Below are positions 1-64,000 of a DNA stretch of 64,000 bases, piece after piece. The position numbers and the translations under genes were made by a program. A model generated the notes under the pieces. That model saw only the letters and a program-made list of their open reading frames with translations. It made no database searches and was not told the DNA's origin. The stretch covers positions 124,001-188,000 of the IMG/VR virus record IMGVR_UViG_3300032562_000004, one strand, 5' to 3'. Positions within the stretch are counted from its first letter, which is position 1. Every line of letters starts with the position of its first letter.

Positions 1-110
1 AAATTATAATCTTGAAAAGTACTTTGTCCTTGAAGATAGTTGATAAAGTTAGATTTAATAGAATCAAAATCTAAATTTGTGATTTGAATATTAGAATTAG
101 CGCCAGCCAT
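1..110 (-). CDS. gp6: Baseplate wedge gp6, N-terminal fragment (continues past the window edge)
   Basis: Own translation MAGANSNIQITNLDFDSIKSNFINYLQGQSTFQDYNF; ATG overlaps the gp25 stop (TAATG). Confidence 0.85.
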   Translation of the reverse strand, partial: MAGANSNIQITNLDFDSIKSNFINYLQGQSTFQDYN

Positions 111-499
111 TATCTGGTCCTTTGTAATATAAGATTAATTGCCGTAGGTGATGTTTGGTTACCTATAAAAACCGATAAAGATACATTAAATTGATTATTG
201 TCTGGATTAGCACTTACTACAAGAGTATTAATTGTGGCTCTTGGTTCATAATTTATTAATGTTCTTGTTATTTCATTTTGAATAAGAGTTGCAGTCAAAG
301 GTGAAACTGGTTCAAACAATAATTGATTTAATGTACTTCCTACGTCTGGTTGAAACAATCGGTCATATAAATTGGTATTCAAAAGATTACGAACCGAACG
401 AATTACCGCCTGTTCGTCATATTTCATAGAAACATCACCTGTCGCCGGTGAAGGTAGAAAGGTTAAATCTAAGTCTGAGTATATATGATTTGTTGCCAT
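110..499 (-). CDS. gp25: Baseplate wedge subunit gp25
   Basis: YSDLDLTF...AVIRSVRNLL...RLFQPDVGS...LLFEP...YEPR motifs. Confidence 0.92.
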   Translation of the reverse strand: MATNHIYSDLDLTFLPSPATGDVSMKYDEQAVIRSVRNLLNTNLYDRLFQPDVGSTLNQLLFEPVSPLTATLIQNEITRTLINYEPRATINTLVVSANPDNNQFNVSLSVFIGNQTSPTAINLILQRTR

Positions 500-523
500 T
501 CTTTATTTATTACAGTTGTATGG

Positions 524-763
524 TTAAGTTAAATTTATTATTTTCCATCCCAAATACCATTGTCCGTCTATTTGTATTGGTGTATCTGGAATTGCATTTT
601 GATTCTCTCCAATCGAAGGAGGGTCCGAAGAAAAAACTTTAACATAACCTTCTGGCATATGTGTATCTAATATTTCTAATGGAAAACTAACATTAGGAAA
701 TTCATCGCAAAGATTCATAATTGGAAATTTTTCAACCTGATTATTTGATATTTTAGCAAACAT
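524..763 (-). CDS. Small tail-fibre-associated hypothetical protein
   Basis: Co-oriented after the propeller protein; ends in a GQWYLGWKI motif. Confidence 0.5.
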   Translation of the reverse strand: MFAKISNNQVEKFPIMNLCDEFPNVSFPLEILDTHMPEGYVKVFSSDPPSIGENQNAIPDTPIQIDGQWYLGWKIINLT

Positions 764-764
764 T

Positions 765-2798
765 TTATTTTAAACTATAATAACTTCTAGTTTGATTAAA
801 AGGACTTTGAAAATACCCACAGGTAACCAATTGATTATTTGTTTGATTGTATGCCATTGAATAAAAATTATAACCAACACCCAAATATAATGAAGAATTT
901 GATGATGTCCAATTGATACCATCAAAGCTGGTAAATATGTCTCCATACAATCCCATAACAACATATTGAGTTCCTGTCCATAAACAATTTTGAAAATAAA
1001 TGGATTTTCTCAATGAATTTAAATTTCCAGCTGATGTCCAATTAATACCATCTGAACTCACTGCGGCCGATTGGCCAACAACCAAAAATTTTGTTCCGCC
1101 ATATACAATTGAATAAGCTGTATTTGCACCAAAAACTGTTCTAAAATTTGATTGTGGAGTCCAATTTACTAAATCTGTGCTTGTAACACAATTTGATGTG
1201 GCGGTTCCAACAACTACAGTTAATGTACCATTATTTGCAATAGCAGTGGCTGAATTTGCAGCACCTGAACCAAAAGCTGTTGTAAAGTTTGCTTGATTGT
1301 TCCAATTAATTGCATCAGAACTGGTAGCACATTTTCCATAAGTGCCTACTGCAATATATTGATTTCCTGTATATATTAATTTATTAACAGTATTTGTAGT
1401 GGCTGATCCAAAAACAGTTGGTAGTGTTGTTGTTTGATTTGTCCAAGTTACGCCATCCGAACTTGTCAATATCTTTGCATAAATTCCACTAACGACATAT
1501 TGAGATCCTGTCCAGGCAATTGTTTTTGGATCATTAAGTCCAAACCAAGATAATGTAAATCCATTTTGTTTTGTCCAATTAATGCCATCTGGACTAGTCG
1601 CACAATCTCCAGACGAACCAATAACAAGATATTGCGATTTATTATAATTAACGTCCCAAGGAATATTATTTACGGCAGTAAAAGGCGTATTAAAATTTCC
1701 ATTTGATAAAGACCATGAAGTTCCATTAGAGCTTATTGCCAATTTTGCCACTTGAGCAATAGTATCCTTTCCAAAAATTGCAACAGCGTTTGGACTTGCA
1801 ACAAGAGTGGATGTACTAACGCCAGGAAAAGTGCCTGGAGGATTAAGGCCATTATAAGCTGTCCATTGATTTATCAAATTTGATGATGGTTGTTTTGTCC
1901 AAGTTGATCCGGTTGTGCTGGTAATGATATTGCCTGTATTTGTTACCGCCACATATTGTGAGTTTGACCATACAATTTTTGGAGCATATTCAGTACTATT
2001 TCCTATAGCGGTTCTAAATGACGATTGATATGTCCAATTAACTCCATCAGTACTGGTTGCACAAGAAGTACCAACCGCACACATATTTGAAGCACCATTT
2101 GTAGCTATACCGTATGCGGTATTTCCAATTCCAAAAGAACTAGCAAAATTTGATTGTAGTGTCCAAGTTCTGCCATTAGAACTAGTAACTGCCGCATTCG
2201 CACCAACTCCAATCCATAAACTATTTTGTGGTAACCAAATAATTTGTTGCAAAGGATACGTGCTGGTAAAACCTATAGTAGTTAAATTTGTGGAAGGAGG
2301 ATACAATTTTCCTTCATACCAATATGCACCATTTGCTGTTGCAAAAGCGGTATAACCTGTACTAGATGCCGCCAAAAATGTATTATTATTTGATGCTAAT
2401 GTGATGGGATAAGTTGAGCCAGTAAAAATAGTATTAGAGGTATATGATGAAGTTTGGTTTGTCCAACTATTTCCTAAATTATTACTAGTAATAGCAAAAT
2501 TTCCCCCAGCAATCAATATGGTGTCATTACAAGTAGCTATTTGTGTTGAAGTTGATACAATAAAAGAAGAAAAAGCAGGTTTAATTGACCAAGTTATTAA
2601 ATCATTGCTGACAGCAAACCTGTTAGGATATGAACTAATATTATAAACAATAAAATTATTACTATTAGCGTTCCATGTTGAATTAATTGCTGAAGTTCCT
2701 ACGGCCCAAGTGTTTTGTAAATCTGAATATGTCCAAGTATTGCCTATAGATATAGTTGAAGCTCCGGCCGCAGAAAAAATAATATCTTGAACTGACAT
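765..2798 (-). CDS. BNR/Asp-box repeat beta-propeller protein, likely receptor-binding virion protein (start moved to MSVQDIIF at 2798)
   Basis: About a dozen (A/T)TS(S/P/T)DG(I/V)(N/T)WT-like repeats; ATG overlaps the upstream stop. Confidence 0.7.
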   Translation of the reverse strand: MSVQDIIFSAAGASTISIGNTWTYSDLQNTWAVGTSAINSTWNANSNNFIVYNISSYPNRFAVSNDLITWSIKPAFSSFIVSTSTQIATCNDTILIAGGNFAITSNNLGNSWTNQTSSYTSNTIFTGSTYPITLASNNNTFLAASSTGYTAFATANGAYWYEGKLYPPSTNLTTIGFTSTYPLQQIIWLPQNSLWIGVGANAAVTSSNGRTWTLQSNFASSFGIGNTAYGIATNGASNMCAVGTSCATSTDGVNWTYQSSFRTAIGNSTEYAPKIVWSNSQYVAVTNTGNIITSTTGSTWTKQPSSNLINQWTAYNGLNPPGTFPGVSTSTLVASPNAVAIFGKDTIAQVAKLAISSNGTSWSLSNGNFNTPFTAVNNIPWDVNYNKSQYLVIGSSGDCATSPDGINWTKQNGFTLSWFGLNDPKTIAWTGSQYVVSGIYAKILTSSDGVTWTNQTTTLPTVFGSATTNTVNKLIYTGNQYIAVGTYGKCATSSDAINWNNQANFTTAFGSGAANSATAIANNGTLTVVVGTATSNCVTSTDLVNWTPQSNFRTVFGANTAYSIVYGGTKFLVVGQSAAVSSDGINWTSAGNLNSLRKSIYFQNCLWTGTQYVVMGLYGDIFTSFDGINWTSSNSSLYLGVGYNFYSMAYNQTNNQLVTCGYFQSPFNQTRSYYSLK

Positions 2799-3688
2799 TA
2801 TCTGATATCCTTTGATAACAATAATCCATTCCAAGTTGTTCCAGAATCATATGTAAAAAACGCTAATATATCTCTACCTGAAGCGGTTAATGTTGGTGCG
2901 GTTTGTGCTGACCATTTGGTATTTGCCATCCAAAAAATTGTATTTGAGCCTCCGTTAGTCAAGTCAAGAATAAAGCTTCCAACAATTCCTGCAGGTGGAA
3001 CATTTGCAACAACAAAAGACGTATTTGAATTTATAGTTTTTGAAAAATAATTTCCTAATGAAATATCAATAGTATTTGCTGAAACTGTAGATTTAACTTC
3101 TTTTAAAGATGTTACTGTAATTGAGCTTGCAACAATATTTGCAGAAGTTGTAATATTATTAGCTAAAGTAAATGCTGCATTTGAAAATGTAAATAATTCT
3201 GTTCCATTAACATACACTCCTGCGGCAGTTACATTTCCTGTTGTTATAATACTTTCAGTAGTATTAACAGAAATGTTAGTAATATTTACATTCTCAATAG
3301 TGGTGTTACCTGTAACAATTAATGTACCATTAATACGAACATTACCTGAAACTGTGCCGCCAGTATAAACAAATGTATTTCCTACATTAGCGGTATTATA
3401 TGCCGCATTGGCTTGATTGAAAGCTGCATTGGCTTGATTGAAAGCTGCACCAGAAATTGTATTGGCAAAATTGTATGCCGCTTGAGCCGTTGTTAATGCC
3501 GATTGTGCAACATTAAGAGAAGTATTGGCTTGAGCAAAAGCCAGATTAGCCTGTATAAATTCTGGATCTAAAATAGGCACAGAAACATATAACGTTCCCG
3601 CAACATTAGAACTACCAACCACACCGCCAGTTTGACCGGCCACGGAAGATATTACTGCTGGATCTAAAGGTAAATTAAAATTAATCAT
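2798..3688 (-). CDS. Tail fibre-like protein with C-terminal adaptor-like domain
   Basis: AAFNQAN repeats, GGTVSGN fibre-like segments, C-terminal WSAQTAPTLTASGRDILAFFTYD. Confidence 0.6.
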   Translation of the reverse strand: MINFNLPLDPAVISSVAGQTGGVVGSSNVAGTLYVSVPILDPEFIQANLAFAQANTSLNVAQSALTTAQAAYNFANTISGAAFNQANAAFNQANAAYNTANVGNTFVYTGGTVSGNVRINGTLIVTGNTTIENVNITNISVNTTESIITTGNVTAAGVYVNGTELFTFSNAAFTLANNITTSANIVASSITVTSLKEVKSTVSANTIDISLGNYFSKTINSNTSFVVANVPPAGIVGSFILDLTNGGSNTIFWMANTKWSAQTAPTLTASGRDILAFFTYDSGTTWNGLLLSKDIR

Positions 3689-4482
3689 TAATATCCTAAC
3701 TCAGAATGTAGTTTGCTGGTTCCAATTAGTTGAATGAGTGAGTTTTGTGTACCACCCATATTACTAAATTGTAAAAGTGTTTGGTAGTCTTGTAAAACAG
3801 ACAAAGAGTTTTGGTAAAATGCCCAATCTTGTGTTCTTTGATTATCAACCAAAGTTTGTAATGTTTGTACATCAGATACAATTACATTCATTGCTGCATT
3901 TGATATATTACTTGTATTTGCTGTAATTGAATTATTTAATGTATTATAATCAATGGTAATATTATTACTTGAATTTGATAACTGTGGTCCAATATATAAA
4001 CTGGTAAAATTACCAAGTATAGGTGTATTATTTTGTACACCATCTGTTGTACTGGTTATGTTTAACATCTGGCGACCAACAGCCAAAGCAGAAGTTAAAT
4101 CTGGATACAAAGCAGTATTGGCAGAACGAGAAACACCAGATAAATTATTAGTATGAGTTGTAAAATTAATTAAAGATGAAGATAATGTTGCCAAACTACT
4201 AGATAACGTATTTGCTGTGTCTGGAGCATTAGTAAAAATGGTTGTATTTGAATTGGCCAATGTTGCCAAACCGTTCAAATAGATTGATAGTGTTGCCAAT
4301 ACATATTGATGTGGATTTTGATAATAACCACCAACGTTACTATTGGCAAGGTCATTAATCTGCCATTGAGATAATTGTATGTTTGTGTTACTAATATAAT
4401 TAATAACATTTTGTGAAAGTACATCCGCACCATTAAATAATGATGTGTTGAAATTGTATCCTAATCGACCATATACACTCAT
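3688..4482 (-). CDS. Hypothetical virion protein
   Basis: N/S/T-rich 264 aa ORF tiled within the baseplate operon. Confidence 0.5.
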   Translation of the reverse strand: MSVYGRLGYNFNTSLFNGADVLSQNVINYISNTNIQLSQWQINDLANSNVGGYYQNPHQYVLATLSIYLNGLATLANSNTTIFTNAPDTANTLSSSLATLSSSLINFTTHTNNLSGVSRSANTALYPDLTSALAVGRQMLNITSTTDGVQNNTPILGNFTSLYIGPQLSNSSNNITIDYNTLNNSITANTSNISNAAMNVIVSDVQTLQTLVDNQRTQDWAFYQNSLSVLQDYQTLLQFSNMGGTQNSLIQLIGTSKLHSELGY

Positions 4483-4484
4483 GA

Positions 4485-5309
4485 TTATATTTCCATCGGA
4501 CTAGTTGGTGGTGATGTTGGGAAACCTTTGTTACCAATATGAACGTGTTGGTCTACCTTCAATCTAAACATTTCCATAGCACCAAACATATCAGATACAG
4601 TAGGTGCAAACATTGATATACCAGCATTTATAAAACCTACTGCTGTAATTGACCCTGGTGTAGCAGGACCAGGAAGTCCAACATTGATACCTCCAAGTGT
4701 TGAGATACCTGCGGTTGGATTTTCTGAACCAGGAATACCAGCATGAATACCTGTGCCTGCGGTTACTGAACCTGAAGAATGTAAAGAATCAGCAAGTACT
4801 TCACCATGAACCGTAACATCAGTATCAACAATTAATCTATCACCAGCAATCATGTGAATCGATCCGGTTTGACCGAGATTATTAATATTTAAGTCTCCAC
4901 CTGCACTCAAGGTCATATTACCTTTGGCTAATACATTATAATTACCATCAACAACTTTATTAAAATCACCTTTAATGTGTTCGTAGGCATCGCCTTGAAC
5001 ATCCAATACCGCATCACCTTGAATCGTAATATTACAAATACCTTGAATTAATACATTGTTATCTTTAGCAACAATAGTATAATTTGTACCAAGTATTTTG
5101 TGAACTACTGAACCATCAGGTTGAATTTCAGTAAATGTTCCGGCTTTATGTTGTGTTCTAATACGTTCAGCACCAGGAGTATCATCAAACTCTTGAAAAT
5201 GACCAGATTCGGTCTGCATTACATTGTTGTATGGATACTGTGTCTGAGATGCCGATACCGGTTCTGTCCATGAGTAATCTACTGTACCTGCGCCACTTGA
5301 ATTAGCCAT
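4485..5309 (-). CDS. gp5: gp5-like baseplate spike, C-terminal (beta-helix) part
   Basis: YPYNNVMQTESGHFQEFDDTPGAERIR..HKAGTF.EI.PDG motif followed by beta-helix repeats; no lysozyme domain. Confidence 0.8.
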   Translation of the reverse strand: MANSSGAGTVDYSWTEPVSASQTQYPYNNVMQTESGHFQEFDDTPGAERIRTQHKAGTFTEIQPDGSVVHKILGTNYTIVAKDNNVLIQGICNITIQGDAVLDVQGDAYEHIKGDFNKVVDGNYNVLAKGNMTLSAGGDLNINNLGQTGSIHMIAGDRLIVDTDVTVHGEVLADSLHSSGSVTAGTGIHAGIPGSENPTAGISTLGGINVGLPGPATPGSITAVGFINAGISMFAPTVSDMFGAMEMFRLKVDQHVHIGNKGFPTSPPTSPMEI

Positions 5310-5317
5310 AATATGTC

Positions 5318-6184
5318 CTAAGGTTTAGCAGAACTTGGTGCATTAAATCCAGCGGCAGAAAATACTGCTGCTGTTGCTGCTTGTTGTGCTTGTGTATTTG
5401 CCACAGGAGTTAGACCTGGTGTTAAAGCAGAAATTGCTAAATTTGCCGGAGCAGCAGCTAAAGCAACCGAAGCGGAAATTAATTGTGATGTTTGATTTAT
5501 TACATCTTTAGCTGCCGAAATAATACTATCGGATGAACTTGTATCAATACTATCAGTTGAATCTGCCACGACAGACAAATATCCTGCTTGTAATTGTGCA
5601 TATGCTTTTTGTAAACAATCTTTAAAGAAAACAATCAGTTCAGAAGGTAAAGCAAGAATATAAGCAATTAACTGTTTAATAGCATTAACATAAACAATTA
5701 AACCATTAATTTGAGCGGTTAAATCTTTTACCCATTTAGTAGCATCAGCAATATCATGTGCTAATTTTTTTAATTGTGAACTTAATCCATTGGAAGTTGG
5801 CGTTACACCTAAAAAAGCTAATAGAGCTTTAATACCATTACGAATTGCAAGAATAATTTGTCTGCCTACTGAACCTGCTTTAAATAATGCGGTACTAACA
5901 GATGCCGGTAAATTACAGACGTGAGCAATATTTTGATTTGATTTTCGTAATGCTGTGTCTGCGCTAGGAGCATTACCTGAAGCATAGATTGGAATATTAG
6001 ATGGTGCACCAGGTTGTGGTGTATCACCAGAGGTGACTGTTGTTGGTGAATTGTTGGCCGTAGTAACAACAGGCAGTGTTGCGCTCGTTGATGTTGGTTT
6101 AGAATTTAATAATGCAACAAAAGCTGCTGCACTTACGCCAGCAATTTTAACAGTAGGACTTAAATTTGATAATAAATTTGCCAT
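5318..6184 (-). CDS. Hypothetical helical protein between the two gp5 halves
   Basis: 288 aa Ala/Leu-rich ORF starting 1 nt after the gp5-N stop. Confidence 0.55.
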   Translation of the reverse strand: MANLLSNLSPTVKIAGVSAAAFVALLNSKPTSTSATLPVVTTANNSPTTVTSGDTPQPGAPSNIPIYASGNAPSADTALRKSNQNIAHVCNLPASVSTALFKAGSVGRQIILAIRNGIKALLAFLGVTPTSNGLSSQLKKLAHDIADATKWVKDLTAQINGLIVYVNAIKQLIAYILALPSELIVFFKDCLQKAYAQLQAGYLSVVADSTDSIDTSSSDSIISAAKDVINQTSQLISASVALAAAPANLAISALTPGLTPVANTQAQQAATAAVFSAAGFNAPSSAKP

Positions 6185-6185
6185 T

Positions 6186-6497
6186 TTATTTTGGTTTTAT
6201 TCCTGGAAGAATACCCATCATAATTGGAAATTGACCTGATTCTCCGTCCATGAAGAATCCTACGATCCAATCTCCAACTCTTGGTTTACTGAATGTGTTA
6301 GGTGAATTTAATGGTAACATTGGGTGAGCCCAAGGTAAATCTTTTGTGGGTAATGCAGTAGTATCATCTGTGTGCCAACCAAATATACGAACTTGGCAAC
6401 GACCAATACCTAATGGATCTTTTCGAGCTTCTTCATTTTCAATTACACCAATCCACCAAATAAACCCACTTAATCCAGCAAAATTATTACGTTCCAT
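6186..6497 (-). CDS. gp5: gp5 N-terminal OB-fold as a stand-alone protein
   Basis: FIWWIGVIE...DPLGIGRCQVRIFGWH...LPWA...GDWIVGFFMDG..GQFPIMMG. Confidence 0.85.
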   Translation of the reverse strand: MERNNFAGLSGFIWWIGVIENEEARKDPLGIGRCQVRIFGWHTDDTTALPTKDLPWAHPMLPLNSPNTFSKPRVGDWIVGFFMDGESGQFPIMMGILPGIKPK

Positions 6498-7927
6498 TAT
6501 ATCTGTACACCATTAATATATTGTGTTAAAGAAGTACTTGTACCTGAATAAGAAGTGTTTACACTTTCTTTACACATTTCTAGTACCGTTATATATCCGT
6601 TGTTTTTAACGATATGTCTGCATGCAGTCACAAGGTATCTACCTGAATAAAATGGATCAGGTTCTCTTGTAACATTAGAACCACTTTGTGTAAAATTTAC
6701 TGGATTAATTCCATAAGTGTTAAAATTAACAACCGTACCAGCAGCCAATAAAGGATCACCAGGTACAGAAATTTTAATTCTCATATAATTAGCTATAGCT
6801 AATTGAGCAACTCGATTAGGAATGTATTTTTCAATTTGTACATCATTAGCAACGGCATCAGGTCCTTGTGATATATATGCATTTTTCTTTTGATTGGCAT
6901 TACCAGAACTCATTCGAAGTGTACCAATTTCAAGACCAACTACTGTTTTTGGTGGTGTTTCATACATCGTACCACCCAATCTATTCTTATAGTTGTTGGT
7001 CAAAGGAAACTTATTCATCGTTTTGGTGTTTGGATTTGAAAGATATTCATCGTAATTAAAAATACCAGTATTTGCCGTTCTTTGTAATGGATCCAAAGTA
7101 ATAACTTTATTTGACCACATACCATTAGATACAGCACCTAAAGTATCAAAGAAATTCAACATTTCGAAATCACTAGCATTAGTTAATTGTTGCTGAATAT
7201 TAATTTGACCTTGTACTGCCAATAAGTTTTTGGGATCATACTTATATGTTTGATATGAATTTGATTTATATAAGTTCTGTAATGAATGAAAATGATATCC
7301 GTTACTATTTTCATAGAACAACATATCAGCACCTGTATTGTTTACTGGCAAAGCATATGTTGATAACCAATTGATTGTTTCAAATATTTTTTTATTAGGT
7401 AAAATAAAATCGTAAACACCTTGAGTGGCATCGATGTATAAACGTTTATTACCTTTGCCTGCCAATACATAAGTGTTTAGAATGTTGGTAATAATATCCG
7501 ATATCATCGTACCTTTAACGGACTTAGAGATACGGTATTGTTCAGATAAAAAGAATTCTTCAGAAATAAAATTAATTACATATACTTCATAGTTATTACT
7601 ATCAGCAGTAACTCGCTTACTAATTTTGTATACTCGATAATTTCTAGAAAGAAATAGATTATCTGCTGTAGTTTTCTGTAATTGAACCTGAAGAAATTCA
7701 GTACCATTTAAAAGATAGTTAGCAATAATACCCAAAGCATCTTGTATGACCACTTCACCTGAAATGGTCGAACTGTAAATGTCCTCATATAGATTTAATT
7801 CAATCATCAAAGGACTTAAATCAATTGCACCATTGTTCAATGGTGTGTATAAAGCTAATGTTTTAAGATTATAATCGGTAGGATAACGTATATACTGTGT
7901 ACCAGTATTTGTACCGTTGGTTGCCAT
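6497..7927 (-). CDS. Baseplate hub protein (gp27-like)
   Basis: ELNLYEDIYS..ISG...D N-terminus, GDP...AG..V and SGRYLVTACRH C-terminus; position between gp53 and gp5. Confidence 0.65.
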   Translation of the reverse strand: MATNGTNTGTQYIRYPTDYNLKTLALYTPLNNGAIDLSPLMIELNLYEDIYSSTISGEVVIQDALGIIANYLLNGTEFLQVQLQKTTADNLFLSRNYRVYKISKRVTADSNNYEVYVINFISEEFFLSEQYRISKSVKGTMISDIITNILNTYVLAGKGNKRLYIDATQGVYDFILPNKKIFETINWLSTYALPVNNTGADMLFYENSNGYHFHSLQNLYKSNSYQTYKYDPKNLLAVQGQINIQQQLTNASDFEMLNFFDTLGAVSNGMWSNKVITLDPLQRTANTGIFNYDEYLSNPNTKTMNKFPLTNNYKNRLGGTMYETPPKTVVGLEIGTLRMSSGNANQKKNAYISQGPDAVANDVQIEKYIPNRVAQLAIANYMRIKISVPGDPLLAAGTVVNFNTYGINPVNFTQSGSNVTREPDPFYSGRYLVTACRHIVKNNGYITVLEMCKESVNTSYSGTSTSLTQYINGVQI

Positions 7928-7928
7928 A

Positions 7929-8555
7929 CTAAGCCTTCACTAGGGTTTGATAACGAGATTCAATTTGATTGGCGTATGCCGAATTGATGATGTTTATATT
8001 TCTTTTTGATTCGTTTAATTTATTTTCGTAATCATAAATTGAAACGGCATTGGTTGAAATAGTATATGTTATTTTTGTTCCATTAGAAAAAGATTTGGTT
8101 ACTGTTGATGGTATAATCAAATTATATGTAGGTTCATCAATCTCAACAGTTTTAATTGCTGTTGTTCCTGAATCCCCGTCAACAGAAGTAACTGTCTTTT
8201 CATAATGATGAATAGTACCTTGAGTGTACGATAATACATTACCATTGGCCACAGCACCATACTTATCATTTAAATAAATCAAAAATTGTTGTGAACTCAT
8301 TGGCCAATCTGCCTGAGGATCCAATATGGTTGGATTACCATACAATGTAATCCAAAATCTAAATGGATCACCATAATATTTGTTGGCAATAATTTCTGGT
8401 GTATCACCATCTTGTACAGAATAAGCATAGAACAACAAAGGGTTCTTGGCTAATTGTGGTATCAACTGTGTACGAATCAATAGATTTTTTAATGCAACAA
8501 TGTTTCCATTGTTATCATTGGCGGTAAGATAAGGTAAAGAATTAAAGTATCTCAT
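7929..8555 (-). CDS. gp53: Baseplate wedge gp53 (LysM-like)
   Basis: MRYFNSLP...YSVQDGDTPEIIANKYYGDP..FW. Confidence 0.88.
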   Translation of the reverse strand: MRYFNSLPYLTANDNNGNIVALKNLLIRTQLIPQLAKNPLLFYAYSVQDGDTPEIIANKYYGDPFRFWITLYGNPTILDPQADWPMSSQQFLIYLNDKYGAVANGNVLSYTQGTIHHYEKTVTSVDGDSGTTAIKTVEIDEPTYNLIIPSTVTKSFSNGTKITYTISTNAVSIYDYENKLNESKRNINIINSAYANQIESRYQTLVKA

Positions 8556-8558
8556 TTT

Positions 8559-9791
8559 TTAAAATTGTTGAGCTTGTAACATAGCTGTTTGTTGAGAACC
8601 AGGAGTTGTATTAAATTGTGTGGCGGTGGCAATATTTTGCTGTTGATTATTATAATTAGCTGCCACAGCACTACCTTTAAAGTTATTTTTAGTGTAGATA
8701 GTAGTTTCTTTAAATTGTAATACGATTCTAGTTTGTACTGGATAACCATCATCATATGTTGCCCAACCGTTAGGGGCATAATCAATTGAAACATTTGTTA
8801 AAACGCAATCATTAACTGTAAATGTTTTAGATGGTGTGCCACCCGTAATATTATTGGTTTGTGTTAAGAATCCAAGGCCACTTGCTGCCAATGCTGAGGA
8901 AATAGTATTGGTAATTTGACCAACAATACCTGAAGCACCTAAAAATTGAAATTGGACCTTGAATACTTGTGGTGGTGTTAAAAATTGTCCTGATGTACCA
9001 GTCATAGCACCAGCAATACCAGGTAATGAAAAATAAGCAAATGAATCGCAGATGTTTTGAATTGTTTGTGCTTCGGCTGCTGACTTTGGTGTTAATACAA
9101 ATTCCAATTGAAACTCTCTTAAATCAACACCTTTGTATAATAATTGCATTTGTGGGTTGGTAACTACTCCTAATGCTTGTGCAGCTAAACCACCTAATGC
9201 GGTGCCGTCCATTCCAAATGGACCACCAAGTTTATTAATTGTTGAACCAAATACTTTAGCGCCAATAGCCGTAGCCCATGGAGTAATAGCAGTTTGTAAA
9301 TCTCTACCTTTTTGGTCAGAATAAGCATTAGCAATCATACCAGGAAGTCCTAGTGCATCAGTCAAACTAACTTCACCATAGTTTGAAGTATAATTGATTG
9401 CCATGGTTTCTGGCATGAATAGTGAAATTGTTGCTAGTGGTGTACCTTGTGTTAATGGTTGATACTGAGATGCTGAAAACATGGTAGAGGCAACACTTTT
9501 TCCTGCATTAATAAAATTTTGAGCATCTGCCAGACTAGCATTACCTTCAATTAAATTCTTGCCACCAGCAATTACTGAATTACCTAAATCGGCTAAATTG
9601 TTACCAACGCCTGATTTATAATCATAAGCCTGAAAAATTACAGCATGACCTAATGTAGTATTAGTTCCTAAATCGGCTGGAAATACCATGTTTTGTGCTG
9701 AAGGTGTTCCGCCTAAGAGACTAGCTAATGGACTGGCAATTGAATTTAAACTAACGCCGCCAATATTTGTTGGTATAACTTGTAATCCCAT
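8559..9791 (-). CDS. gp48: Baseplate tail-tube cap gp48
   Basis: LFMPET....Y...Y and NPQMQLLYKGVDLREFQLEFVLTPKSAAEA motifs. Confidence 0.82.
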   Translation of the reverse strand: MGLQVIPTNIGGVSLNSIASPLASLLGGTPSAQNMVFPADLGTNTTLGHAVIFQAYDYKSGVGNNLADLGNSVIAGGKNLIEGNASLADAQNFINAGKSVASTMFSASQYQPLTQGTPLATISLFMPETMAINYTSNYGEVSLTDALGLPGMIANAYSDQKGRDLQTAITPWATAIGAKVFGSTINKLGGPFGMDGTALGGLAAQALGVVTNPQMQLLYKGVDLREFQLEFVLTPKSAAEAQTIQNICDSFAYFSLPGIAGAMTGTSGQFLTPPQVFKVQFQFLGASGIVGQITNTISSALAASGLGFLTQTNNITGGTPSKTFTVNDCVLTNVSIDYAPNGWATYDDGYPVQTRIVLQFKETTIYTKNNFKGSAVAANYNNQQQNIATATQFNTTPGSQQTAMLQAQQF

Positions 9792-9824
9792 GGTACTCTC
9801 TGGTTAATTGAATATATATTATTT

Positions 9825-10274
9825 ATGTCTAGAAATTCAGCTTATTCCGGAAAGTTCAAACCTAAAAATCCCCACAAGTATGTTGGTGATCCAACCAATA
9901 TTATTTACCGATCTTCGTGGGAATGTCGTTTTATGCACCATTTTGATGTATCGGATTGGTGTATAAACTGGTCAAGTGAAGAACTCGTGGTACCTTATAT
10001 TTCTCCTGTTGATAATCAATGGCACCGATATTTTGTTGATTTTGTTATAAAAGTTAAAAATGAAAAAGGTGAAATAAAAACTTGGATGATAGAAGTTAAA
10101 CCTAAAAAACAAACAAAAGAACCGGAAATAAAAAAAAGGGTTACCAAACAATATATCACAGAAGTTGTGACTTGGGGTGTAAATCAAGCCAAATGGAAGG
10201 CGGCCGAAGAATATTGTTTAGACCGTGGATGGAAATTTGTTATATTCACAGAGGATCAATTACCTAAGTTTTGA
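9825..10274 (+). CDS. gp4: Head completion protein gp4 (TnsA-like nuclease fold)
   Basis: YSGKFKPKNPHKYVGDPTNIIYRSSWE...WSSEE..VPY.SP.D...HRYFVDF...EVKP. Confidence 0.92.
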   Translation: MSRNSAYSGKFKPKNPHKYVGDPTNIIYRSSWECRFMHHFDVSDWCINWSSEELVVPYISPVDNQWHRYFVDFVIKVKNEKGEIKTWMIEVKPKKQTKEPEIKKRVTKQYITEVVTWGVNQAKWKAAEEYCLDRGWKFVIFTEDQLPKF

Positions 10275-10684
10275 CGCTTCAAAGCTTCTCTTTTTAACGC
10301 CATTTCTCTCATTCTTTGTATAGTTTCTTCACTAAATTTTCTATTTTTATTTCTTTGTTTTAAAGCTTCAAGTCGTTGTTCTTTGCCTTCTTCTGGCCAT
10401 TTTGAACCTTTTTTTGATTGACTTATTTTTTGTTTTGTTTCTTCAGAATGTGTTTTGCCTGTCCAATGATTAGTTTTACCTTTTAAACTATCACTAATAT
10501 TTTTTCGCTGCTCTTGTGTGTATTTGTAACCTGTGGTACCTTTTGTTTTTCCGCCACGGCCAACATTATCAACCTCAAAAATGGAAGATTCATAATCAAT
10601 ATAACGGTATTCAATTCCCAAGGCTTCGGAAAGAGATTTATTAATTTTTTCAAATTGTTTTGGTGTTATTGTAAAGGTATTCAT
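10256..10684 (-). CDS. NUMOD3-repeat protein with no recognisable nuclease domain
   Basis: GKTHSEETKQKISQSKKG-type motifs; TAAATA just upstream of the ATG at 10684. Confidence 0.6.
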   Translation of the reverse strand: MNTFTITPKQFEKINKSLSEALGIEYRYIDYESSIFEVDNVGRGGKTKGTTGYKYTQEQRKNISDSLKGKTNHWTGKTHSEETKQKISQSKKGSKWPEEGKEQRLEALKQRNKNRKFSEETIQRMREMALKREALKRQNLGN

Positions 10685-10713
10685 ACGTCTATTTATGTGA
10701 ACTAAATAACTAA

Positions 10714-11310
10714 ATGGCATCTAAATTTACCACACTCGCAGAAGAACATTCACAGGCAGATTTTGACCGACTGTCGAAAGATTCTTTATCTTGGATGAAA
10801 AAGAAAATCCAAGAGATTCGTTCACCAGCATCCATGGCATTAGGTATGGCTCGTGAGAAATCTAGGCAAACAAATACTTTTAAATTGGGTCAATTATATT
10901 GTTTTTATTATGATCCAAAAGGTAAAGATGATTTACCATATTACGATATATTCCCAATGGTATTGGTATTGGATCGTTATGAAGATGGCTTTTTAGGTTT
11001 GAACCTACATTATTTACCATACCGATACCGAGTGGCATTCCTGAAGAAACTCATGGATTACGCAGTCCTAAACAAAGATGATGAAATTAAAAGGTTGAGA
11101 GTCACTTACGACATTTTAACGACCTCCAGACGCCTCCGTGAGTTTCAACCTTGTCTCAAACGCTATCTTTTTGGTCATATTAAGTCAAGGTTACTTACCA
11201 TTCAACCGTCCGAGTGGGAAGTTGCTACATTATTGCCACTACAACAGTTTAGAAAAGCCAAACCTAATAAAGTCTGGCAAGATTCGATAGAAGAAATAAG
11301 GAAAAACTAA
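10714..11310 (+). CDS. gp2: DNA end protector gp2
   Basis: GQLYCFYYDPKGKDDLPYYDIFPMV...GFLGLNLHYLP. Confidence 0.92.
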   Translation: MASKFTTLAEEHSQADFDRLSKDSLSWMKKKIQEIRSPASMALGMAREKSRQTNTFKLGQLYCFYYDPKGKDDLPYYDIFPMVLVLDRYEDGFLGLNLHYLPYRYRVAFLKKLMDYAVLNKDDEIKRLRVTYDILTTSRRLREFQPCLKRYLFGHIKSRLLTIQPSEWEVATLLPLQQFRKAKPNKVWQDSIEEIRKN

Positions 11311-11895
11311 ATGGCCGGTACCATTAATGATTTTTTAGCCAGTTTTACCACAGATATTGCCAGACCGAATAGGTTTGATGTAACTATTCCTGTACCACTT
11401 TCTCTGGCAAACTATATCACTAGTGCCAGAAATTTAACTTTCCGTTGTGATACAGCGGTATTACCTGGTCGTTCATTTGAAACGGCAGATAAAAAAATGG
11501 GTTCGGCACCAATCGAAAAGTTTCCATACCATACAAATTATCAAGAAGCAACACTTACATTCATTCTATCTGATGATATGAATGAAAAGATTTTCTTTGA
11601 TGCTTGGATGGAATTAATGAATCCATCAACAACATATAACTTTCAGTATAAATCAAATTATGCTGTTGATATTAGTATTAATCAGTATGATGTGAAGAAC
11701 AATTTAACTTATGCTGGTTTATTACAAGAAGCATTTCCAATTGATGTGAACCAATTGGACTTAGATTGGGCGGCCGATGGTCACCATAAACTGGCGGTAG
11801 TATTTGCTTATCGTCAATGGAGCAATAATTCTGTTAGTTCACTTATTGAGAATCTTAAAACAGGTCTTATTTCTGGTTTGATTAATTCGATTTAA
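11311..11895 (+). CDS. Tail tube initiator / tail tube family protein (gp54/gp19-like)
   Basis: ARPNRFDV...[12 protein letters not shown]...KFPY...LTF..SDDM.EK.FF.AW. Confidence 0.8.
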
Positions 11896-12511
11896 TTGAA
11901 TTTCTTTTGTAATTTCTATATGTGGATGCACAAGACCTACCACAACATATACGATTTAAGTATTTTGGACTAGTAAAATCTTTATTACAGATTAAACAAT
12001 TTTTAACTAAACTACTACCATTTTCAATAAACCTTTGCTTGTGTTGTTTTTTTGTTTCTTCAGACCAAATACATTTTATTCCGGTATGAGATTTCGACAT
12101 TTTTAATATAGTTTCATCTTTATGCTTTTTGTTTTTCATACCATGTTGCCGGCCATGTTTATACTTTACACCCAAAAGAGATTTTCTTATTTTATCTTTA
12201 TGTTCTTGAGATTTTGGCTTATTGTTACCTGGAGCACCATCACCACCGTCAGTTTTATTTCTTAATATTCCAGTACCTAAATCTATTCTTCCATACCATT
12301 TAATCATTTTTCGTTCTAAAGCCAAAGCACCAATTTCTGTTAATTTTGATTCTATAATAACCACTCTATTTTTGTTTTTGGGTGGATAAACTTCACCTTT
12401 ACCTTTACAGTAAGCTCTATTATTTTTTCCTTTGCCAAAATAATAAGGCGATCCGTCTGGTCGTAGATAAGCATAGACATAAAAGACCAATTGGGGTATA
12501 TAAATAGACAT
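11882..12511 (-). CDS. GIY-YIG homing endonuclease with NUMOD3 motifs, inverted relative to neighbours
   Basis: [19 protein letters not shown]...[26 protein letters not shown]. Confidence 0.85.
12499..12506 (+). promoter_or_regulatory. T4-type late promoter TATAAATA upstream of gp26
   Basis: Exact TATAAATA about 100 nt upstream of the gp26 ATG. Confidence 0.65.
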
Positions 12512-12579
12512 AAGCTGGCATTCCTTTACAATGTTAGAGTGTGTGCGGAGGCCAATCCGGCGACATACACTTATTTATA
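12512..12579 (-). promoter_or_regulatory. Late promoter plus 36-nt structured leader of the GIY-YIG gene (copy 1)
   Basis: TATAAATA then AGTGTATGT-CGC-CGGA-TTGGCC-TCCG-C-ACACACTCT. Confidence 0.75.
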
Positions 12580-12602
12580 ATAATTTAATAGTTGAGGACA
12601 TA

Positions 12603-13325
12603 ATGTTACCAAAGATTGATGCACCAGTATATGAATTAGATTTACCTTTATCGAAGAAACATATTCGTTTTCGTCCTTTTTTAGTAAAAGAACAGAAGAA
12701 TTTGATGATGGCATTAGAATCTGATGATAGAGAAACAATTGAAAGAAATATCCGTCAGGTTCTAACTAACTGTACCTTGACCGACAATATTGATGTTGAT
12801 AAGTTACCAGTAATTGATGTTGAGTTTTACTTTATTAACTTACGAGCAAGGTCTGTAGGTGAGGTAGTAGAAAACGAATACATCTGTACCAATGAAGTTG
12901 ATGGTAAAGCCTGTAATAATAAAATGAAAGGCACATTAAACTTATTGGACATTAAAGTTGATGTTGATCCTGATAGAAAAGATACGATTAAAGTAACCGA
13001 TAAGATTTCTATCAAGATGAAATATCCAGAGTTCTCTTTGGTTGATAAGTTAAGTAAGAAAGAATCGGCTGTTGATATTGCTTTTGAAGTAATGGCAGAA
13101 AGTGTTGAATGGATTTTTGATGGTGAACAATATTACTATGCTAATGAAACACCTAAAGAAGAACTCATGCAGTTTATTGAATCTTTGAATCAAGAACAGT
13201 TTGGCAAGTTGGAAGAATTCTTTAGTAATCTTCCAACAATGCACAGAACAATGGAAATGAAATGCGGTAAATGTGGTTTTGAGCATCGTATTGATATGGA
13301 AGGCCTCGAAAGTTTTTTCGGGTAA
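12603..13325 (+). CDS. gp26: Baseplate hub assembly protein gp26 (start at MLPKID)
   Basis: MLPKIDAPVYELDLP.SKK.IRFRPFLVKEQKNL; C-terminal CGKCG...GLESFF. Confidence 0.9.
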   Translation: MLPKIDAPVYELDLPLSKKHIRFRPFLVKEQKNLMMALESDDRETIERNIRQVLTNCTLTDNIDVDKLPVIDVEFYFINLRARSVGEVVENEYICTNEVDGKACNNKMKGTLNLLDIKVDVDPDRKDTIKVTDKISIKMKYPEFSLVDKLSKKESAVDIAFEVMAESVEWIFDGEQYYYANETPKEELMQFIESLNQEQFGKLEEFFSNLPTMHRTMEMKCGKCGFEHRIDMEGLESFFG

Positions 13326-13375
13326 TATTTTGTTATGACAATTTGAGAAATTACTATAAAACTAATTTCTCCTTG

Positions 13376-13516
13376 ATGCAACACCATAAGTATTCTCTCA
13401 CGGAACTTGAAAATATGTTACCGTGGGAGAGGGACATTTACGTGGCTATGCTGATTCAGTATATTGAAGAAGAAAACGAAAAAATAAAACAACAACAGGC
13501 TGCAGCAAGACGATAG
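13376..13516 (+). CDS. gp51: Baseplate hub assembly catalyst gp51 (possibly made as a -1 frameshift extension of gp26)
   Basis: Own translation MQHHKYSLTELENMLPWERDIYVAMLIQYIEEENE; not in the supplied ORF track. Confidence 0.85.
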   Translation: MQHHKYSLTELENMLPWERDIYVAMLIQYIEEENEKIKQQQAAARR

Positions 13517-15181
13517 ATGGATGATAAAAATAATTCGGATTGGAAAAAGGAATGGAAGGATTCAGGATTAGATCCTGATAAACCTGAAGATTTTAAAAAA
13601 ATCCAAAGCATTTACGCCAAGAAAATGGAAACAAAAATTCTTGGAGGGTTGGAAAATAGCCCAGCACAAACCGTTTCAAACATAATCAACAAACTTCATG
13701 GAATTGATAAACAAAAACCATTGGTTGAAGGTAAAGATTATACTATTGCACCTGGTGGTGAAGATGTTGAATTGAGTCAAGAATTTATTGATTCGATGAG
13801 AAAAAGGTCAAAAGAACTCACTAAGACCAAAGGTATGGAAAATATGTTGGGTAACCCAATTATGTCTTCCGTATTTAAAAAGAATCCAAAAAGAAATCAA
13901 AAAAATTCAAAACCGGAAGTAGCAGCTGATACTTCAGTAAATGAAGATAAAGAAAAACTTGCTCCTAAAAAAGATCCATTAATTAACCATGTTGCACCTG
14001 CTTCTGAATCCAAACTAAAGGCAGGAGATTCTGAAGGTGATATTCTAGGTAAAATCTTTAATTTGATGGTAGAAAAATACCACAGAGATGATGCTAATTT
14101 TAAAGAAGAAACCAAATATAAAGAAAAACTCAAAGAAAAAAAAGAAACTCGTTCAAAAGAGTTAATTGATTTATTTACACCAGGTAAAAAGAAACCAGGT
14201 AAAAGAAAGAAAAAAGAAAAAGAAGGTACTGCCGAAAAAGTAGAACCTAAAACTACTGGTACAACTAAAGGTGGAACAACATCAGCAGTAAGAGATACCA
14301 CCAATTCAGTTGTTTCGACTGGAACTAAAGCTGTAGTGGGTGTTGCAGCTGCAGGTGCTGCGGTAGTTGGTGTTGATGCTTTGGCCGCCAAGATAACTAA
14401 AAATGAAGGCGGTGGAAATCCAAATCAAGCAAACATTGTAAAGGGACATTCAGCAAAAGAAGCACAAATTATCAAAGGTAATATAGATGTTACTACAGGT
14501 AAAACTTTTGATAAATCATTAGAAGAAATGACCTTAGGTGAAGCTTATGATTTGGGAACTAGAAGAGGTAAATATTATAATGCTAAAGGTGCTGGTGCCG
14601 CATTAGGTAAGTATGGTTTTATGCCTATTGCGATTGAAGATAGAGGTAGAGCACTTTATGGAAAAGATTGGAGAAATGTTCCGTTTGATTCAAAAACTCA
14701 GGATGAATTAAACAAGTCACTAATTATAACCAATTTACAAAAATTACAAAAAGCAGGAATACCACCATCTGAAAGAAATTTATATTTGATGCACTTTTTT
14801 GGTAATACTGCACAAACTTCAGCATTTTTAAATTCTTCAGATGAAAGTAGTATGGCGCCCATTCTAGATATGTACAATCATGGCGCTACTGCAAATCCGG
14901 ATGTTGCCAAGTTAACTGTTGGCCAATATAAAAAAAGGTTTTTGGCTAAATTTGATGATACTCCCGCTGACTTACAAGTAAAATCAGTAGCACAACCAGT
15001 ATCAAATCCACCTACAACAATTCCAAGTAAAATTCCAGATGGACAATCTTCAAGTGCACCATCTACAACAATAATAAGTAAAACTACCAATGTAATTAAA
15101 GGTGGTACTACATATAGTATAACGGAAGATAATTCTCCTGATACTTCTCCATTAATCGACAGACAATATAATTTAAGATAA
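13517..15181 (+). CDS. Hub/tape-measure-region protein with a lysozyme-like domain
   Basis: ITKNEGGG...EMTLGEA...AALGKYGFMP...FD.KTQDEL segment resembles muramidase AAGKYQF motifs. Confidence 0.55.
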   Translation: MDDKNNSDWKKEWKDSGLDPDKPEDFKKIQSIYAKKMETKILGGLENSPAQTVSNIINKLHGIDKQKPLVEGKDYTIAPGGEDVELSQEFIDSMRKRSKELTKTKGMENMLGNPIMSSVFKKNPKRNQKNSKPEVAADTSVNEDKEKLAPKKDPLINHVAPASESKLKAGDSEGDILGKIFNLMVEKYHRDDANFKEETKYKEKLKEKKETRSKELIDLFTPGKKKPGKRKKKEKEGTAEKVEPKTTGTTKGGTTSAVRDTTNSVVSTGTKAVVGVAAAGAAVVGVDALAAKITKNEGGGNPNQANIVKGHSAKEAQIIKGNIDVTTGKTFDKSLEEMTLGEAYDLGTRRGKYYNAKGAGAALGKYGFMPIAIEDRGRALYGKDWRNVPFDSKTQDELNKSLIITNLQKLQKAGIPPSERNLYLMHFFGNTAQTSAFLNSSDESSMAPILDMYNHGATANPDVAKLTVGQYKKRFLAKFDDTPADLQVKSVAQPVSNPPTTIPSKIPDGQSSSAPSTTIISKTTNVIKGGTTYSITEDNSPDTSPLIDRQYNLR

Positions 15182-15183
15182 AC

Positions 15184-16635
15184 ATGGACTATCAAAAAGC
15201 CAGACAGGTCAGAAAAAAGAGCCTATTATCACTCATCACACAACAAAAGTTTGGTGAGGGTAAAAGTCTTGGTGCATCCGTTAGAGGTGCAGTTTCACAA
15301 AAGTTTCAAGCCAAAGCCAAAGGTATTAAAGAAAGCCTTGATCCATTAAATTGGGTTAGAAAAGCCACAGGTAAAGGTGCTTTCGGTGACTTTGCTGTTA
15401 CTGGTTTAGGTAGAATGTTTGGTCGTTCTGATAAAGATATCAAAGCTTTTGGTGGTATTGGTAGAAAAAAATTAAGAGGCAAAAAAGATCCACAGTTTAC
15501 TACTATTGCTGCAGGTCCACTTAAACCATTAAAACGTGGTGATGGTGTTGCTGATGTTTTGGCCAAGATGTATAACTTCATGATGCAAAATGAAGAAATG
15601 CACAAACTGAACTTAGAGATTGATAAAGCTTTCAAACAAGAAGAAATGGATGAGGACGACCGCAGACATGAAGAATTAGTCAAAACAATTAAGAAGTATA
15701 TGAAAGTGTCAAAATCTTCTACAGGTAAAGTAAGAGATGTTGGTGGTGGAGGTTTCTTTGATGGTATAATTGATATGGTTAAAGGATTAATTGGGAAAGC
15801 AATTGACGCACTGAAATTTTTAATTGCTCCATTATTAACATTTGTTTCTTCGATAGGCGCAATGGCACTTGAGGCGTTAGGAACTTTAGCTGCATTTCTT
15901 ATTACTCCAGCAGGCGTTGCATTTTTAGGACTTATTGCTGCTGGTACAATTGCTGCATGGATTGCTAAAATGATTGCTGCTGATCCCCAGGCAGCATTAG
16001 CAGGTAAAGGTCCTGTAGGTACAGCTGTTGCAGGACCTGGTGCTGAAACTCAATTGCCTTCTTCGGAAGAAGAACAAGCAAATAAATCTTTGGCCAACAA
16101 AGCAAAAGCAGTGGACAAAAAAGGCATCAAAAAGGCATCATTAGAAGAATTGGAGGCCAAACAACAATTGCTAATTGAAACTGGCGATCCAAGATACAGA
16201 GTAAAAAAAGGTCAAGGTGATGAATCTGATAAACTCAAAGCAAAACAACTTGATGATATAGAATCAGAAATTACTGCAAGAAAATCAAAACAAACTTCAC
16301 AAGCACCAAACAATAAAACAGAAACACCTACTGCTGTTCCAGTAAAATCAGCTTCATCTGAACCCACGCCAGAAAAAACGGATGTGTCTGTGCCTACGGC
16401 CGCAACCGAAACACCTAAAGTACAACCCGTACAACAGTCAGCCAATCCTCCTGTGCCTGTAGCTGCACCAAGCCAAGCATCAACAGGTGGTGATACTCAA
16501 CCAATCGTTTCTGTAAACAGTAGTACTAATACTATTGGTGATAAATCTCCACCTAAGATTGTACAAACAAATACGGCAAGAGCAAGAAATGGCGACCTTA
16601 ACCGATACTTAATGAATATTGCGGGTGTTGTTTAA
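15184..16635 (+). CDS. Tape-measure/gp29-like protein
   Basis: Charged helical N-terminus, hydrophobic central helices, low-complexity P/T/S tail; follows gp26/51. Confidence 0.5.
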   Translation: MDYQKARQVRKKSLLSLITQQKFGEGKSLGASVRGAVSQKFQAKAKGIKESLDPLNWVRKATGKGAFGDFAVTGLGRMFGRSDKDIKAFGGIGRKKLRGKKDPQFTTIAAGPLKPLKRGDGVADVLAKMYNFMMQNEEMHKLNLEIDKAFKQEEMDEDDRRHEELVKTIKKYMKVSKSSTGKVRDVGGGGFFDGIIDMVKGLIGKAIDALKFLIAPLLTFVSSIGAMALEALGTLAAFLITPAGVAFLGLIAAGTIAAWIAKMIAADPQAALAGKGPVGTAVAGPGAETQLPSSEEEQANKSLANKAKAVDKKGIKKASLEELEAKQQLLIETGDPRYRVKKGQGDESDKLKAKQLDDIESEITARKSKQTSQAPNNKTETPTAVPVKSASSEPTPEKTDVSVPTAATETPKVQPVQQSANPPVPVAAPSQASTGGDTQPIVSVNSSTNTIGDKSPPKIVQTNTARARNGDLNRYLMNIAGVV

Positions 16636-16640
16636 CCAAT

Positions 16641-16662
16641 AAAAAACCCACCTTTCGGTGGG
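16641..16662 (-). terminator. Intrinsic terminator after gp32
   Basis: CCCACC-GAAA-GGTGGG followed by TTTTTT. Confidence 0.85.
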
Positions 16663-16683
16663 TCTAAACCAAGGGGTTAAGGT

Positions 16684-17577
16684 TTAATCTTCTTCTGCTA
16701 GTTTAGCAAAATAACTCAAGTCATCTTCATCAGATGTATCATCTTTAAATGGTGAATCTTCTGCTACTGCTTTAGGTGCAGAAAACTCTTTTGCTTTAAC
16801 TTGTTCTACGGTTGTCTTTGGTGCTTCACCATTGAGACCAAGAACTTTATCAAGGCGTTTCTTCAACTCATCATAAGACTTGAATTCTTTATCAGCAATC
16901 AAATCACTTAGAGCGAATTCACGCTTATAAACATCTTCCATCTGACCATCATCTTCAAATAATGCTGATGGTGATTCAAATTCAGACTTATCATAATTCT
17001 GATAACCTTCTACTTTACGAATCTTCAACTTAAAGTTAGCACCTTTCCACATATCAAATGGATTGATTGCTTGTTCATCTTCAAACTGAGGGTTCATTGC
17101 TTCGGAGATTTTATCAAAAATCTTTTTACCAAAACGGAACAACTTCACTTTACCTTCATTCTCAGGATGTTTTGGATCAGAAATGATGTATACGTTGGCA
17201 ATATAATCCAACTTACGTTTCTGTTTACGAACTACATCTTTGTTAGCTTCAATACCTGATTGCCATAATGTAGAATTGTGTTCACAAACAGGACATTGCT
17301 TGTTAAGTGTGGTTAAACAATTATCAATTAACCAACCACCAGGTCCTTGAAAACCATGTTTATGAATCTTGACCCATGGCAGAGCATCATCGCCATCTTT
17401 TTCGGATGCTGGTAGGAAACGAATAACGGCCATGCCATTACCTGCTTTATCTACTTCTGGCTTCCAAAAGTTTTCTGATTTATCTGAACCTGCTTCGGGG
17501 TTTTGATTGAGTGCCTCAACTGCTTGTTGTAATTTGCTGAGGTTGCCTGATTGGCGTTTGAGATTAGCGAAACTCAT
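16684..17577 (-). CDS. gp32: Single-stranded DNA-binding protein gp32 (start at MSFANLK)
   Basis: FWKPEVDKAGNGMAVIRFLPA...HGFQGPGGW.IDNCLTTL...CPVCE; acidic tail; AAGGAG RBS. Confidence 0.96.
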   Translation of the reverse strand: MSFANLKRQSGNLSKLQQAVEALNQNPEAGSDKSENFWKPEVDKAGNGMAVIRFLPASEKDGDDALPWVKIHKHGFQGPGGWLIDNCLTTLNKQCPVCEHNSTLWQSGIEANKDVVRKQKRKLDYIANVYIISDPKHPENEGKVKLFRFGKKIFDKISEAMNPQFEDEQAINPFDMWKGANFKLKIRKVEGYQNYDKSEFESPSALFEDDGQMEDVYKREFALSDLIADKEFKSYDELKKRLDKVLGLNGEAPKTTVEQVKAKEFSAPKAVAEDSPFKDDTSDEDDLSYFAKLAEED

Positions 17578-17654
17578 TGTACTTCTCCTTATTAACGGTG
17601 TATAAACGGAATATAAAAAACGACTTATCCAAAAACTACTCATAATCAACTACT

Positions 17655-17683
17655 AGTATATCATAATATTTATCCAAAGTCAA
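17655..17683 (-). promoter_or_regulatory. Sigma70-type promoter upstream of gp32
   Basis: TTGACT-17 nt-TATACT. Confidence 0.7.
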
Positions 17684-18171
17684 ACGTACATGGCCAATAT
17701 TGCCAATGTGGATGGCCAATCTTTATGAAGTATACCAATACCTCCTTTGGCCTTCCATTGTTCGATAACGGATTCAGTATCATCAATGATAATCTTATCA
17801 GGTGCTGCATAATCTTGTTTCAGTCTTTTACCTGGAACAAAGTTTGGTGTGAATGTAATACCGTGTGTCTGTAACCATATCAACTTCTGTTTAGAAATTG
17901 CATCGTATCTTGCCTCATTTGCTGTTGAGGATAGAATTTGAGTAGGTGCAGATGCCTTACGGAGAAATTCAATTCCATCCATAGTTCCTGGCATTAACTC
18001 TAGTGTTGCAAATTGACCTGTAGCAATAAACTCATCAAAGAATTTATCAAACTGTTTATTCTTTTCTGCCTCCCTTGGCATCATTTTATATAACTCTCGA
18101 TATCTTTTGGTGAAGTCAGCAATAACTCCATCCATATCAAGGTATATACAACTAATTTGTGGCTTACGCAT
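17680..18171 (-). CDS. HAD-family 5'(3')-deoxyribonucleotidase-like protein
   Basis: IYLDMDGVIADF and IIIDD motifs. Confidence 0.8.
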   Translation of the reverse strand: MRKPQISCIYLDMDGVIADFTKRYRELYKMMPREAEKNKQFDKFFDEFIATGQFATLELMPGTMDGIEFLRKASAPTQILSSTANEARYDAISKQKLIWLQTHGITFTPNFVPGKRLKQDYAAPDKIIIDDTESVIEQWKAKGGIGILHKDWPSTLAILAMYV

Positions 18172-18784
18172 ATTCTTTAATTTTTTCTTTCAAATTCTTT
18201 AAAAACTTTTCTTTATCATATTGTATAAATGGTGTGTATTTCTTAATTAATCGGTGCCAGATTGGCCAAATAATATCTTCGGTGACTTCTTTTTCCCATC
18301 TTGGCATACAACCTACCAAATCAACCAAAATACAAACCGATTCTAATGTTACTTCATTCTTCATGAACTTAGTGATAATCATTGGCCAACCACCACCGTG
18401 GCACCACAATATATCATCTCTCGTCCAAGACTCGGCACCATCTACCAAATCAAACAAGTATATTATATCATTATTAAAGGTATAAGTCAAGGCCTGTTGG
18501 GTCTTTTGCCACTTTAGGTAATTTTCCTCACCTTCAGTACCAGTCATATCACCTACCCACTTATCACCTTGTAGAAAGTTTGCCACATAAAAGTTTTTTA
18601 ATTCATCTAAACTATATTTACGGGACAACTTATAGAATTGGTACTTGTCTTTGCGTACCATAAAGGACTGCTTTGATACATTCGTCTTGCCATTATATTT
18701 AAAGTAATCGTAAGAATCGGATGTAAAATGTAATTTTATAGCATTATATAAAGCAAAGGCCGCAAATCCTGTGTTTTCACTCAT
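18164..18784 (-). CDS. gp59: Helicase loader gp59
   Basis: GFAAFALYNAIKLHFTSDSYDYFKYNGKT...KKYTPFI. Confidence 0.92.
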   Translation of the reverse strand: MSENTGFAAFALYNAIKLHFTSDSYDYFKYNGKTNVSKQSFMVRKDKYQFYKLSRKYSLDELKNFYVANFLQGDKWVGDMTGTEGEENYLKWQKTQQALTYTFNNDIIYLFDLVDGAESWTRDDILWCHGGGWPMIITKFMKNEVTLESVCILVDLVGCMPRWEKEVTEDIIWPIWHRLIKKYTPFIQYDKEKFLKNLKEKIKEYA

Positions 18785-19002
18785 ATTGGTAGTTTACTAG
18801 ATTTCTTAATTAAATTTAAACTCTGTGCTTCTTCTTTAATCTTGGCTTTGAGTGCTGAACTAATTAAACTGGCAGCAACTTCTATTTCTAATTCTGTTTC
18901 TTTACAATGATGGCAGATGGCATCCATTAAACCTAAATGTTCATCTGCCGCCAATTGTTCAATCATCATACTAAATTGTTTAATCTCATCTCTTGTAGGC
19001 AT
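18781..19002 (-). CDS. gp33: Late transcription coactivator gp33 (start at MPTRDEI)
   Basis: FSMMIE...MDAICHHC...IEVAASLISSALKAKI..EA..LNL. Confidence 0.88.
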   Translation of the reverse strand: MPTRDEIKQFSMMIEQLAADEHLGLMDAICHHCKETELEIEVAASLISSALKAKIKEEAQSLNLIKKSSKLPI

Positions 19003-19003
19003 C

Positions 19004-19534
19004 TCAAATATTCTTCGCTTTATAAAATATGTGGTGACCAATTTGTGTAACTCGTTGTAAGTTCCAACCTGGATTCACCTGTGTGTTATGATAGTATAAC
19101 GCATTTGTTCTCGCTATTGTATCATGAACATCTGGTTCCGTCAAGGCCTTTCTTGCAACCATTTCAGATTCATCGTAGGCATATTTGTTTCTTACCAACA
19201 TATTTTTCATACAAGTCCATGAAAACTGGCATACCACCAACTTATTAACATAACTACGTTGGTATACCACTTCACATACTGTACCACCAAACTTTGGATC
19301 GTTTGCACGATTGATTGTTACCTGTGCTACTGCCAATTTACCTTCATAAGATTCTGTTGCAGCTTCAAAATAAACATTATCTGCGAGGCATTTTAATTGT
19401 TTATTGAAATCTTCACTCACTTGTTGTTCTACTACCATTTGAGTAACCTCTTGTGAAATAGATGGGAATGAATATGCCAATAAAGCACAACTTAACAACA
19501 ATAATATAGCTTTTGATTTTGATGCGAACATCAT
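19004..19534 (-). CDS. SleB/CwlJ-type cell wall hydrolase
   Basis: CLADNVYFEA...GKLAVAQV..NR...CEVVYQ...CQFSW...LYYH...IGHHIFY. Confidence 0.9.
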   Translation of the reverse strand: MMFASKSKAILLLLSCALLAYSFPSISQEVTQMVVEQQVSEDFNKQLKCLADNVYFEAATESYEGKLAVAQVTINRANDPKFGGTVCEVVYQRSYVNKLVVCQFSWTCMKNMLVRNKYAYDESEMVARKALTEPDVHDTIARTNALYYHNTQVNPGWNLQRVTQIGHHIFYKAKNI

Positions 19535-19599
19535 ATCTCCTTTTGTTTACGGTCGTTACTCTGACCTTGGACCCAAGTACTTCTGACTTTGTGATAGGG

Positions 19600-19935
19600 T
19601 TTGTGGAACGATTGTTTCTGTTGCCAAGTACAATCGCTGGAAAACTCCGACAGGTGTTTAGGCTGCCAGTGCGTAACTTTCATCGTTAGCGTTTAATTTA
19701 ATTTGCTTCTTCGACCGAGTGTCCTCAATCCTAACGGCTTTCGCTTTGCCGATTCTCCATTGTTCTAATTATTGCCATGTCGAAACCGGTCGCCCACATC
19801 AAAAACATATTAGCTGGTAATACTCACTCCATTAAAAACCTGCCGTTGTGACTGGTTCACTAATATGCTTATGGTGTAGGCGGGGAGAATCGAACTCCCG
19901 TCCACAACAACTTTCAAACAACTTCAACGAATGTG
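19600..19935 (-). ncRNA. ssrA: Circularly permuted (two-piece) tmRNA, tag ANDESYALAA (outer ends approximate)
   Basis: T-arm + CGCCTACACCA (ends 19872), a 74-nt intervening segment, then GTGGGCGACCGGTTTCGAC (G1=19797); G3.U70; tag frame 19690-19658. Confidence 0.92.
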
Positions 19936-20052
19936 TATCAATAATGGTCCTAATCTATAACTAGTATAAACATCGCCATTATTAAATCTAACTTGGCCCC
20001 AATGAAAAATTCCACCACGGTACCAATGTGTCTTATATACTCTAATCTTCAT
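19924..20052 (-). CDS. 42 aa hypothetical protein
   Basis: Own translation MKIRVYKTHWYRGGIFHWGQ...; co-oriented, fills the gap. Confidence 0.35.
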   Translation of the reverse strand: MKIRVYKTHWYRGGIFHWGQVRFNNGDVYTSYRLGPLLIHIR

Positions 20053-20105
20053 GTCCGACCCACCACCTATTTTATTCGAAATAGGAAACCATTATATCAT
20101 TATAT

Positions 20106-20768
20106 TTATGCTTTGGCAACATTTTTTTGGTAATAATCAATCGCTTTCACCAATCCAGGTATGTGGTCATCGGTTTTCTGCTGAAATACCAATGGTGCTT
20201 CATTCTCTACCGCCATGATAATTACCAGATTATCAATTGGTGTACCAATCATTTCTTCATACATCAAAGCATATGCGGATGTTTGCCAAAAGTAATCTTC
20301 AATGTGTGCCATTTCTTTTATTTTCTTTGATGTTTTAAAGTCAATAACAGATAATACACCATCAAATTCACCAATACAATCCACACGACCTGCCATGCCT
20401 AATTGTTTAGACCATAATGCACATTCTTGATAATGAATATTGTTGATACGATTTAATTCTGGCTTAATTGATTGGAACATCTCCAACGCATCAGGCATGA
20501 TTGTGCCTAACTTCTCATTGTTTAGATATCTCTCGCACAAGGTGTGTACATTGGTGCCACGACCTGTTGCTTGTTTAGAGATTCTATTGGCTTCTGCTTC
20601 ACCAACTCTCTTACGCCATTTCATGATACCCTCTTTCTTTTGGGCGCCAATCACAGTAGTAACAGACGGCAATTTAGAACCATCAGGTAGAGTATAGTAC
20701 CTCATACCATCAGGAAAGGTTTCAGATTTTAAATCAATGAGGTCTTTTGGTGGGCAAAAAGTAAACAT
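20106..20768 (-). CDS. PD-(D/E)xK (Cas4/RecB-like) exonuclease
   Basis: PSVTTVIG...GRGTNVH...AGRVDCIGEFDGVLSVIDFKTS. Confidence 0.85.
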   Translation of the reverse strand: MFTFCPPKDLIDLKSETFPDGMRYYTLPDGSKLPSVTTVIGAQKKEGIMKWRKRVGEAEANRISKQATGRGTNVHTLCERYLNNEKLGTIMPDALEMFQSIKPELNRINNIHYQECALWSKQLGMAGRVDCIGEFDGVLSVIDFKTSKKIKEMAHIEDYFWQTSAYALMYEEMIGTPIDNLVIIMAVENEAPLVFQQKTDDHIPGLVKAIDYYQKNVAKA

Positions 20769-21544
20769 TATTTTTTATTTCTATAATTATCTAATTCAGC
20801 TTCAAACTTAGCTGCTTGTTCAGGAGTAATAACAGTAGCATCAATTCGTTTTCTCAACTCATCAGCATAATTCTGTAATTGTGTAATATCACCCTCATAG
20901 TGAAAATTCTTTGTAACATGTTTTGTATCATAGGCATCAATTAATAGATTATATCTATCAGTATCTCCATCATTTCTAATTTGATGCCATTTATTTACCC
21001 ATAAGATGTAAGCAGAACCATCAGCAGGCATATGTAGATTTTCACCTTCACAAATGAATACACATTTTGGATTTGTCCATAACGGAATATGAATTCGTGC
21101 CATGTATTCTTGTTCAGGTCCATCAGAATGTACCACAGATTTTGAACCAGCTTTTAGATTAGTAATTCTAGCACGCCTGGTGTAGAAACCCAATTCATCC
21201 AATTGGTCTAATACTTTCTTAATTTCACCGACACAACCTTGTGTTGGGTTTTTATATTCTAATGAATGTGCAATATCCAAATATTTTAGTGTTTCATAGT
21301 TATTGGCACCTTTGGGAAAGAATACTTCTTCTAATGTAGTACCTTCTTCATTCTGAAAGAAAGCAAACCCATCACGCCAATCACCAGTACGACTTTGTAA
21401 ACTGTAACCACCAAATCCATTATATTGTGGGGTTTCATATTCTTTACCTTGAATACATTCTCCACCCAATGTAAATACACTACGTTTAACTTCTTCTCTT
21501 AACTTTTCAATGTCGACTTTGAAATCTAATTTTTCATAGAACAT
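20768..21544 (-). CDS. Asp/Asn beta-hydroxylase-like 2OG-Fe(II) oxygenase
   Basis: RARITNL.AG....HSD...RIHIPLWTN...WHQIRNDG.TDRYNLLID. Confidence 0.8.
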   Translation of the reverse strand: MFYEKLDFKVDIEKLREEVKRSVFTLGGECIQGKEYETPQYNGFGGYSLQSRTGDWRDGFAFFQNEEGTTLEEVFFPKGANNYETLKYLDIAHSLEYKNPTQGCVGEIKKVLDQLDELGFYTRRARITNLKAGSKSVVHSDGPEQEYMARIHIPLWTNPKCVFICEGENLHMPADGSAYILWVNKWHQIRNDGDTDRYNLLIDAYDTKHVTKNFHYEGDITQLQNYADELRKRIDATVITPEQAAKFEAELDNYRNKK

Positions 21545-22128
21545 TATAATACACCTTTCAACATTTCAATGGTACTCTTATCAAATGTACCCAAATTGGA
21601 AGTTAATGATATTCTTGGTTGATTAGACCTGTTTTGTTCTACACTATGTAATACAAAACCTGGAAAGAATACTAACTTACTTTCTTTAGCTTTAATACGA
21701 TTAAACTTAGAACCATTCACACCATCGTTACCTGAATCCCAATCACAACCATTTCTAGGATCAATTAATAACAGGTCACCACAATTCTCAGGTGCTTGTA
21801 TATAATAAGTCATAGCAATCTTTGGTCCACCGTGTCCGTGTATGGCCATAGATTCACCTGGATTATTATAATTTACCCAACCTCTGTTGTGCCAATATTC
21901 AAAACCATCAACATAGTTGTGTGCCACATAATCATAAGTTTGTTCTTTGATTACCTTTAATGTATATTCTCTAAGTTCATTTAACCTTTTAGAATCGTTT
22001 GTCCAAACATTTGATGTTGGTTTGAATGATGTAATTTCATTCCACAATTCAATATTAAATTGTCTATCAAAATCAGTTTGTATCTCCCAAACAGGAGTAA
22101 CCCACATATCAGTTTTGTTTATAATCAT
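21544..22128 (-). CDS. 2OG-Fe(II) oxygenase (TIGR02466-like)
   Basis: GWVNYNNPGE....HGH...YYIQAP...LVFFPGFVLHSV...RISL. Confidence 0.82.
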   Translation of the reverse strand: MIINKTDMWVTPVWEIQTDFDRQFNIELWNEITSFKPTSNVWTNDSKRLNELREYTLKVIKEQTYDYVAHNYVDGFEYWHNRGWVNYNNPGESMAIHGHGGPKIAMTYYIQAPENCGDLLLIDPRNGCDWDSGNDGVNGSKFNRIKAKESKLVFFPGFVLHSVEQNRSNQPRISLTSNLGTFDKSTIEMLKGVL

Positions 22129-22667
22129 AAATGACCAGTTTCTTTCAACATATCACACACAGCAGCATAATCATAAGTTGCTGTAGCCAGAGTAATTGCT
22201 ACTCTATTTTTAATTCCTGATAATGGTGTAACTGAATGAGGTTTTGTTACATCTAAAATGTATACATCACCTGGTTCAGCAATGTAGTTACCATTAATCA
22301 ATAAATCTTCTTTATCATAAATGAAACCGTGTCCTGTTTGGTTCTCGATTCTGTGTTTCTTTGGGTCATCATTCTTAAATGTAAAGAACTCTGTTACACA
22401 ATTATCCGTTTCGACATAAAAGTTAATTGTTACCAAATCACAATCAGTATGTGGTGGTATTACTGTATTAATCTCCATCAATGATACACAGAACATATTA
22501 CGATATCGTTCAGGAATATATTCTATCACAGATTTATAATCTTGGCAATCCACATTAAGATATTTGATACCTTTGAACTCACCATCTACCACTTCACCGA
22601 ATGTTACTTGTTCAGTCAATGGTTTGTAACCAGTAATTGTGAATGGTTTATTTAATTTTTGGAACAT
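22125..22667 (-). CDS. 2OG-Fe(II) oxygenase-like protein
   Basis: IPPHTD (HxD) and LDVTKPHSV (distal His). Confidence 0.65.
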   Translation of the reverse strand: MFQKLNKPFTITGYKPLTEQVTFGEVVDGEFKGIKYLNVDCQDYKSVIEYIPERYRNMFCVSLMEINTVIPPHTDCDLVTINFYVETDNCVTEFFTFKNDDPKKHRIENQTGHGFIYDKEDLLINGNYIAEPGDVYILDVTKPHSVTPLSGIKNRVAITLATATYDYAAVCDMLKETGHL

Positions 22668-23322
22668 ATTCTTTAATCTTCACTAAATCATTTACCCAAC
22701 TCTTTAACACCACAGCATTAGGACTATCTTTCTCAATTTTCAATTTCATATCGGTAGATAATGAGATTCTTAAATCATTAGACTTGTTCTCTTGTACCTC
22801 ATGCATCAGATAGGCAGGAAAGAATACCAATTGGCCTGCCTTTGGTGTTATTGTTTTAATCTTTGCTGTTGGATTCTCCGTGGTGTATTCACCATCAACA
22901 ATAACAAGTTCACTAGTATCAATGAATGATATATCACCAGAGCTCTCTGGCACTTTAATATAATAAGTTGCCGCAAGTGCTGCATCAGAGTGTGCATGCA
23001 TCTCAATACGTTGACCAGGTTCTTTTACATTGACCCAACCAAATAGAAATTCAAATTGAATCTCCAATCCTTCTACTTCTCTTGCCTCACGAACATAATC
23101 GTTAGCATTCTCTACTACTAATTTGTGTATTGTTCTTTTGAGTTTTTGTATGTGTGGTAAATCGTAGTCCCATAAATCATCTTTGGGACTACTATCTACA
23201 CCAGTTTGAATATTTTTTGCTATTAGATAGATTTCATCCAGTAGTCTGTCGTTAAACTCTGAATCTAAATCTGTTGTTACTTCCCATATTGGTGATTTCC
23301 ACCATGTATTCACTTGAACCAT
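22648..23322 (-). CDS. 2OG-Fe(II) oxygenase (TIGR02466-like)
   Basis: GWVNVKEPGQ....HAH...YYIKVP...LVFFPAYLMHEV...RISL. Confidence 0.82.
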   Translation of the reverse strand: MVQVNTWWKSPIWEVTTDLDSEFNDRLLDEIYLIAKNIQTGVDSSPKDDLWDYDLPHIQKLKRTIHKLVVENANDYVREAREVEGLEIQFEFLFGWVNVKEPGQRIEMHAHSDAALAATYYIKVPESSGDISFIDTSELVIVDGEYTTENPTAKIKTITPKAGQLVFFPAYLMHEVQENKSNDLRISLSTDMKLKIEKDSPNAVVLKSWVNDLVKIKEYVPKIK

Positions 23323-23332
23323 TTTGTAAGGT

Positions 23333-23650
23333 TTACAGTCCTTTTTTTAACTTCCATGCTTCATATTGTTGTACAATTTCACACTTATGATTCCAATCAA
23401 TACCATCATGTGAGTTTAATTTGGCTGTATGGTACTCATCACCATATACAATATGTTCTAAAATAGGAATGCCATCATGAAAGATTGCTTCTAAGATATC
23501 AGCATAATCATGTAACATCTGAAACATTCTATCTTTTTTATCTTCAGGCAGGTTCAACATATCTGCACCCATCTGATTATCAAAATAATAGATTACATGC
23601 TGACGATATAGTTCAGTATCTTCTATTGTGATTTGATTGGTACCAGGCAT
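23333..23650 (-). CDS. Hypothetical acidic protein in the rSAM cluster
   Basis: Tiled in the operon. Confidence 0.5.
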   Translation of the reverse strand: MPGTNQITIEDTELYRQHVIYYFDNQMGADMLNLPEDKKDRMFQMLHDYADILEAIFHDGIPILEHIVYGDEYHTAKLNSHDGIDWNHKCEIVQQYEAWKLKKGL

Positions 23651-24519
23651 TTTAATTTTCCTTTAAAACTATTTAATTTTGTAATTGTAGATGCTGTGTA
23701 ATAACTAAAGAACAAGAAGAACCAAATAGTATATACTGTTGGTAATCCATGTTTACGTTTTGATTTAGCGATTCTTGGAATCATATCAACAACACGGCAG
23801 ATAGGACGGCCAATATTCATTAGAATACGACCCATGAAATTATCACGTTCAACAGCACCCATTAAGTATGCCATGTGTTGTGACCATGGTTGACCAATCT
23901 TGTTAGCCATATCAATCATGGCTTTCTGTTGTGCCTTCTGGCGTTCTTCTTTATTCTTAATCCACACCATGAAATCAGGACCTTTGCCTTCCATCCATGC
24001 TGTTACGATACGAGCCCAACGAATATAACCACGATATACCGATTTATCTGTTTTGCGTAACATCTGACCATAGGCTTGGTCGGCTGCCCATATATTGTGG
24101 CTCATCATACCAAGGTCAAACAGTTTAGCACAAACAATCTTAGAACAGTTACAAGCACAGTTACAATTATATGATGTTTGGCCTGTGGTACAGTTATAGG
24201 TACAAGCACAGTTGCAATTATTTTGTAACCAAGATTGTGAATCACAGTTGGTACAATTTACTGTACCTGAAATATAGCAGTTGTTGCATTGGATGTTACC
24301 ACAGTTACAATTGGATGTACAGTTACTATTGTTACAATTTCCTTGAGTGGTATTTTGAAAATAAGTCAAACCTTTAAACGAATTCATGTTTGGTGATGAT
24401 GGACTAATTGATGGCAAAACATAACCATTGAGAAAATTCAATGAAGAACTATACGTTGTGCCAATACCCAATTCGTTATTAACATCACTAACTGCAATTT
24501 GTCCTGTAGGTGTGGTCAT
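23623..24519 (-). CDS. Cys/Asn-rich repeat protein, candidate substrate of the adjacent radical SAM enzyme
   Basis: Virion-like N-terminus TPTGQIAVSDVNNELG; about 17 Cys in about 70 aa (NCNC repeats); C-terminal KIVCAKL...GYIRWA domain. Confidence 0.6.
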   Translation of the reverse strand: MTTPTGQIAVSDVNNELGIGTTYSSSLNFLNGYVLPSISPSSPNMNSFKGLTYFQNTTQGNCNNSNCTSNCNCGNIQCNNCYISGTVNCTNCDSQSWLQNNCNCACTYNCTTGQTSYNCNCACNCSKIVCAKLFDLGMMSHNIWAADQAYGQMLRKTDKSVYRGYIRWARIVTAWMEGKGPDFMVWIKNKEERQKAQQKAMIDMANKIGQPWSQHMAYLMGAVERDNFMGRILMNIGRPICRVVDMIPRIAKSKRKHGLPTVYTIWFFLFFSYYTASTITKLNSFKGKLKCLVPIKSQ

Positions 24520-24530
24520 TTATTTACTCT

Positions 24531-26000
24531 TTAAACGTTGATTTCAGTATTTATATCGTCAGCCAACCGTGATTTACCATATACTTCCACACCATCCAAT
24601 TCGCCAATTTTTTCACTAACCACCTTGATTGGAATAATCTTTTTGACTGGTTTCTCTTTATGTTCAAAGATAGTACCAAAGATATCTTGGCGTTCCAATG
24701 GTAACTCATCATTTTTAATGAGTGTTGGAATATAACCAGTCATTCGTTCTAATGCCACAGCAAACAATGCCACATTATCTGAATAAGAATTGGCACAGGA
24801 GATGTCCCAAAACTTCTTATCCAAGAACATACAGGCACCTTTACAGAGGTGTAATACTGGACAAGAACCACATTCTTTACGATTACTCCAATGCGTGGAG
24901 GTCTTAATCTCTACATTGTCCATATCAGTCATGTGGCCACCAAGATGAGACTCTCCATTCTTGGAGATTTCAAGGGAACTGACATTCTGGCAGGTCATTA
25001 CATTACCTCGTAAATCAACCGCCAATACATGTTCGTCATCCATACCACATTTCTGACCTAGGTACTTAGAATTGGCATGAGATAATACTGCTTGAGTAAA
25101 TCCATCAATCTTACCTAATTGGCCAACAAAACCAATTTGACCACCTGTGCTAAAGAAGTCAGCAAAGGCCGTTCTGCGATACTCAAAATGTTCTTGTAGT
25201 GTCTGTAATGAATTGGTAATACCTTCCTCATCATACGCATCAACAATACCACCTTCACCTAATTTAACATTAGGATCACCAGTCATATTAACAAACCATT
25301 CATAAATTTCTTTACGAGATTTATTTTTACTATTCATCATTGGATTGAATGAGATACCTTTTTTCAACCTACTCATCATACGATAGAAGCCAAGAATAAC
25401 TTTCTTCTTTTCTGGATCATCAAAAGGATCAGGACCACGAACAGATTGTCCAGGTCCATCGTGTGAGATTGATACAGAAAAATTATACTTCATCAACCAA
25501 TCACAAATTTCATCTGTAAGAATAGAACCATTGGTGATGATAGAAAATTGTGGTAGACGATTCCAATGTTGGAACTTATCTACGATTGCCTCAGTCAAAG
25601 GCTTTAATGTTTTCCAATAAACGAGTGGTTCACCACCCCACAATTCAATCTTCAAACCTTTTTGTTCATCAAATTCTAGAGTATCAAACATCTCCATAAA
25701 AGCATCAATATCTTTTTTGGAAGTTTCTGGCGCTCGTTCAACAAACTTCTGTGAACAGTAATCGCAAGAGTAATTACAACTCAAACCTAATTGAATTTTA
25801 AGTAATTGTACTTCTTTGGATTTTTTTAGTGGACGGTCTTTGTCGAATGATTTATATTCAGTCAACTGTTGATTGTGAATTGTGCCTTCAGGAAATTCAT
25901 ACACGATTCCATCTTCACTTTTGAGTGTGTTGGTTTCATTATCATAGTAGAAGATTTTTTTATCATCAGCACTACGTTCAGCATGTATTTCAAATAGCAT
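24531..26000 (-). CDS. Radical SAM/SPASM protein (anSME-like)
   Basis: CNYSCDYC, WGGEPL, SPASM Cys pattern KCG...CQNV...CGSCPVLHLCKGAC...C. Confidence 0.9.
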   Translation of the reverse strand: MLFEIHAERSADDKKIFYYDNETNTLKSEDGIVYEFPEGTIHNQQLTEYKSFDKDRPLKKSKEVQLLKIQLGLSCNYSCDYCSQKFVERAPETSKKDIDAFMEMFDTLEFDEQKGLKIELWGGEPLVYWKTLKPLTEAIVDKFQHWNRLPQFSIITNGSILTDEICDWLMKYNFSVSISHDGPGQSVRGPDPFDDPEKKKVILGFYRMMSRLKKGISFNPMMNSKNKSRKEIYEWFVNMTGDPNVKLGEGGIVDAYDEEGITNSLQTLQEHFEYRRTAFADFFSTGGQIGFVGQLGKIDGFTQAVLSHANSKYLGQKCGMDDEHVLAVDLRGNVMTCQNVSSLEISKNGESHLGGHMTDMDNVEIKTSTHWSNRKECGSCPVLHLCKGACMFLDKKFWDISCANSYSDNVALFAVALERMTGYIPTLIKNDELPLERQDIFGTIFEHKEKPVKKIIPIKVVSEKIGELDGVEVYGKSRLADDINTEINV

Positions 26001-26036
26001 TTATATTCCTAATTATAATATGAATTTCTGTGTGGA

Positions 26037-26228
26037 TCAAATGTTGATAGTATTGTTTTTGTTTTTTCTATTTCTCTGTGTTGCTTGGCCATTTCTGCCA
26101 ATTCTTGCTGTATTCTTTCTTTGTTGTTCTGTTCGTAATAAAGACGTTGTTGTTTGGACATCATTCTTTTCTTCGACATTCACACCCCTCTTAATTAAAA
26201 GTATAGGCAATTTCTTCACAGTTACCAT
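26037..26228 (-). CDS. Small basic hypothetical protein
   Basis: Co-oriented, overlaps the upstream stop. Confidence 0.35.
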   Translation of the reverse strand: MVTVKKLPILLIKRGVNVEEKNDVQTTTSLLRTEQQRKNTARIGRNGQATQRNRKNKNNTINI

Positions 26229-26503
26229 TCTCTAGGTGCCTTGGTTTTGTGACCAGATTTGATCGTGTTATTCGGAATACGTTCTTTCATTGGATTAATA
26301 ACATACTTCTCAAATGATGAGTCGGCTCGACCCATTCCAGGAACAGATAAACGAGAACCATCCGACATAACGGGTAGGTTCTCCGCAAAAATGTGCATTT
26401 CTAAATGGGGATTGTCTAGCTTGAACTGTTCTAAAACAGTATAAGACATACGGTGTTCTTCTACTTCACCTGTATTTTTGTTTAAAAAATCATAACTAGG
26501 CAT
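26222..26503 (-). CDS. FmdB-like small protein of T4-like phages
   Basis: MPSYDFLNKNTGEVEEH..S......F...NPHL. Confidence 0.7.
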   Translation of the reverse strand: MPSYDFLNKNTGEVEEHRMSYTVLEQFKLDNPHLEMHIFAENLPVMSDGSRLSVPGMGRADSSFEKYVINPMKERIPNNTIKSGHKTKAPREW

Positions 26504-27044
26504 TAAACCACTCCGGTTGATTACGAGAATTCACTTTACCTTTCCAGCTGGCTAAGTGTGTCTTATTATTTATATAGTAGTTACGATAGGAAGCCAATGA
26601 ATTACCAGTAATTTTAACGTCATCCGGCATGGCTGGAGTAGGCGCAGTAAAAGGTTTATTGGAAATGTTAGTTGGTGGTTGAGATAGAATATTTAATAAT
26701 CTGGAACAAGCGTGGGACTTACCATAACGATATGTATATTCTTTCAATAAATCTTTCCACAAATTATACAACCACACATAGTTTTCTTTAGATTCTCTAC
26801 ACCACAAAGCACTCGGATGGCTTGGGTGTGTGGATTTCATTAATAATGATTCTCTTTCGTCTAGTAACAACCATCTTTTTATTTTTCTACCGTTGGAGGT
26901 TTTATCATAATATTCTGTGCCATCTAATAATCTGTGTGTGGTGGATAATAACTGAGCATATTCGATACACATTTTTGTTACATGACGGTCTACATGATAT
27001 TCAGCACATTTTGTTGTGGAATTAGAAAGGTAAAATATATTCAT
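26496..27044 (-). CDS. Pyrimidine-dimer DNA glycosylase (DenV-like) family protein
   Basis: MNIFYL......CAEYHVDRHVTKMCIEYAQLLST...THPSHPS..W. Confidence 0.78.
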   Translation of the reverse strand: MNIFYLSNSTTKCAEYHVDRHVTKMCIEYAQLLSTTHRLLDGTEYYDKTSNGRKIKRWLLLDERESLLMKSTHPSHPSALWCRESKENYVWLYNLWKDLLKEYTYRYGKSHACSRLLNILSQPPTNISNKPFTAPTPAMPDDVKITGNSLASYRNYYINNKTHLASWKGKVNSRNQPEWFNA

Positions 27045-27325
27045 AACATTCTAATCAAACCAATACTATCAATAGAGGTTAACAAAATATAGTTAGCCAA
27101 CATGCCAAAAGATTTGCGAGTGTAAGCAGCCCAAGCATATAAAGCACAACCAGTAATCCAAACAGGATACATGAGACGTAAAGGGGGATTTGGAACGGTA
27201 AGTGCCATAGTAAGAGAGCAACCAATACTAATAGCCCAAGCAAGCAACTCAACCACAAACCTAAGTTTATGAGATTGCCAATCATCACGAATCCACCCAA
27301 ATGTTGTTCCCAACAAATCGTTCAT
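27041..27325 (-). CDS. Small membrane protein
   Basis: Three hydrophobic helices. Confidence 0.6.
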   Translation of the reverse strand: MNDLLGTTFGWIRDDWQSHKLRFVVELLAWAISIGCSLTMALTVPNPPLRLMYPVWITGCALYAWAAYTRKSFGMLANYILLTSIDSIGLIRML

Positions 27326-27621
27326 TATTTCTTAATACCAAGAACAGGAATTTCCAATGGTTCTTTTTCACCAGCAGTTTTCTTTAAAGATTTAACACGT
27401 TTAGCAATATCATCAGCGGATACTGTTTCCATAGCAAATTGTTTAAAAGCATCATAAGAATCTTTTACTTTGTATGCTGTTTTACCATTAACTGCAGCTG
27501 CATCAGCCATAAACAATGCACAACCACCTTCAACAAGTGGAGCAATTTCAATAATAGAATCTAGATTGATAATTACTTTACAATTTTTTTCAACTGATTC
27601 AACTTCAATAAAAATACTCAT
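27325..27621 (-). CDS. Hypothetical protein
   Basis: Tiled, with GGAG RBS. Confidence 0.55.
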   Translation of the reverse strand: MSIFIEVESVEKNCKVIINLDSIIEIAPLVEGGCALFMADAAAVNGKTAYKVKDSYDAFKQFAMETVSADDIAKRVKSLKKTAGEKEPLEIPVLGIKK

Positions 27622-27791
27622 TATTCTTCTCCTTGGTTAGTTTTGGTACTTAATTTGGCCAACTTGGCACGTTTCTCAGCAACTTCAGCATCAATCATCA
27701 TTTTCTTCCAATGGCCACGCTTTTCACTTGACAATCCAGAAAGAATACGTTTTGATTCTTTACTTAAATTAAAATCTTTAGTAGTTTTCAC
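27621..27791 (-). CDS. 56 aa hypothetical protein (GTG start)
   Basis: Own translation MKTTKDFNLSKESKRILSGL...; AGGA RBS. Confidence 0.5.
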   Translation of the reverse strand: MKTTKDFNLSKESKRILSGLSSEKRGHWKKMMIDAEVAEKRAKLAKLSTKTNQGEE

Positions 27792-27958
27792 TTGTTTCCT
27801 TTAATTTAATTAGTTCTAAGATTGATTTGGTAAATTCAACCGGAAAATCCGATTCTTGGCCAGATTCCATTCTACCTCTAGAACGGCCTTCTTCATACAA
27901 CCAAATATTATGAATTTCTTCTTTGTTGGGCATCATTTTTTATCACAATCTTCTAAAT

Positions 27959-28033
27959 TATAAATAGGTGTAGGTCACGATGCGCTAACATCTACCTACT
28001 CTATGTTTAACACTTTAACACGAAACACAGCTC
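27959..28033 (+). promoter_or_regulatory. Late promoter plus 36-nt structured leader of the GIY-YIG gene (copy 2)
   Basis: TATAAATA then GGTGTAGGT-CAC-GATG-CGCTAA-CATC-T-ACCTACTCT. Confidence 0.75.
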
Positions 28034-28672
28034 ATGTCAAGTATATATCAACCAAATCTACCATATTGTGTATATCTTACCACATATTTTGGTAACAAAC
28101 TTCCTATGTTTTATCTTGGATCTTCATCGGTTAAGAAGGTACAAAATGGTTATAAAGGTTCAGTATCTTCTAAAAAATACAAACAAATATGGAAAGAAGA
28201 ACTAAAACAAAATCCACAATTATTCAAAACACAAATTATATCGTATTATACAACAAGAATTGAAGCTACTGAAAAAGAAAATCAATTTCAACTTAAATTG
28301 AATGTAGTTAAATCTCCATTGTATATGAACACATCAAATGCAATACCAAATGGCATTTATGGTGTATCAATGAAAGGTGAAAATAATCCTATGTTTGGTA
28401 AAACCAGAAGTATGGCCACCGAAACCAAAATCAAAATAAGCCAAACCAAAAAAGGTGTTGTAAAATCGGAACAAACAAAACAAAAAATGAGAAAACCTAA
28501 ACCGATCGGTTTTAGTGAAAAACTAAAGGGCAATCAAAATGCAAAAGGTGCAAAATCTTGGTTAGGTAAAACTCATAGTGAAGAAACCAAAAAGAAAATC
28601 TCAGATAAAATCAAAGAATTAAACCGGTTAAAAAATCAAGGCTTATCACAATCAGGAACTCTAATTAAATAG
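28034..28672 (+). CDS. GIY-YIG homing endonuclease with NUMOD3 motifs, inverted
   Basis: YCVYLTTY......FYLGSS....GYKGS; ENNPMFGK, GKTHSEETKKKIS. Confidence 0.82.
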   Translation: MSSIYQPNLPYCVYLTTYFGNKLPMFYLGSSSVKKVQNGYKGSVSSKKYKQIWKEELKQNPQLFKTQIISYYTTRIEATEKENQFQLKLNVVKSPLYMNTSNAIPNGIYGVSMKGENNPMFGKTRSMATETKIKISQTKKGVVKSEQTKQKMRKPKPIGFSEKLKGNQNAKGAKSWLGKTHSEETKKKISDKIKELNRLKNQGLSQSGTLIK

Positions 28673-28878
28673 GTTGTATTGTTGGTATGTGGCCGAACAA
28701 AGAAACATTCTTTTTGAATATTCCAAACTAAATGGTTTTGAATCCCACCTTTAAACTGTTGCAACTCCGGTGGATTGGTCAATGAAATGAATTGATTGTA
28801 ACCAACAAAACCAATCAAAAGTAAACCAATAATAATAACAATGTGCTTCTTCAAAAATTCAGTTAGTTTTTTAAACAT
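28636..28878 (-). CDS. Membrane-anchored hypothetical protein
   Basis: N-terminal hydrophobic helix; 3' end overlaps the endonuclease. Confidence 0.55.
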   Translation of the reverse strand: MFKKLTEFLKKHIVIIIGLLLIGFVGYNQFISLTNPPELQQFKGGIQNHLVWNIQKECFFVRPHTNNTTYLIRVPDCDKP

Positions 28879-29113
28879 TCAAAACTCCATAACGATATAG
28901 AACTGCTATTATAACACAAATAATACCACCAAGCAACATACCTAGATTAAATCTACCATTAACCTGACGGAAGTATTCCACTTCCAACTCAAGATAATCT
29001 CGTTGACCTAATACCATATCAGGACATTCCGATTCACCACCCATTAACTCAATGGTTTCTTTAGCATTGGCCAATCGTTGTTTGGCTTCACGGTAATCTA
29101 AGTATGGTATCAT
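28871..29113 (-). CDS. Hypothetical protein with C-terminal TM helix (start at MIPYLDY)
   Basis: ATG overlaps the upstream stop. Confidence 0.5.
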   Translation of the reverse strand: MIPYLDYREAKQRLANAKETIELMGGESECPDMVLGQRDYLELEVEYFRQVNGRFNLGMLLGGIICVIIAVLYRYGVLNV

Positions 29114-29793
29114 TAGTCCCAAAGTCCCTCGTAGTACTTTCCTAGAAGCCGGAAACCATTGGTCTTTCTTGCTTGGTGTGCTCTCAGTCCATCCCAATCT
29201 ACCTTAGGTCCAACATAATCTTTATCCCAAGGTGCTGTATCACGACAACCCGTGTGGTCAAAGAATTGTGATTCATCATCATCTGTGACTTTTTGTGTAA
29301 AAGCCCAAATCATTTCATTGAGAACCCAATCCCATTTAAGGTGAACGGTGGATTCGCCATCATCTTCACCCATATCAACTGCATGAACCTGTATTGTATT
29401 ACGAACATCATTTTTCTTGCGTTTTAGTTTTGGTTTCTTAACTGCTCTTAATTCTTCTGGTACATCTTCATCATCTACCATTGGTGAACCATGTTTATCA
29501 TTACGCAACTGTATTAACATTGGTAGAATAATCTCAGCCAATGTATGATCCATTGACCAAGTATCCCATCGGTCAATCTTAATATAAGTCCATCTTGGAT
29601 GAATAAAGTCTAAAAACTTTTGCCATGCAATACAAATAGGATTCAAAAAGTTAACCACTTTTACATATTTGCCTGTGCCTGTATCTTCAAGATCATAGAA
29701 TACATCATCATTCTTTTCCCAAAAACAAACTTTTTTGAGAATAGTATATGGAGAAATCCAATGATTACGATATTTACTAATCCAAACTTTCAT
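29113..29793 (-). CDS. Hypothetical phage protein
   Basis: 226 aa; IDRWDTWSMDHTLAEIILPML...W.WVLNEMIWAF. Confidence 0.65.
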   Translation of the reverse strand: MKVWISKYRNHWISPYTILKKVCFWEKNDDVFYDLEDTGTGKYVKVVNFLNPICIAWQKFLDFIHPRWTYIKIDRWDTWSMDHTLAEIILPMLIQLRNDKHGSPMVDDEDVPEELRAVKKPKLKRKKNDVRNTIQVHAVDMGEDDGESTVHLKWDWVLNEMIWAFTQKVTDDDESQFFDHTGCRDTAPWDKDYVGPKVDWDGLRAHQARKTNGFRLLGKYYEGLWD

Positions 29794-29908
29794 TTTTATC
29801 CTTTAATGGCACAATATAATATTATAATCACAATTAATATGATTGGCAACCAGGCACGCAAGGTCATTGGTTCATTACTTGGTAATTTTGGTGGTGTAGG
29901 TCTTAGCA

Positions 29909-30865
29909 TTACACCACCACATATTGTAATTCAAATTGATCTGCACGTGCTTCGTAACCATCATAACCACGAGGATTACAAATCACTCTAGTACCTTTAA
30001 TCATGTAATCAAAAGGATGATGAGTGTGTCCATGAGTCCACAATTTAATCTGTGGACGATCCATAATAAAATCAATCAAATCACTAGTGTAAGCACCATT
30101 CATTGTCCTATCATTGGCATACATTTTGTGTATGCTGAATGGACTTGGTGTATGATGGCCAACAACCACATATTTTCTATCATGATTACCTTCAACAACA
30201 TGCCGGATAAAGTCCAACATCTTCTTATGGTCCTCTACCGAATCTTCAGGACAGAATTTGCTTGGTTCATCTTTATGTTTATAACCAATTGGGAACATAT
30301 TTCCCTTTTCGTCTTTTATATAACGACCACCATTCTTACCATCTTCTGTGTACAATAGATTTTCTTCATAGATTGGCACCTGGCGACTAACCATTCTATT
30401 ACTATTCTTTACACAATTAAAATCATTCATGGCACTACGGACATGGAACAAAGTCATTGGATCTTCCTTGTTCATATCAGTCCATAATGTACCACCAATA
30501 AAGGTAACATCATTCAATTCAAATACTTCTTTATCTAAAATGTGTAGATTAGGTAAGTAACTCAACATTTTCTTTAGATGGTCAATAGTATATTTGAAAT
30601 CATAATGATAATGCTCATGATTACCCATAACATAGATTACATGTGGAAACATGGCACAGCAATTACTGAAGAAATCATGGATTCTTCGGCTTTTATTAGT
30701 GCCAAGAGCGGCATGGCCATATTTAAAATCAGGACTAGTTTGTTCCAACAAATCGGCCGCAACACAAATATCACCACTCAGGATCAATACATCAGCCTGT
30801 TGGTCATTCTTTAAAAGGATATCTCCGAATTCCAAATGAATGTCGGAAGCTAAAGCAATTTTCAT
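29909..30865 (-). CDS. Calcineurin-like metallophosphoesterase
   Basis: SDIHLE, GDI, MGNHEHY, VVGHHTP, GHTH motifs. Confidence 0.88.
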   Translation of the reverse strand: MKIALASDIHLEFGDILLKNDQQADVLILSGDICVAADLLEQTSPDFKYGHAALGTNKSRRIHDFFSNCCAMFPHVIYVMGNHEHYHYDFKYTIDHLKKMLSYLPNLHILDKEVFELNDVTFIGGTLWTDMNKEDPMTLFHVRSAMNDFNCVKNSNRMVSRQVPIYEENLLYTEDGKNGGRYIKDEKGNMFPIGYKHKDEPSKFCPEDSVEDHKKMLDFIRHVVEGNHDRKYVVVGHHTPSPFSIHKMYANDRTMNGAYTSDLIDFIMDRPQIKLWTHGHTHHPFDYMIKGTRVICNPRGYDGYEARADQFELQYVVV

Positions 30866-30866
30866 T

Positions 30867-31160
30867 TTAATTCCATATTCTATGTTTTTCTGCGACCCAT
30901 TCTAGGCCATCATATTCTTCAAGCTGCCATTCTACTTCATCGGGAATATTTACTACTTTTAACTCTGAAAATCTACCATTGGCCTCATCGCCTAATTCTT
31001 CTATCACACGAACCAAATATTGGTCATTACGTTCAATATCATAATAAGACCAATCTTCTTGCCAATCTTTCCATTCAATCATAGAATATTGGCAAAATAG
31101 TTTTTGTGCCTTTTCAGATAAACTAAATCCGCCATGGCAAGAGTTAATTACAATTTTCAA
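30867..31160 (-). CDS. Hypothetical phage protein
   Basis: MKIVINSCHGGFSLS...EEYDGLEWVAE. Confidence 0.65.
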   Translation of the reverse strand: MKIVINSCHGGFSLSEKAQKLFCQYSMIEWKDWQEDWSYYDIERNDQYLVRVIEELGDEANGRFSELKVVNIPDEVEWQLEEYDGLEWVAEKHRIWN

Positions 31161-31441
31161 TGTAATATATCCTTATTTTCTTCTTGTGATAATATCTGTT
31201 CGGGAGCTTTTAGTAGTTCAATAAAATCATCCTGATATTGACCTTGTTTGGACAACCATGTTAATCGTGCCAATATAACGGCAGTCAAATTTAATGCTGG
31301 CACCTCATATGTATTCATCCATTTTAACAAGGCCATATCAATATCTTCCGATAGGTCTGCCAGCATTTTATCTTCTTCAATTGTTGCCATTACCATCTTC
31401 TTTCCACATTTTCTCACAACTTGATTTGGTTGCATTATCAT
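31157..31441 (-). CDS. Hypothetical protein (true start uncertain)
   Basis: Tiled. Confidence 0.45.
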   Translation of the reverse strand: MIMQPNQVVRKCGKKMVMATIEEDKMLADLSEDIDMALLKWMNTYEVPALNLTAVILARLTWLSKQGQYQDDFIELLKAPEQILSQEENKDILH

Positions 31442-31721
31442 TCAAACGAATACAATCTTCAATAAACTCAGATGGCGCTACCTCAGCTGAACTTACAGCT
31501 TTTACCTCAGGTGAATCCACGGTCTTGGCAGATGGCATAGAGAATACAAATAAACAACCAGCAACACCAATGCCCAATAGAATTTGTTTCCAATAGGTCA
31601 ATAGAATCAATCCAACAATAAGTGTGAAAAAGATTCCAACAATTAATAATTGTAATACTGTTGGAGTAATACCAACAGAGGACAACATATCAATAATATT
31701 CATGATTAGTAAGCATCGCAA
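31377..31721 (-). CDS. Membrane protein
   Basis: Two TM helices. Confidence 0.5.
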   Translation of the reverse strand: MRCLLIMNIIDMLSSVGITPTVLQLLIVGIFFTLIVGLILLTYWKQILLGIGVAGCLFVFSMPSAKTVDSPEVKAVSSAEVAPSEFIEDCIRLNDNATKSSCEKMWKEDGNGNN

Positions 31722-31945
31722 CGAACATCAACAGGCACCAATACCTTGCCACCAGTATCAACCTTTTGTGCCACATATTCGGTAGTAGGTCTCATCTTGG
31801 CACGGAGACATTCACGACCTGCATTGATTACTTCATTGCGACTCATGACCTCAGGACCATCATAACCTTTTACTTTATAAACAGGTGCAGATGAACAGGC
31901 TGGCATCATTAATACACATGCCACGACCAACAGTTTAACTTTCAC
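31706..31945 (-). CDS. Putative lipoprotein
   Basis: Signal-like N-terminus ending MPAC. Confidence 0.5.
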   Translation of the reverse strand: MKVKLLVVACVLMMPACSSAPVYKVKGYDGPEVMSRNEVINAGRECLRAKMRPTTEYVAQKVDTGGKVLVPVDVRCDAY

Positions 31946-32405
31946 TTTTTTTCTCCATAATATACTTAATTACTTCTTTTGCATCTTTCATATCAGACTT
32001 TTCTACTGCCTCATCAATCATATCCAATTGAACGCTATGCAAATGATTTAAATGTATTGTAATCATAATATCTCTTAGATTACGAACATTAAGAGGTAAT
32101 GGTTTATAATTCATTTACCCGTATCCACTTTAACTGAAACATTCTTAACAGTTTCAATACCATTATCTAATGCCTTGGCAATACCAGTAAAACCTACTGT
32201 AGCCACAATAAATCCCAAAATACAACCAATAATAAAATTAAACATAATCTTCCGCCAATACAATATATTCAATATACAAATTGTCCAATTCTTCATCAGA
32301 CTTTTTAATCAATGCATCAGTAGTAAAACCTTTAAATGATAACATTGTAATAATTTCTTCACGACTAATATGATCCATAAAAAACTCCTCGCCAATTAAG
32401 ATACC

Positions 32406-32433
32406 ATTATAACACATAGGTGGATGGTGTCAA
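32406..32433 (-). promoter_or_regulatory. Sigma70-type early promoter
   Basis: TTGACA-16 nt-TATAAT. Confidence 0.75.
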
Positions 32434-32447
32434 TACCAATGTTGTAC

Positions 32448-32666
32448 CTAAGCAACACAAATCAACTTACCAATGCCAGTATACTCCTCAATGGCATGCT
32501 TTAACTGCTTAGGAGACGCCTTAGGTGCAATAAACACATAATCCAACTCAGGATTCACATCATTGTCCGACAGCACCTTATTCAAGTATAGGACAGCTTC
32601 ACGAGCATCATCAAACTCTTTCATGCCAATATTATTAAACAACTTTGGTTTTGCAATATATTTCAT
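32448..32666 (-). CDS. Hypothetical protein
   Basis: Tiled. Confidence 0.5.
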   Translation of the reverse strand: MKYIAKPKLFNNIGMKEFDDAREAVLYLNKVLSDNDVNPELDYVFIAPKASPKQLKHAIEEYTGIGKLICVA

Positions 32667-33028
32667 TTCTTATCTTTCTTGTTTGGTTTAATTGCTGCAA
32701 TACCATATCCTTGGCCATCATAGGCATCTGATAACTGTTCACGCATTGCGGCACATTCATCTTCAAGCATTTGAATTTTAATGGCTGCATCAAGATTTTC
32801 ATTCAACAATTTTTTGTGTTGGCGAACTAAATCCATATGGACATCTTCAAATAAATCCCACAATTTGTTAAACTTCAATTCATACATTTCTTTCATACCA
32901 AATAACACATTGGTAGTCTGGTCTGTAGTGAGTCCATGTTCAAGTATAGCTTCAGCTAAATCATAGATATCATCCGTTACTGTCCAACATTTTTGAATCT
33001 GTTGTTCAAAATCAAATCTATCACTCAT
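32663..33028 (-). CDS. Hypothetical protein
   Basis: DRFDFEQQIQKCW.VTDDI N-terminus; tiled. Confidence 0.55.
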   Translation of the reverse strand: MSDRFDFEQQIQKCWTVTDDIYDLAEAILEHGLTTDQTTNVLFGMKEMYELKFNKLWDLFEDVHMDLVRQHKKLLNENLDAAIKIQMLEDECAAMREQLSDAYDGQGYGIAAIKPNKKDKK

Positions 33029-33209
33029 TTTTTTACTTTCTTTTTCTTTGGATTATACAAATCGTTATTAACAGCTTCTTTCAACATAGCAACCATACCC
33101 CATTGAATTAATAAAGCAAGAGCTTCTCGGTCAAAATTAATGGTTGCTTCAGCAGAACCATCTTCATTTTCTTCGATTACCTCAATTTCGAGTTTCATAA
33201 TTTACCTTT

Positions 33210-33367
33210 CACCTTATTGAAATACATCAACCCTAGAAGTTTCGAACCTTCTAAGTAACCCATCGGAATCTGTGTCGACCATAGTCCGCATATATGTATT
33301 GATTGGCGATGTATTTCAATAAGGTGTCACCGACTTACTGGCGTTTCACAACGAGCATGCGGTGACC
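33210..33367 (-). ncRNA. Intergenic structured element: perfect 19-bp inverted repeat around 79 nt, plus an adjacent hairpin
   Basis: CACCTTATTGAAATACATC (33210-33228) / GATGTATTTCAATAAGGTG (33308-33326); GTCACCG/CGGTGAC. Confidence 0.55.
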
Positions 33368-33371
33368 TAGA

Positions 33372-33713
33372 TTAAACTGTTACGGATTGTGTAAATGATT
33401 CGTCAGATGACTGTTTTGCAACACCACTTGGTGATTTTACTGTGGCGCCTTTGAATCGGCCATTTTGGTCAAATTGATCCGGATTGACTAATTGGTATCC
33501 GGTCACAGCACGGCCAGATTTAATGACCTTAATAACCGCACCATCTAAACGGCAATTATATATGTTCGTGGAAAGTCGGTACATTACCTTTTCTTGGTCT
33601 GTACCTTTAAAGCAATCAGCAATCTCCTGTGGAGATACCGGTTTGCCTGATAGAAGGCATTGCAACACTTTTTCATGACGATTAGGTTTACCCTTGCGTA
33701 CCATTTGTTTCAT
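33372..33713 (-). CDS. Winged-HTH-like protein
   Basis: RHEKVLQCLLSGKPVSPQEIA...RLST.IYN.R..G..I. Confidence 0.5.
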   Translation of the reverse strand: MKQMVRKGKPNRHEKVLQCLLSGKPVSPQEIADCFKGTDQEKVMYRLSTNIYNCRLDGAVIKVIKSGRAVTGYQLVNPDQFDQNGRFKGATVKSPSGVAKQSSDESFTQSVTV

Positions 33714-33779
33714 AATATATTTCCTTACTCAATTAAATTAATAAATTAATACTTCTCACATACAACATAAACCATTATA

Positions 33780-34973
33780 CTACACTTGAGGTTGGTTGGC
33801 AACCTCGGAAGTGGTAGCAATGGTACTCGTATTCGCTGGTGATTCTACTGATGCATCCACTTTTGAATACAAATCTAAAAATGCCATTTTGGTTTCTTCG
33901 TCAAAACGATTCACACACAATGTAATGGCCTTCATTCTATCTTTAAAGATACCAAATGCTTTGGCAATATGTACCAATCGGCGAGTAGAGATAATCTCGT
34001 CAGTAGCACCTTCTTGGTATGATTTACGAACCACATCAGCCCATTGGCAAAGATTCTCAACAAAATCTTTATCATCAAGCAATGGTCCTAAAATCTTTTT
34101 CTCGGTCTTAGCATCAGGGAATTCCTGCTCTACCGTAATCGGGAATCTTTCCAAAAATGCATCATCTAATATCTGTGATAGATATTTGCCTTCATCACTA
34201 CCACGACCTTTGGTATTTGCCGTTGCAATGATATTAAATCCATCTTTTGGATAAACCATTTCACCAGATTTCTTATTGTAATGTGGTTTGCCTTCCATGA
34301 TGCCTTGCAAACACATCAACTTATTAGAACCACGGTCTACTTCGTCAATCAACAATACTGCGCCACGCTTCATAGCAATAAGCACAGGACCATCACGATT
34401 GACCACATTACCATTCACCAATGTAGGACCGCCAAGTAGGTCACTCTCATCAGTTTCGACAGAGATATTCACACGGATACATTCACGATTCAACTCCGCA
34501 CACACCTGTTCGACCATCAAGGTCTTGCCGTTGCCTGATAGACCAGTAACAAATATCGGATAGAATGATTTGCTACCAATGATATTCTTCATATCTTTAT
34601 AGAAACCAAATGGCACATAATCAGGCCATTTCTGTGGTACAGCAGGTTCAGAATCATCTACCAGTTTTGGTTGACGGAACTCCAACACTTGTGCTGGTTG
34701 TGCATATGCCATTTCAGTTTCGGGTTCAATAACTTTACAATCAGCATCGTTTAACTTTACAATACTTTCTTTTAACTTTACAATCTTTTCACCTGATGGT
34801 GGCACTTTGTATTGACCACGGTCATAACGATATTGTGATTTTGTAACCAGCCAATATGGGTATGGTGCATCTGATTCATTACACACTTTGGTAATATCAT
34901 CACGATTCAAAATTGGTTCTGAACCAAAGATTGATTCAGCTGCTACAATAAATTGCTTTGCATTTTTATTCAT
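33780..34973 (-). CDS. MoxR/CbbQ/CobS-like AAA+ ATPase
   Basis: GLSGNGKT Walker A, LLIDEVDR, ATANTKG, AFLERF. Confidence 0.88.
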   Translation of the reverse strand: MNKNAKQFIVAAESIFGSEPILNRDDITKVCNESDAPYPYWLVTKSQYRYDRGQYKVPPSGEKIVKLKESIVKLNDADCKVIEPETEMAYAQPAQVLEFRQPKLVDDSEPAVPQKWPDYVPFGFYKDMKNIIGSKSFYPIFVTGLSGNGKTLMVEQVCAELNRECIRVNISVETDESDLLGGPTLVNGNVVNRDGPVLIAMKRGAVLLIDEVDRGSNKLMCLQGIMEGKPHYNKKSGEMVYPKDGFNIIATANTKGRGSDEGKYLSQILDDAFLERFPITVEQEFPDAKTEKKILGPLLDDKDFVENLCQWADVVRKSYQEGATDEIISTRRLVHIAKAFGIFKDRMKAITLCVNRFDEETKMAFLDLYSKVDASVESPANTSTIATTSEVANQPQV

Positions 34974-34980
34974 AATATCC

Positions 34981-35196
34981 TTAATCTAATAAAACCATAT
35001 ACGCTTCTGCGTTGTTATTCATAAACCAGTTAATGCCTTTTCTTAAACCATCATAATCACCAAAGATTTCACAACCTTTTAATGTATCATATACAGCAAC
35101 TTCTTCAGGTGATAACATAATGCCTTCACCTGAAAATGGATTGGTGATATACTCACTCATTTCACCAATAAAAATATCTTTGTAAGGCAATTTCAT
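34981..35196 (-). CDS. Hypothetical protein
   Basis: NPFSGEGIMLSPEEVAVYD...YMVLLD. Confidence 0.55.
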   Translation of the reverse strand: MKLPYKDIFIGEMSEYITNPFSGEGIMLSPEEVAVYDTLKGCEIFGDYDGLRKGINWFMNNNAEAYMVLLD

Positions 35197-35211
35197 AATA
35201 TTCCTTTTAAA

Positions 35212-36075
35212 TTAACCAACGATGGCATATTCTGCCAATTCTTTCCATTTACCATTAGGATTCGATTTACGAATCTTGGTAACCTGTATCAAAGTTCTTA
35301 ACGATAACTCTTTAACAGAATCGGCCAATTTACTAATCAAATTCATGGCATCATTCTTACTAACTAAATCATACTCAGGCATAAAATCTTTCTGCGTCAA
35401 TAAATGTTTCATTCTTTCAATCTTCTGCTCTGTGGTCATATTCAAATCAACTGCCAAGCTACGGGTAACGATTGCTTGGTCTAGTGCTACATTGCTCATA
35501 TTAGAGATAAACACCACACCACCTTTGAACTCAAAGGCATTAGGTAAATCTTCATCACGAATGTCCGCATTATATGAAATGATACGGCGTGAATATGAAT
35601 CAAGTGCAGCTTTTAATATATTCAATGATGTTGCATCTTTTAATACTGAATCACAATCATCAAACACCACAATACTATTACGATTCTCATACAAGGTACG
35701 ATACAAACCCTTGGCAGTAGAATAACCTTTGACTACACGATACGCATTGGCAGGCACATCATCACCAATATCCAAACCTGTTACATCCATCAAACCAGTA
35801 TTGGCTAATGTAGTGGTAACAGTATGTGATTTACCTAAACCACCAGGTCCTGTTACTACAACGGATGCTTGGTCTTTCTTGGCCAACATTGTAACCATAT
35901 CAGAAAGAAAACCAAATCGCTCATTGATTGTAAATTTGGATTCCATCACTGCGCCAGTAACTTTGGTTCCTGCCTTACGCAATACATATTGTAAATGTTC
36001 AATTTTGGTACGCTTCACGGTTTTGCCATTAATCACGGCAGTATATTTTCCATTTACGAATTTAATATCGGACAT
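35212..36075 (-). CDS. AAA+ ATPase
   Basis: GPGGLGKS Walker A, VVFDDCD Walker B, FISN sensor. Confidence 0.82.
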   Translation of the reverse strand: MSDIKFVNGKYTAVINGKTVKRTKIEHLQYVLRKAGTKVTGAVMESKFTINERFGFLSDMVTMLAKKDQASVVVTGPGGLGKSHTVTTTLANTGLMDVTGLDIGDDVPANAYRVVKGYSTAKGLYRTLYENRNSIVVFDDCDSVLKDATSLNILKAALDSYSRRIISYNADIRDEDLPNAFEFKGGVVFISNMSNVALDQAIVTRSLAVDLNMTTEQKIERMKHLLTQKDFMPEYDLVSKNDAMNLISKLADSVKELSLRTLIQVTKIRKSNPNGKWKELAEYAIVG

Positions 36076-36098
36076 AATTTCTCACAATTAAAACAACC

Positions 36099-36126
36099 AT
36101 TATACAGGTACCACACCACAAGTCAA
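36099..36126 (-). promoter_or_regulatory. Sigma70-type early promoter
   Basis: TTGACT-16 nt-TATAAT. Confidence 0.7.
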
Positions 36127-36282
36127 GAATTATTTGCGCTGCTGTTGTTTTGGTACAACACCATCAGGTATAGAAGGTCTGGACAACAATTGGTGCTGGA
36201 TCACCAGTCAATCCAAAGCGCCTGGAATTGGCGACCATATCAGCAATATTATCATCATAATGGTCATCTTTCATTTGTGTTT

Positions 36283-36492
36283 TCATTCTTCAACTCCAAA
36301 ATGTTCTTCAATCATTCTGTTTGACCACTTACCCCAATCTTCACTATATTGATTTTTTACTACTTCAGCACATTCCTTGACAATCAACTCGGCGAATTTC
36401 ATTCTACTAAATGAATAGTATTCTTCGCCGGTGATAGGGTCAATTAGTTTTTCTTGTGCTAATGCAGAGAGTTCGTTAAATTTCTCGTTCAT
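36283..36492 (-). CDS. Small protein of the MNE...FAELIV.ECA...EHFGVEE repeated family (copy A)
   Basis: Shares 24 identical nt at its 3' end with 53024-53290. Confidence 0.65.
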   Translation of the reverse strand: MNEKFNELSALAQEKLIDPITGEEYYSFSRMKFAELIVKECAEVVKNQYSEDWGKWSNRMIEEHFGVEE

Positions 36493-36707
36493 TATTCAAC
36501 TCCGAAAACTGAAATTTTCTTAACCATATCACCTAACCGCAGTTCTACAGCCAGGCGCCGTTCGTTTCCGTTAAACATGCCGTCGCTAACTACAGTAGTA
36601 TTAGCGATTTCATTAAACAATAACTCGGCCAGCTTATTAGCACGGCCTGCTAACTCTGGAGCCGCATAGCCTGCCTCTAGCATAAGTTCTTTAAGACGTT
36701 CGTTCAT
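36492..36707 (-). CDS. Same small-protein family (copy B)
   Basis: MNERLKELMLEAG...KLAELL...FGVE. Confidence 0.6.
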   Translation of the reverse strand: MNERLKELMLEAGYAAPELAGRANKLAELLFNEIANTTVVSDGMFNGNERRLAVELRLGDMVKKISVFGVE

Positions 36708-36708
36708 A

Positions 36709-36906
36709 TCAATATCCTTCGTATTGTTCCAGTGTTCTTATTAGATCAGGTAGTGCTCGCTTGTCTATGGTCAGGTAATATGGACCAATATCATCGTAGG
36801 CGTGTAATTGGATTCGAACGGCGTCTTTATTGTCTGATACTGATAGATACGGCAGACCTGTTGGGCCATTGATCGTGATCATTTCTTTACTGCCTCCAGG
36901 TAGCAT
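36709..36906 (-). CDS. Hypothetical protein
   Basis: Tiled. Confidence 0.45.
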   Translation of the reverse strand: MLPGGSKEMITINGPTGLPYLSVSDNKDAVRIQLHAYDDIGPYYLTIDKRALPDLIRTLEQYEGY

Positions 36907-37202
36907 TCTTTACAAGCACTATCATTTCCATGTTTACATACATCTAATAACGGATTATCAAAATCATATACCCGATCTGCTTGTGCTAATTTAGCTTTTA
37001 ATAATTCATTCTCAACTGCCAATTCATCTGCTCGAACCATTTCGTGTGAGTGTGTCGAGAACAGCAGGTCTCGTTCCTTTTGTAGCTGGCGTAGCTTTGC
37101 CTCAGCTTTTATTAAATATGCTTCAGCATTTCCATAGTAGGATTCTGCGCCGGCAAGCATGGTTTTTATTTCATCAGCTAGTTCATTTGCGTTCATTACC
37201 AT
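36879..37202 (-). CDS. Coiled-coil hypothetical protein with C-terminal Cys motif
   Basis: CKHGNDSACKEC. Confidence 0.5.
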   Translation of the reverse strand: MVMNANELADEIKTMLAGAESYYGNAEAYLIKAEAKLRQLQKERDLLFSTHSHEMVRADELAVENELLKAKLAQADRVYDFDNPLLDVCKHGNDSACKECYLEAVKK

Positions 37203-37501
37203 TGTTCTGTTCCAAATTTTAGTCTAAACCATACAGCATCTGCAGGATCTCTAAAATAGACCACGGTGTAATCTTCGGACCGGTCAGCCACAGGACTGCG
37301 GCGGTGCCGGGTCCTGCCCCAGCTCTTGTCGTGATATGCTTCTATTGTAACCGGGGTGATCAATCTAGCAAACCAACGGCGGCCTTTTTGAACTCCAGCC
37401 GGTCCAAAGTTCTCTTCACAAAATGCGTATGTATAATACCAGGCGGCTGAATTACCTGCTCGAATTCGTGTAGTTGCTGTGCCCATTATTCTACCCACCA
37501 T
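37196..37501 (-). CDS. Hypothetical protein (ends VWFRLKFG)
   Basis: C-terminus resembles those of 37851 (FFRLAWS) and 46068 (FLLRWG). Confidence 0.5.
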   Translation of the reverse strand: MVGRIMGTATTRIRAGNSAAWYYTYAFCEENFGPAGVQKGRRWFARLITPVTIEAYHDKSWGRTRHRRSPVADRSEDYTVVYFRDPADAVWFRLKFGTEQW

Positions 37502-37848
37502 TCAATTTTAGGATTTGTTTTTTCATACTGTTCAACCAATTGGTCCATAGTCCACAAGTCATCAGTTTCAATAGTTTCTAACCATTTACCAAATTGAGCC
37601 CACGATGAATCTTTCATAGGATCAACACCAATTTCCGCACCCCACGGACCTAACCCTGTGCCACAACAATCAATACGACCACATGAATAACTTTGTAGTA
37701 TCTCATCATACTCAAATGATTCACCAGCTTTTCTGCCAGTGAGTTTGGAATCTTCTGTTAGTGTTCGGGTGACCCGTTTGGTCAATCCGCGATCTATATA
37801 CCATTGCAAGTTAATAACACCCATCCAATTTGTAGAATACCTAATCAT
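37486..37848 (-). CDS. Hypothetical protein
   Basis: MIRYSTNWMG.INL.W; tiled. Confidence 0.55.
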   Translation of the reverse strand: MIRYSTNWMGVINLQWYIDRGLTKRVTRTLTEDSKLTGRKAGESFEYDEILQSYSCGRIDCCGTGLGPWGAEIGVDPMKDSSWAQFGKWLETIETDDLWTMDQLVEQYEKTNPKIEWWVE

Positions 37849-37850
37849 CG

Positions 37851-38120
37851 TTAACTCCAGGCCAAACGGAAAAAGGTTGCCAACTGCTCGGAAGCAAATC
37901 TATAGCCCAATTCGGTCTGCTGATAATCGGTTCCACACTGATAGCCATGATCAACTAACCACTGACTCATGCCTTCGCATCGTTGAGCGATTTCTTTACG
38001 GATCTCAAGTCTGTCCTGATTCTTACCTGTGCCTAGACTAGTATAGCGACGCACCAAATCCGCATAAAACGGTTCGGTATCTACAGCAATACAAAGATGT
38101 GGGTATAGTAGTTGACTCAT
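37851..38120 (-). CDS. Hypothetical protein
   Basis: Downstream of a TTGACT-17-TATAAT promoter. Confidence 0.5.
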   Translation of the reverse strand: MSQLLYPHLCIAVDTEPFYADLVRRYTSLGTGKNQDRLEIRKEIAQRCEGMSQWLVDHGYQCGTDYQQTELGYRFASEQLATFFRLAWS

Positions 38121-38291
38121 GCTACTATTATACTATCTTCAGTATTAAGAGTCAAGTCGTAAAAACCCACTAAAGTGTGCTTCTGTGAGAGGCAGGGTGG
38201 GTATGTGGCTTTTTGGCTACAGTTTTATTGTTTGGTGGCCAATCTTTCCACGGCTTGTTGAGCCATGGCCCGGAATGGACCCGAGGAAGGA

Positions 38292-38897
38292 CTACATTAC
38301 GGGTCCATTCCCATTCTTAAATCCGACTTCCCCTCCCTGCTCTTTAATCCTCTTTAATACATCTTCAAATAAGATTGGAGCAAAGTCGGGTAGTTGTTCA
38401 ACGGACACATTGAAATATCGTGGATCAATCTCGTCGCTATATAGAATTTTGCCGGTCTTGGCATCAACTCCGCGTGGCTTCATTACACGATTGGCGTGGA
38501 GGTGGCCGTGGATTGAGCAACCAAATCTACCTAGCGATTCTTCATGAATAGGAATATGGCTAAGAATCATTCCATTCATCACATGATATGCACGAAGTTC
38601 ACGGAAGTATTTCCGGTAGTCCTCATCTTTAAAAATGTCGTGATTACCACGAATAAGAACCTTGTCTCCGTTAAGTCTATCCATAATAGGCAATGCTTTT
38701 CGATTCATAACAACATCACCTAAGTGGTAAACTTTGTCGTTAGGTCGTACTCTTTCGTTCCATGCTGTAATCATGGCCTCATCCATCTCCTCAGCAGAGT
38801 CCCACGGGCGAAGTTTTGTAACCCCATCACTACGAGTGAAGCGACATACACCGGCATGACCAAAGTGTGTATCGCTAACTAAAAATACTGCTGGCAT
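38292..38897 (-). CDS. Calcineurin-like metallophosphoesterase
   Basis: SDTHFGH, YHLGDV, RGNHD, SHIP, HGHLH. Confidence 0.88.
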   Translation of the reverse strand: MPAVFLVSDTHFGHAGVCRFTRSDGVTKLRPWDSAEEMDEAMITAWNERVRPNDKVYHLGDVVMNRKALPIMDRLNGDKVLIRGNHDIFKDEDYRKYFRELRAYHVMNGMILSHIPIHEESLGRFGCSIHGHLHANRVMKPRGVDAKTGKILYSDEIDPRYFNVSVEQLPDFAPILFEDVLKRIKEQGGEVGFKNGNGPVM

Positions 38898-38959
38898 ATT
38901 ATGCTCCTTTCTCTAAGTTAATAAAACATTATACTATAAAAGTATTTTTTTGTCAATTC

Positions 38960-39035
38960 TGGTGGAAATGGAGGGATTCGAACCCCCGACCTTGTCCGTA
39001 TGAAGGACCTGCTCTACCAACTAAGCTACATTTCC
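38960..39035 (-). tRNA. tRNA anticodon CAT (elongator Met or Ile2)
   Basis: Cloverleaf, loop TTCATAC, CCA. Confidence 0.85.
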
Positions 39036-39522
39036 GTAAATGAAAAAAGGCGTAGAGTATTATCCCCAAACCTCTTTATATTTTTCTAAAGCCTTTTTTC
39101 TTGCTAACACAAGTCTAATTTTCATTTCATCCGAAATGTCTTGTACATCAGCTGTTTGGTCGACTAGCTCTGGACGACGATATCCAATTTGAAACTCTGG
39201 AGTTTCATCGTAATAGTCATCATCGTTATCATTTAAAAATACACGAGCTAACGGTCGCTTAGGTAGATGTAGTTTTGCCTTCGTTCTTGTGATGATAGCA
39301 CGGACCCGACCGTTTGCTGTCGCAGTTGGGGCAACCCATTCTAAGCGATTGGAATCCAAAGACTGTGCCAACTCGGCTGAGCTTTTCTGGCTTATTATTA
39401 CTAAAGTCGCGAGTGTTAATACTTGTAACAGGGTGGGTATACATGAGTTTCTCCTAAGCATACTATATTAACGCTTAAGAGTTACACTAAGTTGACAATA
39501 ATATTGCCAAAATTATATCTTT

Positions 39523-39597
39523 TGGTCCGGCGTACAGGAATCGAACCCATATTCATCGGGTAGAAGCCGATTGTACTATCCATTGTACTAACGCCAG
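39523..39597 (-). tRNA. tRNA-Arg(TCT)
   Basis: ATCGG-CTTCTAC-CCGAT, CCA. Confidence 0.9.
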
Positions 39598-39600
39598 CTT

Positions 39601-39718
39601 ATATTGAAACACACTAGAAGAACCGTGACGAGCGGATTCATTTACCTTCCTCCAACAAGCGGAAGCCCATACCGGTCAGATATGGTGCCACTACTAAGGA
39701 TTAATGTGCTTCAATATA
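39601..39718 (-). ncRNA. Structured spacer RNA closed by a long inverted repeat
   Basis: ATATTGAAGCACATT / AGTGTGTTTCAATAT enclosing two hairpins. Confidence 0.5.
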
Positions 39719-39721
39719 AAC

Positions 39722-39797
39722 TGGTCCAGGCGCAGAGATTTGAACTCTGAAAGTTCGGGTAAAAGCCGAATATGATAGCCAGTTTCATCACACCTGG
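39722..39797 (-). tRNA. tRNA-Lys(TTT)
   Basis: TTCGG-CTTTTAC-CCGAA, CCA. Confidence 0.85.
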
Positions 39798-39906
39798 ATT
39801 GTTTTTCTTGCTTGCGTAGAGCTTTATTGCTCTTGCGGTGCGAGCCCGCTTTCCGTTTATTTGCTAGTACAGCAAATATATTTCTTGCTTTCATTTTACT
39901 TCTCCT

Positions 39907-40326
39907 TTAAAAATCTGTTAGTGGAACTAGTTCCTCTAAATTTACAACATCGGTCCAATCTTCAATATGGCCCGAGTAGTAACCGTTGTGTTCGTTGCGT
40001 ACTTCAAAATCAATATATCCACGGTTAGTGCGAATAGTAAAGAAGCCATCTTCGACTACTTCTGCGTATTCGTCATCTGTCTCAACATTGACCCACTCTT
40101 TTTCTTCTACAGCAGTAACTAACGCACCACGTAGCAAATCAAAAGTGTTACCTTCTCCAATTACATCTCTACCTTGAAAGTGATTAATGTAAACAGTATT
40201 ACAACAATCGCCACATACATAAAATCCTAATACTTCTCCTTCGATGGTACGAAATGCAACTCTATCATGGTCTTCGTTTAGGAAAATACCATTAATGCGT
40301 TTTCCAACTAGCTTGTTTAAAACCAT
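39907..40326 (-). CDS. Hypothetical protein inside the tRNA array
   Basis: GDCC and RNEHNGYYSG motifs; AGGAG RBS. Confidence 0.6.
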   Translation of the reverse strand: MVLNKLVGKRINGIFLNEDHDRVAFRTIEGEVLGFYVCGDCCNTVYINHFQGRDVIGEGNTFDLLRGALVTAVEEKEWVNVETDDEYAEVVEDGFFTIRTNRGYIDFEVRNEHNGYYSGHIEDWTDVVNLEELVPLTDF

Positions 40327-40358
40327 GCCATTCTCCTTTTAAAATTTAAAACATATTA

Positions 40359-40433
40359 GGGGTGACCTGTGGAATTCGAATCCACCCTATCGGAATCACA
40401 ATCCGAGGTGCTAACCGCTAACACTAAGGCCAC
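40359..40433 (-). tRNA. tRNA-His(GTG)
   Basis: TCGGA-TTGTGAT-TCCGA; C73; 3' end CCT rather than CCA. Confidence 0.88.
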
Positions 40434-40447
40434 ACCTAATATGTCTA

Positions 40448-40523
40448 TGGTGCACCCTCTTGGTTACGCTCCAAGCCATCCAGCTCTTAGAGCTGGCGCT
40501 TCCACTAGGTTAGCTTAGGGTGC
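40448..40523 (-). tRNA. Atypical class I tRNA, anticodon TAA (loop TCTAAGA)
   Basis: Perfect acceptor stem + CCA; C at position 33; T-loop AGCGTAA; short variable loop. Confidence 0.65.
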
Positions 40524-40739
40524 TCTACCTCTTGATATCCAACCATCATAGTTGTCGACATCTTTTACTTCGTCTACTCCTAGTTTACTCGTGCAGTTAG
40601 GATTTTCACTACACATCGTAACAAAGGTATGTCCAAGGCTACGATGGAATTGAGACGCAGATAATGCCATACTTAAATCATCAAACACTTCTGCGTGTGG
40701 TTTATTATCCACAGTATAATAAACTTTAAACATATTCAC
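40515..40739 (-). CDS. Hypothetical protein; stop codon inside the next tRNA
   Basis: FVTMCSENPNCTSKLGVD motif. Confidence 0.55.
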   Translation of the reverse strand: MNMFKVYYTVDNKPHAEVFDDLSMALSASQFHRSLGHTFVTMCSENPNCTSKLGVDEVKDVDNYDGWISRGRAP

Positions 40740-40749
40740 TTTCTAAAAT

Positions 40750-40823
40750 TGGTACCTCGTGATGGTGTCGAACCACCGAGACCCACTTGTAAGGAGGGCA
40801 GTATACCGTTTACTTAACGAGGC
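40750..40823 (-). tRNA. tRNA-Val(TAC)
   Basis: Loop CTTACAA, CCA. Confidence 0.88.
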
Positions 40824-40826
40824 ATT

Positions 40827-40900
40827 TGGTAGAGGTACTAAGATTTGAACTTAGACTAATGCCTTCAAAGGGCACGGTGCTGCCGTTACACTATACCTCA
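40827..40900 (-). tRNA. tRNA-Gln(TTG)
   Basis: GTGCC-CTTTGAA-GGCAT, CCA. Confidence 0.9.
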
Positions 40901-40906
40901 ACAGTT

Positions 40907-40980
40907 TGGTTGCGGGTTCTGGAATCGCACCAGAGACTAGGGCTTATGAGACCCTCGAGATACTCCTTCTCCAACCCGCG
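40907..40980 (-). tRNA. tRNA-fMet(CAT)
   Basis: C1:A72 mismatch, loop CTCATAA, T-loop TGCGATT. Confidence 0.85.
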
Positions 40981-40986
40981 ATAGAT

Positions 40987-41061
40987 TGGTGGACCGTGGG
41001 AGAGTCGAACTCCCTACTCCTGCGTGCAAGGCAGGTGTGTTCCCAATTATACCAACAGCCC
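40987..41061 (-). tRNA. tRNA-Ala(TGC)
   Basis: G3.U70, loop CTTGCAC. Confidence 0.92.
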
Positions 41062-41493
41062 TAAATTCTTTTGCCATTCATTAATAAATGGCAATACTTC
41101 GTGTTTCCATTTGCTATGAACCATCTCGTGATGATTTGGGCATAGCGGTATTAAATTACTGGGCTTGTTATTTTTTCTATTCTCATCAATATGATGGATA
41201 GCAACAATCTTGTCAAACCCGCAAATAATACACTTGTGTTCGTGATGCTGTTTTGCTATAGTCGCATAATGTGTGGCATTGTCTTTCCACCAAGAGCTTC
41301 TGTTATTAGCACAACTTCTACTACAAAATCTAGCTGTTTCAAATTGTTTGGTATTTTGTCTACCAGTCCAAACAAATTCTTTATTACAGCATCCGCAAAT
41401 TTTAGTATGATCTTTTACTGGACCATACTTTCTATTTACTTTTGCTATTTGACCAGCTTTATAAGATTCTGTATAATATTTTCCGTTATTCAT
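41047..41493 (-). CDS. HNH endonuclease
   Basis: CIICG...IHHIDENRKNNKPSNLIPLCPNHH. Confidence 0.85.
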   Translation of the reverse strand: MNNGKYYTESYKAGQIAKVNRKYGPVKDHTKICGCCNKEFVWTGRQNTKQFETARFCSRSCANNRSSWWKDNATHYATIAKQHHEHKCIICGFDKIVAIHHIDENRKNNKPSNLIPLCPNHHEMVHSKWKHEVLPFINEWQKNLGLLV

Positions 41494-41508
41494 AATTTTT
41501 AATTACTT

Positions 41509-41582
41509 TGGAGCGGGTAGAGAGAATCGAACTCTCAACTAAACCTTGGCAAGGTCTCGGGTTACCATTACACCATACCCGC
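41509..41582 (-). tRNA. tRNA-Gly(GCC)
   Basis: Loop TTGCCAA, TCCA end. Confidence 0.9.
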
Positions 41583-41586
41583 AAAT

Positions 41587-42102
41587 TTATAAAATACTTT
41601 CTAATAACTTCCTAACATCTAATGTAATAGGTTGTAAGTTATTTACTACTGTAGAATCTTTACATATCCAATTAGCAACAGGCAGTCCTGGTTTTAAATT
41701 AAACTGCCCGCTTTTTGTTTCAAGATTCCTATTACATTCGTCCCACGATAATTGCGATATAGCAAACTTATGCGGGGCTGACTGAATACATAACAAATAA
41801 TCAAATGATTGATTAAATTTAGACTTATTAGTATTTTGAAGTGAAACTCGTCCTGTAATTGTATTCTTCGGTGAAAACATATCAGCTACTGATTTAAATT
41901 CATATTTTGTATTAGTTTCTAAATCAATGCTATCATATCCTTCCTGGTCAACATACTTTAATCTTCCGTCTGTTGCTTTCTCTAATGCTAATGCTAGAAC
42001 TTCGCCTTTGAGAAATCTATAAGATGGCTTATTAAGTTGCTTGCCAAGTTTAACTAAACAATCAACTACGGGTTGATAATCTACATCCTTCAAAAAACTC
42101 AT
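41587..42102 (-). CDS. Putative PD-(D/E)xK endonuclease between two tRNA-Gly genes
   Basis: GYDSIDLETNTKYEFKS (D...ExK). Confidence 0.5.
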   Translation of the reverse strand: MSFLKDVDYQPVVDCLVKLGKQLNKPSYRFLKGEVLALALEKATDGRLKYVDQEGYDSIDLETNTKYEFKSVADMFSPKNTITGRVSLQNTNKSKFNQSFDYLLCIQSAPHKFAISQLSWDECNRNLETKSGQFNLKPGLPVANWICKDSTVVNNLQPITLDVRKLLESIL

Positions 42103-42116
42103 AAGTTCCTTTAATT

Positions 42117-42190
42117 TGGAGCGGGATAAGAGAATCGAACTCTTGACCGAAGATTGGAAATCTGCTGTTTTACCATTAAACTAATCCCGC
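42117..42190 (-). tRNA. tRNA-Gly(TCC)
   Basis: Loop TTTCCAA, TCCA end. Confidence 0.9.
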
Positions 42191-42192
42191 AT

Positions 42193-42375
42193 TGGTGTCG
42201 TAACGGCAGGGCCCTTCAGGATGAGTTACGACGTTACTACATTGAGGCATTGCACCGTAGCTTACGCTACCCCCATCAACTGCCTCAAATTTTGTGTAGG
42301 GCTTCCACCTACTCCCACCTCGCTTTAAAGTCTGCGTGTCCAAGACTTAGTTCTATTGCTAGAACTGAAAATGTT
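42193..42375 (-). ncRNA. Multi-hairpin RNA ending in an 8-bp stem + ACCA; not a cloverleaf
   Basis: Five hairpins; GTCGTAAC/GTTACGAC-ACCA. Confidence 0.55.
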
Positions 42376-42389
42376 ACTTTCTAATACTT

Positions 42390-42415
42390 TGGTACCTCGG
42401 GCCGGAATCGAACCG
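42390..42415 (-). pseudogene. Orphan 3' fragment (T-arm + acceptor strand) of a tRNA, probably Leu
   Basis: CGGTTCGATTCCGGCCCGAGGTACCA with no 5' half. Confidence 0.75.
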
Positions 42416-42427
42416 TTCGCGTTATAT

Positions 42428-42513
42428 TGGTGCCCGGAGCCGGACTCGAACCGGCATGCCTTTTAAAGCGGAAGATTTTAAGTCTTCTATGTATACCATT
42501 TCATCACCCGGGC
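42428..42513 (-). tRNA. tRNA-Leu(TAA)
   Basis: GAAGA-CTTAAAA-TCTTC, long variable arm. Confidence 0.92.
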
Positions 42514-42968
42514 GTTTGATCTATCTTGCGCCAACCTTTAGGTTTACCACCTTTTCTGTTAGCGGCAATTTTTGCCTTATGTTCTTCCGACTTTGGTTTT
42601 CCTTTATTTCCAGATCCATTAGTATTACCTAACATTACTTTGCTATTCATAGCAGATGCTTTTTCTAAACCATATTTTTCAACACGGCGTTCAAAAGGAT
42701 TTTTATGTGTCCCAAACTCTTTACCATCAATGATGATATTATCGTAATCAGTGCCCCAATACAAATGTTTTGGATTACTACATTTACTATTATTACAAGC
42801 ATGACACAACAGTATGCGCCCGCTTGGAATAGTTGTATCTAAATATTGTGCTAATACACCTTTATGATTAGTAGAGTTACCGCCGCGTTCACAACAAGGC
42901 TCGGATAAGTCTAAGTGAGCCCTGCGTTCTTCGCGAGATTTTTTAATAAATTCTTCTACTATAATCAT
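42504..42968 (-). CDS. HNH-type endonuclease with NUMOD3-like tail (start at MIIVEE)
   Basis: LCHACNNSKCSNPKHLYWGT..DN; GKPKSEEHKAKIA. Confidence 0.78.
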   Translation of the reverse strand: MIIVEEFIKKSREERRAHLDLSEPCCERGGNSTNHKGVLAQYLDTTIPSGRILLCHACNNSKCSNPKHLYWGTDYDNIIIDGKEFGTHKNPFERRVEKYGLEKASAMNSKVMLGNTNGSGNKGKPKSEEHKAKIAANRKGGKPKGWRKIDQTPG

Positions 42969-43009
42969 AACAGTATTATATAGTAATAATTTATTACTGT
43001 CAAATATTT

Positions 43010-43094
43010 TGGTGGGCAAGGAGAGACTCGAACTCTCACGCCTTGCGGCACTGGCTTCTAAGACCAGCATGGCTACCAATTACATCACTCACCC
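43010..43094 (-). tRNA. tRNA-Leu(TAG)
   Basis: CTGGT-CTTAGAA-GCCAG, long variable arm. Confidence 0.92.
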
Positions 43095-43559
43095 ATTTAC
43101 TACTTTTAAACCTTTTAATCTATCTGCGGCATAACTAGCCGCAAACGCTTGTGGCTTAACTAGTGGCTCTACATTACATACGCCACGGATATAACCAATA
43201 GCTTGACTTACAACATTAGAACTAGCATGAATTTCGTTAGGATTAATATCTAAATGTACTTCTACAGCACGACCTTCTAATACTTCTGCTAATTTTAAAT
43301 ACAATTCACTAACCTTAAACACTTCAGTCATTAATCTAGTATTAGGTTTATCACAACGGTCATAATCTCGTTCTCTAGTCACTTCACCAAATAACTTACA
43401 ACCGTGATTACCGTCAATATGTACAACAATAGCGGCTGTATAGTCAGCATACCATTCTTTGCCACGCTTAATTCGTTCAGAGTCCACACCAATATAAATC
43501 TTAGTGTCTGGACCTTGAGCATCTATAAACTTTTTGATTTGTGGTATGTTAAACTTCAT
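43089..43559 (-). CDS. RNase H-like YkuK/DUF458 family protein (start at MKFNIP)
   Basis: IYIGVDS...RLMTEV...EVHLDIN...KPQAFAASYAAD. Confidence 0.78.
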   Translation of the reverse strand: MKFNIPQIKKFIDAQGPDTKIYIGVDSERIKRGKEWYADYTAAIVVHIDGNHGCKLFGEVTRERDYDRCDKPNTRLMTEVFKVSELYLKLAEVLEGRAVEVHLDINPNEIHASSNVVSQAIGYIRGVCNVEPLVKPQAFAASYAADRLKGLKVVNG

Positions 43560-43580
43560 TATTCTCTTTCTTAAGTTATT

Positions 43581-43654
43581 TGGCGTCCCGGCAGGGATTC
43601 GAACCCCGACCAACAGTTTTGGAGACTGCGATGCTACCGTTACACTACCAAGAC
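43581..43654 (-). tRNA. tRNA-Trp(CCA)
   Basis: Loop CTCCAAA. Confidence 0.92.
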
Positions 43655-43674
43655 GTTGTACTACTATTTAATGT

Positions 43675-43751
43675 TGGTGCCTCAACCTAGACTCGAACTA
43701 GGGACCCTTGCGTTATCAACACAATGCTCTAACCAACTGAGCTATTGAGGC
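43675..43751 (-). tRNA. tRNA-Ile(GAT)
   Basis: Loop TTGATAA. Confidence 0.92.
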
Positions 43752-43752
43752 A

Positions 43753-43829
43753 TGGTGGGTCTTGAGAGACTCGAACTCCCAACCGCTAGTTTCGAAGACT
43801 AGAACTCTAATCCATTGAGCTAAAGACCC
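43753..43829 (-). tRNA. tRNA-Arg(TCG)
   Basis: CTAGT-CTTCGAA-ACTAG. Confidence 0.92.
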
Positions 43830-43834
43830 ATGTT

Positions 43835-43929
43835 TGGTAGTAGATATAGGTTATGATCCTATCCGTTGCAGCCCATCTGACCACTCTCCCAGGTTTATAA
43901 AACCCGGCCGCACACCAGTGCTATCTACC
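43835..43929 (-). tRNA. Atypical 95-nt tRNA, anticodon TAT (reads Ile AUA)
   Basis: 7-bp acceptor + ACCA; 4-nt D-loop; loop TTTATAA; long variable arm; T-loop ATCATAA. Confidence 0.7.
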
Positions 43930-43939
43930 ATATTGTTAT

Positions 43940-44026
43940 TGGCGGAAAGTATTGGAGTCGAACCAATCCACCCATTGCTGAATGACAGATTAGCAATCTG
44001 TTGCCTTGCCGCTCGGCCAACTTTCC
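43940..44026 (-). tRNA. tRNA-Ser(GCT)
   Basis: Loop TTGCTAA, G73, long variable arm. Confidence 0.92.
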
Positions 44027-44035
44027 TTAATTGTT

Positions 44036-44130
44036 TGGCGGAAGACAGAGGAGTCGAACCCCACCCGGCTCTTCACCAGGACCTGGTTTTCAAGGCCAGT
44101 CGCAGGACCATCCCCGCTGCATTATCTTCC
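44036..44130 (-). tRNA. tRNA-Ser(TGA) with enlarged D-arm
   Basis: Loop CTTGAAA, G73, long variable arm. Confidence 0.85.
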
Positions 44131-44136
44131 ATATTG

Positions 44137-44212
44137 TGGCTCCCCGAGCTGGGCTCGAACCAGCGACACCGTGATTAACAGTCACGTACTCTACCAACTG
44201 AGCTATCAGGGA
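44137..44212 (-). tRNA. tRNA-Asn(GTT)
   Basis: Loop CTGTTAA. Confidence 0.93.
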
Positions 44213-44220
44213 ATTGTTTT

Positions 44221-44298
44221 TGGTCTGTGAGGTAGGATTCGAACCTACAGCCTCCTGACTCCAGATCAGGCCGTCTACCAGATTGACATTACACACAG
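44221..44298 (-). tRNA. tRNA-Pro(TGG), non-canonical C33
   Basis: CCTGA-TCTGGAG-TCAGG; C1-G72, A73. Confidence 0.8.
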
Positions 44299-44306
44299 AT
44301 TGTTAC

Positions 44307-44381
44307 TGGTGCCCCAGAATGGAATCGAACCACCGAACCCGGCTTACAAGACCGGACCTTTACCACTAAGGATACAAGGGC
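44307..44381 (-). tRNA. tRNA-Thr(TGT)
   Basis: CCGGT-CTTGTAA-GCCGG. Confidence 0.9.
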
Positions 44382-44764
44382 TATTTTCTGTCTCTACCAT
44401 TTCCTTTATTTTTAGCCTTATATGTAGGCGTCTGACTATGGCAGTTTGGGCATATTGCCCTTAAATTTTCTTCTTTGTTATTTTTATAATTCCCGTCGAT
44501 ATGATCTAATTCTAGATATAGCGGAAGACCATTATGTTCTTCGATACCACAAATAAGACATTTATTATTTTGTTTTGCCCTTATATAACGATGTATATAC
44601 ATACTAGTTTGATGTTTGCCTCGAAGGCCATCTTCTAAACCAGACTTCCACCGTTCTATGTAACTTTGATGCATTCCTTCTAAGTAATGCTTGCCACAAT
44701 AGATTCTTTTTTCTTTATGTGTAAATACCGTAGAACATATTTTACAGCTATATTTTTGTAACAT
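44381..44764 (-). CDS. HNH endonuclease
   Basis: CLICG...LELDHIDGNYKNNKEENLRAICPNCHSQTPTY. Confidence 0.88.
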   Translation of the reverse strand: MLQKYSCKICSTVFTHKEKRIYCGKHYLEGMHQSYIERWKSGLEDGLRGKHQTSMYIHRYIRAKQNNKCLICGIEEHNGLPLYLELDHIDGNYKNNKEENLRAICPNCHSQTPTYKAKNKGNGRDRK

Positions 44765-44780
44765 ATAATCTTTCTTTAAC

Positions 44781-44857
44781 TGGCACTCTGTAGGGGTGAC
44801 GATCCCCTCTTACCAACGTGAAAGGCTGGGGTCCTAACCAACATAGACGAACAGAGT
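44781..44857 (-). tRNA. tRNA-Glu(TTC)
   Basis: Loop CTTTCAC; T-loop ATCGTCA. Confidence 0.85.
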
Positions 44858-44863
44858 ATAACT

Positions 44864-44941
44864 TGGCGTCCTCACCGGGTGTCGATCCCGGTCCTACACC
44901 TTGAAAGGGTGTTGATCTAGCCAATCGTAATCTATGAGGAC
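44864..44941 (-). tRNA. tRNA-Glu(TTC), second copy
   Basis: ACACC-CTTTCAA-GGTGT; T-loop ATCGACA. Confidence 0.85.
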
Positions 44942-44947
44942 ATAACT

Positions 44948-45022
44948 TGGCGACTCCAGGGAGTAACGATCTCCCTCTTCCTCTTAGACAGAGAGGTGTG
45001 CGTCCATGAACACTTTGGAGCC
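44948..45022 (-). tRNA. tRNA-Asp(GTC)
   Basis: CCTCT-CTGTCTA-AGAGG; T-loop ATCGTTA. Confidence 0.85.
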
Positions 45023-45027
45023 TTTGT

Positions 45028-45101
45028 TGGTTGCGGGCTAGGGTAACGCTCCCTATTCCATCCTGGCTTATGAGACCGGAGTGTGGCTATCACAACCCGC
45101 A
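45028..45101 (-). tRNA. Initiator-like tRNA-Met(CAT) with short D-arm
   Basis: GCGGG acceptor, loop CTCATAA, T-loop AGCGTTA. Confidence 0.7.
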
Positions 45102-45109
45102 ATAGTTGT

Positions 45110-45187
45110 TGGAGGAACGGGTCGGATTCGAACCGACGACTTTACAGTTTTGCAGACTGTTGCTTTGGGCCACTCAGCCACCGTTCC
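45110..45187 (-). tRNA. tRNA-Cys(GCA)
   Basis: Loop CTGCAAA, U73. Confidence 0.92.
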
Positions 45188-45196
45188 GTTATTGTT

Positions 45197-45281
45197 TGGT
45201 GGGTGGTCATGGAGTCGAACCAAGTATGCCAGAGGCGTCTGATTTACAGTCAGGTGCGGTCGCCAGTGCCGCTCACCACCC
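45197..45281 (-). tRNA. tRNA-Tyr(GTA)
   Basis: Loop CTGTAAA, long variable arm. Confidence 0.92.
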
Positions 45282-45285
45282 ATAT

Positions 45286-45505
45286 AACGCTCTCTTTAGA
45301 AAGCGTGTAATAAAGCATACTAAGGCAATCATTTTTGCGCTGTGGAAAAGCGCCATGTCTTCGATCCGCGATGCCATTGACGGACCAGGTCTTTTAGTAT
45401 GCTTTATTACGCTGTAGTTTTTTGCTCCACAAAAGGAGTTTCATCGTACAGGCCGCCCGTTTACTAGATGTTTTAAGTGCCTAGCGTGGACCTCGTTCCC
45501 ACATA
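45286..45505 (-). ncRNA. Structured leader of the tRNA array with a perfect 16-bp helix
   Basis: TAATAAAGCATACTAA / TTAGTATGCTTTATTA plus flanking hairpins. Confidence 0.5.
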
Positions 45506-45509
45506 ACAC

Positions 45510-45538
45510 ACTATACTACCTTACTGTTTATTTGTCAA
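45510..45538 (-). promoter_or_regulatory. Sigma70-type promoter proximal to the tRNA array
   Basis: TTGACA-17 nt-TATAGT. Confidence 0.75.
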
Positions 45539-45720
45539 TCTTCTATTTGAAAATAAACAGCTTCTTTACGCTGCGAAGCAAGTAATACCTTTGCTCGCTC
45601 GATCTTATTCTGAATCAACTTCTGCTTTTGCTCATCACTGAGTGAATAACTATAAGCCTGTTCCACAATACGATCATTTAATTTACTATAATCTATTGTC
45701 ATCTTTCTTTCCTTTTAAAA

Positions 45721-45752
45721 ACAAAAAACCCGGAGTGTTTAGTTCCGGGTCC
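45721..45752 (-). terminator. Intrinsic terminator (candidate attenuator)
   Basis: GGACCCGGA-ACTAAACAC-TCCGGGTTT then TTTGT. Confidence 0.85.
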
Positions 45753-45779
45753 TTAAAGTTTGTGATATTAAAATATTAC

Positions 45780-45941
45780 TTAATCATCATATCCTTCTTG
45801 GACCCTACTATAATCTTTCCCTGCCTCAATCATATTAAAGCCACTATTATGAATTGTTGAGCGTAAAGAGGCTACCGGGCTCCAGCAGAGTGCTGAACCT
45901 TGTGCTATTTGATACGTTACGGACAATCTTGTATTTTTCAT
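45780..45941 (-). CDS. 53 aa candidate leader peptide containing all 20 amino acids
   Basis: Own translation MKNTRLSVTYQIAQGSALCWSPVASLRSTIHNSGFNMIEAGKDYSRVQEGYDD; ATG lies 9 nt after the -10 box. Confidence 0.6.
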   Translation of the reverse strand: MKNTRLSVTYQIAQGSALCWSPVASLRSTIHNSGFNMIEAGKDYSRVQEGYDD

Positions 45942-45950
45942 AATATGTTT

Positions 45951-45979
45951 ATTATAATGCTTAATTAATTCTTTGTCAA
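45951..45979 (-). promoter_or_regulatory. Consensus sigma70 promoter of the leader peptide
   Basis: TTGACA-17 nt-TATAAT. Confidence 0.85.
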
Positions 45980-46067
45980 CCTTCTTTTTTACTTCTCTGA
46001 ACTTTTATTTACCTAATGTTGCAATTATACGCATATTTCCATTGAAAGTCAACCACTTTTGGTAAAA

Positions 46068-46322
46068 TTAGTTGCCCCATCTTAAAAGGAAGAGTGATGA
46101 GTCGGTATCGCGAACAAAACTTACACCACATAAGTGTGGTTGATCCAATGTCCACATGGTCCAAGTCCAGTGTATGTAATGTCTACCTACTGTTGTTTCA
46201 AGCCAATATTCCATAGTATCCACTGCGGCGATCCAATCTAAATTTCCATTGGTTTCTATTATTGGCCAAGGCGCTACAGCTCTATAAGGAAGTTCAGGAT
46301 GTTTGTCCCAAAGTGCTCGCAT
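46068..46322 (-). CDS. Hypothetical Trp-rich protein
   Basis: Ends FLLRWG. Confidence 0.55.
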   Translation of the reverse strand: MRALWDKHPELPYRAVAPWPIIETNGNLDWIAAVDTMEYWLETTVGRHYIHWTWTMWTLDQPHLCGVSFVRDTDSSLFLLRWGN

Positions 46323-46360
46323 AGAAGTATTTACGAGCCCAGAACTTTCATTATATGCTA

Positions 46361-46975
46361 TTAATTGATTAGATCTTCTATAGATTTTTCGAACCCCACT
46401 GTAATTACTAATCTCGGTCCTGGGCTCAAATGTACGGTATGCACATAGTCTGTGCGTACAAATGCGCTAGGAGTTAGTAAATTTGATTCTGCAGCCGTAG
46501 CAGGGCCTAAATATTCCATTTTTTCTGCTACTGTTGTTCCTGGCATAGTTAGCCCAGTAAAAGGTAATCCAGTTCGAGTACTTACTTGAGTAATCGAGTA
46601 TAGTCTTTTATCAGTATGATGAAAATCGGTCCACCAATGCATAGGATCTTCTGGATTACCTTTTATTAATATATTAAATCTACTTTTTAAAATTTTATGG
46701 TTTTCGTTATCCACATGGGGTCTTCCATAACCTTGATTTTCTAAATTAGCTAAATGTGCGGTTATGATTAGATTGGATGTATCACAATTATATTGCGACA
46801 AATAATTTAATAATTCTTGTCCAGCACTTACTTCACGCCATTCGTGCTGTAACTTTCTTTGATCCCAATCTAAATTATGATAAAAATTTTCATTAAAATG
46901 ATTTTTATATCGATTAAGTATCCAATCTTTAGCTTCCTGCGAAAAATCAAAATCTGTTTTATGGAATAGTAACAT
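46361..46975 (-). CDS. 2OG-Fe(II) oxygenase-like protein, tandem paralogue 2
   Basis: RPHVD (HxD), SAFVRTDYVHTV, PRLVITV. Confidence 0.6.
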   Translation of the reverse strand: MLLFHKTDFDFSQEAKDWILNRYKNHFNENFYHNLDWDQRKLQHEWREVSAGQELLNYLSQYNCDTSNLIITAHLANLENQGYGRPHVDNENHKILKSRFNILIKGNPEDPMHWWTDFHHTDKRLYSITQVSTRTGLPFTGLTMPGTTVAEKMEYLGPATAAESNLLTPSAFVRTDYVHTVHLSPGPRLVITVGFEKSIEDLIN

Positions 46976-47606
46976 TGATTAACTCTTCTATACTTTTATC
47001 GAAAGGCACAGTAATTACCAATCTTGGTCCAGGACTTAATTTTATAGTATGAATATAATCTGTGCGTACAAATGCGCTAGGAGTTAGTAAATTTGATGCT
47101 GTATCTGTAGCAGGACCTAGATACTCCATTTTTTCTTCATTAGTGTGTCCTGGCATAGATAAACTACTAAATTCTTGATTAGTACGTGTATTTAAAACAT
47201 TACTATAGTACAAGCGTTTATCTGTATGGTGAAAGTTAGTCCACCAAAGCATAGGATCTTCTGGATTACCAAGCACTATTATATTAAATTTTGAAGTTAC
47301 TGTTATTTTACCTTTAGCAGGTCCGTATAATTGTTCGGCGTCAACGTGCGGGCGACTATAATATGGTATTGTTAAATTTGCCAGATGAGCAGTTATGATC
47401 AGATTAGATGTATCGCAATTATATTGAGAAAGGTAAGACAATAATTCTTCTCCAGCAATAGATGCTCGCCATTCATGTTGTAGTTGATTTTGAATCCAAT
47501 CATAATTATGATAGAAATTTAATTTGAAGTGATCTTTATATCGGTTAAGTAACCAATCTTTAGCTTCTTGTGAGAAATCAAAATTTGTTTTATGATATAA
47601 CAGCAT
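46959..47606 (-). CDS. 2OG-Fe(II) oxygenase-like protein, tandem paralogue 1
   Basis: RPHVD, SAFVRTDYIHTI; shares long identical blocks with its neighbour. Confidence 0.6.
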   Translation of the reverse strand: MLLYHKTNFDFSQEAKDWLLNRYKDHFKLNFYHNYDWIQNQLQHEWRASIAGEELLSYLSQYNCDTSNLIITAHLANLTIPYYSRPHVDAEQLYGPAKGKITVTSKFNIIVLGNPEDPMLWWTNFHHTDKRLYYSNVLNTRTNQEFSSLSMPGHTNEEKMEYLGPATDTASNLLTPSAFVRTDYIHTIKLSPGPRLVITVPFDKSIEELINVTIP

Positions 47607-48106
47607 TATAATTTCCTACTAGTATTATCAAATTCTATCATAGTGACTCTTTTATTATCTAAAAAATATTTAATACCGTTAATAACTTGATTAACATCAA
47701 TGACTGTACGACCTAATTCAACGCACCTAGCATTATTTTCAAGAAAACCTGGTATCAACAATAAACATCTTTCTGGATAAAATGGTTTATGATATTGATA
47801 TGTTTCGTGTATTATTTTTTTATTAACTTGATATGGATTGGTGCTATAGTATCCAGCAATACTTCCAATAGTAATTAAAGTTACTTTTGAATCTTTTAAA
47901 TCTTTTATGATATTTGCTTGTATAGTACCTGAATAGGCATTATTGAATACTATGTCCGCTGATTTCATTATAGACAAGCACTCGTCGTACTTTGTAGTTA
48001 AATCGTATCCGTTACTACGACTTAACCCGATAACTTCTTCATTGGGGAATAATTCAACTATTTTGCTTCCTACTAAACCAGTATGTCCAGTGATTACTAT
48101 CTTCAT
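47606..48106 (-). CDS. Truncated Rossmann-fold (SDR-like) protein
   Basis: MKIVITGHTGLVGSKI...GLSRSNGYDL...VFNNAY. Confidence 0.7.
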   Translation of the reverse strand: MKIVITGHTGLVGSKIVELFPNEEVIGLSRSNGYDLTTKYDECLSIMKSADIVFNNAYSGTIQANIIKDLKDSKVTLITIGSIAGYYSTNPYQVNKKIIHETYQYHKPFYPERCLLLIPGFLENNARCVELGRTVIDVNQVINGIKYFLDNKRVTMIEFDNTSRKL

Positions 48107-48121
48107 TCTATATTTACCAAC

Positions 48122-48146
48122 AAAAAAAGGACCCGAAGGCCCTTTT
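48122..48146 (-). terminator. Intrinsic terminator with UUCG loop
   Basis: AAGGGCC-TTCG-GGTCCTT-TTTTT. Confidence 0.85.
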
Positions 48147-48163
48147 AGTTTAACTCGTAAAAA

Positions 48164-48616
48164 TTAGAACGAGTACTTAACACCTGCGGTTACGATGTTG
48201 CCATTGTAAGCCTTAGTAATGTTATTACCTTTTTGGTAGGCATAATCAGCTACCAAATTTACATTCTTAACTACAGGATAGGCAATCCCTGCGCCAATAA
48301 ATCCAGCACCACCATTACCTACGCCAGGTTTTTGTGTGTCAATAAATGCAGCTCCAGCACGAACATTAGTTTGTACGGGACCTAGTTTGATAACGTCATA
48401 ACTCACAGATGCTGTGTAACGATTAACATCAACAGCATTGGTAGTACTACGATCAAAAGTTCCTTGAACGCCAATTGCGCCAAATGATTGACCAACAGAA
48501 ACGCCTGCGGTATCTTGTTTAGAGCCCATGTTGCGGCCACCAAAAACACCAACGTCAGTTGCGAAAGCAAAAGTAGTTGATGCTAATAATGCTACTGCTA
48601 AAATTACTTTTTTCAT
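48164..48616 (-). CDS. Small outer-membrane beta-barrel protein (OmpA/Lom-like)
   Basis: Signal peptide, amphipathic strands, C-terminal GVKYSF. Confidence 0.8.
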   Translation of the reverse strand: MKKVILAVALLASTTFAFATDVGVFGGRNMGSKQDTAGVSVGQSFGAIGVQGTFDRSTTNAVDVNRYTASVSYDVIKLGPVQTNVRAGAAFIDTQKPGVGNGGAGFIGAGIAYPVVKNVNLVADYAYQKGNNITKAYNGNIVTAGVKYSF

Positions 48617-48736
48617 ACTAATAGTTCCTTTATGTTTATACTACTGAACAAATATTTATTGTTTTTTTGCGTTGGCCTGCAAAAATTGCTAGGTTTTGGC
48701 ATATTTTTAAGTTTAATATACGCATATAATGAAGTC

Positions 48737-48764
48737 AAAAGAATAGGGGTCGAAGCCCCTATCT
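48737..48764 (-). terminator. Terminator at the end of the tmRNA coding piece
   Basis: ATAGGGGC-TTCG-ACCCCTAT-TCTTTT. Confidence 0.8.
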
Positions 48765-49097
48765 GTTATTTTCTGTTTCGACGGATAACTCCGCAAAGCA
48801 GTGATTAAACTGCTAATGTTTGGCGTTGTGCTGTACGAGCAGAGAAACGAATTCCCTTACCTGAAACAGTTACTTCGCCTTTAGATGCGTTTGCATTTAA
48901 GTTTTTCGCTTGATTTACAGTCATCGCCTACTGTGTTGCCTCTTTCATTATCTCACCATGTCGAAACCTTGTCATCCCCACTGAAACATACTACAGCTTT
49001 TGGCCTCGCTACCGATAACTCGGTTCGGTAATATGCTTCGGTGGAGATGCCGGGAATCGAACCCGGGTCCACAGCGCCTTCACTACGAAGGAATTAC
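48765..49097 (-). ncRNA. ssrA: Second circularly permuted tmRNA, 29-aa tag ANASKGEVTVSGKGIRFSARTAQRQTLAV (outer ends approximate)
   Basis: GGACCCGGGTTCGATTCCCGGCATCTCCACC, an intervening segment, then GGGGATGACAAGGTTTCGAC (G1=48979); G3.U70; tag frame 48894-48805. Confidence 0.9.
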
Positions 49098-49106
49098 AAC
49101 AATTCT

Positions 49107-49310
49107 TTACAGCGGAAGAATATTTGATGCTTGCTTGCCTTTAGGGCCTGCCACTACATCGAATGTTACCGCTTGATTCTCTTTTAAACTCTTAAAACCA
49201 TTTGTGCTAATTGCGGAAAAATGTGCAAACAATTCCTCACCACCAGCATCGGGGGTAATAAATCCAAACCCTTTTGCATCATTAAACCACTTTACTTTAC
49301 CTGTTGCCAT
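49107..49310 (-). CDS. cspA: Cold-shock protein
   Basis: [18 protein letters not shown]...FAHFSAI...[10 protein letters not shown]. Confidence 0.95.
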
Positions 49311-49338
49311 GTTACTTTACTTCCTTTATTAAAAACTA

Positions 49339-49554
49339 TTATACTACTATTTTACCTATTTTGTCAACCAATTTGATATAAACAAGCGTAGCGTGATACT
49401 TAATATATCTAACCACTCTAAAACTCAAATGAGCATTAGTAGGTATATTTAGTATTGATCGGTTCCGAATTGCTGGCAATGGACCACAACCTAATCTGCT
49501 CCACTCTTCTTCAGAGTAATAATACTGTTCAACTGGTTTTTTGTTCTGTTCCAT
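49339..49554 (-). CDS. Hypothetical protein
   Basis: YYYSEEEWSRLGCGPLP; TAAATA upstream. Confidence 0.45.
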   Translation of the reverse strand: MEQNKKPVEQYYYSEEEWSRLGCGPLPAIRNRSILNIPTNAHLSFRVVRYIKYHATLVYIKLVDKIGKIVV

Positions 49555-49596
49555 AAATCTATTTAGTACTGGTAGGCCTTGTTACTTAAAGACATT

Positions 49597-49672
49597 TGGT
49601 GGTCCGGGTAGGACTTGCACCCACACTCCCCGAATTATGAGTTCGACGCTTTACTTTTTAAGCTACCGGGCC
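49597..49672 (-). tRNA. tRNA anticodon CAT, Ile2-like body
   Basis: GGCCC acceptor, loop CTCATAA, A73. Confidence 0.82.
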
Positions 49673-49701
49673 ATCTTTACTACATTGTAAGTATAACATC
49701 G

Positions 49702-50070
49702 TTAGCTATAATTGTCAAGAAATTTTTCTAGACTACCATACAAATTAGCTAATACTGCTTCTTTACTACCAAAAAAAACAATAGACTTTGGTACACCTTT
49801 AGTAGTTATAATATAGTAAGGCATTTGAAGTTTTCTATCAAGGTCTAGTATTGTATGCTGATTAAACTTCATAGGATCATCAATGCGATATTCATAAAAT
49901 TCAAGGTCTAATGTATCGGCTAAAGCAAACCAACCTAATTGAGTTAATCTAAGTCCGCCAGTTGGACGCAAATTATACCACCATGATACTCTAGCTGATT
50001 CTACGCTAATGCGTTGTTCTTCCGGGAGTTGATTTACTAATTGTTCTGTAAGTTTGAGTTTGTTACGCAC
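49702..50070 (-). CDS. Hypothetical phage protein
   Basis: WWYNLRPTGGLRLT..G...LDRKLQMPYY. Confidence 0.6.
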   Translation of the reverse strand: MRNKLKLTEQLVNQLPEEQRISVESARVSWWYNLRPTGGLRLTQLGWFALADTLDLEFYEYRIDDPMKFNQHTILDLDRKLQMPYYIITTKGVPKSIVFFGSKEAVLANLYGSLEKFLDNYS

Positions 50071-50077
50071 AGTAATA

Positions 50078-50365
50078 TCAAGGATATACTTTTTCGCCTT
50101 GCTTGAGTAACACTACGCTAAACTTATCAGTTTTGAATTGTGTGTTGAGTTTTTTGGCAAGATTGATTGCGTGACCTGGATTACTAAAACTTACTTTTTT
50201 ATATTTAGGTCCAGGGTACTGAACTAATAAATTAGAAGTTTTAAGATTAACTGGTTTATTATCAAAGTAAACGGCCCATACTCCTTCCGAAGCAAGTACT
50301 TGCTCGGTTTTGTATGTTTGCTTGTTTGTAAGCTCAGCTAAAATGGTTGGCTTGGGGCGACTCAC
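50078..50365 (-). CDS. Hypothetical phage protein
   Basis: MSRPKPTIL...GPKYKKVSFSNPGHA.NLAKKLN. Confidence 0.65.
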   Translation of the reverse strand: MSRPKPTILAELTNKQTYKTEQVLASEGVWAVYFDNKPVNLKTSNLLVQYPGPKYKKVSFSNPGHAINLAKKLNTQFKTDKFSVVLLKQGEKVYP

Positions 50366-50964
50366 TTAGAATTCCTTTTGAATAGTTCTTTTCGTGCTTC
50401 AGATATTTTTTTACAAGTTTCTGGAGAACGCTTTTTACCTTTGTGGAGCAACGATATTTTTTGTTTGAATTCCTCACTTCGTGGAACCATTATTTGTTTA
50501 GCTCTAGCATCTTTTATTTTTTGTTTTGTTTCGTCACTATGCTTTTTTCCTAACATAGTAGGCGCTTGTTTTGCTCTAGCAGTTCGAATCTTTTCTTTAC
50601 TAGACTCTGTATGTCTATAGTTTTTACTATTTTCTCTAATTTTTTGTCTAGTGGACTCTTTTACAGTACCGTAACTACCTCCCATTAATCCATCTTCGGG
50701 TTTAATGTTAGCCCATTCTGCTGACTCGACAATTTTGTTTTCTGTAGAAAATTTTAAAGCGTATTCGACTAATGTTTCTTTATTATCGAATAGCTGACAC
50801 CAAACGGTAGTAACATCTAGACCGTGTTTATTAAGATGTGCCCGCCAGTGTACGCCAGATCCTAAATATTTGTTAGGATCCCGTATAGTTTTTCCAAAGT
50901 ATTTTAGACCGGTAGTATTATGTTGCTTAATGTACAACCAGGTAGGTTTAAACGGTTTCGACAT
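50362..50964 (-). CDS. GIY-YIG homing endonuclease with NUMOD3 repeats
   Basis: LYIKQHNTTGLKYFGKT..DP..YLGSG..W; GKKHSDETKQKI. Confidence 0.88.
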   Translation of the reverse strand: MSKPFKPTWLYIKQHNTTGLKYFGKTIRDPNKYLGSGVHWRAHLNKHGLDVTTVWCQLFDNKETLVEYALKFSTENKIVESAEWANIKPEDGLMGGSYGTVKESTRQKIRENSKNYRHTESSKEKIRTARAKQAPTMLGKKHSDETKQKIKDARAKQIMVPRSEEFKQKISLLHKGKKRSPETCKKISEARKELFKRNSK

Positions 50965-51002
50965 AGTATATTATTTAGTCATAATATACCTACTTATTTC
51001 AT

Positions 51003-51215
51003 TTATTTGAACCCACCGCCATCAATTTTAAGTTCAATAACCTGGTCCTGCTGGGGCTTTAATGCGGCTGTTTGTAGGGTTCTAAGTTCAAGTAATAGCT
51101 CGGTTAAGTCCGCGGCCATGCCTTTAGCATCTTTCATTGGCATAACAAAGTCTTTACTACCCCGAGCATCATTACCTCGAACCCGCTCAATAAATTTTTG
51201 TAAGTGTAAGCTCAA
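51003..51215 (-). CDS. Hypothetical protein
   Basis: MSLHLQKFIERVR...IDGGGF. Confidence 0.55.
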   Translation of the reverse strand: MSLHLQKFIERVRGNDARGSKDFVMPMKDAKGMAADLTELLLELRTLQTAALKPQQDQVIELKIDGGGFK

Positions 51216-51586
51216 TGTTCTCTCTTTAAAAAGTTAGCTAGCTTAGGTGGTTCCCATCCCAATGGTTTAAGAATTTTACCATCTTCACGACGGCGTACTT
51301 TGCCCAGTTGACGGTCAATTTTGGCAAAGTTAGTAGCCATTACCTCACGCCAAGCACCTTCACCATCTGCGCCCATCGAATTGATTGCTCCGATAGTAAC
51401 GACAATAATATCGATTAAAGCATCAAGAGTTTCAACTTGATTTTTATTAGCAATAGCTACTTGTAGCTCGTCGTATTCTTCTGTAATCAATTTGGAGTAA
51501 AGTCTAAACTGATCATCATTCATGCCTGAGATAGTCTGCTCGCAAGCTGTCATAAATTTTGCTGAATCCTTAAACGGGTTTGTCAT
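51212..51586 (-). CDS. MazG-like / PRA-PH nucleotide pyrophosphohydrolase (start at MTNPFKD)
   Basis: LITEEYDEL...LDALIDI...EVMATNFAKI...RREDGKILKP.GW. Confidence 0.82.
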   Translation of the reverse strand: MTNPFKDSAKFMTACEQTISGMNDDQFRLYSKLITEEYDELQVAIANKNQVETLDALIDIIVVTIGAINSMGADGEGAWREVMATNFAKIDRQLGKVRRREDGKILKPLGWEPPKLANFLKREH

Positions 51587-52203
51587 ACTTTTTCCTTTTT
51601 CTTTAATTGTGCGTTGCGTCTTGCTTCGGACCAAGGCTTACCTTTATGCTGTGATCCATAAATCTTTTTTCTCTCTTCTTCTGTAAGAGAACTTCTATGT
51701 TGTAATGCCTTTTCTTGCATCACTACTTTTGTATCTTCTGAATGTTCTTTATCTCTAAACGGATTATTTTCCTTCATCCATTCTCTGTGTTTTTCTTTTC
51801 TTCTCTTTGCTTCTTCTTTATCCTGTTGTATCTCTTCGTAAGTCTTGCCTTTGTTTTTACCTGGCTTACCTCTGCTGGCATTGCCTATTTTAGTTTTTGC
51901 TTCTTCGGTATGACTAAACGGACCACCATCGCCTGCTTCTGGTTTTAAGTTAGCCCACTCTGGACTATCTACTACCTGCCATAAGTCACTGTAGTACAGG
52001 CCCCAGGCTCTTATTTCTTCATTATCTTTACACTCTTTTAATATTTCTGTATCAACATCATTGCCGTGTTTCTCGATATGAGCTGACCAACGCTTACCAG
52101 AACCTTTGTAAGTGTACGGATCTTGATTAGTCTTACCTAAATATTTTAATCCGGTTTTACGATGAGTTTTAATGTACAAGTAAATCATATTGTACTTAGT
52201 CAT
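51583..52203 (-). CDS. GIY-YIG homing endonuclease with NUMOD3 repeats
   Basis: IYLYIKTHRKTGLKYLGKT..DPYTYKGSG. Confidence 0.88.
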   Translation of the reverse strand: MTKYNMIYLYIKTHRKTGLKYLGKTNQDPYTYKGSGKRWSAHIEKHGNDVDTEILKECKDNEEIRAWGLYYSDLWQVVDSPEWANLKPEAGDGGPFSHTEEAKTKIGNASRGKPGKNKGKTYEEIQQDKEEAKRRKEKHREWMKENNPFRDKEHSEDTKVVMQEKALQHRSSLTEEERKKIYGSQHKGKPWSEARRNAQLKKKEKV

Positions 52204-52393
52204 CGTAAAGGGTTAGTCATTTATTTCTCTTGTATCTTTTTCACTTCTATACAAGCCCATCCCGATGCTGATTTAACAAGTACTCCATCATTCATTTCGC
52301 ATTGGTTAGCTCTTTGTATTTGCTGATAAATCAAAAAAGGAACGGATAACAATATCAATAAAAGTATTGGCGGCCAAATTTTTTCAATTAAAT

Positions 52394-52843
52394 TCATTTA
52401 GGTAGTGCCTCTTCTTTAGTTTGAAATGGACCCTCGTAAGGGTAGCGTTGTAATACAATTAATTTAGGATCTTGCATAGCCGCCCAATGACGACCTTTCT
52501 TGACTGTGTACCAACCAGCCGCATACCAAGATTTACTTTTCTTTGTTTTAGTGTAAACTGGTAGCTTTTGTGGAACGTCCCACATAGGATTATATACACG
52601 ACCTGCTGCCGGAAAGCCATGTACTATATTGGTTGTTTTCTTTTTCTCAGGTTTAATAATAGCTTCAAAAGTAACATTGATATTTCGTTCAACTAATTTA
52701 ATACTTTTGTATTGTGCTACTACTTGATTATTAATCTTAACTTGATAGCCGCCATCGCAGGCTTCAATGTTCCCTACTTTATTATTATTTTCTTGTAAAA
52801 TCCAAAACTGTTTATCTATTACGGGTTTAGCTACTAGACTCAT
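52394..52843 (-). CDS. Hypothetical phage protein
   Basis: LPVYTKTKKSKSWYAAGWY...QRYPYEGPF. Confidence 0.6.
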   Translation of the reverse strand: MSLVAKPVIDKQFWILQENNNKVGNIEACDGGYQVKINNQVVAQYKSIKLVERNINVTFEAIIKPEKKKTTNIVHGFPAAGRVYNPMWDVPQKLPVYTKTKKSKSWYAAGWYTVKKGRHWAAMQDPKLIVLQRYPYEGPFQTKEEALPK

Positions 52844-53040
52844 TTAGTCATCCTTTTTCTACATTGTTCTTTTACTGCTACAGGATAGTCGGGACTAATC
52901 TCTGCGATACCACAATCATACTTTACTGTTACATGGCGTACATCTGCGGGCCAAAATGCTAAGGCTAATATAGTTAACAATACAGCAAATGTTACCGTAG
53001 TCCAAAACATATCTTTAGCCATATTATTCTTCAACTCCAA
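52840..53040 (-). CDS. Small membrane protein
   Basis: TM helix; YDCGIAEISPDYP. Confidence 0.55.
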   Translation of the reverse strand: MELKNNMAKDMFWTTVTFAVLLTILALAFWPADVRHVTVKYDCGIAEISPDYPVAVKEQCRKRMTK

Positions 53041-53290
53041 AATGTTCTTTAATTACTCTGCCTACACCTAGAGTAATACCTTCGGCTTCTGAATTATGGT
53101 CATTGGCAACTTCGGCACATTCCTGAACAATCAACTCGGCGAACTTGGCTAAATCGTCGTGCGACATATTGCCATCGCTTAGATTATTATCAGTGATACC
53201 AGCCTGTTCAGCAAGTTGTTTAATCTTCTCGTTCATTGCTTTAATTCCCAAATTTAATTGTATGCTACTATTGTAACAGAATTTAACCAT
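53024..53290 (-). CDS. MNE...FAELIV.ECA...EHFGVEE family (copy C)
   Basis: Same motifs as 36283-36492. Confidence 0.65.
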   Translation of the reverse strand: MVKFCYNSSIQLNLGIKAMNEKIKQLAEQAGITDNNLSDGNMSHDDLAKFAELIVQECAEVANDHNSEAEGITLGVGRVIKEHFGVEE

Positions 53291-53342
53291 ACGGTCAACT
53301 ATTTTGGTAACCTAATAAAATTAACGAAAGATAAATATGAAC

Positions 53343-53409
53343 TAAATAAGTGTAGTTCGCGATCCTGGCAGATCCAACTACTCTAACAGTTAAAAAGGAA
53401 CTATTAGCA
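53343..53409 (+). promoter_or_regulatory. TAAATA promoter plus 36-nt structured leader of the GIY-YIG gene (copy 3)
   Basis: AGTGTAGTT-CGC-GATC-CTGGCA-GATC-C-AACTACTCT. Confidence 0.75.
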
Positions 53410-54150
53410 ATGACTATTTACACGCTTTACATTAAGACGCATAAGAAAACAGGACTAAAATATTTAGGTCAAACTCATTACGATCCCTATGAATACAAAG
53501 GTTCGGGGATTGATTGGAAAAAACATATTAAACAGTATGGAGACGATATTACTACTCAAGTTATTTATTCCGGAAAAAATCGTAATGAAATGTCGTCCTT
53601 GGGCAGATATTACAGCAACCTATACCGCATTACAACTTCTGTGGATGATTTTGGCAACAGAATTTGGGCTAACAGAACTATAGAAAACGGTGGAGGCGGA
53701 TGGAACATAGGTAAAACATACTCTACAGAAGAACGAAAAAAGTTTGGGCATACTAAGCATAAGGGTTCTAAACGAACAGATAAACAAAAACAAAAAATGA
53801 AGGATAATCACGCAGATTTTTCTGGTAGCAATAATCCTAACTATGGCAAAAAAGCAAAAGATTCAACACTTACAAAAATGAGAGTCTCAAAAGTAAGAGT
53901 ATGTCGCATAGTTGATCGCAAAGAAATGTCTGTAAACGAACTTACTGGCTGGATTAAGCGAGGCTGTAATCTAAAAGACAACTATCGACATGATCCTACT
54001 ATCTATTCATTTACTAACCTAATAACTAACGAAACTATTACTGCTACTAAACGAGAAATGATTGAACGATACAATCTAGATCAAAGTGCTATGAGTAGAG
54101 TATTAACCAGAAAGTTAAAATCTACTAAGGGATGGTCTTTAACTTTGTAG
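53410..54150 (+). CDS. GIY-YIG homing endonuclease, inverted
   Basis: TIYTLYIKTHKKTGLKYLGQT..DPY.YKGSG; GSNNPNYGK. Confidence 0.88.
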   Translation: MTIYTLYIKTHKKTGLKYLGQTHYDPYEYKGSGIDWKKHIKQYGDDITTQVIYSGKNRNEMSSLGRYYSNLYRITTSVDDFGNRIWANRTIENGGGGWNIGKTYSTEERKKFGHTKHKGSKRTDKQKQKMKDNHADFSGSNNPNYGKKAKDSTLTKMRVSKVRVCRIVDRKEMSVNELTGWIKRGCNLKDNYRHDPTIYSFTNLITNETITATKREMIERYNLDQSAMSRVLTRKLKSTKGWSLTL

Positions 54151-55140
54151 TGATCCAGTGTAGTGCTTATTAAGCCAATCACCAAATGTTGCTGCGTTTT
54201 CGCTTACCTTTGTAAGTTCGTAACGCCCACAAAATTTAAGGAAGTGACTACCAACTTGTCCTACATCCTTGTGACTAATTTGTTCCTTAATAGTATCATC
54301 TACTACTTCTTTAACATCATCTGGTTGCGCTGTTAAATCTACTAATGCTACATTACGCTGATAATCGTCCAACACACGATGTTCTACACCATCTGGATCC
54401 GTCCAGCGTTGTAGCATCATATTGTTCCAATTATATCCCTTTTTGTCCTTGTCAGCGAATGCCTCCACAAGGCCAACCTTGTTTTTAGTGCCCTTTGTTC
54501 TGACACCGGGAAATGCCGAAAAGACATTGTCGCTCGAATCGCCGCGCATACATTTCTCAAAAAGTAACCACTGTGGATCCGGTATTGTTTTTGGTTCTTT
54601 AGTTTTCTTGTCGATGACTGGTCTACCTTTGGCATCAAAGATTCCTTCTATAGTATGTAATTCGTCGGTAATTCCGTTATACTGCTTGACATTTTGTGCT
54701 AATAATTGAACAAAGTCAGTATCACTGCTGATAATAACGTGTTCATCTTGTGGATGTAATGCGATCCAACGAGCTATAATATCATCCCCTTCTGCTGTTG
54801 GGCAACGGATAACACTACAGTTTGTTTTCTCTGACAAGTATTTAGTCAAGGAATCATAGGTTTCCCAGAACATCTTATCTTCTTCTTGTTCTGCTTCTGT
54901 AAGCGCAGCTCTAGATACAGCACGATTAGCCTTATATGGTTTGTAGAAGTCTTTGCGCCAACTGCGCCCTTCTAAAGCAAATACCACATGATCCGCCTCA
55001 AATCGACGAGCCATTTTGTTAGCGGCCATTAATGTTACATGGAGGGCAAATCCTACCTTTTCCCAAGTATCACTAGCACGAAAGGCTCCATGTCTAGCAC
55101 GAAAGAAAAGATTAGCGGTATCTATAAGAACATATTTCAT
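54139..55140 (-). CDS. 5'-3' exonuclease / T4 RNase H-like flap endonuclease
   Basis: LIDTANLFFRA, WRKDFY.PYKANR, EGDD.IA, SSDTDFVQL, GDSSDNV..PGV. Confidence 0.9.
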   Translation of the reverse strand: MKYVLIDTANLFFRARHGAFRASDTWEKVGFALHVTLMAANKMARRFEADHVVFALEGRSWRKDFYKPYKANRAVSRAALTEAEQEEDKMFWETYDSLTKYLSEKTNCSVIRCPTAEGDDIIARWIALHPQDEHVIISSDTDFVQLLAQNVKQYNGITDELHTIEGIFDAKGRPVIDKKTKEPKTIPDPQWLLFEKCMRGDSSDNVFSAFPGVRTKGTKNKVGLVEAFADKDKKGYNWNNMMLQRWTDPDGVEHRVLDDYQRNVALVDLTAQPDDVKEVVDDTIKEQISHKDVGQVGSHFLKFCGRYELTKVSENAATFGDWLNKHYTGSLQS

Positions 55141-55171
55141 ACAAACAGTATAGCAGAACTTATATTAAAAG

Positions 55172-55714
55172 TCAAACGAAATTGTTGGTAATAATGTAAT
55201 TTAGGAGTAAACGGTTCCAAAAAGAATGCCCGTCTTTACCAAAATGCTTAGAATTTGGGGATACCGTTTCGATATTGGCATTACGAATTTTATCTTCGTA
55301 AGTATCTGATATAAAGCTATTGTTCCAATCGTGTTGGATGTTAAAAGATTGGCTACTGTTAAAAAATATATGTTTAATATTTTGGTTGGCTAATTCCAAA
55401 TGAAATTGCCAAATTTTTCCTTCATCTTCAGCAGTAGCAGGCCATTGGATAATAACTAAAACATCCTGCTTTTTCTCGTCTAACCATTTTTTTGTTGCGG
55501 CTATAATATCATCGGTGGTATTATCAACATACGCTTCGCAATGAAAACTATAACGAAGGGCTAGACTTAACATCTTGCCCCAACTGATTGCTATATTATC
55601 AGGATGCGGTAGTTGGCCTAAATGAGCTATTCTTGCGTCATCGCCGGCAACAATATATTGATTTACAGCTTCGGCGGCTGTGGTGTGACTATCACCGTTT
55701 ACATATAATATCAT
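55172..55714 (-). CDS. SGNH-like hypothetical protein
   Basis: LYVNGDSHT; HFGKDGH. Confidence 0.55.
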   Translation of the reverse strand: MILYVNGDSHTTAAEAVNQYIVAGDDARIAHLGQLPHPDNIAISWGKMLSLALRYSFHCEAYVDNTTDDIIAATKKWLDEKKQDVLVIIQWPATAEDEGKIWQFHLELANQNIKHIFFNSSQSFNIQHDWNNSFISDTYEDKIRNANIETVSPNSKHFGKDGHSFWNRLLLNYIITNNFV

Positions 55715-56184
55715 TGTTGTTTTAAGAGTTTAAAAGTTTCAGCTTCGACTACACGTCTGCGTAAACTACTACTTGAAAACGAATGGTCACGATCGTTAAA
55801 AATACATTCGATACCTCGTCGATAACATTCACTCTTTCCAGTAAATTCTTTATCCTCATACTCAATACCCAATACACGAACATCCAAAGGCAGTATTAGA
55901 AGCAAATCAACTAAGTCTTGTTCTGTTTGATAAACAACAACTTCGTCTACATAGCGACAAGCGGCTAATTGTATTTGCCGTTCAACAATACTTTGTACAG
56001 GTTTGTTTTTAGTATCTCGGTCAATAGTAGGATCTGTTTGCAATCCAGCAATTAAGTAATCACAATGGTTCTTAGCTTCGGATAGCATAGCAATATGCCC
56101 AGCGTGTAGCATATCAAAAGTACTAAAGGTAATACCAATCTTTTTACCTTCTTCTGTAAGTCTGCGAATGTGATTAAAAATCAA
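55711..56184 (-). CDS. Cytidylyltransferase (TagD-like)
   Basis: STFDMLHAGH, YVDEV, RDH.FSSSSLR. Confidence 0.85.
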   Translation of the reverse strand: MIFNHIRRLTEEGKKIGITFSTFDMLHAGHIAMLSEAKNHCDYLIAGLQTDPTIDRDTKNKPVQSIVERQIQLAACRYVDEVVVYQTEQDLVDLLLILPLDVRVLGIEYEDKEFTGKSECYRRGIECIFNDRDHSFSSSSLRRRVVEAETFKLLKQQ

Positions 56185-56546
56185 CTTACTTCACTCCTGC
56201 CATCGCCAACATCGCGACTTTTAACTACTCGCGGCGACATTGCTTCGTATTGTTCTGCTGTTTCTAATACTACATTACGACATACTGCGGTAAACCAACG
56301 ATCAATAATATCTGCGTCTGTATCTTTAGGATCCATCATATAGCCATGGCGAACCAAATCGGCAATCATTTTGTCATTCCAATCAAATTCAAATGCGCCT
56401 GAATTAATATCGTTAGGATCTATGTCCATACTTAATACTTCAAAGTATGCTTCGCCTTTTTCAGTAGCAACTTGTTTAGCTGACTTAGCTTGTTGTTGCG
56501 CTACAGCCGCAATTGGCTTCTTTTTAAAAAAATCAAATATTCCCAT
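56181..56546 (-). CDS. Hypothetical phage protein
   Basis: GAFEFDWNDK...WFTAVCRNV. Confidence 0.6.
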   Translation of the reverse strand: MGIFDFFKKKPIAAVAQQQAKSAKQVATEKGEAYFEVLSMDIDPNDINSGAFEFDWNDKMIADLVRHGYMMDPKDTDADIIDRWFTAVCRNVVLETAEQYEAMSPRVVKSRDVGDGRSEVS

Positions 56547-57649
56547 TACTGATCCTTAAACAAATTTATTTCTTCCCATGGCAAATCTTTTTTGCCAAAG
56601 TGACCATAGTTAGTAGTCTTACTGTATATAGGTCTAAACAGCTTAAAGCGATTAATAATACCTAACGGAGTTAAATCTACATTATTATAAATCCACTCTG
56701 TTAACGCACGACTATCACCGTCTGACTCTATATAAAAACTCATAGGTTGTGCTACCCCAATAGCATAACTAATTTGTACAGTAGCCCAGTTAGCACGACC
56801 AGCGGCAACAATATTCTTAGCCAAATAGCGAGCCATGTAAGCGGCGCTACGGTCTACCTTAGTAGGATCCTTGCCACTAAACGCACCACCGCCGTGTGGG
56901 CTATATCCACCGTATGTGTCTACAATAATCTTACGACCTGTTAATCCTGTGTCACCATCAGGACCACCTACTACAAAACGCCCTGTTGGGTTAATATAAA
57001 ATTCTGTCTTTTCATCTACAAATTCTGTAGGTAATATATTACGAATAATATTGCCAACGTCTTTACGAACAGTTTCGATATCAACATCGGCATTATGTTG
57101 TGTAGAACAAACTACTTTAGCAATACGAATAGGTTTGGCATCATCGCTGTATTCAAAAGTAACTTGACTCTTAGCATCTGGTCCAAGATAGTTAAGTACA
57201 CCTTGTTTACGAACTTGTGTTAACCCTTCTACAATTCTATGACTCCAGTAAATTGCCGAAGGCATAAAGTTTTCTGTTTCGTTACAAGCATATCCAAACA
57301 TTAATCCTTGGTCGCCTGCGCCAAAGTTGTCTGTGCCTAACGCAATATCTGCGGACTGGCCATGTAGCAAGTTAATAATTTTAACAGTACGCCAATCAAA
57401 TCCTGACTGCTCGTAACCAATATCTTTGATGACTCGACGAATAGCTGATTCTACTTCTTCTGAATGTAATACACCTTTATATTCTCCAGCAACAATTACT
57501 GTATCTGTAGTTACCAATGTTTCACAAGCACAACGAAGACTAGTGTCTTCTTTACTCATTACTAAATCTAAAATAGCATCACTAATAGCATCTGCTACTT
57601 TGTCTGGATGTCCTTCTGATACTGATTCGCTTGTGAATAGATAGCTCAT
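56546..57649 (-). CDS. metK: S-adenosylmethionine synthetase (start at MSYLFTSES)
   Basis: FTSESVSEGHPDK, GAGDQGLMFGYA, GLTGRKIIVDTYGG, GGAFSGKDPTKVDRS. Confidence 0.97.
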   Translation of the reverse strand: MSYLFTSESVSEGHPDKVADAISDAILDLVMSKEDTSLRCACETLVTTDTVIVAGEYKGVLHSEEVESAIRRVIKDIGYEQSGFDWRTVKIINLLHGQSADIALGTDNFGAGDQGLMFGYACNETENFMPSAIYWSHRIVEGLTQVRKQGVLNYLGPDAKSQVTFEYSDDAKPIRIAKVVCSTQHNADVDIETVRKDVGNIIRNILPTEFVDEKTEFYINPTGRFVVGGPDGDTGLTGRKIIVDTYGGYSPHGGGAFSGKDPTKVDRSAAYMARYLAKNIVAAGRANWATVQISYAIGVAQPMSFYIESDGDSRALTEWIYNNVDLTPLGIINRFKLFRPIYSKTTNYGHFGKKDLPWEEINLFKDQ

Positions 57650-57891
57650 TAATTTCCTTTTAATTTCCATATAAGATGTTCGGTACTGCTATGCCATTTG
57701 TATTGATACGCTGGTTCGCCTGGCCCGGACCATCCAGCTACGCCACGATAGGCATATTCTAGCCAGATTAACTTATTACTTAGCGCACATTTATGGGGTA
57801 GCCAAGAAAATTTGAGTTCCCAAAATGCCTTTCTATAAAAAGGATCGATTAAATCAGGTATAGGCATACCATGAAATCCTTGTGGATACAA
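57649..57891 (-). CDS. Hypothetical protein
   Basis: Tiled; FSWLPHKC. Confidence 0.45.
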   Translation of the reverse strand: MYPQGFHGMPIPDLIDPFYRKAFWELKFSWLPHKCALSNKLIWLEYAYRGVAGWSGPGEPAYQYKWHSSTEHLIWKLKGN

Positions 57892-58746
57892 TCAAGTACC
57901 CCAGTCGTTTTTCCAAAGAACCACTTGAAGTCTATCACTATAGCGTAAGCCATTTGCCATAGCTAGTTCTGCTACTCGACGATTATTCAAAGTATAAACA
58001 CTTTCAACCCCGCCAACTGGCATTAAGTAAATTGGGCCTTTAAACCCAGCCGCTTGATAAATTTGCGATACTGCTAGTGCTTCTTCGGCATCTTCTTCTG
58101 TAGAGATTACAAATTTTAAATAAGTGTATCCAACTTCTTGATATTCGCAAACTACTTCAGGCTTAATAGCATCTTCACGCAATTCACCAGAGCAACTTAA
58201 TTTAGCACTAACACTAAATGTAACTTGTTTAGGCTTGCCAACTCCATCTAATGACCAGTTAATCAAAAACTCTTTAAACTCTGGACTTAGCTTTTGAGTG
58301 CCATTCGTTTCAAAAGTAATTTCTCGTAAATTGGCCATCTTAGGATTGTTCAGCAAGTCTGGATAAGCACGTTGCCAACCTAACAAAGGTTCTCCGCCTG
58401 TGATAACCAAGTGCTCAGTGCCCCACTGACCAAATGGCAGAATCTCCATAATGCGATTAGCAATAGCATCTGACTCCATTAAAGGACTTAAATCTTTAAA
58501 GCGCGGATCCCAACTAGCATAGCTATCACATCCTGTACTTACTAATGGCAAGTCTTCATATTTGGTAAACATATGAGCAACTTCTGCTATTTCTTCTACT
58601 TCTGTGCTAAGTTGACCTTTGGGCATACCAAATCCAGCACAGCGGAAATTACAGCCGAAAGTTCTAAGGAATATACTGGGCACTCCCATATAGCGACCTT
58701 CGCCTTGAATACTATAAAATAGTTCTGCTACTTTTAATTTACTCAC
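57892..58746 (-). CDS. queE: 7-carboxy-7-deazaguanine synthase (radical SAM)
   Basis: ELFYSIQGEG...FLRTFGCNFRC...CDS, VITGGEPLL, ETNGT, YSDRLQV.LW. Confidence 0.85.
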   Translation of the reverse strand: MSKLKVAELFYSIQGEGRYMGVPSIFLRTFGCNFRCAGFGMPKGQLSTEVEEIAEVAHMFTKYEDLPLVSTGCDSYASWDPRFKDLSPLMESDAIANRIMEILPFGQWGTEHLVITGGEPLLGWQRAYPDLLNNPKMANLREITFETNGTQKLSPEFKEFLINWSLDGVGKPKQVTFSVSAKLSCSGELREDAIKPEVVCEYQEVGYTYLKFVISTEEDAEEALAVSQIYQAAGFKGPIYLMPVGGVESVYTLNNRRVAELAMANGLRYSDRLQVVLWKNDWGT

Positions 58747-59044
58747 CGAATTCCTCTCTCATCATTTGATCATGTTCATTTTCTTCTTTAGCACCTTTCC
58801 GTGCTTTTTGTTCTTGATAGCCGCGACTACCGTCTCCTTTGCCTTTTACTCTGCGCCCACACTCCGTACATTCGTGAAATCCTTGTACAAACTCTTTTCC
58901 ACTATCAAATGTTATTACTTCTGTGCCTTCGATTGTGAATTTTTTGTAACACTGGTTAAAGGTACAAACCACTTTCATAGTTTCAGGATCTATAAAAGAT
59001 ACGTCTACTTTTTTCTTTGACAATTTACTCATTTCTTCCACCAC
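58739..59044 (-). CDS. Small Cys-containing protein
   Basis: CTFNQC...HECTECG. Confidence 0.45.
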   Translation of the reverse strand: MVEEMSKLSKKKVDVSFIDPETMKVVCTFNQCYKKFTIEGTEVITFDSGKEFVQGFHECTECGRRVKGKGDGSRGYQEQKARKGAKEENEHDQMMREEFGE

Positions 59045-59598
59045 CCTTCATAAGGAAAATTAACCCATCGAGGGTCTTCGTTTTTATTAATCTCCATACC
59101 AGCATAGTTAATAGTTAATTCACTCTTACTTGGTAAGTTATCGATTAGTACTGCTACTCGTACATTGTTGCCCCAAACTTGTTCCCAAACTTCTGTAGCC
59201 TGCGGTAAGCAACTTGATTGCCAATCTTGTTTAATCCAGTTTAGAGTAGCACCTGTATCATTAATATCATCAACGATAAGAATATTTTTGCGTAGCTTTT
59301 TCTTAGAATATGATTCGTGATCTTTGCGGATTTCTAAGTTGACATACCCAAAGGCATCACTTGCCATTCCGCAATCACTTACACAATCTTGATCATCCCG
59401 TAATGATACTTTAAGTGTTTGCATTGGCACGTCTAGATATTGGGATATAAGAACAGCTGGAAGTAACCCGCCACGAGTAAGTCCTACAACATAATCGGGT
59501 TTCCAGCCGTCTTTCGTAATTTGACGTAGAATGTCTTGAGTTAAACATTCTACGTCTTTGTAAGTTAAATTAGTATGGTCCATACAAGTATTATACAC
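59029..59598 (-). CDS. Type I phosphoribosyltransferase (Gpt-like)
   Basis: VGLTRGGLLPA, ILIVDDINDTGAT, FPYEGWW. Confidence 0.85.
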   Translation of the reverse strand: MYNTCMDHTNLTYKDVECLTQDILRQITKDGWKPDYVVGLTRGGLLPAVLISQYLDVPMQTLKVSLRDDQDCVSDCGMASDAFGYVNLEIRKDHESYSKKKLRKNILIVDDINDTGATLNWIKQDWQSSCLPQATEVWEQVWGNNVRVAVLIDNLPSKSELTINYAGMEINKNEDPRWVNFPYEGWWKK

Positions 59599-59622
59599 AC
59601 TTGTATTTAGGTCGTCAAGCTA

Positions 59623-60516
59623 TTACGATAAAATTTGGCGAATACCTTCTTCAAACGACATAGGATTATAGTCAGGCATAATCGAACGAAGTTTGGTAAT
59701 ATCAGGACGGCGATTAGCAACAGAACCTGGCATACTTGGTAACTGTTCAAATACTGCGTCTGGATGACCTAATTCGGTAGCAATAACTTTAACAGCATCA
59801 CCAATTGAAATCTCGCGGTCATTGCCCACATTAACCAATTCACGAGTAGTGTTTTCGGCAACATAGATACTAGCACGGATAGCATCTGATACATGACAGA
59901 AGCTACGAGTTTCTTGTGCGCCGATTACAGAGAAAATACCGTTTTTAATCTTGTTAATTTGGTCACCTAAGAAATGACCTTGTTTACTGTTTTCACCATA
60001 TACATTAAAGTAACGGATCATAACATAAGGTAAGTCCGAATTAGCCAAATAGTTTTCACTAGTAATCTTAGCCAAACGATAACTCCAACGAGCATTGTGT
60101 ATATCTTTAATAAACACATCTGAATTCTCTGGAACTGGACTCGTAGGATCATCTGCTACAATTTCACTGCTCGAAGCATATACTAAGCTCTTAAGATTAG
60201 TACATTTACGAGCAAAATTGAAAATGTTTAAATCGCAAACAAAGTTATTTTCTAATACCTTGTTAGGCATTTTGTAAAAGTTAGTTGTACCGTTAATAGC
60301 ACCATAGTGATAAATGTAATCAAAATCAGTTGGCAATAATTCATCAAACAATACTGTGTTATTTAAGTCAGCGGCAACAAACTTATCACAATCAGGAATA
60401 CTTGAACTACGACTATGATTATCTAGTGCCCATACTTCATTGCCAGCGGCTTTAAGTTGTTTACAAAATTCTGTGCCTAGCAATCCGCTAGCGCCTGTAA
60501 TTAAAATTTTAGCCAT
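59623..60516 (-). CDS. NAD-dependent epimerase/dehydratase
   Basis: ITGASGLLG, YASSSE, YRLAK (YxxxK), RYFNVYG, TRSFCHVSD. Confidence 0.9.
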   Translation of the reverse strand: MAKILITGASGLLGTEFCKQLKAAGNEVWALDNHSRSSSIPDCDKFVAADLNNTVLFDELLPTDFDYIYHYGAINGTTNFYKMPNKVLENNFVCDLNIFNFARKCTNLKSLVYASSSEIVADDPTSPVPENSDVFIKDIHNARWSYRLAKITSENYLANSDLPYVMIRYFNVYGENSKQGHFLGDQINKIKNGIFSVIGAQETRSFCHVSDAIRASIYVAENTTRELVNVGNDREISIGDAVKVIATELGHPDAVFEQLPSMPGSVANRRPDITKLRSIMPDYNPMSFEEGIRQILS

Positions 60517-61285
60517 TTACAATTTTCTCATTATCTTTAATAGTTGCTTCAATCATAGCGAAGTCAAGTCCTAAGTTCTTAACTAAGTTAGCCCACGCAC
60601 TTGTATCTTTTGGCAAGCAATGTCCGCCAAAGCCACGCAAGTTTTCATTACACATCAAATATGCTGGATTAATACAATCACGCTTGGTAATAGCATTGTA
60701 AACATTATTATAATCTGCGCCTAATGCTTTACATACTTCATAAGCAATATTAGCAAAAATAATTTGTACAGAATGATTTACATTGTTGAAGTATTTGATA
60801 ACTTCTGCTTCTGCTGGCTTAACACAAGCAACATTTTGTGGCAAGTTACCATGGATAGCTTTAACAATAATATAATCTTCTTCGCGATTACTGCCAATTA
60901 CTAATAAATCATGATTGTACATAAAATCAGCTAACGCTGTTTTAGCACGAAGAAATTCTGGAACGGAGCAAATACGCAAGTTAGGGTATTGGGCAGATAG
61001 CTTATCGCAAGTACCAGGAACACAAGTACTTTTAAGTCCTACTAAACCTTTGTAGCCAGCGTCGTTTAATTCGCCAACTACCTTTTCTACAATACTTGTA
61101 TCGCAATCACCATTTGGCGCTTGGTTAGTAGGAACACAAATGAATACACATTCTGTATCTAATACATCATTAAGTGTTGATCCTTCGTATGCTGGATCAA
61201 AGAAACTCATTTGGTGACCCAAATGATTTAATCCTTCATAAACTGCTTTGCCTACTGTGCCTTTTCCTATTAAACCAATCTTCAT
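60509..61285 (-). CDS. UDP-glucose/GDP-mannose dehydrogenase family protein
   Basis: IGKGTVG, CVPT, PEFLRA, GFGGHCLPKD. Confidence 0.88.
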   Translation of the reverse strand: MKIGLIGKGTVGKAVYEGLNHLGHQMSFFDPAYEGSTLNDVLDTECVFICVPTNQAPNGDCDTSIVEKVVGELNDAGYKGLVGLKSTCVPGTCDKLSAQYPNLRICSVPEFLRAKTALADFMYNHDLLVIGSNREEDYIIVKAIHGNLPQNVACVKPAEAEVIKYFNNVNHSVQIIFANIAYEVCKALGADYNNVYNAITKRDCINPAYLMCNENLRGFGGHCLPKDTSAWANLVKNLGLDFAMIEATIKDNEKIVNG

Positions 61286-61882
61286 TCAATTCTCCTCTGG
61301 ATATTTCATATCAACTAGTTGATTACTCTGAGCTGACGCCATGCTTAATATTTCTTGTGCCACATCTTCGGGTTCTAAACATATAGCCGAAGTTTTCATA
61401 TCTATCATTTTAGTGCGTGTGCGTACTGGATTAATTAATCCTAATGTAACTTCACTGCCTTTAAAATACTCACAGGCACCTTGCCATACATTATATAGTG
61501 CTGCTTTACTGGCGGCGTATAAAATGTAGTCTTTGCGTCCTGACTTATACGCACTAGATCCAACCATAATAATCTTTACAGGTTTCTTAGTACCGTTACT
61601 AATGTAATGACGAATAATGGACCAATTCGATCCAATGTTTATATCAAATGTATTTGAATGTGTTTCGTTATTAGTTTTATCGAAATGACCTACACAATTT
61701 ACAATAACATCTGGATCATTACTTGATAACATTTCTTGTATTTTAATATCGCTATCTAAATAAACAAAATTTACTTGATTTTTGCTAATAGGTTTGACAA
61801 TATAGCCGGCTCGAGTGAAGGCTTCACAGGTAGCTTGACCGATGCCGCCATTAGATCCAAATATAACTGCTCGTTTAATCAT
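61286..61882 (-). CDS. Short-chain dehydrogenase/reductase
   Basis: FGSNGGIG, YAASK. Confidence 0.82.
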   Translation of the reverse strand: MIKRAVIFGSNGGIGQATCEAFTRAGYIVKPISKNQVNFVYLDSDIKIQEMLSSNDPDVIVNCVGHFDKTNNETHSNTFDINIGSNWSIIRHYISNGTKKPVKIIMVGSSAYKSGRKDYILYAASKAALYNVWQGACEYFKGSEVTLGLINPVRTRTKMIDMKTSAICLEPEDVAQEILSMASAQSNQLVDMKYPEEN

Positions 61883-62288
61883 GTTTTGGTAAAATAGAAT
61901 CTACACGGAATGTATCATTCTCGTAATCTTCGCCACCGCGTGGGCCTTCAGCAAAAGCAATAAACACACAGCCATCGCTACCAGCTTCCATACCGTGGAT
62001 CTCATTAGGTTCGCTAATAACCATATCCCCAGGACCGGCAGTGATTCCAACGGCTGGCTCATCACTATCAACAGGCTTAGAGTAATAGTGTAAAGTACCA
62101 GCTAACACATAGGTATACTGCGTAGTAAGTTTGTGATAATGATTAGCACGAATAGCACCAGGAGCGTTAGTAATAATACAAGCATGATTCATATTTGCTT
62201 TGTAAAAAATATCGGTAATCGAACCACGGTCGTCTGCGTGTTTGCCTAAACCTTCTTCTGTATTGTTATAAATGTTGTAATGTCTCAT
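61875..62288 (-). CDS. Cupin (NDP-sugar isomerase/epimerase-like)
   Basis: DDRGSI, RANHYHK, EPNEIHG. Confidence 0.75.
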   Translation of the reverse strand: MRHYNIYNNTEEGLGKHADDRGSITDIFYKANMNHACIITNAPGAIRANHYHKLTTQYTYVLAGTLHYYSKPVDSDEPAVGITAGPGDMVISEPNEIHGMEAGSDGCVFIAFAEGPRGGEDYENDTFRVDSILPKHD

Positions 62289-63514
62289 TGTGATATAAAC
62301 CTTGTGTTAGGGTTGATGCTTAATAGAGCTTTCTTTAGTGGCTCTCCGATATTCCAGCTTAGTACTAATGCGTATGGTTTTTCGTGTTTAGCAAACTCGT
62401 CATCGCTACGAATAGGAATACGAGTTAATGGTGTGTATTTGCCTTGTTTAAATTGACTAGCATCTGTAATACAAGTTAATACTGTTTTATCTAGTTTGTG
62501 CCAGTTTAACCAAGTATTAGCTTTGGCTGCCGCCCCAACACCAATAATAACAGCATCAGGTTCATCTGCTAAAATTTGATAAAAGTTAAGTAGCCACGCA
62601 TTGCGTTGCTTTTCAAACTTGTCTTGTAATTTGGTATAGAAAGTAGTATCAAACAAACCCATAGCAGTTTCGTTTTCGATAGCACCACGAACCAAGAATG
62701 GCATTCCGTTGTTAGTAGTATGTTTAGCAATAACTCTAATACTGCCGCCATGATAATCAACTATATCAAAATCTACAATATCTAAACCAACTTGCTGTAG
62801 CAAGTTCCAAGCACTCTTAATAGTAAAGTAAGAAATGTGTTCGTGATAAACCATATCTACGAATCGACCACTTTCAATCATACTTGCCCAGTACGGTAAC
62901 TCAAATACAAATATACCATCTTTATCTAATAACTGTGAAACTCCCGAAGCAAAGTTAACAGGATCGTTAGCATGATTGAATACATTGTTAGCTATAATTA
63001 CCGAAGCCTTGCCATGTTCTTCGGCAACTTCAACTGCTGTATCAATATTGAATAAAGCAGCTAATGAGTCGACTCCTTTTTCTTTGGCAATATCGCACAT
63101 AGTTTGGGAAGAATCGATCCCAAGTACTTTGGTATCTGTATCTTGAAATTGTTTAATTAAGTAAGCATCGTTACTACCAATCTCTACAACCAATCCCTCA
63201 GTGTTGTATTTGCTTTTGATAGTAGAAGCATATTCATCCCAGTGATCTCTGGCAGTTTTTGAATTTGACGATGTATAGCTATAACTGTATAAGTTATAAC
63301 GATCTTCGGCATCGCTAACGAATCCTAATTGGATTTGCCCTGAACTAGAATTTAAATGTAGTTGTAGTGGAAATACTGGTTCAGACATATGAAGCTGATC
63401 TTCAGCAATGAATGTATCAGCATAAGCGTGTTGCCCGAAGTCTAAAATTTTTGTAACAAACTCGCCTGTAATTAAACAGCGATCTAAGTGGGTGCTTTCA
63501 GTTATTTTACTCAT
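62285..63514 (-). CDS. NDP-hexose C-methyltransferase
   Basis: VEIGSNDA, ANNVFNHA, YHEHISYF, HGGSIR, GAAAKANT, GKYTP..RIPI, LSWN. Confidence 0.88.
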   Translation of the reverse strand: MSKITESTHLDRCLITGEFVTKILDFGQHAYADTFIAEDQLHMSEPVFPLQLHLNSSSGQIQLGFVSDAEDRYNLYSYSYTSSNSKTARDHWDEYASTIKSKYNTEGLVVEIGSNDAYLIKQFQDTDTKVLGIDSSQTMCDIAKEKGVDSLAALFNIDTAVEVAEEHGKASVIIANNVFNHANDPVNFASGVSQLLDKDGIFVFELPYWASMIESGRFVDMVYHEHISYFTIKSAWNLLQQVGLDIVDFDIVDYHGGSIRVIAKHTTNNGMPFLVRGAIENETAMGLFDTTFYTKLQDKFEKQRNAWLLNFYQILADEPDAVIIGVGAAAKANTWLNWHKLDKTVLTCITDASQFKQGKYTPLTRIPIRSDDEFAKHEKPYALVLSWNIGEPLKKALLSINPNTRFISQ

Positions 63515-64000
63515 TATCTTTTTACCGGAGTTTGTATCATTTGTTTATTAATATCATTCTTTTTAAGTTTTTCCCAAGGATCCTGTTGACCTAGTTTTAC
63601 ATTTTGCCAGAAAGAAAGGTCTTTACCTTTTGACACTAGATAAGAAGCAATCTTTTCAGCGTCAACTAATCTGCCATTGCCATATGAAGGATGATGGAAA
63701 TCTTTTGGACTACTAGGATTACCTTCTAATACCTCACGATTTTTAAATGTAAGGTCTGCGTTGCTACCAGTTAAGTCATGTCTATCGTGTGTAGCGTAAA
63801 TTTCTACAATTTCCATAATGTCAAGCATATAAGCAATTTGACTTAACTCAGCATCAATCATTTGATGACGTGAGAAGAATCCAAATAAGTCATACCATTC
63901 TTTAGGAACAATAGGGAAAATAGAATATGGATGTTCGCGATGAACATGGATTTTAAGTAGTTTGAATTCACCAGTATGATCAGTGATAATTTTATCCCAA
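63514..64000 (-). CDS. Probable glycosyltransferase, C-terminal part (5' end outside the window)
   Basis: Frame open to the window edge: WDKIITDHTGEF...HPYSIFPIVPKEW...DAELSQIAY...HDRHD. Confidence 0.5.
   Translation of the reverse strand, partial: WDKIITDHTGEFKLLKIHVHREHPYSIFPIVPKEWYDLFGFFSRHQMIDAELSQIAYMLDIMEIVEIYATHDRHDLTGSNADLTFKNREVLEGNPSSPKDFHHPSYGNGRLVDAEKIASYLVSKGKDLSFWQNVKLGQQDPWEKLKKNDINKQMIQTPVKR

What the first reader, a model, noticed from the sequence alone, without database searches (positions are those of the whole stretch)
42193..42375. About 180-nt multi-hairpin RNA ending in a minihelix with ACCA
The minus strand has hairpins AGTTCTA/TAGAACT, AAGTCT/AGACTT, GTAGG/CCTAC and TTGAGGCA/TGCCTCAA, a possible ACATT/AATGT closing helix, and finally GTCGTAAC...GTTACGAC-ACCA, ending 2 nt before tRNA-Gly like a tRNA unit. 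It lacks D, anticodon and T arms. It may be a tRNA mimic or decoy, or a new ncRNA matured by tRNA enzymes.
Basis: partly seen in the sequence, partly recalled or inferred. Interest (0 to 1): 0.65.

Follow-up and report, generated by a model that had tools for sequence, protein, structure and literature searches.

The report
Conserved phage RNA motif in mosaic spacer
The flagged 180 bases are not one tRNA-like gene but a patchwork spacer in a lake phage's tRNA cluster, and its middle 57 bases are a copy of a widespread, phage-only folded RNA that is in no RNA family database and has no known function.

Summary
They do not form one conserved RNA.

The 237-nt spacer (42191-42427, minus strand) is missing from the closest diverged relative, where tRNA-Leu and tRNA-Gly are 17 nt apart. 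All other carriers are identical copies of the same lake phage.

The spacer is a mosaic of four parts:
- a dead 3' piece of a tRNA-Val-like gene with its flank
- a GCAA hairpin
- a 57-59-nt motif (42291-42349)
- a private hairpin and the ACCA minihelix, which have no relatives anywhere

- It has over 100 distinct copies in very different phages, including cultured Pseudomonas phages D3 and PAJU2.
- There is one copy per locus.
- Both stems covary, and one tertiary pair covaries.
- It matches no Rfam family.
- A pattern that recovers 102 of 107 known copies finds 1 hit in 185,579 bacterial species genomes.

Elsewhere it sits at transcript starts, in the Q-to-lysis leader, or between tRNAs.

Its function is unknown. 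My best guess, at low confidence, is a self-contained module that presents two T-loops and docks on a conserved host partner, possibly the tRNA elbow. The tRNA-mimic reading of the whole unit is not supported, and expression is untested.

The parts
42975..43003 (-). Perfect sigma-70 consensus promoter (TTGACA-17-TATAAT). It probably starts the transcript that carries the HNH-like ORF, tRNA-Leu(taa), the spacer and tRNA-Gly.
   Evidence: A consensus match only; transcription was not shown.
42428..42513 (-). tRNA-Leu(taa), the upstream neighbour.
42390..42420 (-). Dead tRNA 3' fragment (T arm, 3' acceptor strand and ACCA) with no 5' half.
   Evidence: Sequence. Together with the next ~25 nt it aligns to the 3' end of tRNA-Val(tac) at 40750-40823 plus that gene's 3' flank (CGAGGTACCAA and TTAGAAAGT are shared).
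42349..42366 (-). Hairpin H1 (7 bp, GCAA tetraloop), lineage-specific.
   Evidence: L131 has an analogous CCTATA-GCAA-TATAGG hairpin just upstream of its motif copy. There is no alignment-level support.
42291..42349 (-). Copy of the conserved phage RNA motif. H2 is a 5-bp stem with a UGGACACGC loop. The linker is UUAAAGCGAGGUGGG. H3 is a T-arm-like hairpin with a G:C closing pair and a UGGAAGC loop.
   Evidence: Covariance model R1 scores 80.4 bits, E 1.5e-19, and this is the only hit in the window.
42242..42288 (-). Hairpin H4 (8-bp outer stem, inner GUAGC-GUAA-GCUAC hairpin), private to this phage.
   Evidence: nhmmer finds no relative in 2.2 Mb of related loci. A 22-mer from it occurs in metagenome contigs only in the same three contigs of this phage.
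42193..42232 (-). 8-bp hairpin with a 20-nt loop followed by ACCA, ending 2 nt before tRNA-Gly. It may be a relic acceptor stem or a processing signal. It is not conserved.
   Evidence: z -2.15; only identical copies; no tRNA with this acceptor stem in any locus; chance estimate.
42117..42190 (-). tRNA-Gly(tcc), the downstream neighbour. RNase P cleavage at its 5' end would set the 3' boundary of the spacer RNA.
   Evidence: The cleavage is an inference.

Best explanation
The interval is part of a 237-nt non-coding spacer between tRNA-Leu(taa) and tRNA-Gly(tcc) in the tRNA and homing-endonuclease array of a large lake phage. It is a recombination mosaic, not one designed RNA.

From 5' to 3' it holds:
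- a truncated tRNA-Val-like 3' end with its flank
- a GNRA hairpin
- an intact copy of a ~57-nt structured RNA module that is widespread in, and almost restricted to, phages
- a private hairpin and a hairpin ending in ACCA

Shown:
- The module is a real RNA structure: two covarying stems, a covarying loop-to-linker pair, and an invariant CAC/GUG pair of segments that could form a pseudoknot.
- It occurs once per locus.
- It is portable between contexts.

Inferred:
- The spacer is transcribed with the tRNAs.
- RNase P cutting at tRNA-Gly, followed by exonuclease trimming, leaves an end at or near ACCA.
- Only the module is under selection.

Most likely mechanism (about 0.25 on its own): the module folds into a compact knot that presents two T-loop pentads, AGNGA in the linker and UGGAA in the H3 loop. 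[quoted passage not shown] On this reading it works as a self-contained docking module for a conserved host partner, tRNA being the best candidate, whether it sits at a transcript's 5' end, at its 3' end, or is excised from a tRNA precursor.
For: Mosaic and indel:
- L007 (96% identity in the neighbouring protein) has tRNA-Leu(taa), a 17-nt spacer, then tRNA-Gly.
- Seven other loci are base-identical.
- The 5' part is a paralogue of the tRNA-Val 3' end and its flank.
- H4 and the minihelix have no relatives.

The module:
- nhmmer hit in L021.
- The exact H2 17-mer occurs in more than 120 viral contigs.
- 107 distinct copies were aligned.
- Outer H2 pair: CG 43, AU 35, UA 15, GC 3. Five H3 pairs have changes on both sides.
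- Tertiary pair G36:C51 is paired in 100% of copies, switching to A:U twice and C:G twice.
- 0 of 500 shuffles reach the observed covariation. RNAalifold agrees and mutual information agrees.
- One copy in the window and one per locus in 163 loci.
- No Rfam family at E<=10 for the window copy or the D3 copy.
- 1 hit in 185,579 species genomes, with a pattern that recovers 102 of 107 copies. No E. coli genome holds it.

Context independence:
- A -10 box ends 5 nt upstream in 16 of 117 copies, and T4-type TATAAATA ends 4 nt upstream in 6.
- It lies between the Q-like gene and the lysis genes in PAJU2 and D3.
- It lies within 400 nt of a tRNA in 21 of 119 copies.
- In L141, H3 is followed directly by U7.
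- No protein family is shared by more than 19 of 119 loci.

T-loop signature:
- A27, G28 and A31, and U45, G46 and A49, are 93-100% conserved, while the third position of the first pentad varies.
- This matches the 'AG..A and UG..A' core and the 'AG-box/GNUG-box' described in PMC3664808.
Against: - No transcript evidence. The RNA-library runs held only contigs, and these covered the flanking tRNAs but not the spacer.
- The double T-loop reading rests on short sequence signatures. About 10% of copies deviate at A27 or G28.
- The CAC:GUG pseudoknot is invariant, so covariation cannot test it.
- A helix that would turn AGNGA into a true bulge is not supported by the variation at columns 23-24 (my reading).
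- The T-box, RNase P and LSU rRNA models do not hit. Model R1 does not significantly hit the E. coli L1 stalk.
- Only 18% of copies lie near tRNAs.
- The closest relative does without the spacer, so in this phage it may be dispensable.
Confidence: 0.6

Rival explanations
1. The whole ~180-nt unit is one RNA gene: a tRNA mimic or decoy whose ACCA-ended minihelix is recognised by RNase P, the CCA-adding enzyme or an aminoacyl-tRNA synthetase, or which distracts a tRNA-directed nuclease.
For: - A perfect 8-bp stem plus ACCA lies 2 nt before the next tRNA, within the 1-10 nt spacing seen between other tRNAs of this array.
- A stem followed by NCCA appears in only 0.15% of shuffles of the spacer.
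- Every tRNA in the array encodes CCA.
- The array holds other odd tRNA-like units ending in ACCA.
- T4 has stable non-tRNA RNAs in the same kind of place.
Against: - No conservation. Only identical copies exist, and the unit is absent from L007.
- No tRNA-model hit.
- The loop has no T-loop sequence.
- The stem is 8 bp, whereas the acceptor and T stems of a tRNA stack to 12 bp.
- Similar stem-plus-NCCA cases occur by chance inside coding sequence in the same window.
- The putative closing helix uses a strand that is homologous to a tRNA-Val flank.
- The conserved core occurs elsewhere without any minihelix.
Confidence: 0.12
2. The conserved motif is a cis-acting leader that acts on the transcribing RNA polymerase or on the 5' end of the transcript. 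It would be either a put-like processive antiterminator or a 5'-terminal stabiliser. It would serve the operon downstream and have nothing to do with tRNA.
For: - It starts at or next to +1 behind -10 boxes and T4-type late promoters.
- In PAJU2 it lies 55 nt after a TTGACC-17-TAGGAT promoter and about 130 nt before two tandem intrinsic terminators that precede the lysis genes. D3 and Marin are similar.
- Elsewhere it heads operons that begin with terminase, helicase or small repressor-like genes.
- No partner protein is conserved, and there is a single copy per locus.
Against: - HK022, the put prototype, has no copy, so the motif is not homologous to put.
- Terminators are not enriched downstream (15 of 115 against 11 of 107 upstream).
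- In tRNA arrays, RNase P would cut the tether to the polymerase.
- In L141 the H3 hairpin is itself followed by U7 and would terminate transcription.
- In the window the motif sits about 600 nt from the nearest promoter, in mid-array.
Confidence: 0.2
3. The motif is a ligand-sensing riboswitch aptamer or a small self-cleaving ribozyme.
For: - A compact, pseudoknot-capable fold of ~57 nt with invariant loop and linker nucleotides and a covarying tertiary pair.
- Its topology (hairpin loop pairing with the linker, followed by a second hairpin) resembles pistol-type or H-type pseudoknot aptamers. This comparison is from memory.
- It often lies 5-40 nt before a start codon.
Against: - No match to any riboswitch or ribozyme family in Rfam at E<=10.
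- It is almost absent from bacterial genomes, which is unusual for metabolite sensors.
- The downstream genes share no metabolic theme.
- No expression platform overlaps the aptamer.
- It begins at +1 in many phages, which leaves nothing for a ribozyme that cuts at its own 5' end to remove.
Confidence: 0.1
4. In this phage the whole spacer, including the motif copy, is a passenger left by recombination or homing-endonuclease-driven gene conversion, and it does nothing here.
For: - It is present or absent between otherwise collinear relatives.
- The same ORF-to-tRNA junction occurs with the motif (L152, L021, L237) and without it (L022, L122).
- Truncated copies exist in L234 and L203.
- HNH genes flank the site, and a dead tRNA fragment lies next to it.
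Against: - The window copy is intact and scores as high as any (80.4 bits).
- The family as a whole is under clear structural selection.
Confidence: 0.25

Closest known systems
Phage T4 stable RNAs C and D (rnaC 'species 1' and rnaD 'species 2')
   Same: These are non-tRNA small RNAs encoded inside a phage tRNA cluster, directly abutting a tRNA, next to a homing-endonuclease gene, with no known function (annotation). The rnaD sequence runs into ...GCGCACC followed by A in the DNA, and rnaC carries a T-arm-like CCGGG-UUCGAAU-CCCGG. Like the window's spacer, they look as if they are matured by the tRNA-processing machinery.
   Different: There is no sequence or structure relationship. Model R1 finds nothing in the T4 cluster. 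The window's unit has no canonical T arm, and its only conserved part occurs mostly outside tRNA clusters.
[quoted passage not shown]
   Same: The sequence signature matches: one AG..A pentad and one UG..A pentad, the latter preceded by GN ('GNUG-box'), all highly conserved (PMC3664808; column frequencies). The second pentad sits in a 7-nt loop closed by G:C, as in a tRNA T arm.
   Different: The connectivity differs. The first pentad lies in a linker between a hairpin and a putative pseudoknot, not in a bulge or junction. The Rfam T-box, RNase P and rRNA models do not hit. The 3D fold and tRNA binding are untested.
HK022 put RNA and other processive-antitermination RNAs
   Same: Both are short, two-hairpin, phage-encoded elements placed soon after a promoter and upstream of terminators, and both work without a dedicated adjacent protein gene. 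The properties of put are from established knowledge and PMC9378689, listed.
   Different: It is not homologous: there is no R1 hit in the whole HK022 genome. It also occurs inside tRNA arrays and as a probable stand-alone RNA, and terminators are not generally enriched downstream.
tRNA acceptor/T minihelix substrates
   Same: A stem directly followed by ACCA, placed like the 3' end of a tRNA gene.
   Different: The stem is 8 bp, not 12, with a 20-nt loop that has no T-loop sequence. It is not conserved, and the tRNA model does not match.
Candidate structured RNAs mined from IMG/VR (Fremin, Bhatt and Kyrpides 2023, PMC10690425)
   Same: That study used the same source collection and the same kind of object: ~65-nt covarying intergenic motifs in phages, some tRNA-like and some upstream of genes. 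The motif may well be one of their 8,495 unnamed 'DNAVirus_X' entries.
   Different: This could not be checked, because the supplementary files are not held. The main text does not describe this motif.

Membership tests
tRNA (Rfam RF00005) | Cloverleaf with D, anticodon and T arms that scores above the family threshold. | tested here: not met
   ARAGORN calls nothing in 42191-42427. cmscan at E<=10 reports only the two flanking tRNAs.
tRNA-like minihelix / RNase P model substrate | An acceptor-type stem directly followed by an unpaired RCCA 3' end. | tested here: met
   GTCGTAAC/GTTACGAC followed by ACCA at 42193-42232. This is a sequence-level test only.
tRNA-like minihelix / RNase P model substrate | About 12 bp of coaxial acceptor and T stem, capped by a T-loop. 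| tested here: not met
   The stem is 8 bp, and the 20-nt loop UCAUCCUGAAGGGCCCUGCC has no T-loop motif.
tRNA-like minihelix / RNase P model substrate | Cleavage by RNase P, CCA repair, or aminoacylation. | not testable with these tools
   This needs enzymology or RACE. The public RNA runs gave contigs only, with no ends.
tmRNA (one-piece or permuted) | A tRNA-like domain with G:U alanine identity, plus a tag reading frame. | tested here: not met
   The two tmRNA genes of the window lie elsewhere, and no tmRNA model hits the spacer. The fragment ends in GAGGUACCA, not UCCACCA.
Conserved phage motif defined here (model R1) | H2 stem with UGGACACGC loop, UUAAAGYGA-N-GUGGG linker, H3 hairpin with UGGAANC loop, and the G36:C51 pair. 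| tested here: met
   80.4 bits, E 1.5e-19, full length, all features present.
[quoted passage not shown] | Two pentads, AG..A and UG..A, with the six core residues conserved. | tested here: met
   A27 in 104 of 107 copies, G28 in 99, A31 in 107; U45 in 106, G46 in 107, A49 in 107. The definition is from PMC3664808.
[quoted passage not shown] | The two T-loops interdigitate in 3D and form a stacking platform that binds the tRNA elbow. | not testable with these tools
   No RNA 3D prediction or binding assay is available. The residues that would form the platform (A25, G47) are invariant, so covariation cannot test them.
T-box riboswitch (RF00230) | Stem I with specifier loop, and an antiterminator with a UGGN bulge. 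| tested here: not met
   No T-box hit at E<=10. The motif is 57 nt, with no specifier loop and no competing terminator.
HK022 put-type antiterminator RNA | Homology to putL or putR. | tested here: not met
   R1 run with filters off over the whole HK022 genome gives a best hit of 8.5 bits, E 0.84.
HK022 put-type antiterminator RNA | Promotes read-through of downstream terminators in cis. | not testable with these tools
   The layout in PAJU2 fits, but there is no general enrichment of terminators.
T4 rnaC / rnaD | Sequence or structure similarity to the T4 stable RNAs. | tested here: not met
   No R1 hit in the T4 tRNA cluster. The folds are different.

The most novel reading that the evidence does not exclude
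[quoted passage not shown] It would be a free-standing, phage-only RNA that stacks on the tRNA elbow and lets phages bind, sense or shield tRNAs or pre-tRNAs. This could serve to time late genes to the state of the tRNA pool, or to counter defences that attack tRNA. It would act from transcript leaders, or as a small RNA excised from tRNA clusters.
Probability: 0.15. Interest if true: 0.85.

Novelty: categorically new. Interest (0 to 1): 0.62.

Why it matters
The check nevertheless uncovered a small RNA fold that very different phages keep as a single copy: lake jumbo and T4-like phages, and temperate Pseudomonas aeruginosa phages such as D3 and PAJU2.

- Its loops are nearly invariant and it has a covarying tertiary contact.
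- It is in no RNA family database.
- Bacteria themselves almost never carry it.

An element of this kind most likely contacts something universal in the host, such as tRNA, RNA polymerase, the ribosome or a nuclease. Because it occurs in cultured, genetically tractable Pseudomonas phages, its function can be tested directly.

[quoted passage not shown] If it modifies transcription it would be a new class of antiterminator or leader RNA. It also shows that D3 orf86 and similar 'hypothetical protein' calls over this site are probably mis-annotations.

Tried and rejected
- Rfam at gathering thresholds over the whole window, and at E<=10 over the spacer and over the D3 copy: only tRNAs and tmRNAs.
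- blastn for paralogues of the spacer in the window and loci: none.
- nhmmer with the tRNA-fragment+H1 part and with the H4+minihelix part against 2.2 Mb of related loci: only T arms of tRNAs, and nothing for H4 or the minihelix.
- Search for any tRNA with the acceptor pair GTCGTAA/TTACGAC: none.
- Local alignment of H4 and the minihelix against the rest of the tRNA array: the best match is tRNA-Val, but the score (35) is within the shuffle range of 32 +/- 4, maximum 44. Treated as not significant.
- Permuted tRNA or permuted tmRNA reading of the upstream tRNA fragment: no complementary 5' acceptor strand (ACCTCGG) is nearby, and there is no alanine identity. Rejected.
- Twister, pistol and HDV-like ribozyme topologies, compared by hand from memory: the order of strands does not fit twister or HDV, and the Rfam pistol model does not hit. 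Rejected as family membership.
- Similarity to the E. coli 23S L1 stalk (GGUGGGAGGC, UGGACGCCAG): R1 gives 3.5 bits. Superficial.
- Salmonella phage 9NA hit: only the H3 half matches, and H2 and the linker differ. Left as a possible distant or partial relative.
- Enrichment of terminators after the motif: none.
- A protein gene shared by all motif loci: none, with at most 19 of 119 loci sharing one.
- Public reads: the RNA-library runs hold only the tRNAs. Two runs of doubtful RNA status hold the motif region from relatives. All are contigs, so they show no ends and no expression evidence.
- Literature: sequence-string and keyword searches found no description of the motif. The supplements of the IMG/VR structured-RNA catalogue are not held.

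Full report
**Setting.** The window is AT-rich (about 36% GC). It matches lake-water viral contigs of up to 235 kb. On the minus strand between 38.9 and 45.3 kb it carries an array of some 25 tRNA genes, interspersed with HNH-type and other small ORFs. There are also two permuted tmRNA genes elsewhere. The finding lies between tRNA-Leu(taa) (42428-42513) and tRNA-Gly(tcc) (42117-42190).

**The observation.** The last one, GTCGTAAC...GTTACGAC, is followed by ACCA and then by two bases before tRNA-Gly. Neither ARAGORN nor the Rfam tRNA model at E<=10 sees a tRNA there.
- Folding energies are only 1.6-2.2 standard deviations better than shuffles.
- A perfect 8-bp stem followed by NCCA arises in 0.15% of shuffles of the spacer. 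About two per strand occur in the 64-kb window, including in coding sequence. Its position next to a tRNA is therefore suggestive rather than compelling.
- That fragment and the next 25 nt align with the 3' end of tRNA-Val(tac) and its downstream flank, 1.6 kb away.

**Relatives of the phage.** The neighbouring 171-aa protein retrieved eight viral loci.
- Seven are base-for-base identical to the window across the spacer.
- The eighth, L007 (96% protein identity, same tRNA order), has tRNA-Leu(taa), 17 nt, then tRNA-Gly, with no spacer at all.
- A search for the minihelix pattern in viral contigs, and for a 22-mer of H4 in metagenome contigs, returned only contigs of this same phage.
- tRNA-Gly(tcc) itself is shared by more than 120 very different phage contigs, with unrelated upstream sequences.
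- The spacer is therefore an indel private to one genotype. H1, H4 and the minihelix have no comparative support.

**The turn.** nhmmer with the spacer against the fetched loci hit one unrelated contig (L021, E 3.5e-9), over hairpins H2 and H3 only.
Only three of 92 distinct sequences were chance matches in GC-rich genes.
- In the others the 17-mer is followed by UUAAAGCGA-N-GUGGG, then a hairpin whose stem differs from phage to phage while its loop stays UGGAANC.
- A second pattern, anchored on the linker and H3, added copies with changed H2 stems: GUAU/AUAC and GCCU/AGGC.

**Structure of the motif.** On 107 distinct sequences (alignment A3):
- The outer H2 pair is CG 43, AU 35, UA 15, GC 3.
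- Two inner H2 pairs switch on both sides.
- Five H3 pairs have changes on both sides in 10-41 sequences each.
- One pair between the last H3 loop base and a G six bases upstream of the stem is paired in every sequence: G:C 103, A:U 2, C:G 2.
- None of 500 column shuffles, and no slid register, comes close.
- RNAalifold finds the same two stems unaided. Mutual information ranks the same pairs first.
- CAC in the H2 loop and GUG in the linker are invariant and complementary. This allows an H-type pseudoknot that covariation cannot test.
- The motif is therefore a real, compact RNA structure.

**Distribution.**
- A covariance model (R1) finds exactly one copy in the window, at 42291-42349 on the minus strand (80.4 bits, E 1.5e-19).
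- A profile search finds one copy per locus in 163 loci.
- Among cultured phages it occurs in about 48 temperate Pseudomonas aeruginosa phages (D3, PAJU2, PMG1, Ab31 and others), once per genome. It is either not annotated or buried in a 'hypothetical protein' such as D3 orf86.
- It is absent from 5,426 complete E. coli genomes.
- It is present in five phage-sized P. aeruginosa 'plasmids'.
- It was found once in 185,579 species-representative bacterial and archaeal genomes, using a pattern that recovers 102 of 107 known copies.
- Rfam 15 has no family for it. Permissive scans of the window copy and the D3 copy list nothing.
- I found no description in the paper library. It may be one of the thousands of unnamed candidates mined from IMG/VR by Fremin et al., but their lists are not held.

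**Contexts.**
- Of 119 distinct contexts, 21 have a same-strand tRNA within 400 nt, often 5-15 nt downstream and just after another tRNA's CCA. The other 98 have none.
- A -10-like hexamer ends 5 nt before the motif in 16 copies, and the T4-type late promoter TATAAATA ends 4 nt before it in 6. In these phages the transcript starts at the first G of H2.
- The first gene downstream, often only 5-40 nt away, is a LexA-DNA-binding-like small protein, an SNF2 helicase, an Arc-like protein, small or large terminase, or scaffold.
- In PAJU2 the motif lies between the Q-like antiterminator gene and the lysis genes, 55 nt after a TTGACC-17-TAGGAT promoter and about 130 nt before two tandem intrinsic terminators. 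D3 and Marin are similar, with tRNA genes added.
- In L141 the H3 hairpin runs straight into seven U residues, as if the RNA ended there.
- Truncated copies exist in L234 and L203.
- The same ORF-to-tRNA junction occurs with and without the motif.
- No protein family is shared by more than 19 of the 119 loci.
- Terminators are not enriched downstream.
- The module is thus portable and self-contained. It is not tied to a partner gene, a gene class or tRNAs.

**What it might do.** Two features stand out in the column frequencies.
- The H3 loop is a 7-nt loop closed by G:C whose first five bases, UGGAA, fit the T-loop pattern.
- The linker holds AGNGA, with only the middle base free.
- Lehmann et al. 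[quoted passage not shown] This is the module by which the L1 stalk, RNase P and T-box Stem I stack on the tRNA elbow. [quoted passage not shown] The motif has both, with GGUG before the second pentad.
- The covarying G36:C51 contact would bring the linker pentad next to the H3 loop.
- This is a resemblance in sequence signature only. The connectivity differs. About a tenth of copies deviate in the first pentad. The Rfam models of those RNAs do not hit. R1 does not recognise the E. coli L1 stalk.
- I take tRNA-elbow docking as the most specific testable idea, at about 0.15-0.25.
- The main rival is a cis-acting leader (antitermination or 5'-end protection). It fits the promoter-proximal and Q-to-lysis positions. 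It is weakened by the lack of homology to HK022 put, by the tRNA-array and stand-alone contexts, and by the terminator count.
- Riboswitch and ribozyme readings are less likely, for the reasons listed under rivals.

**Back to the finding.**
- The spacer is about 600 nt downstream of a perfect TTGACA-17-TATAAT promoter (43003-42975, minus). No predicted terminator lies between, so it is probably co-transcribed with the tRNAs.
- By the known rules of E. coli-type tRNA maturation, RNase P cutting at G1 of tRNA-Gly would leave ...GACACCAAU. Exonucleases would then trim towards the stem. An ACCA-ended product is therefore plausible whether or not the minihelix has a function.
- The closest known analogues are T4's stable RNAs C and D. 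They sit in the T4 tRNA cluster next to segB and still have no assigned function. They are unrelated in sequence and structure.
- Public RNA libraries could not settle expression. They are kept as contigs and cover only the tRNAs.

**Verdict.** The single tRNA-mimic interpretation is not supported. The interval is a mosaic whose one conserved component is a copy of a widespread, phage-restricted, structurally well-supported RNA module. That module is not in Rfam and has no known function.

Noticed in passing
window 19567-19966 (-) and 48714-49131 (-): The phage window carries two permuted (two-piece type) tmRNA genes. One has the tag ANDESYALAA. The other has a long tag, ANASKGEVTVSGKGIRFSARTAQRQTLAV. 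Both pass Rfam gathering scores. The relative L007 has one with yet another tag.
   Followed up: no
window 40446-40530 (-): An uncalled tRNA-like unit just upstream of tRNA-His. It folds into a clean cloverleaf (z -2.8) and ends in ACCA. Its anticodon arm is a perfect 7-bp palindrome with a UAA triloop (CUCUAAGAG), and its T loop is AGCGUAA instead of TΨC-type.
   Followed up: partly
window 45023-45103 (-) and 44027-44136 (-): Two more units missed by ARAGORN. One is tRNA-like, with a CAT anticodon and an AGCGUUA T loop. The other is a probable tRNA-Ser(tga), which L007 has as a called gene at the equivalent place.
   Followed up: partly
window 43835-43929 (-): The 95-nt 'tRNA-Ile(tat)' call has a long extra arm and a non-canonical T loop (AUCAUAA). 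The same odd gene is present in L007.
   Followed up: no
window 45951-45979, 42975-43003, 38928-38956 (-): Three perfect 12-of-12 sigma-70 consensus promoters (TTGACA-17-TATAAT) lie inside the tRNA array, each placed just after a tRNA and before an ORF. This suggests several strong internal transcription starts.
   Followed up: no
window 42504-42968 (-) and L007 9349-9810: The ORF upstream of tRNA-Leu(taa) matches no Pfam family, but it carries a Cys/His-rich stretch (CHACNNSKCSNPKHLYWG) typical of HNH-like homing endonucleases. Its C-terminal half and the adjoining tRNA-Leu differ strongly between the window and L007, as expected after gene conversion.
   Followed up: partly
L283 (phage D3) 2959-3273; similar calls in PMG1, Fyn8, FBPa19: The 'hypothetical protein' ORFs annotated over the conserved RNA motif (for example D3 orf86) are probably spurious, because the site is a covarying RNA structure.
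   Followed up: partly
L140, L144, L172, L188, L210 (about 10-90 nt after the motif): In a group of phages with T4-type late promoters, the motif is followed by a second conserved non-coding stretch (AACAAAAGGAGAACGCACC...GCUCUGCU..UUAAGGGUGAUGCCUCA). Another group (L145, L181, L184, L212, L259) has a long conserved hairpin after it. These may be further RNA elements.
   Followed up: no
L286 (Salmonella phage 9NA) 2480-2545: Between the head genes gp41 and gp42 there is a sequence identical to the window's H3 hairpin (GGGAGUAGGUGGAAGCCCUACAC), preceded by a different 5' half. It may be a distant variant or a recombinant of the motif.
   Followed up: partly

What the first reader, a model, noticed from the sequence alone, without database searches (positions are those of the whole stretch)
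45721..45979. Candidate pan-amino-acid attenuator upstream of the tRNA array
A perfect sigma70 promoter places the start a few nt before an ATG with no SD. The 53-codon ORF has all 20 amino acids (C, W, H, F, P once each) and 36 distinct codons, including all four Gly codons, five Ser codons, AGA, AGG, ATA, CCG and CGC. That is about what uniform usage would give, and high for this AT-rich DNA. An intrinsic terminator begins 27 nt after the stop. Its 5' arm GGACCC can instead pair with GGGTCC in the last codons (45800-45805), forming a 6-bp antiterminator. As in his/trp attenuation (established), a ribosome stalled upstream would free the antiterminator. Here loss of almost any tRNA could trigger read-through toward the 28-tRNA array and its nucleases, a sensor for host tRNA depletion (inference). 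Caveat: a second promoter at 45510-45538 can transcribe the array independently.
Basis: partly seen in the sequence, partly recalled or inferred. Interest (0 to 1): 0.85.

Follow-up and report, generated by a model that had tools for sequence, protein, structure and literature searches.

The report
Phage tRNA-array attenuator sampling all amino acids
A large uncultured phage, and at least a hundred relatives, place a short translated ORF that tends to contain every amino acid in front of a terminator-or-antiterminator RNA switch that gates their tRNA genes, which looks like a sensor of the cell's overall decoding capacity.

Summary
There is a 12/12 sigma-70 promoter, and an ATG follows 9 nt after the -10. 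The 53-codon ORF has all 20 amino acids and 36 codon types. An intrinsic terminator starts 27 nt after the stop, and GGGTCC is complementary to the terminator's GGACCC.

In this window alone the diversity is only mildly unusual (P=0.076 for amino acids, 0.03 for codons). Relatives change the picture. I collected 99 distinct leader versions from public viral and metagenome contigs.
- All have a 27-67 codon ORF ending 16-30 nt before a terminator that precedes a conserved non-coding RNA and the tRNA array.
- 54 contain all 20 amino acids; about 3 are expected.
- The single Cys or His changes position between relatives.
- The ORF's 3' end pairs with the terminator's 5' arm: mean z -3.1, against -0.04 for 43 ordinary terminators.
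- 80 have no strong promoter bypassing the terminator.

Best reading: this is a ribosome-dependent attenuator with an "every amino acid" leader. Fast translation gives termination; a lagging ribosome gives read-through into the tRNAs. No experiment supports this yet. Asp and Glu often lie outside the sensing part. I found no prior description.

The parts
46024..46052 (-). Upstream tandem promoter (TTGACT-17-TATAAT), 73 nt before the leader promoter
   Evidence: 11/12. Its counterpart is visible in relatives.
45951..45979 (-). Leader promoter, TTGACA-17-TATAAT. The -10 ends 9 nt before the ATG, so the mRNA is leaderless or nearly so.
   Evidence: 12/12. A strong promoter lies within 130 nt of the leader ATG in 91 of 99 versions. 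49 of 99 have the ATG 5-11 nt after the -10.
45780..45941 (-). Leader ORF: 53 codons plus TAA, with all 20 amino acids and 36 codon types
   Evidence: It stays open in 18 distinct close versions, with in-frame indels and dN/dS mostly 0.2-0.6. No Pfam or PHROG family matches.
45859..45895 (-). Two conserved hairpins inside the ORF body (CAGCA/UGCUG around the Ala-Leu-Cys codons, then GAGY..GUAG/CUACGCUC). Role unknown; they could be an RNA polymerase pause or a structural element.
   Evidence: RNAalifold on 14 full-length leaders.
45740..45810 (-). Antiterminator: a composite hairpin of 21 pairs (TAGT/ACTA, AGGGTCC/GGACCC, AAG/CTT, GATG.TTA/TAA.CATC). It spans the last 10 codons, the stop codon, the 3' UTR and the terminator's 5' arm.
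   Evidence: the consensus fold of 15 sequences gives this hairpin, not the terminator; 98% of cells paired, against 30-51% when slid.: -20.1 kcal/mol, z -4.38.
45716..45754 (-). Intrinsic terminator: stem AAGGACCCGGA/TCCGGGTTTTT, a 9-nt loop and a U-run. It shares its 5' arm with the antiterminator.
   Evidence: -14.3 kcal/mol, z -3.46; 96% paired, with two pairs changed on both sides. The scan missed it because the loop is longer than 8 nt.
45535..45702 (-). 55-aa ORF with a Shine-Dalgarno sequence, between the terminator and the non-coding RNA. It is present in 61 of 99 leader versions and is the first gene reached by read-through.
   Evidence: No Pfam or PHROG family matches.
45510..45538 (-). 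Bypass promoter (TTGACA-17-TATAGT), overlapping the end of the 55-aa ORF. It can transcribe the non-coding RNA and tRNAs without passing the attenuator.
   Evidence: 11/12. A promoter scoring at least 10/12 in this interval occurs in only 19 of 99 versions.
45282..45509 (-). Conserved structured non-coding RNA of unknown kind, directly upstream of the first tRNA
   Evidence: No Rfam match.
38960..45281 (-). tRNA array: 25 tRNA genes with interspersed ORFs, including HNH endonucleases. This is the presumed regulated unit.
   Evidence: The HNH ORF at 44381..44764 is identified.

Best explanation
This is a ribosome-dependent transcription attenuator that gates a phage tRNA operon.

**Proposed mechanism**
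1. Host sigma-70 RNA polymerase starts at a consensus promoter. The first AUG is at or within 3 nt of the 5' end.
2. A 53-codon leader ORF is translated while RNA polymerase moves on.
3. The last 10 codons, the stop codon and the 3' UTR can fold with the terminator's 5' arm into a 21-pair hairpin, the antiterminator. It forms before the terminator's 3' arm is made.
4. If the ribosome keeps pace, it is decoding the tail or sitting on the stop codon when the terminator is transcribed. It then melts or covers the antiterminator's 5' strand. The terminator forms and transcription ends at about 45720.
5. If the ribosome lags or stalls anywhere in the first 40 or so codons, or never loads, the antiterminator holds. 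RNA polymerase then reads on into the 55-aa ORF, the non-coding RNA and the 25 tRNA genes.
6. The leader contains every amino acid, the rare ones once, and many codon types. A shortage of almost any charged tRNA would therefore delay the ribosome. The phage would raise its own tRNA supply when decoding is poor and lower it when decoding is good, which is negative feedback.

**Shown here**
- The anatomy.
- Selection for translation of the ORF.
- The mutually exclusive structures, with family-wide conservation and co-variation.
- Selection for amino-acid completeness.
- The absence of a bypass promoter in most relatives.

**Inferred**
- That ribosome position decides termination.
- The direction of the response.
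- The natural trigger.
For: **Anatomy.**

**Translation.**
- The ORF is open in all 18 close versions, with in-frame indels and dN/dS of 0.2-0.6.
- 103 of 105 terminator-bearing loci have a 27-67 codon ORF ending 16-30 nt before the terminator.

**Switch.**
- The consensus fold is the antiterminator.
- It is 98% paired, with one pair seen as C-G, U-G and U-A.
- Across the family, duplex energy is -14.5 kcal/mol against -7.6 for an upstream control segment. Mean z is -3.1 and 85% have p<0.05.
- A leader's own segment pairs with its arm better than foreign segments do: -14.5 against -10.0.
- Ordinary terminators after long ORFs give z -0.04, Mann-Whitney p 2e-18.
- Nascent RNA folds into the antiterminator in all 6 lineages examined.
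- The two end states differ by a median of 2 kcal/mol. The full-length minimum-energy fold shows the antiterminator in 50 leaders and the terminator in 49.

**Completeness.**
- 54 of 99 have all 20 amino acids. Expected numbers are 3.8 (real protein windows), 3.0 (uniform codons) and 2.6 (leader composition).
- At cluster level, 20 of 50 against 1.3 expected, p about 1e-18.
- Cys is present in 87% (null 48%), once only in 77%, at 30 different offsets from the conserved Trp.
- The single His sits at position 31, 10 or 6 within the window's own clade.
- Neutral replacement down to the observed 30% identity would keep all 20 in about 9%.
- The neighbouring small ORF family averages 16.2 types, and 1 of 53 has all 20.

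**Dependence on read-through.** 80 of 99 have no promoter scoring at least 10/12 between the terminator and the non-coding RNA.
Against: - There is no experimental or transcript data.
- In this window a strong promoter (45538..45510) bypasses the attenuator, so here the switch can only add to a basal level.
- Glu (50 of 99) and Asp (32 of 99) are often found only in the tail that forms the antiterminator strand. A stall there should favour termination, so the sensor would be blind to them. In the window, Asp first appears at codon 43.
- No clear anti-antiterminator (1:2-type) pairing was found. Without translation the outcome therefore rests on folding kinetics.
- Leader codons are not enriched for those read by the phage's own tRNAs: 83% against 77% genome-wide.
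- A positionally conserved Trp, and an x-D-R-T-P-E motif in 32 of 99 with near-invariant codons, hint at a further constraint from the peptide or the RNA.
- The short-ORF lineages of 32-33 codons show weaker statistics.
- Relatives share ancestry, so counts are not fully independent.
Confidence: 0.6

Rival explanations
1. The RNA switch is the same, but it reports general translation status or transcription-translation coupling. Examples are host shut-off, the stage of infection, ribosome-targeting toxins, or the efficiency of leaderless initiation. It would not report the supply of individual tRNAs. On this view the even composition merely prevents any single amino acid from dominating the response.
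For: - Half of the family is leaderless, and leaderless initiation is itself condition-dependent (established knowledge).
- There are no runs of any codon.
- Asp and Glu often lie outside the sensing part.
- Leader codons do not match the phage tRNA set.
- The mycobacterial whiB7 uORF responds to many kinds of translational stress (PMC10274678).
Against: A plain coupling sensor has no need for the rarest amino acids. Yet Cys, Trp and His are kept, mostly exactly once, and Cys and His move position. Amino-acid types exceed even the uniform-codon expectation by 2.2.
Confidence: 0.2
2. This is an ordinary small-protein gene, or a dual-function small RNA, with its own promoter and terminator. The 3' hairpin would serve mRNA stability or translation termination. 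The tRNA array would be fed by constitutive leak-through or by phage-specific promoters that the scan cannot see.
For: - The peptide is under purifying selection.
- It carries a conserved Trp and, in a third of members, a DRTPE motif.
- The window has a bypass promoter.
- Phage-specific promoters are not covered by the scan.
Against: - The conserved hairpin always consumes the terminator's 5' arm, which a stabilising hairpin has no need to do.
- The distance from stop codon to terminator is held at 16-30 nt across lineages that share about 30% identity.
- The peptide sequence diverges freely while completeness is kept.
- In L029 the tail nucleotides are kept but read in another frame.
- No protein family matches.
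Confidence: 0.1
3. A nascent-peptide arrest sensor: the conserved Trp-containing core stalls the ribosome in response to a small molecule or factor, as TnaC does, and the stall controls the switch.
For: Trp is present in 96% of leaders, mostly once and often as YW. In the window's clade the core ALCWSPVA.LRS is invariant.
Against: - The residues around the Trp differ widely between lineages.
- The Trp codon lies in a predicted RNA helix in several members.
- No known arrest motif was recognised (own knowledge, not a test).
- This reading does not explain the amino-acid completeness.
Confidence: 0.06

Closest known systems
Leader-peptide transcription attenuators of enterobacterial amino-acid operons (trpL, hisL, pheL, leuL, thrL, ilvL)
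   Same: A short ORF lies just after the promoter, followed by an intrinsic terminator. An alternative antiterminator shares a strand with the terminator. The position of the translating ribosome selects the fold: a ribosome at the end of the ORF favours termination, and a ribosome stalled upstream favours read-through.
   Different: - There is no run of regulatory codons. Instead the leader tends to hold every amino acid, with the rare ones once.
- The ORF is longer, 27-67 codons.
- Half of the members are leaderless.
- No clear 1:2 anti-antiterminator was found.
- The regulated genes are tRNAs and a non-coding RNA in a phage, not biosynthetic enzymes.
- Rfam leader models do not match (Thr_leader E=3.4).
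The whiB7 5' leader uORF attenuator of mycobacteria (PMC10274678)
   Same: Stalling in the uORF is believed to cause antitermination. Depleting many amino acids, tRNAs or tRNA synthetases activates it. The uORF's coding sequence determines which starvation is sensed.
   Different: The whiB7 uORF is specifically enriched for alanine and controls a transcription factor in a bacterium. Here the composition is even across all 20 amino acids and the output is a phage tRNA array. The two share no sequence relationship.
Antibiotic-sensing leader peptides with terminator/antiterminator switches (for example vmlR, PMC9226507)
   Same: A stalled ribosome in a short leader ORF redirects RNA folding and allows read-through of an intrinsic terminator.
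   Different: Those leaders respond to drug-bound ribosomes at particular peptide contexts. They show no completeness of composition and have no link to tRNA genes.
T-box riboswitches
   Same: They have the same logical purpose: reading tRNA charging in order to switch a terminator/antiterminator upstream of translation-related genes.
   Different: T-boxes bind one uncharged tRNA directly and need no ORF. No T-box or any other Rfam family matches here. This element would read the whole pool through the ribosome.
pyrBI attenuator of E. coli
   Same: The outcome depends on how closely the ribosome follows RNA polymerase.
   Different: The sign is opposite: in pyrBI a closely following ribosome prevents the terminator. 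pyrBI senses UTP through polymerase pausing (established knowledge; not tested here).

Membership tests
Ribosome-mediated (leader-peptide) transcription attenuators | A short translated ORF immediately downstream of the promoter | tested here: met
   The ORF is open in all versions, has in-frame indels and dN/dS below 1, and carries a leaderless or SD-led start.
Ribosome-mediated (leader-peptide) transcription attenuators | An intrinsic terminator between the leader ORF and the regulated genes | tested here: met
   for the window. One search found a strong terminator in 105 of 116 distinct upstream regions.
Ribosome-mediated (leader-peptide) transcription attenuators | An antiterminator that excludes the terminator and whose 5' strand lies where a ribosome finishing the ORF would cover it | tested here: met
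   The pairing site lies -34..-3 nt from the stop codon.
Ribosome-mediated (leader-peptide) transcription attenuators | Clustered regulatory codons for the amino acid(s) that the operon supplies | tested here: not met
   There are no runs. The composition is maximally even instead.
Ribosome-mediated (leader-peptide) transcription attenuators | An anti-antiterminator (1:2) or pause hairpin that synchronises the ribosome and the polymerase | tested here: inconclusive
   Two conserved hairpins lie in the ORF body, but no consistent pairing with the antiterminator strand was seen.
Ribosome-mediated (leader-peptide) transcription attenuators | Read-through depends on translation of the leader and rises on starvation | not testable with these tools
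   This needs reporter assays, Term-seq or coupled in vitro transcription-translation.
T-box riboswitch | A specifier loop and the conserved T-box sequence that bind tRNA; a match to the Rfam model | tested here: not met
   No match at the gathering threshold or at E up to 10.
General stall-sensing uORF attenuators (whiB7 type) | A uORF plus a terminator/antiterminator, in which the uORF's composition sets what is sensed | tested here: inconclusive
   The architecture is met. The composition is even rather than Ala-rich. The response was not tested. Compared with PMC10274678.
Known protein or RNA families (Pfam, PHROGs, Rfam) | A significant profile match for the leader peptide or leader RNA | tested here: not met

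The most novel reading that the evidence does not exclude
A widespread family of phage 'omnivalent' attenuators. The leader peptides have been selected to contain each amino acid, the rare ones exactly once. This would let the phage read the charge state of the whole tRNA pool through one ribosome. Any deficit would switch on the phage's own tRNA array and an undescribed structured RNA. The result would be an inducible, self-limiting answer to codon mismatch or to tRNA-targeting host immunity.
Probability: 0.4. Interest if true: 0.92.

Novelty: new variant of a known kind. Interest (0 to 1): 0.86.

Why it matters
Phage tRNA genes have been explained by codon compensation and, more recently, as replacements for tRNAs destroyed by host defences (PMC10264068, PMC11464382). 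How phages regulate these genes is largely unknown.

A leader that samples all amino acids would be the first attenuator built to sense the whole decoding capacity rather than one end product. It would also show that large phages adjust their tRNA supply to need.

The idea gives a compact, testable model of about 230 nt with a host-type promoter. It also turns the question "what are phage tRNAs for?" into an experiment: find what induces the switch.

The family also brings to light two undescribed conserved elements downstream of the switch, a structured RNA and a 55-aa protein.

Tried and rejected
**Searches that found nothing**
- GenBank phages, by DNA and by protein, for the region and its neighbours: no relatives.
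- Rfam at the gathering threshold and at E up to 10: nothing for the leader or the downstream RNA. The Thr_leader hit at E=3.4 is noise.
- Pfam and PHROGs for the leader peptide, the 55-aa ORF and the 84-aa upstream ORF: nothing.
- Three full-text literature searches: no paper links phage tRNA arrays with leader peptides or attenuators.

**Ideas tested and dropped**
- "The ORF is really a non-coding RNA." Rejected because of in-frame indels, synonymous change and a conserved stop position.
- "The diversity is inherited from one ancestor." Weakened by the relocation of Cys and His and by a replacement simulation.
- "Leader codons match the phage's own tRNAs" (direct feedback). Not supported: 83% against 77%.
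- "Any terminator shows such upstream complementarity." Rejected by 43 control terminators.

**Of limited use**
- The upstream 84-aa gene, used as an anchor, found only close relatives.
- The genome-contig scan with the non-coding RNA pattern gave mostly chance matches. About 5 true ones lie in metagenome-bin contigs, so the host was not identified.
- Covariation within the close clade alone is thin: one doubly changed pair in the antiterminator.

Full report
**1. What is in the window**

All features lie on the minus strand.
- A 12/12 sigma-70 promoter sits at 45979..45951. After 9 nt comes an ATG at 45941 with no Shine-Dalgarno sequence.
- The ORF runs to a TAA at 45782-45780, 53 codons in all.
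- It has all 20 amino acids, with C, W, H, F and P once each, and 36 codon types.
- GGACCC, 27 nt after the stop, opens a hairpin at 45754..45724 followed by a U-run. This is an intrinsic terminator (-14.3 kcal/mol, z -3.46). The scan missed it only because the loop is 9 nt.
- Downstream come a 55-aa ORF with a Shine-Dalgarno sequence (45702..45535) and a second promoter (45538..45510, 11/12).
- Then follow about 230 nt of structured non-coding sequence and 25 tRNA genes, from 45281 down to 38960.
- ARAGORN's 28 genes are 26 tRNAs plus two tmRNA-like genes. The ORFs inside the array include HNH endonucleases.
- The source is a large uncultured phage: identical copies of the leader lie on IMG/VR contigs of up to 235,812 bp, and a tail-protein family matches. 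It has no relatives among GenBank phages.

**2. Is the observation more than chance?**

Taken alone, only mildly. Against length-matched windows from 789 long ORFs of these phages, 20 amino-acid types in 53 residues has P=0.076. For 36 codon types, P=0.03. The case rests on relatives.

**3. Close relatives**

- Protein and pattern searches gave 18 distinct versions of the ORF, at 60-100% identity.
- All are open, 52-55 codons long, with in-frame indels. dN/dS is mostly 0.2-0.6, so the ORF is translated.
- RNAalifold was run on the last 48 nt of the ORF plus the 3' UTR and terminator. It returns not the terminator but a 21-pair composite hairpin: TAGT/ACTA, AGGGTYC/GRACCC, AAG/CTT and GATG.TTA/TAA.CATC.
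- This hairpin contains the stop codon and uses up the terminator's 5' arm. The same result comes from full-length leaders.
- In it, 98% of cells are paired, against 30-51% when the partner strand is slid.
- The terminator is 96% paired, with two pairs changed on both sides.
- In the window, the antiterminator hairpin folds at -20.1 kcal/mol (z -4.38). The minimum-energy fold of the whole leader contains it rather than the terminator.

**4. The wider family**

- Relatives found through the 55-aa ORF show the same layout with unrelated-looking leader peptides.
- The non-coding RNA downstream has a very conserved, covarying 5' part.
- Of 116 distinct upstream regions, 105 have a strong terminator. 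It lies either 25-30 nt or about 200-230 nt upstream of the RNA; in the second class the 55-aa ORF sits in between.
- In 103 of those 105, a 27-67 codon ORF ends 16-30 nt before the terminator. This gives 99 unique peptides.
- 91 of 99 have a strong promoter within 130 nt upstream of the ATG. 80 of 99 have no promoter scoring at least 10/12 between the terminator and the RNA.
- For most of the family, therefore, host polymerase can reach the tRNAs only through this terminator. The window's bypass promoter is the minority state.
- 49 of 99 are leaderless, with the ATG 5-11 nt after the -10.

**5. The switch is family-wide and specific**

- The segment 'last 15 codons plus 3' UTR' pairs with its own terminator's 5' arm at a mean of -14.5 kcal/mol. 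An upstream control segment from the same leader gives -7.6. Mean z against shuffles is -3.1, and 85% have p<0.05. The pairing site lies -34..-3 nt from the stop.
- Terminator arms differ between lineages, and the complementary segment changes with them. A leader's own segment beats foreign segments, -14.5 against -10.0.
- 43 ordinary terminators after ORFs of at least 100 aa, in the same contigs, show nothing of the kind: z -0.04, with 5% below -2 against 84% for leaders; Mann-Whitney p 2e-18.
- In six lineages examined, the nascent RNA up to the terminator loop folds into the antiterminator.
- Pairing the arm upstream gains -13.8 kcal/mol on average, against -15.9 for the terminator hairpin. 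The two end states differ by a median of 2 kcal/mol. The full-length minimum-energy fold is split 50 to 49.
- This is a balanced switch in which the antiterminator forms first.

**6. Amino-acid completeness is a family trait**

- 54 of 99 unique peptides contain all 20 amino acids. The expected number is 3.8 from real protein windows, 3.0 with uniform codon use and 2.6 with the leaders' own base composition.
- Amino-acid types exceed even the uniform expectation by 2.2. Codon types exceed it by 1.7, and exceed real genes by 5.9.
- In 50 clusters (single linkage at 60% identity), the median member has all 20 in 20 clusters, against 1.3 expected (p about 1e-18).
- All-20 peptides from different clusters share about 30% identity. 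Neutral replacement to that level would keep completeness in about 9%, even when replacements are drawn from the leaders' own composition.
- Cys is present in 87% of leaders (null 48%), exactly once in 77%, at 30 different offsets from the conserved Trp. Trp is present in 96% against 56%, and His in 96% against 69%.
- Within the window's own clade, the single His sits at position 31, 10 or 6 in different members.
- The neighbouring 55-aa ORF family is an internal control of similar length. It averages 16.2 types, and 1 of 53 has all 20. Leaders in the same loci are shorter, yet 30 of 55 have all 20.
- In L029 the nucleotides of the window's ORF tail are kept but read in another frame. The tail is therefore constrained as RNA.

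**7. Mechanism**

*Inference from the anatomy and from established ribosome and attenuator behaviour.*
- A ribosome with the stop codon in its A site covers roughly -18 to +12 nt. That includes the 5' strands of two of the three helices and the edge of the third.
- A ribosome decoding the last ten codons melts all three helices.
- So a ribosome that keeps pace with the polymerase leaves the terminator's 5' arm free, and transcription ends.
- A ribosome delayed anywhere in the first 40 or so codons, or absent, leaves the antiterminator intact. Transcription then continues into the 55-aa ORF, the non-coding RNA and the tRNAs.
- The even composition means that a shortage of almost any charged tRNA would cause the delay.
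- More phage tRNA would then speed up leader translation and restore termination. This is a feedback loop.
- Which natural condition triggers it is not known. Candidates are codon mismatch with the host, tRNA cleavage by host defences (PMC10264068, PMC11464382), starvation, or shut-off.

**8. Weak points**

- There are no transcript or functional data.
- The window has a bypass promoter.
- Glu (50 of 99) and Asp (32 of 99) often occur only in the tail, inside the antiterminator strand, where a stall should favour termination. The N-terminal sensing part is still enriched, at 17.3 types against 15.4.
- Leader codons are not matched to the phage's tRNA set: 83% against 77%.
- No clear anti-antiterminator was found.
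- A fixed Trp, and a DRTPE motif with near-invariant codons in a third of members, point to a further constraint.
- The 32-33 codon lineages give weaker statistics.
- Clusters are not fully independent.

**9. Comparison with known systems**

- In architecture and logic, this is a leader-peptide attenuator of the trp/his/thr/ilv kind.
- It fails that family's defining 'regulatory codon run' and differs in what it regulates. I therefore file it as a new variant, not a member of any described leader family.
- The nearest functional analogue is the mycobacterial whiB7 uORF. It responds to depletion of many amino acids, tRNAs and synthetases, and its coding sequence sets what is sensed. However, it is alanine-enriched and bacterial (PMC10274678).
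- T-box riboswitches share the purpose but not the means, and they do not match.
- No Rfam, Pfam or PHROG family matches.
- Three literature searches found no description of such an element upstream of phage tRNA genes.

**10. Verdict**

- The interpretation survives the two refutation tests that could be run here, and comparative data strengthen it considerably.
- The remaining step, dependence of read-through on leader translation and on individual amino acids, needs simple experiments.

Noticed in passing
window 45282-45509 (minus strand); also L022, L025, L026, L029, L048 and about 120 loci L084-L203: A conserved structured non-coding RNA lies directly upstream of the first tRNA.
- Its 5' part has a GGN-AACGAG-NCC hairpin that covaries, then a hairpin with the loop CACTWTAAA, then AAACGGGCGG.
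- Further on there is a 17-20 bp perfect stem around a variable insert. Some relatives carry a T-arm-like GGTTCGA in that insert.
- It occurs in at least 120 viral contigs.
- It has no Rfam match.
   Followed up: partly
window 19567-19966 and 48714-49131 (minus strand): Two permuted (two-piece) tmRNA-like genes occur in one phage window. The second has a long tag peptide and also matches the betaproteobacterial tmRNA model. Relatives carry one upstream of the leader as well.
   Followed up: no
window 45535-45702 (minus strand): A 55-aa ORF family (x-KLNDRIVEQA ... KIERA ...) lies between the terminator and the non-coding RNA in 61 of 99 leader versions. It has no Pfam or PHROG match and is probably helical. 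It would be the first protein made after read-through.
   Followed up: partly
window 46361-46975 and 46959-47606 (minus strand): Two adjacent paralogous ORFs (204 and 215 aa) with clearly similar sequences lie upstream of the leader. Neither has a match in GenBank phages, Pfam or PHROGs.
   Followed up: no
window 43835-43929 (minus strand): ARAGORN calls a 95-nt tRNA-Ile(tat) with the anticodon at position 31, which is unusually long. Rfam did not list a tRNA there at the gathering score.
   Followed up: no
L091, L134, L183, L191, L199: In several relatives whose leader has a 5' UTR, a 2-3 codon mini-ORF (MRQ*, MR*, MN*) starts right at the promoter's transcription start, ahead of the real leader ORF.
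   Followed up: no
L029:5880-5910 compared with window 45780-45806: The nucleotide string of the ORF tail (GGGTCCA.GAAGGATA.GATGAT.TAA) is shared, but it is read in a different frame in L029. This indicates constraint at the RNA level.
   Followed up: partly
window 46024-46052 (minus strand): A second near-consensus promoter lies 73 nt upstream of the leader promoter and is also present in relatives. Transcripts from it would carry the leader ATG internally without a Shine-Dalgarno sequence.
   Followed up: no
window 45935-45941 with 45717-45724 (alignment A3, columns 6-12 with 225-231): The consensus fold pairs the A-run of codons 2-3 (GAAAAAY) with the terminator's U-run. This may be an artefact of A:U-rich sequence, or it may be a long-range closing helix.
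   Followed up: no

What the first reader, a model, noticed from the sequence alone, without database searches (positions are those of the whole stretch)
55711..64000. MetK, QueE, PRT and a C-methyl-sugar pathway in one co-oriented cluster
The cluster has a probable glycosyltransferase, NDP-hexose C-methyltransferase, cupin, SDR, NDP-sugar dehydrogenase, epimerase, Gpt-like PRT, QueE, MetK and a cytidylyltransferase. C-methyltransferases make branched sugars, QueE serves 7-deazaguanine synthesis, and both need SAM (established). The phage may build a branched sugar for DNA, virion or host-surface glycosylation, possibly on a deazaguanine base (inference). FolE, QueD, QueC and DpdA are not in the window.
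Basis: partly seen in the sequence, partly recalled or inferred. Interest (0 to 1): 0.6.

Follow-up and report, generated by a model that had tools for sequence, protein, structure and literature searches.

The report
Phage deazaguanine genes plus branched-sugar cassette
This stretch of a 236-kb lake-water phage is half of a larger block that very likely replaces guanine in the phage's DNA with 7-deazaguanine, and a separately mobile six-gene cassette for an unusual methyl-branched sugar, whose target is unknown, has been inserted into it.

Summary

The window cuts the system in half. Within 10 kb beyond its end lie MazG, QueD, FolE, a DpdL (signature LxxxHRHxF), a GT-B glycosyltransferase (X351) and a 560-aa enzyme with a tRNA-guanine-transglycosylase fold and motifs (Z 19), here called DpdA-like. 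QueC is absent. This is the gene set of Cellulophaga phage phiST, whose dG is fully replaced by 2'-deoxy-7-deazaguanine. It is syntenic with Pseudomonas phage PA5oct, whose DNA carries a modified G.

The sugar genes (GT2, 3-C-methyltransferase, cupin, SDR, a UDP-sugar dehydrogenase lacking its UDP-binding domain, UXS-like SDR) form one mobile cassette. Many relatives have the deazaguanine genes without it. Some phages, including a 96%-complete one, have it without any deazaguanine genes. So comparative data do not support "branched sugar on deazaguanine"; the acceptor is unknown.

The gene that does track the deazaguanine genes is X351, adjacent to DpdL in several distant phage lineages. PRT also usually travels with the module; I infer it recycles guanine excised from DNA. 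MetK and the nucleotidyltransferase are accessory insertions.

No chemistry was tested. Interest is moderate to high.

The parts
63514..64000 (-). C-terminal 161 codons of a 275-aa GT2-like (GT-A) glycosyltransferase, GT275. Its first 114 codons lie beyond the window (L001 1514-2341). First gene of the sugar cassette.
   Evidence: PHROG glycosyltransferase E 1e-5. Atlas feature score 0.99 to viral GT2 clusters carrying PF00535. Syntenic with the cassette in relatives. dN/dS about 0.05-0.11.
62285..63514 (-). NDP-4-keto-sugar 3-C-methyltransferase (TylC3/MtmC/TcaB9 family), 409 aa, SAM-dependent.
   Evidence: Pfam Methyltransf_13 + _23 + _14. Full-length match to D-mycarose 3-C-methyltransferase MtmC (E 7e-56) and to TcaB9. 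48 related loci.
61875..62288 (-). Small cupin, 137 aa; candidate sugar epimerase/isomerase.
   Evidence: Cupin_2/Cupin_1. Weak match to the cupin domain of Cap5F/WbcJ-type enzymes. Always follows the methyltransferase.
61286..61882 (-). Short classical SDR, 198 aa; candidate ketoreductase.
   Evidence: adh_short E 8e-14. Conserved in the cassette.
60509..61285 (-). 'Mini' nucleotide-sugar dehydrogenase, 258 aa. Has the NAD domain and the catalytic-Cys central domain but no C-terminal UDP-binding domain.
   Evidence: UDPG_MGDP_dh_N + central domains only. Aligns to residues 76-315 of the 444-aa UGDH 3VTF. GxGxxG kept in all 35 relatives aligned at that position and the GGxCxPKD Cys in 40/40, lengths 244-258. 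dN/dS about 0.05-0.07. Not a pseudogene.
59623..60516 (-). Extended SDR, 297 aa, closest to UDP-glucuronate decarboxylase (UXS) and UDP-GlcA 4-epimerase. Last gene of the cassette.
   Evidence: Epimerase family E 4e-39. PDB hits UXS1 and UGA epimerase. Sequence shows an SSSE motif and YxxxK.
59029..59598 (-). Type I purine phosphoribosyltransferase (Gpt/HGPRT-like), 189 aa.
   Evidence: Pribosyltran. HGPRT/XGPRT hits. PRPP loop and the Asp that contacts purine N7 conserved in 53 of 57 relatives. Linked to deazaguanine genes in three phage lineages.
58739..59044 (-). 101-aa ORF of unknown function, Cys-rich (possible zinc ribbon). Found only in the closest relatives.
   Evidence: No family hits. 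Present only in the closest relatives (99-100% identical cassette, L007-L011).
57892..58746 (-). QueE (7-carboxy-7-deazaguanine synthase), 284 aa, with a roughly 36-residue insert between the second and third cluster cysteines.
   Evidence: Five QueE NCBIfam models at E 1e-10 to 1e-13, below cut-offs. 47% identity to BUCT-ZZ01 QueE; 188 phage records hit. SxQGEG motif, three Cys and TGGEP conserved in 72-73 of 73.
57649..57891 (-). 80-aa ORF of unknown function.
   Evidence: No family hits. Patchy in relatives.
56546..57670 (-). MetK, S-adenosylmethionine synthetase, 374 aa, complete.
   Evidence: All three S-AdoMet_synt domains, E 1e-33 to 1e-58. Present only in this clade and in loci L031-33 and L036-38.
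56181..56546 (-). 121-aa conserved ORF of unknown function. Core gene between QueE and the exonuclease in all relatives.
   Evidence: No family hits. Present in nearly all related loci.
55711..56184 (-). Nucleotidyltransferase, 157 aa, of the cytidylyl/adenylyltransferase superfamily (RfaE domain II / TagD / ECT-like).
   Evidence: CTP_transf_like. rfaE_dom_II E 1e-21 over the full length, G3P cytidylyltransferase E 3e-16. PDB hits ECT and TagD. Subclade-specific.
55172..55714 (-). 180-aa ORF of unknown function. N-terminal GDSH suggests an SGNH-type hydrolase (a lead only).
   Evidence: No family hits. Sequence read.
54139..55140 (-). 5'-3' exonuclease (FEN/RNase H-like). Conserved downstream boundary of the variable block.
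   Evidence: 5_3_exonuc_N E 6e-19. Present at the same position in all related loci and in PA5oct and Phosso.

Best explanation
The region is the window-truncated downstream part of a roughly 23-kb, single-strand block between DNA polymerase B and a 5'-3' exonuclease. The block lies in a freshwater T4-like jumbo phage and holds two separable functions.

(1) A 7-deazaguanine DNA-modification system of the phiST type.
- FolE, QueD and QueE turn GTP into 7-carboxy-7-deazaguanine (CDG).
- With no QueC, the DpdL homologue is predicted to decarboxylate CDG to 7-deazaguanine.
- A 560-aa TGT-fold enzyme (DpdA-like) exchanges this base for guanine in phage DNA, protecting it from host nucleases.
- I infer that PRT returns the excised guanine (about 85,000 G per genome copy) to GMP, and so to GTP, the pathway's own precursor.
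- I infer that MetK tops up SAM for QueE and the methyltransferase. MazG is an accessory dNTP pyrophosphohydrolase.
- A GT4-like GT-B glycosyltransferase (X351) belongs to this module. Its acceptor is unknown.

(2) A six-gene cassette that moves as a unit between phages. It was inserted between QueD/MazG and PRT/QueE in one subclade.
- My reading is that it takes a host nucleotide-glucose-type sugar and oxidises C6 (mini-dehydrogenase).
- The UXS-like SDR then decarboxylates it to a 4-keto-pentose, and the methyltransferase methylates C3.
- The cupin and short SDR epimerise and reduce it, and the GT2 enzyme transfers the resulting 3-C-methyl-branched sugar.
- The acceptor is not deazaguanine-dependent. 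I think a phage or host protein or glycan is more likely than DNA.

Shown: gene identities, folds, motifs, synteny, phyletic independence, purifying selection. Inferred: every chemical step, the DNA target, the roles of PRT and MetK, the sugar structure and its acceptor.
For: Deazaguanine genes:
- QueE is in the window.
- Beyond the window lie MazG, QueD, FolE and DpdL, which is 35% identical to phiST CGPG_00067 with LxxxHRHxF in 29/29 relatives.
- QueC is absent from the complete genome.
- The 560-aa protein carries DSGG(F/Y)Q, LD(I/V)P, MGG and SFDC motifs. Its model matches only TGTs in the PDB (Foldseek top 50; VIA Z 19.2, 305 residues aligned). Among viral models it matches phage DpdA/TGT proteins, including Vibrio phage nt-1.
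- phiST, with the same gene set, has 100% dG replaced by dDG (PMC10516641).
- PA5oct gp168-gp167-gp166...gp162...gp159 is syntenic. Its DNA resists G-site restriction enzymes and is sensed as G-modified (PMC12191111).

Independence of the cassette. The cassette is 53-79% identical between phages whose PolB is only 27% identical.

Sugar chemistry: MtmC/TcaB9 match; UXS-like SSSE/YxxxK; UGDH catalytic motifs; GT2; no sugar-1-P nucleotidyltransferase PF00483 in the genome, so the starting sugar comes from the host.

PRT: linkage and canonical purine-PRT residues. G count.
Against: - No chemistry was measured.
- DpdL's decarboxylase activity has never been demonstrated. Heterologous tests failed (PMC10516641).
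- The transglycosylase has no sequence-level match to Pfam TGT, to PDB chains or to a DpdA3 profile. Its substrate, DNA or tRNA, is inferred only from relatives.
- QueD has CxxxHGY instead of the canonical CxxxHGH.
- The dehydrogenase lacks the UDP-binding domain, so its substrate may not be a UDP-sugar and the proposed sugar route may be wrong.
- PRT persists in relatives that lack the deazaguanine genes, and is missing near the module in others. Its role may be general purine salvage.
- Physical interleaving of the two modules could still reflect a functional link in this particular clade.
Confidence: 0.65

Rival explanations
1. One reading: the cassette's branched sugar is put on the phage DNA, on the deazaguanine base itself, giving a glycosylated purine.
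For: - The cassette sits inside the deazaguanine gene cluster, between QueD/MazG and PRT/QueE, among replication genes.
- In an unrelated phage the cassette is also next to PolB and UvsX.
- Two glycosyltransferases are present.
- GT4-type enzymes are known to N-glycosylate free 7-deazapurine bases in huimycin biosynthesis (bioRxiv 10.64898/2026.04.15.718813).
Against: - The cassette occurs without any deazaguanine genes and the reverse.
- 7-deazaguanine has no hydroxyl or amine at C7.
- No dCMP/dUMP hydroxymethylase (PF00303) is present to create a classical sugar acceptor.
- Known DNA glucosyltransferases are GT-B (my own knowledge), while the cassette's transferase is GT-A/GT2-like.
Confidence: 0.12
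2. A pre-replicative route. PRT condenses the deazaguanine base (CDG or DG) with PRPP, as TubE does in tubercidin biosynthesis. The nucleotide is converted to the dNTP and incorporated by the phage polymerase, while MazG removes dGTP. The TGT-like enzyme is secondary.
For: - PRT is linked to FolE/QueE in this lineage (order FolE-PRT-QueE in most of the 28 related loci), in cyanophage BUCT-ZZ01 (QueE-PRT-x-QueD-FolE) and is present in phiST.
- MazG is adjacent here and in phiST.
- TubE uses PRPP plus CDG (PMC6112128).
- DpdA3 and DpdL activity has not been reconstituted.
Against: - A strongly conserved TGT-fold enzyme with intact catalytic motifs is present (dN/dS about 0.05).
- PRT keeps the Asp that contacts N7 of normal purines.
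- PRT is retained in relatives with no deazaguanine genes and is absent near the module in others.
- No guanylate kinase (PF00625) is encoded.
Confidence: 0.12
3. The target is tRNA, not DNA. The TGT-like enzyme inserts a 7-deazaguanine into the phage's own or host tRNAs.
For: - The same window carries 26 tRNA genes, including Asp, Asn, His and Tyr, the four queuosine-bearing species.
- The enzyme's closest solved folds are tRNA-guanine transglycosylases.
Against: - The DpdL-type, QueC-less gene set is known only from DNA modification (dDG in phiST).
- The syntenic cultured relative PA5oct has restriction-resistant, G-modified DNA.
- Viral structural neighbours include nt-1 DpdA2, which was shown to modify DNA.
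Confidence: 0.05
4. The block makes a soluble 7-deazapurine nucleoside or glycoside (tubercidin/huimycin-like). Sugar tailoring is done by the cassette and X351, and the product acts as a toxin or signal during infection.
For: The gene content (FolE, QueD, QueE, PRT, decarboxylase-like T-fold protein, GT4-like GT, methyltransferase, sugar enzymes, MetK) resembles actinomycete deazapurine clusters.
Against: - A DNA/RNA-type transglycosylase is an integral, highly conserved member of the module.
- The cassette is phyletically independent of the module.
- No exporter or resistance gene was seen in the block.
Confidence: 0.05

Closest known systems
Cellulophaga phage phiST 2'-deoxy-7-deazaguanine (dDG) system: FolE, QueD, QueE, DpdL, DpdA3, MazG-like (Hutinet et al. 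2023, PMC10516641)
   Same: FolE, QueD and QueE are present without QueC. DpdL has the LxxxHRHxF signature (35% identity). MazG is adjacent and a type I PRT is encoded in the genome (34% identity).
   Different: - The transglycosylase here is 560 aa, with no sequence match to the 259-aa DpdA3. Structurally it is nearer nt-1 DpdA2.
- This phage adds a GT-B glycosyltransferase next to DpdL, a sugar cassette, MetK and two oxidoreductases that phiST lacks.
Pseudomonas jumbo phage PA5oct (Wroclawvirus) block gp168-gp159
   Same: Same order: PolB, clamp-like protein, TGT-like gp168 (32% identity), GT-B gp167 (43%), small gp166, QueE gp162, exonuclease gp159. Its DNA is reported to carry a modified G (PMC12191111).
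   Different: PA5oct has no C-methyl sugar cassette and no close match (E below 1e-5) to the PRT or the C-methyltransferase in the phage collection. MetK was not searched. The chemical identity of its modified G was not determined in that paper.
NDP-sugar 3-C-methyl branching pathways of actinomycete antibiotics (TylC3, MtmC, TcaB9)
   Same: Same three-part methyltransferase architecture and a full-length alignment. It is accompanied by SDR reductases and a cupin, as in deoxysugar pathways.
   Different: - There is no 4,6-dehydratase with the TDE motif and no nucleotidyltransferase of the RmlA type.
- The 4-keto sugar would instead come from a dehydrogenase plus a UXS-like decarboxylase, giving a pentose.
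- The dehydrogenase lacks its UDP-binding domain.
- The setting is a lytic phage.
T4-type DNA glycosylation (hydroxymethylcytosine plus alpha/beta-glucosyltransferases)
   Same: Phage-encoded glycosyltransferases sit among early and replication genes. X351 has a GT-B fold like the T4 enzymes (the T4 fold is from my own knowledge; the X351 fold is).
   Different: There is no hydroxymethylase, and X351's nearest folds are GT4 enzymes such as BshA, MshA and glycogen synthase.
Tubercidin and huimycin deazapurine clusters (TubE PRT; HuiG GT4-type N-glycosyltransferase)
   Same: CDG-based chemistry without QueC, combined with a PRT and a decarboxylation (tubercidin). A GT4-type enzyme glycosylates a 7-deazapurine (huimycin).
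   Different: Those pathways make free metabolites and have no TGT-fold transglycosylase.

Membership tests
Phage 7-deazaguanine DNA modification system, dDG (phiST) type | GTP-to-CDG enzymes FolE, QueD and QueE | tested here: met
   FolE Pfam E 2e-39 and NCBIfam E 3e-39. QueD/PTPS E 3e-13, with the variant motif CxxxHGY conserved in 25/25. QueE: five QueE models hit, 47% identity to a phage QueE, motifs conserved.
Phage 7-deazaguanine DNA modification system, dDG (phiST) type | Absence of QueC | tested here: met
   No PF06508 match in the 235,812-bp record rated 100% complete; the control genomes were positive.
Phage 7-deazaguanine DNA modification system, dDG (phiST) type | DpdL: QueD-like T-fold protein with LxxxHRHxF replacing CxxxHGH | tested here: met
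   35% identity to phiST CGPG_00067. phrog_17812 E 4e-31. Motif L-x3-H-R-H-x-F in 28 of 29 relatives; the Leu, both His and the Phe are invariant.
Phage 7-deazaguanine DNA modification system, dDG (phiST) type | DpdA-family (TGT-superfamily) transglycosylase | tested here: met
   Met at the level of fold and motifs. VIA Z 19.2 over 305 residues to TGTs. All top-50 Foldseek PDB hits are TGTs. Viral neighbours are annotated TGT/DpdA. DSGGFQ and SFDC motifs are conserved. Pfam TGT did not match.
DpdA3 subfamily | Sequence similarity to phiST CGPG_00065 and the Campylobacter phage homologues | tested here: not met
   A four-sequence DpdA3 HMM gives no hit better than E 0.9 in the whole genome. The only link is a weak structural match to phiST M4SLA5, E 1e-2. 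I therefore do not file the enzyme under DpdA3.
Phage 7-deazaguanine DNA modification system, dDG (phiST) type | 7-deazaguanine actually present in virion DNA | not testable with these tools
   Indirect evidence only: phiST dDG and PA5oct restriction resistance.
NDP-hexose 3-C-methyltransferase (TylC3/TcaB9/MtmC) | N-terminal zinc-binding domain + class I SAM methyltransferase fold + C-terminal Methyltransf_14 domain, alignable end to end | tested here: met
   Methyltransf_13 (below cut-off, 27.6 vs 31.3 bits), Methyltransf_23 and Methyltransf_14 (97 bits). Residues 21-393 align to MtmC 22-392, E 7e-56. The substrate was not tested.
UDP-glucose/GDP-mannose dehydrogenase family | NAD-binding GxGxxG and catalytic Cys in GGxCxPKD | tested here: met
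   Both motifs were read in the sequence and are conserved in relatives. NDP-sugDHase E 9e-40, below the cut-off.
UDP-glucose/GDP-mannose dehydrogenase family | C-terminal UDP-binding domain (UDPG_MGDP_dh_C) | tested here: not met
   The protein ends at the equivalent of residue 315 of 444 in 3VTF. There is no Pfam C-domain hit. The same short length is seen in all relatives. It is best called a truncated variant of the family, substrate unknown.
UDP-glucuronate decarboxylase (UXS/ArnA-type extended SDR) | GxxGxxG, a Ser/Thr-Glu pair before the catalytic YxxxK, and best similarity to UXS | tested here: inconclusive
   GASGLLG, SSSE and YRLAK were read in the sequence. Best PDB hits include UXS1 (E 6e-17) but also 4-epimerases. 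All NCBIfam hits are far below their cut-offs.
6-oxopurine phosphoribosyltransferase (Gpt/Hpt) | PRPP-binding loop and the Asp that contacts purine N7 | tested here: met
   VDDxxDTG is conserved, the last Asp in 53/57. HGPRT/XGPRT are the best PDB and NCBIfam hits but fall below cut-offs. Base specificity was not tested.
S-adenosylmethionine synthetase (MetK) | All three S-AdoMet synthetase domains in order | tested here: met
   N-terminal, central and C-terminal domains at E 3e-33, 2e-43 and 6e-58.
GT4-like GT-B glycosyltransferase (X351, outside the window) | Two-Rossmann GT-B fold with an E-x7-E motif and basic phosphate-binding residues | tested here: met
   Model pLDDT 95.5. Foldseek hits BshA, MshA, glycogen synthase and PimA at E 1e-8 to 1e-10. 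E259, E267, R207 and K212 are nearly invariant in 54 homologues.
T4-type hydroxymethylpyrimidine glycosylation | dCMP/dUMP hydroxymethylase (thymidylate synthase family) | tested here: not met
   No PF00303 match in the genome.

The most novel reading that the evidence does not exclude
In this widespread freshwater phage lineage and in PA5oct-like phages, the deazaguanine is further glycosylated. The GT-B enzyme that always accompanies DpdL would do this, and in this subclade the cassette's C-methyl-branched sugar might be used as well. The result would be the first glycosylated purine in any DNA. The enzyme may act by N-glycosylation, as HuiG does on free deazapurines.
Probability: 0.15. Interest if true: 0.85.

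Novelty: new variant of a known kind. Interest (0 to 1): 0.6.

Why it matters
- 7-deazaguanine DNA is a known phage counter-defence. The DpdL branch of it is known chemically from one phage group only, and its enzymes have not been reconstituted.
- This window shows the branch is carried by a very abundant group of lake phages. Thousands of near-full-length homologues of the transglycosylase and of the linked glycosyltransferase exist in metagenomes.
- It defines a long TGT-fold enzyme that sequence profiles miss.
- It points to two unexplained but conserved partners, a GT-B glycosyltransferase and a purine PRT. Both can be tested directly in the cultured relative PA5oct, whose modified G is still chemically undefined.
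- Separately, it identifies a horizontally mobile phage cassette for a branched sugar, built around a dehydrogenase that has lost its nucleotide-binding domain. This is an enzymological oddity with no assigned acceptor.

Tried and rejected
- Megablast of the region against 50,697 phage records found nothing. No cultured phage has a close C-methyltransferase.
- X351 as the missing DpdA: rejected. It has no similarity to DpdA3 and its fold is GT-B.
- Pfam TGT, PADLOC and PDB sequence or profile searches all failed to recognise the 560-aa enzyme. Only motifs and the predicted structure did.
- A DpdA3 HMM found nothing in this genome, nor in the fetched ACP17, Phosso and BUCT-ZZ01 loci. Which ACP17 gene Hutinet et al. 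call dpdA could not be checked because their supplements are not held.
- 'Truncated dehydrogenase = pseudogene': rejected on conservation and dN/dS.
- 'DUF2061 + CTP_transf' protein as a second sugar-activating enzyme: rejected. It is NMN-adenylyltransferase-like.
- Hydroxymethylase, guanylate kinase and RmlA-type nucleotidyltransferase were not found.
- The promoter and terminator scan was no better than shuffled sequence and says nothing about transcription units.
- Only genetic code 11 was used.

Full report
**Setting.** The window is bases 124001-188000 of a 235,812-bp IMG/VR virus record that CheckV rates 100% complete. The same DNA is held, nearly word for word, by many lake-water and freshwater metagenome runs. 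The closest cultured relatives by DNA polymerase B are rhizobial jumbo phages Phosso and Atu_ph07, at 47-50% identity. Everything described here is on the minus strand.

- From 64000 down to 55172 there are fourteen ORFs with spacings of -22 to +24 nt, most of them overlapping.
- Pfam, NCBIfam, PHROG, PDB-sequence and Atlas searches give, in transcription order:
  - a GT2-like glycosyltransferase, 275 aa; only its last 161 codons are in the window
  - a 3-C-methyltransferase of the TylC3/MtmC/TcaB9 family (MtmC E 7e-56)
  - a 137-aa cupin
  - a 198-aa classical SDR
  - a 258-aa member of the UDP-glucose/GDP-mannose dehydrogenase family
  - a 297-aa extended SDR, nearest UDP-glucuronate decarboxylase and UDP-GlcA 4-epimerase
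  - a type I purine PRT
  - a 101-aa unknown
  - QueE
  - an 80-aa unknown
  - a complete MetK
  - a 121-aa unknown
  - an RfaE-domain-II/TagD-like nucleotidyltransferase
  - a 180-aa unknown
  - then a 5'-3' exonuclease
- QueE scores below NCBIfam's cut-offs. It is nevertheless 47% identical to the annotated QueE of Synechococcus phage BUCT-ZZ01 and hits 188 phage records. It keeps SxQGEG, three cluster cysteines and TGGEP in 72-73 of 73 relatives. A roughly 36-residue insert sits between the second and third cysteine.

**What lies just beyond the window.** I fetched genome 186001-204000 as L001. Continuing upstream on the same strand:

| Gene | L001 coordinates | Note |
|---|---|---|
| MazG | 2401-2685 | |
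| QueD | 2666-3169 | |
| FolE | 3508-4308 | |
| 132-aa unknown | 4305-4703 | |
| X351 | 4746-5801 | 351 aa |
| DpdL homologue | 6029-6484 | |
| small unknowns | | |
| zinc-ADH-like oxidoreductase | 7886-8776 | |
| GFO/IDH/MocA oxidoreductase | 8773-9684 | |
| 560-aa protein | 9681-11363 | |
| NMN-adenylyltransferase-like protein | | |
| sliding-clamp homologue | 11944-12666 | 240 aa, 34% identical to the Phosso protein annotated as sliding clamp |
| DNA polymerase B | 13634-16294 | |

- QueC (PF06508) is absent from the whole genome.
- DpdL is 35% identical to phiST CGPG_00067. It carries the published DpdL signature LxxxHRHxF, seen in 28 of 29 relatives with the Leu, both His and the Phe invariant.

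**The transglycosylase.**
- The 560-aa protein has no Pfam, PADLOC or PDB-sequence match.
- An alignment of 33 homologues shows invariant GDSGGFQ, LDIP, MGG and SFDC segments. From my own knowledge, these correspond to the catalytic and substrate-binding motifs of tRNA-guanine transglycosylase.
- An AlphaFold model (pLDDT 78) hits only TGTs among solved structures: Foldseek top 50, and VIA-align Z 19.2, rmsd 4.2 Å, 305 residues.
- Among viral models it hits annotated phage TGT/DpdA proteins. These include Vibrio phage nt-1, whose DpdA2 modifies DNA, and weakly phiST's DpdA3.
- A small DpdA3 HMM finds nothing in the genome. I therefore call it DpdA-like and do not assign a subfamily.

**Link to known biology.**
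- phiST encodes FolE, QueD, QueE, DpdL, DpdA3 and a MazG-like protein, has no QueC, and has all dG replaced by 2'-deoxy-7-deazaguanine (PMC10516641).
- Pseudomonas phage PA5oct has the same order as here: PolB, clamp-like protein, gp168 (32% identical to the 560-aa enzyme), gp167 (43% identical to X351), gp166, QueE gp162, exonuclease gp159.
- PA5oct DNA resists several G-site restriction enzymes and is attacked by END nucleases that sense modified G (PMC12191111).
- This is the main reason to think the target here is DNA rather than the 26 tRNAs encoded in the same window.

**X351.**
- Family scans left this protein open, so I used the large searches.
- It has more than 8000 close homologues in metagenomes, and 1183 cluster representatives at E <= 1e-3.
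- The model (pLDDT 95.5) is a GT-B fold nearest GT4 enzymes: BshA, MshA, PimA, glycogen synthase, tetrahydrobiopterin glucosyltransferase. The E-x7-E pair and the basic residues are nearly invariant.
- It lies next to DpdL here and in Phosso, ACP17, BUCT-ZZ01 and PA5oct. It is lost together with the deazaguanine genes in relatives that lack them.
- Its acceptor is unknown. A GT4-type enzyme, HuiG, N-glycosylates a free 7-deazapurine in huimycin biosynthesis. A glycosylated deazaguanine is therefore chemically conceivable, and that is my 'novel case'.

**The sugar cassette is a separate, mobile unit.**
- Forty-eight IMG/VR loci carry the methyltransferase at 61-100% identity. Most of them keep the full order GT2, methyltransferase, cupin, SDR, mini-dehydrogenase, UXS-like SDR; a few lack the SDR or the last three genes, and those of the distant lineage lack a detectable GT275.
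- Loci L020-22, L025-26 and L045 have the cassette plus PRT beside PolB and the clamp, but none of FolE, QueD, QueE, DpdL, X351 or the transglycosylase.
- L030, L040, L041, L050, L052 and L054 have the cassette in a phage whose PolB is only 27-29% identical. L052's record is 161 kb and 96% complete, and has neither FolE nor the transglycosylase.
- There the cassette sits between another GT2 plus two DUF7796-like proteins on one side and PolB/UvsX on the other.
- Conversely, 28 QueE-selected related loci of 12 kb or more carry the deazaguanine genes without any cassette. Where enough flank is held, their order is transglycosylase, u172, (u110), DpdL, X351, FolE, PRT, QueE, u121, exonuclease, with PRT before FolE in some and not detected in three.
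- Cassette proteins are 53-79% identical between phages whose PolB is 27% identical, which indicates horizontal transfer as a block.
- All cassette genes are under purifying selection.

**Sugar chemistry (inference).**
- The dehydrogenase keeps GxGxxG and the catalytic GGxCxPKD cysteine. It stops at the equivalent of residue 315 of a 444-residue UGDH and so lacks the UDP-binding domain. This short form is conserved everywhere, with dN/dS about 0.05-0.07.
- The next enzyme has the Ser-Glu/YxxxK arrangement and best hits typical of UDP-GlcA decarboxylases.
- A dehydrogenase followed by a decarboxylase would give an NDP-4-keto-pentose, the kind of substrate that 3-C-methyltransferases use.
- The cupin and the short SDR could then epimerise and reduce it, and the GT2 enzyme could transfer it.
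- The genome has no RmlA-type nucleotidyltransferase, so the starting sugar is probably host-derived.
- The RfaE/TagD-like nucleotidyltransferase at 55711-56184 does not co-vary with the cassette.

**PRT, MetK and MazG.**
- PRT sits between FolE and QueE in most relatives. It is adjacent to QueE in BUCT-ZZ01 and present in phiST.
- It also remains in relatives without deazaguanine genes and is missing near the module in others.
- It keeps the PRPP loop and the Asp that contacts N7 of ordinary purines, in 53 of 57 sequences.
- Full replacement would release about 85,000 guanines per genome copy. My best inference is therefore that PRT recycles this guanine to GMP and on to GTP, the substrate of FolE.
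- The alternative, that it ribosylates the deazaguanine as TubE does (PMC6112128), is kept as a rival.
- MetK occurs only in this clade and in a few others. A SAM-supply role for QueE and the methyltransferase is plausible but accessory.

**Verdict.**
- The gene list is right. The deazaguanine idea is right and can be made much stronger.
- The specific link between the branched sugar and the base is not supported by comparative data.
- The finding is a new variant of a known kind of system, with two open questions: what X351 glycosylates, and what the cassette's sugar decorates.

Noticed in passing
window 48836-49142 (-) and 19607-19990 (-): Two permuted (two-piece) tmRNA genes in one phage. 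One is of the betaproteobacterial type (Rfam beta_tmRNA 117.6 bits). The other scores 104 bits on tmRNA_permuted and just at threshold on alpha_tmRNA, with a canonical-looking tag ANDESYALAA. They may hint at the host and at manipulation of ribosome rescue.
   Followed up: partly
window 38960-45281 and 49597-49672 (-): An array of 26 tRNA genes covering 19 of the 20 amino acids (no tRNA-Phe was called), including Asp, Asn, His and Tyr, the queuosine-bearing species. This matters for the tRNA-target rival.
   Followed up: partly
window 50362-50964 (-), 51583-52203 (-), 53410-54150 (+): Three NUMOD3-containing ORFs (homing-endonuclease-like) lie just downstream of the cluster. One is on the opposite strand, between the exonuclease and the tRNA region.
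   Followed up: no
window 60509-61285: The UDP-sugar dehydrogenase homologue has lost its whole UDP-binding domain but is one of the most conserved genes of the cassette. The substrate of such a 'mini-UGDH' is unknown.
   Followed up: partly
L001 2666-3169 (QueD) and window 57892-58746 (QueE): QueD has CxxxHGY instead of the canonical CxxxHGH (25/25 relatives). QueE has a roughly 36-residue insert between the second and third iron-sulfur cysteines, shared with BUCT-ZZ01 and PA5oct.
   Followed up: partly
L001 7886-9684: A zinc-ADH-like and a GFO/IDH/MocA oxidoreductase pair lies between the transglycosylase and u172. It is present only in some deazaguanine-bearing relatives and never seen without them. 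Its function is unknown; it might further modify the base or a sugar donor.
   Followed up: no
genome 44098-44496 (-), outside the window (L137): A second GT2-family glycosyltransferase (PF00535, E 5e-12) lies elsewhere in the genome. Its neighbours were not examined.
   Followed up: no
window 55172-55714: The 180-aa ORF starts with a GDSH motif, reminiscent of SGNH/GDSL hydrolases. No profile confirms this.
   Followed up: no
window about 14000-18000: GC skew changes sign sharply, from +0.15 to -0.18. This is consistent with a switch of coding strand or a replication landmark.
   Followed up: no
L006 (Acidovorax phage ACP17) 7718-8992 and L002 (BUCT-ZZ01) 14778-17364: Large unannotated proteins sit where the transglycosylase would be expected, next to X351/DpdL in ACP17 and BUCT-ZZ01. 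They match neither the 560-aa profile nor DpdA3. One BUCT-ZZ01 protein is a second GT-B.
   Followed up: partly
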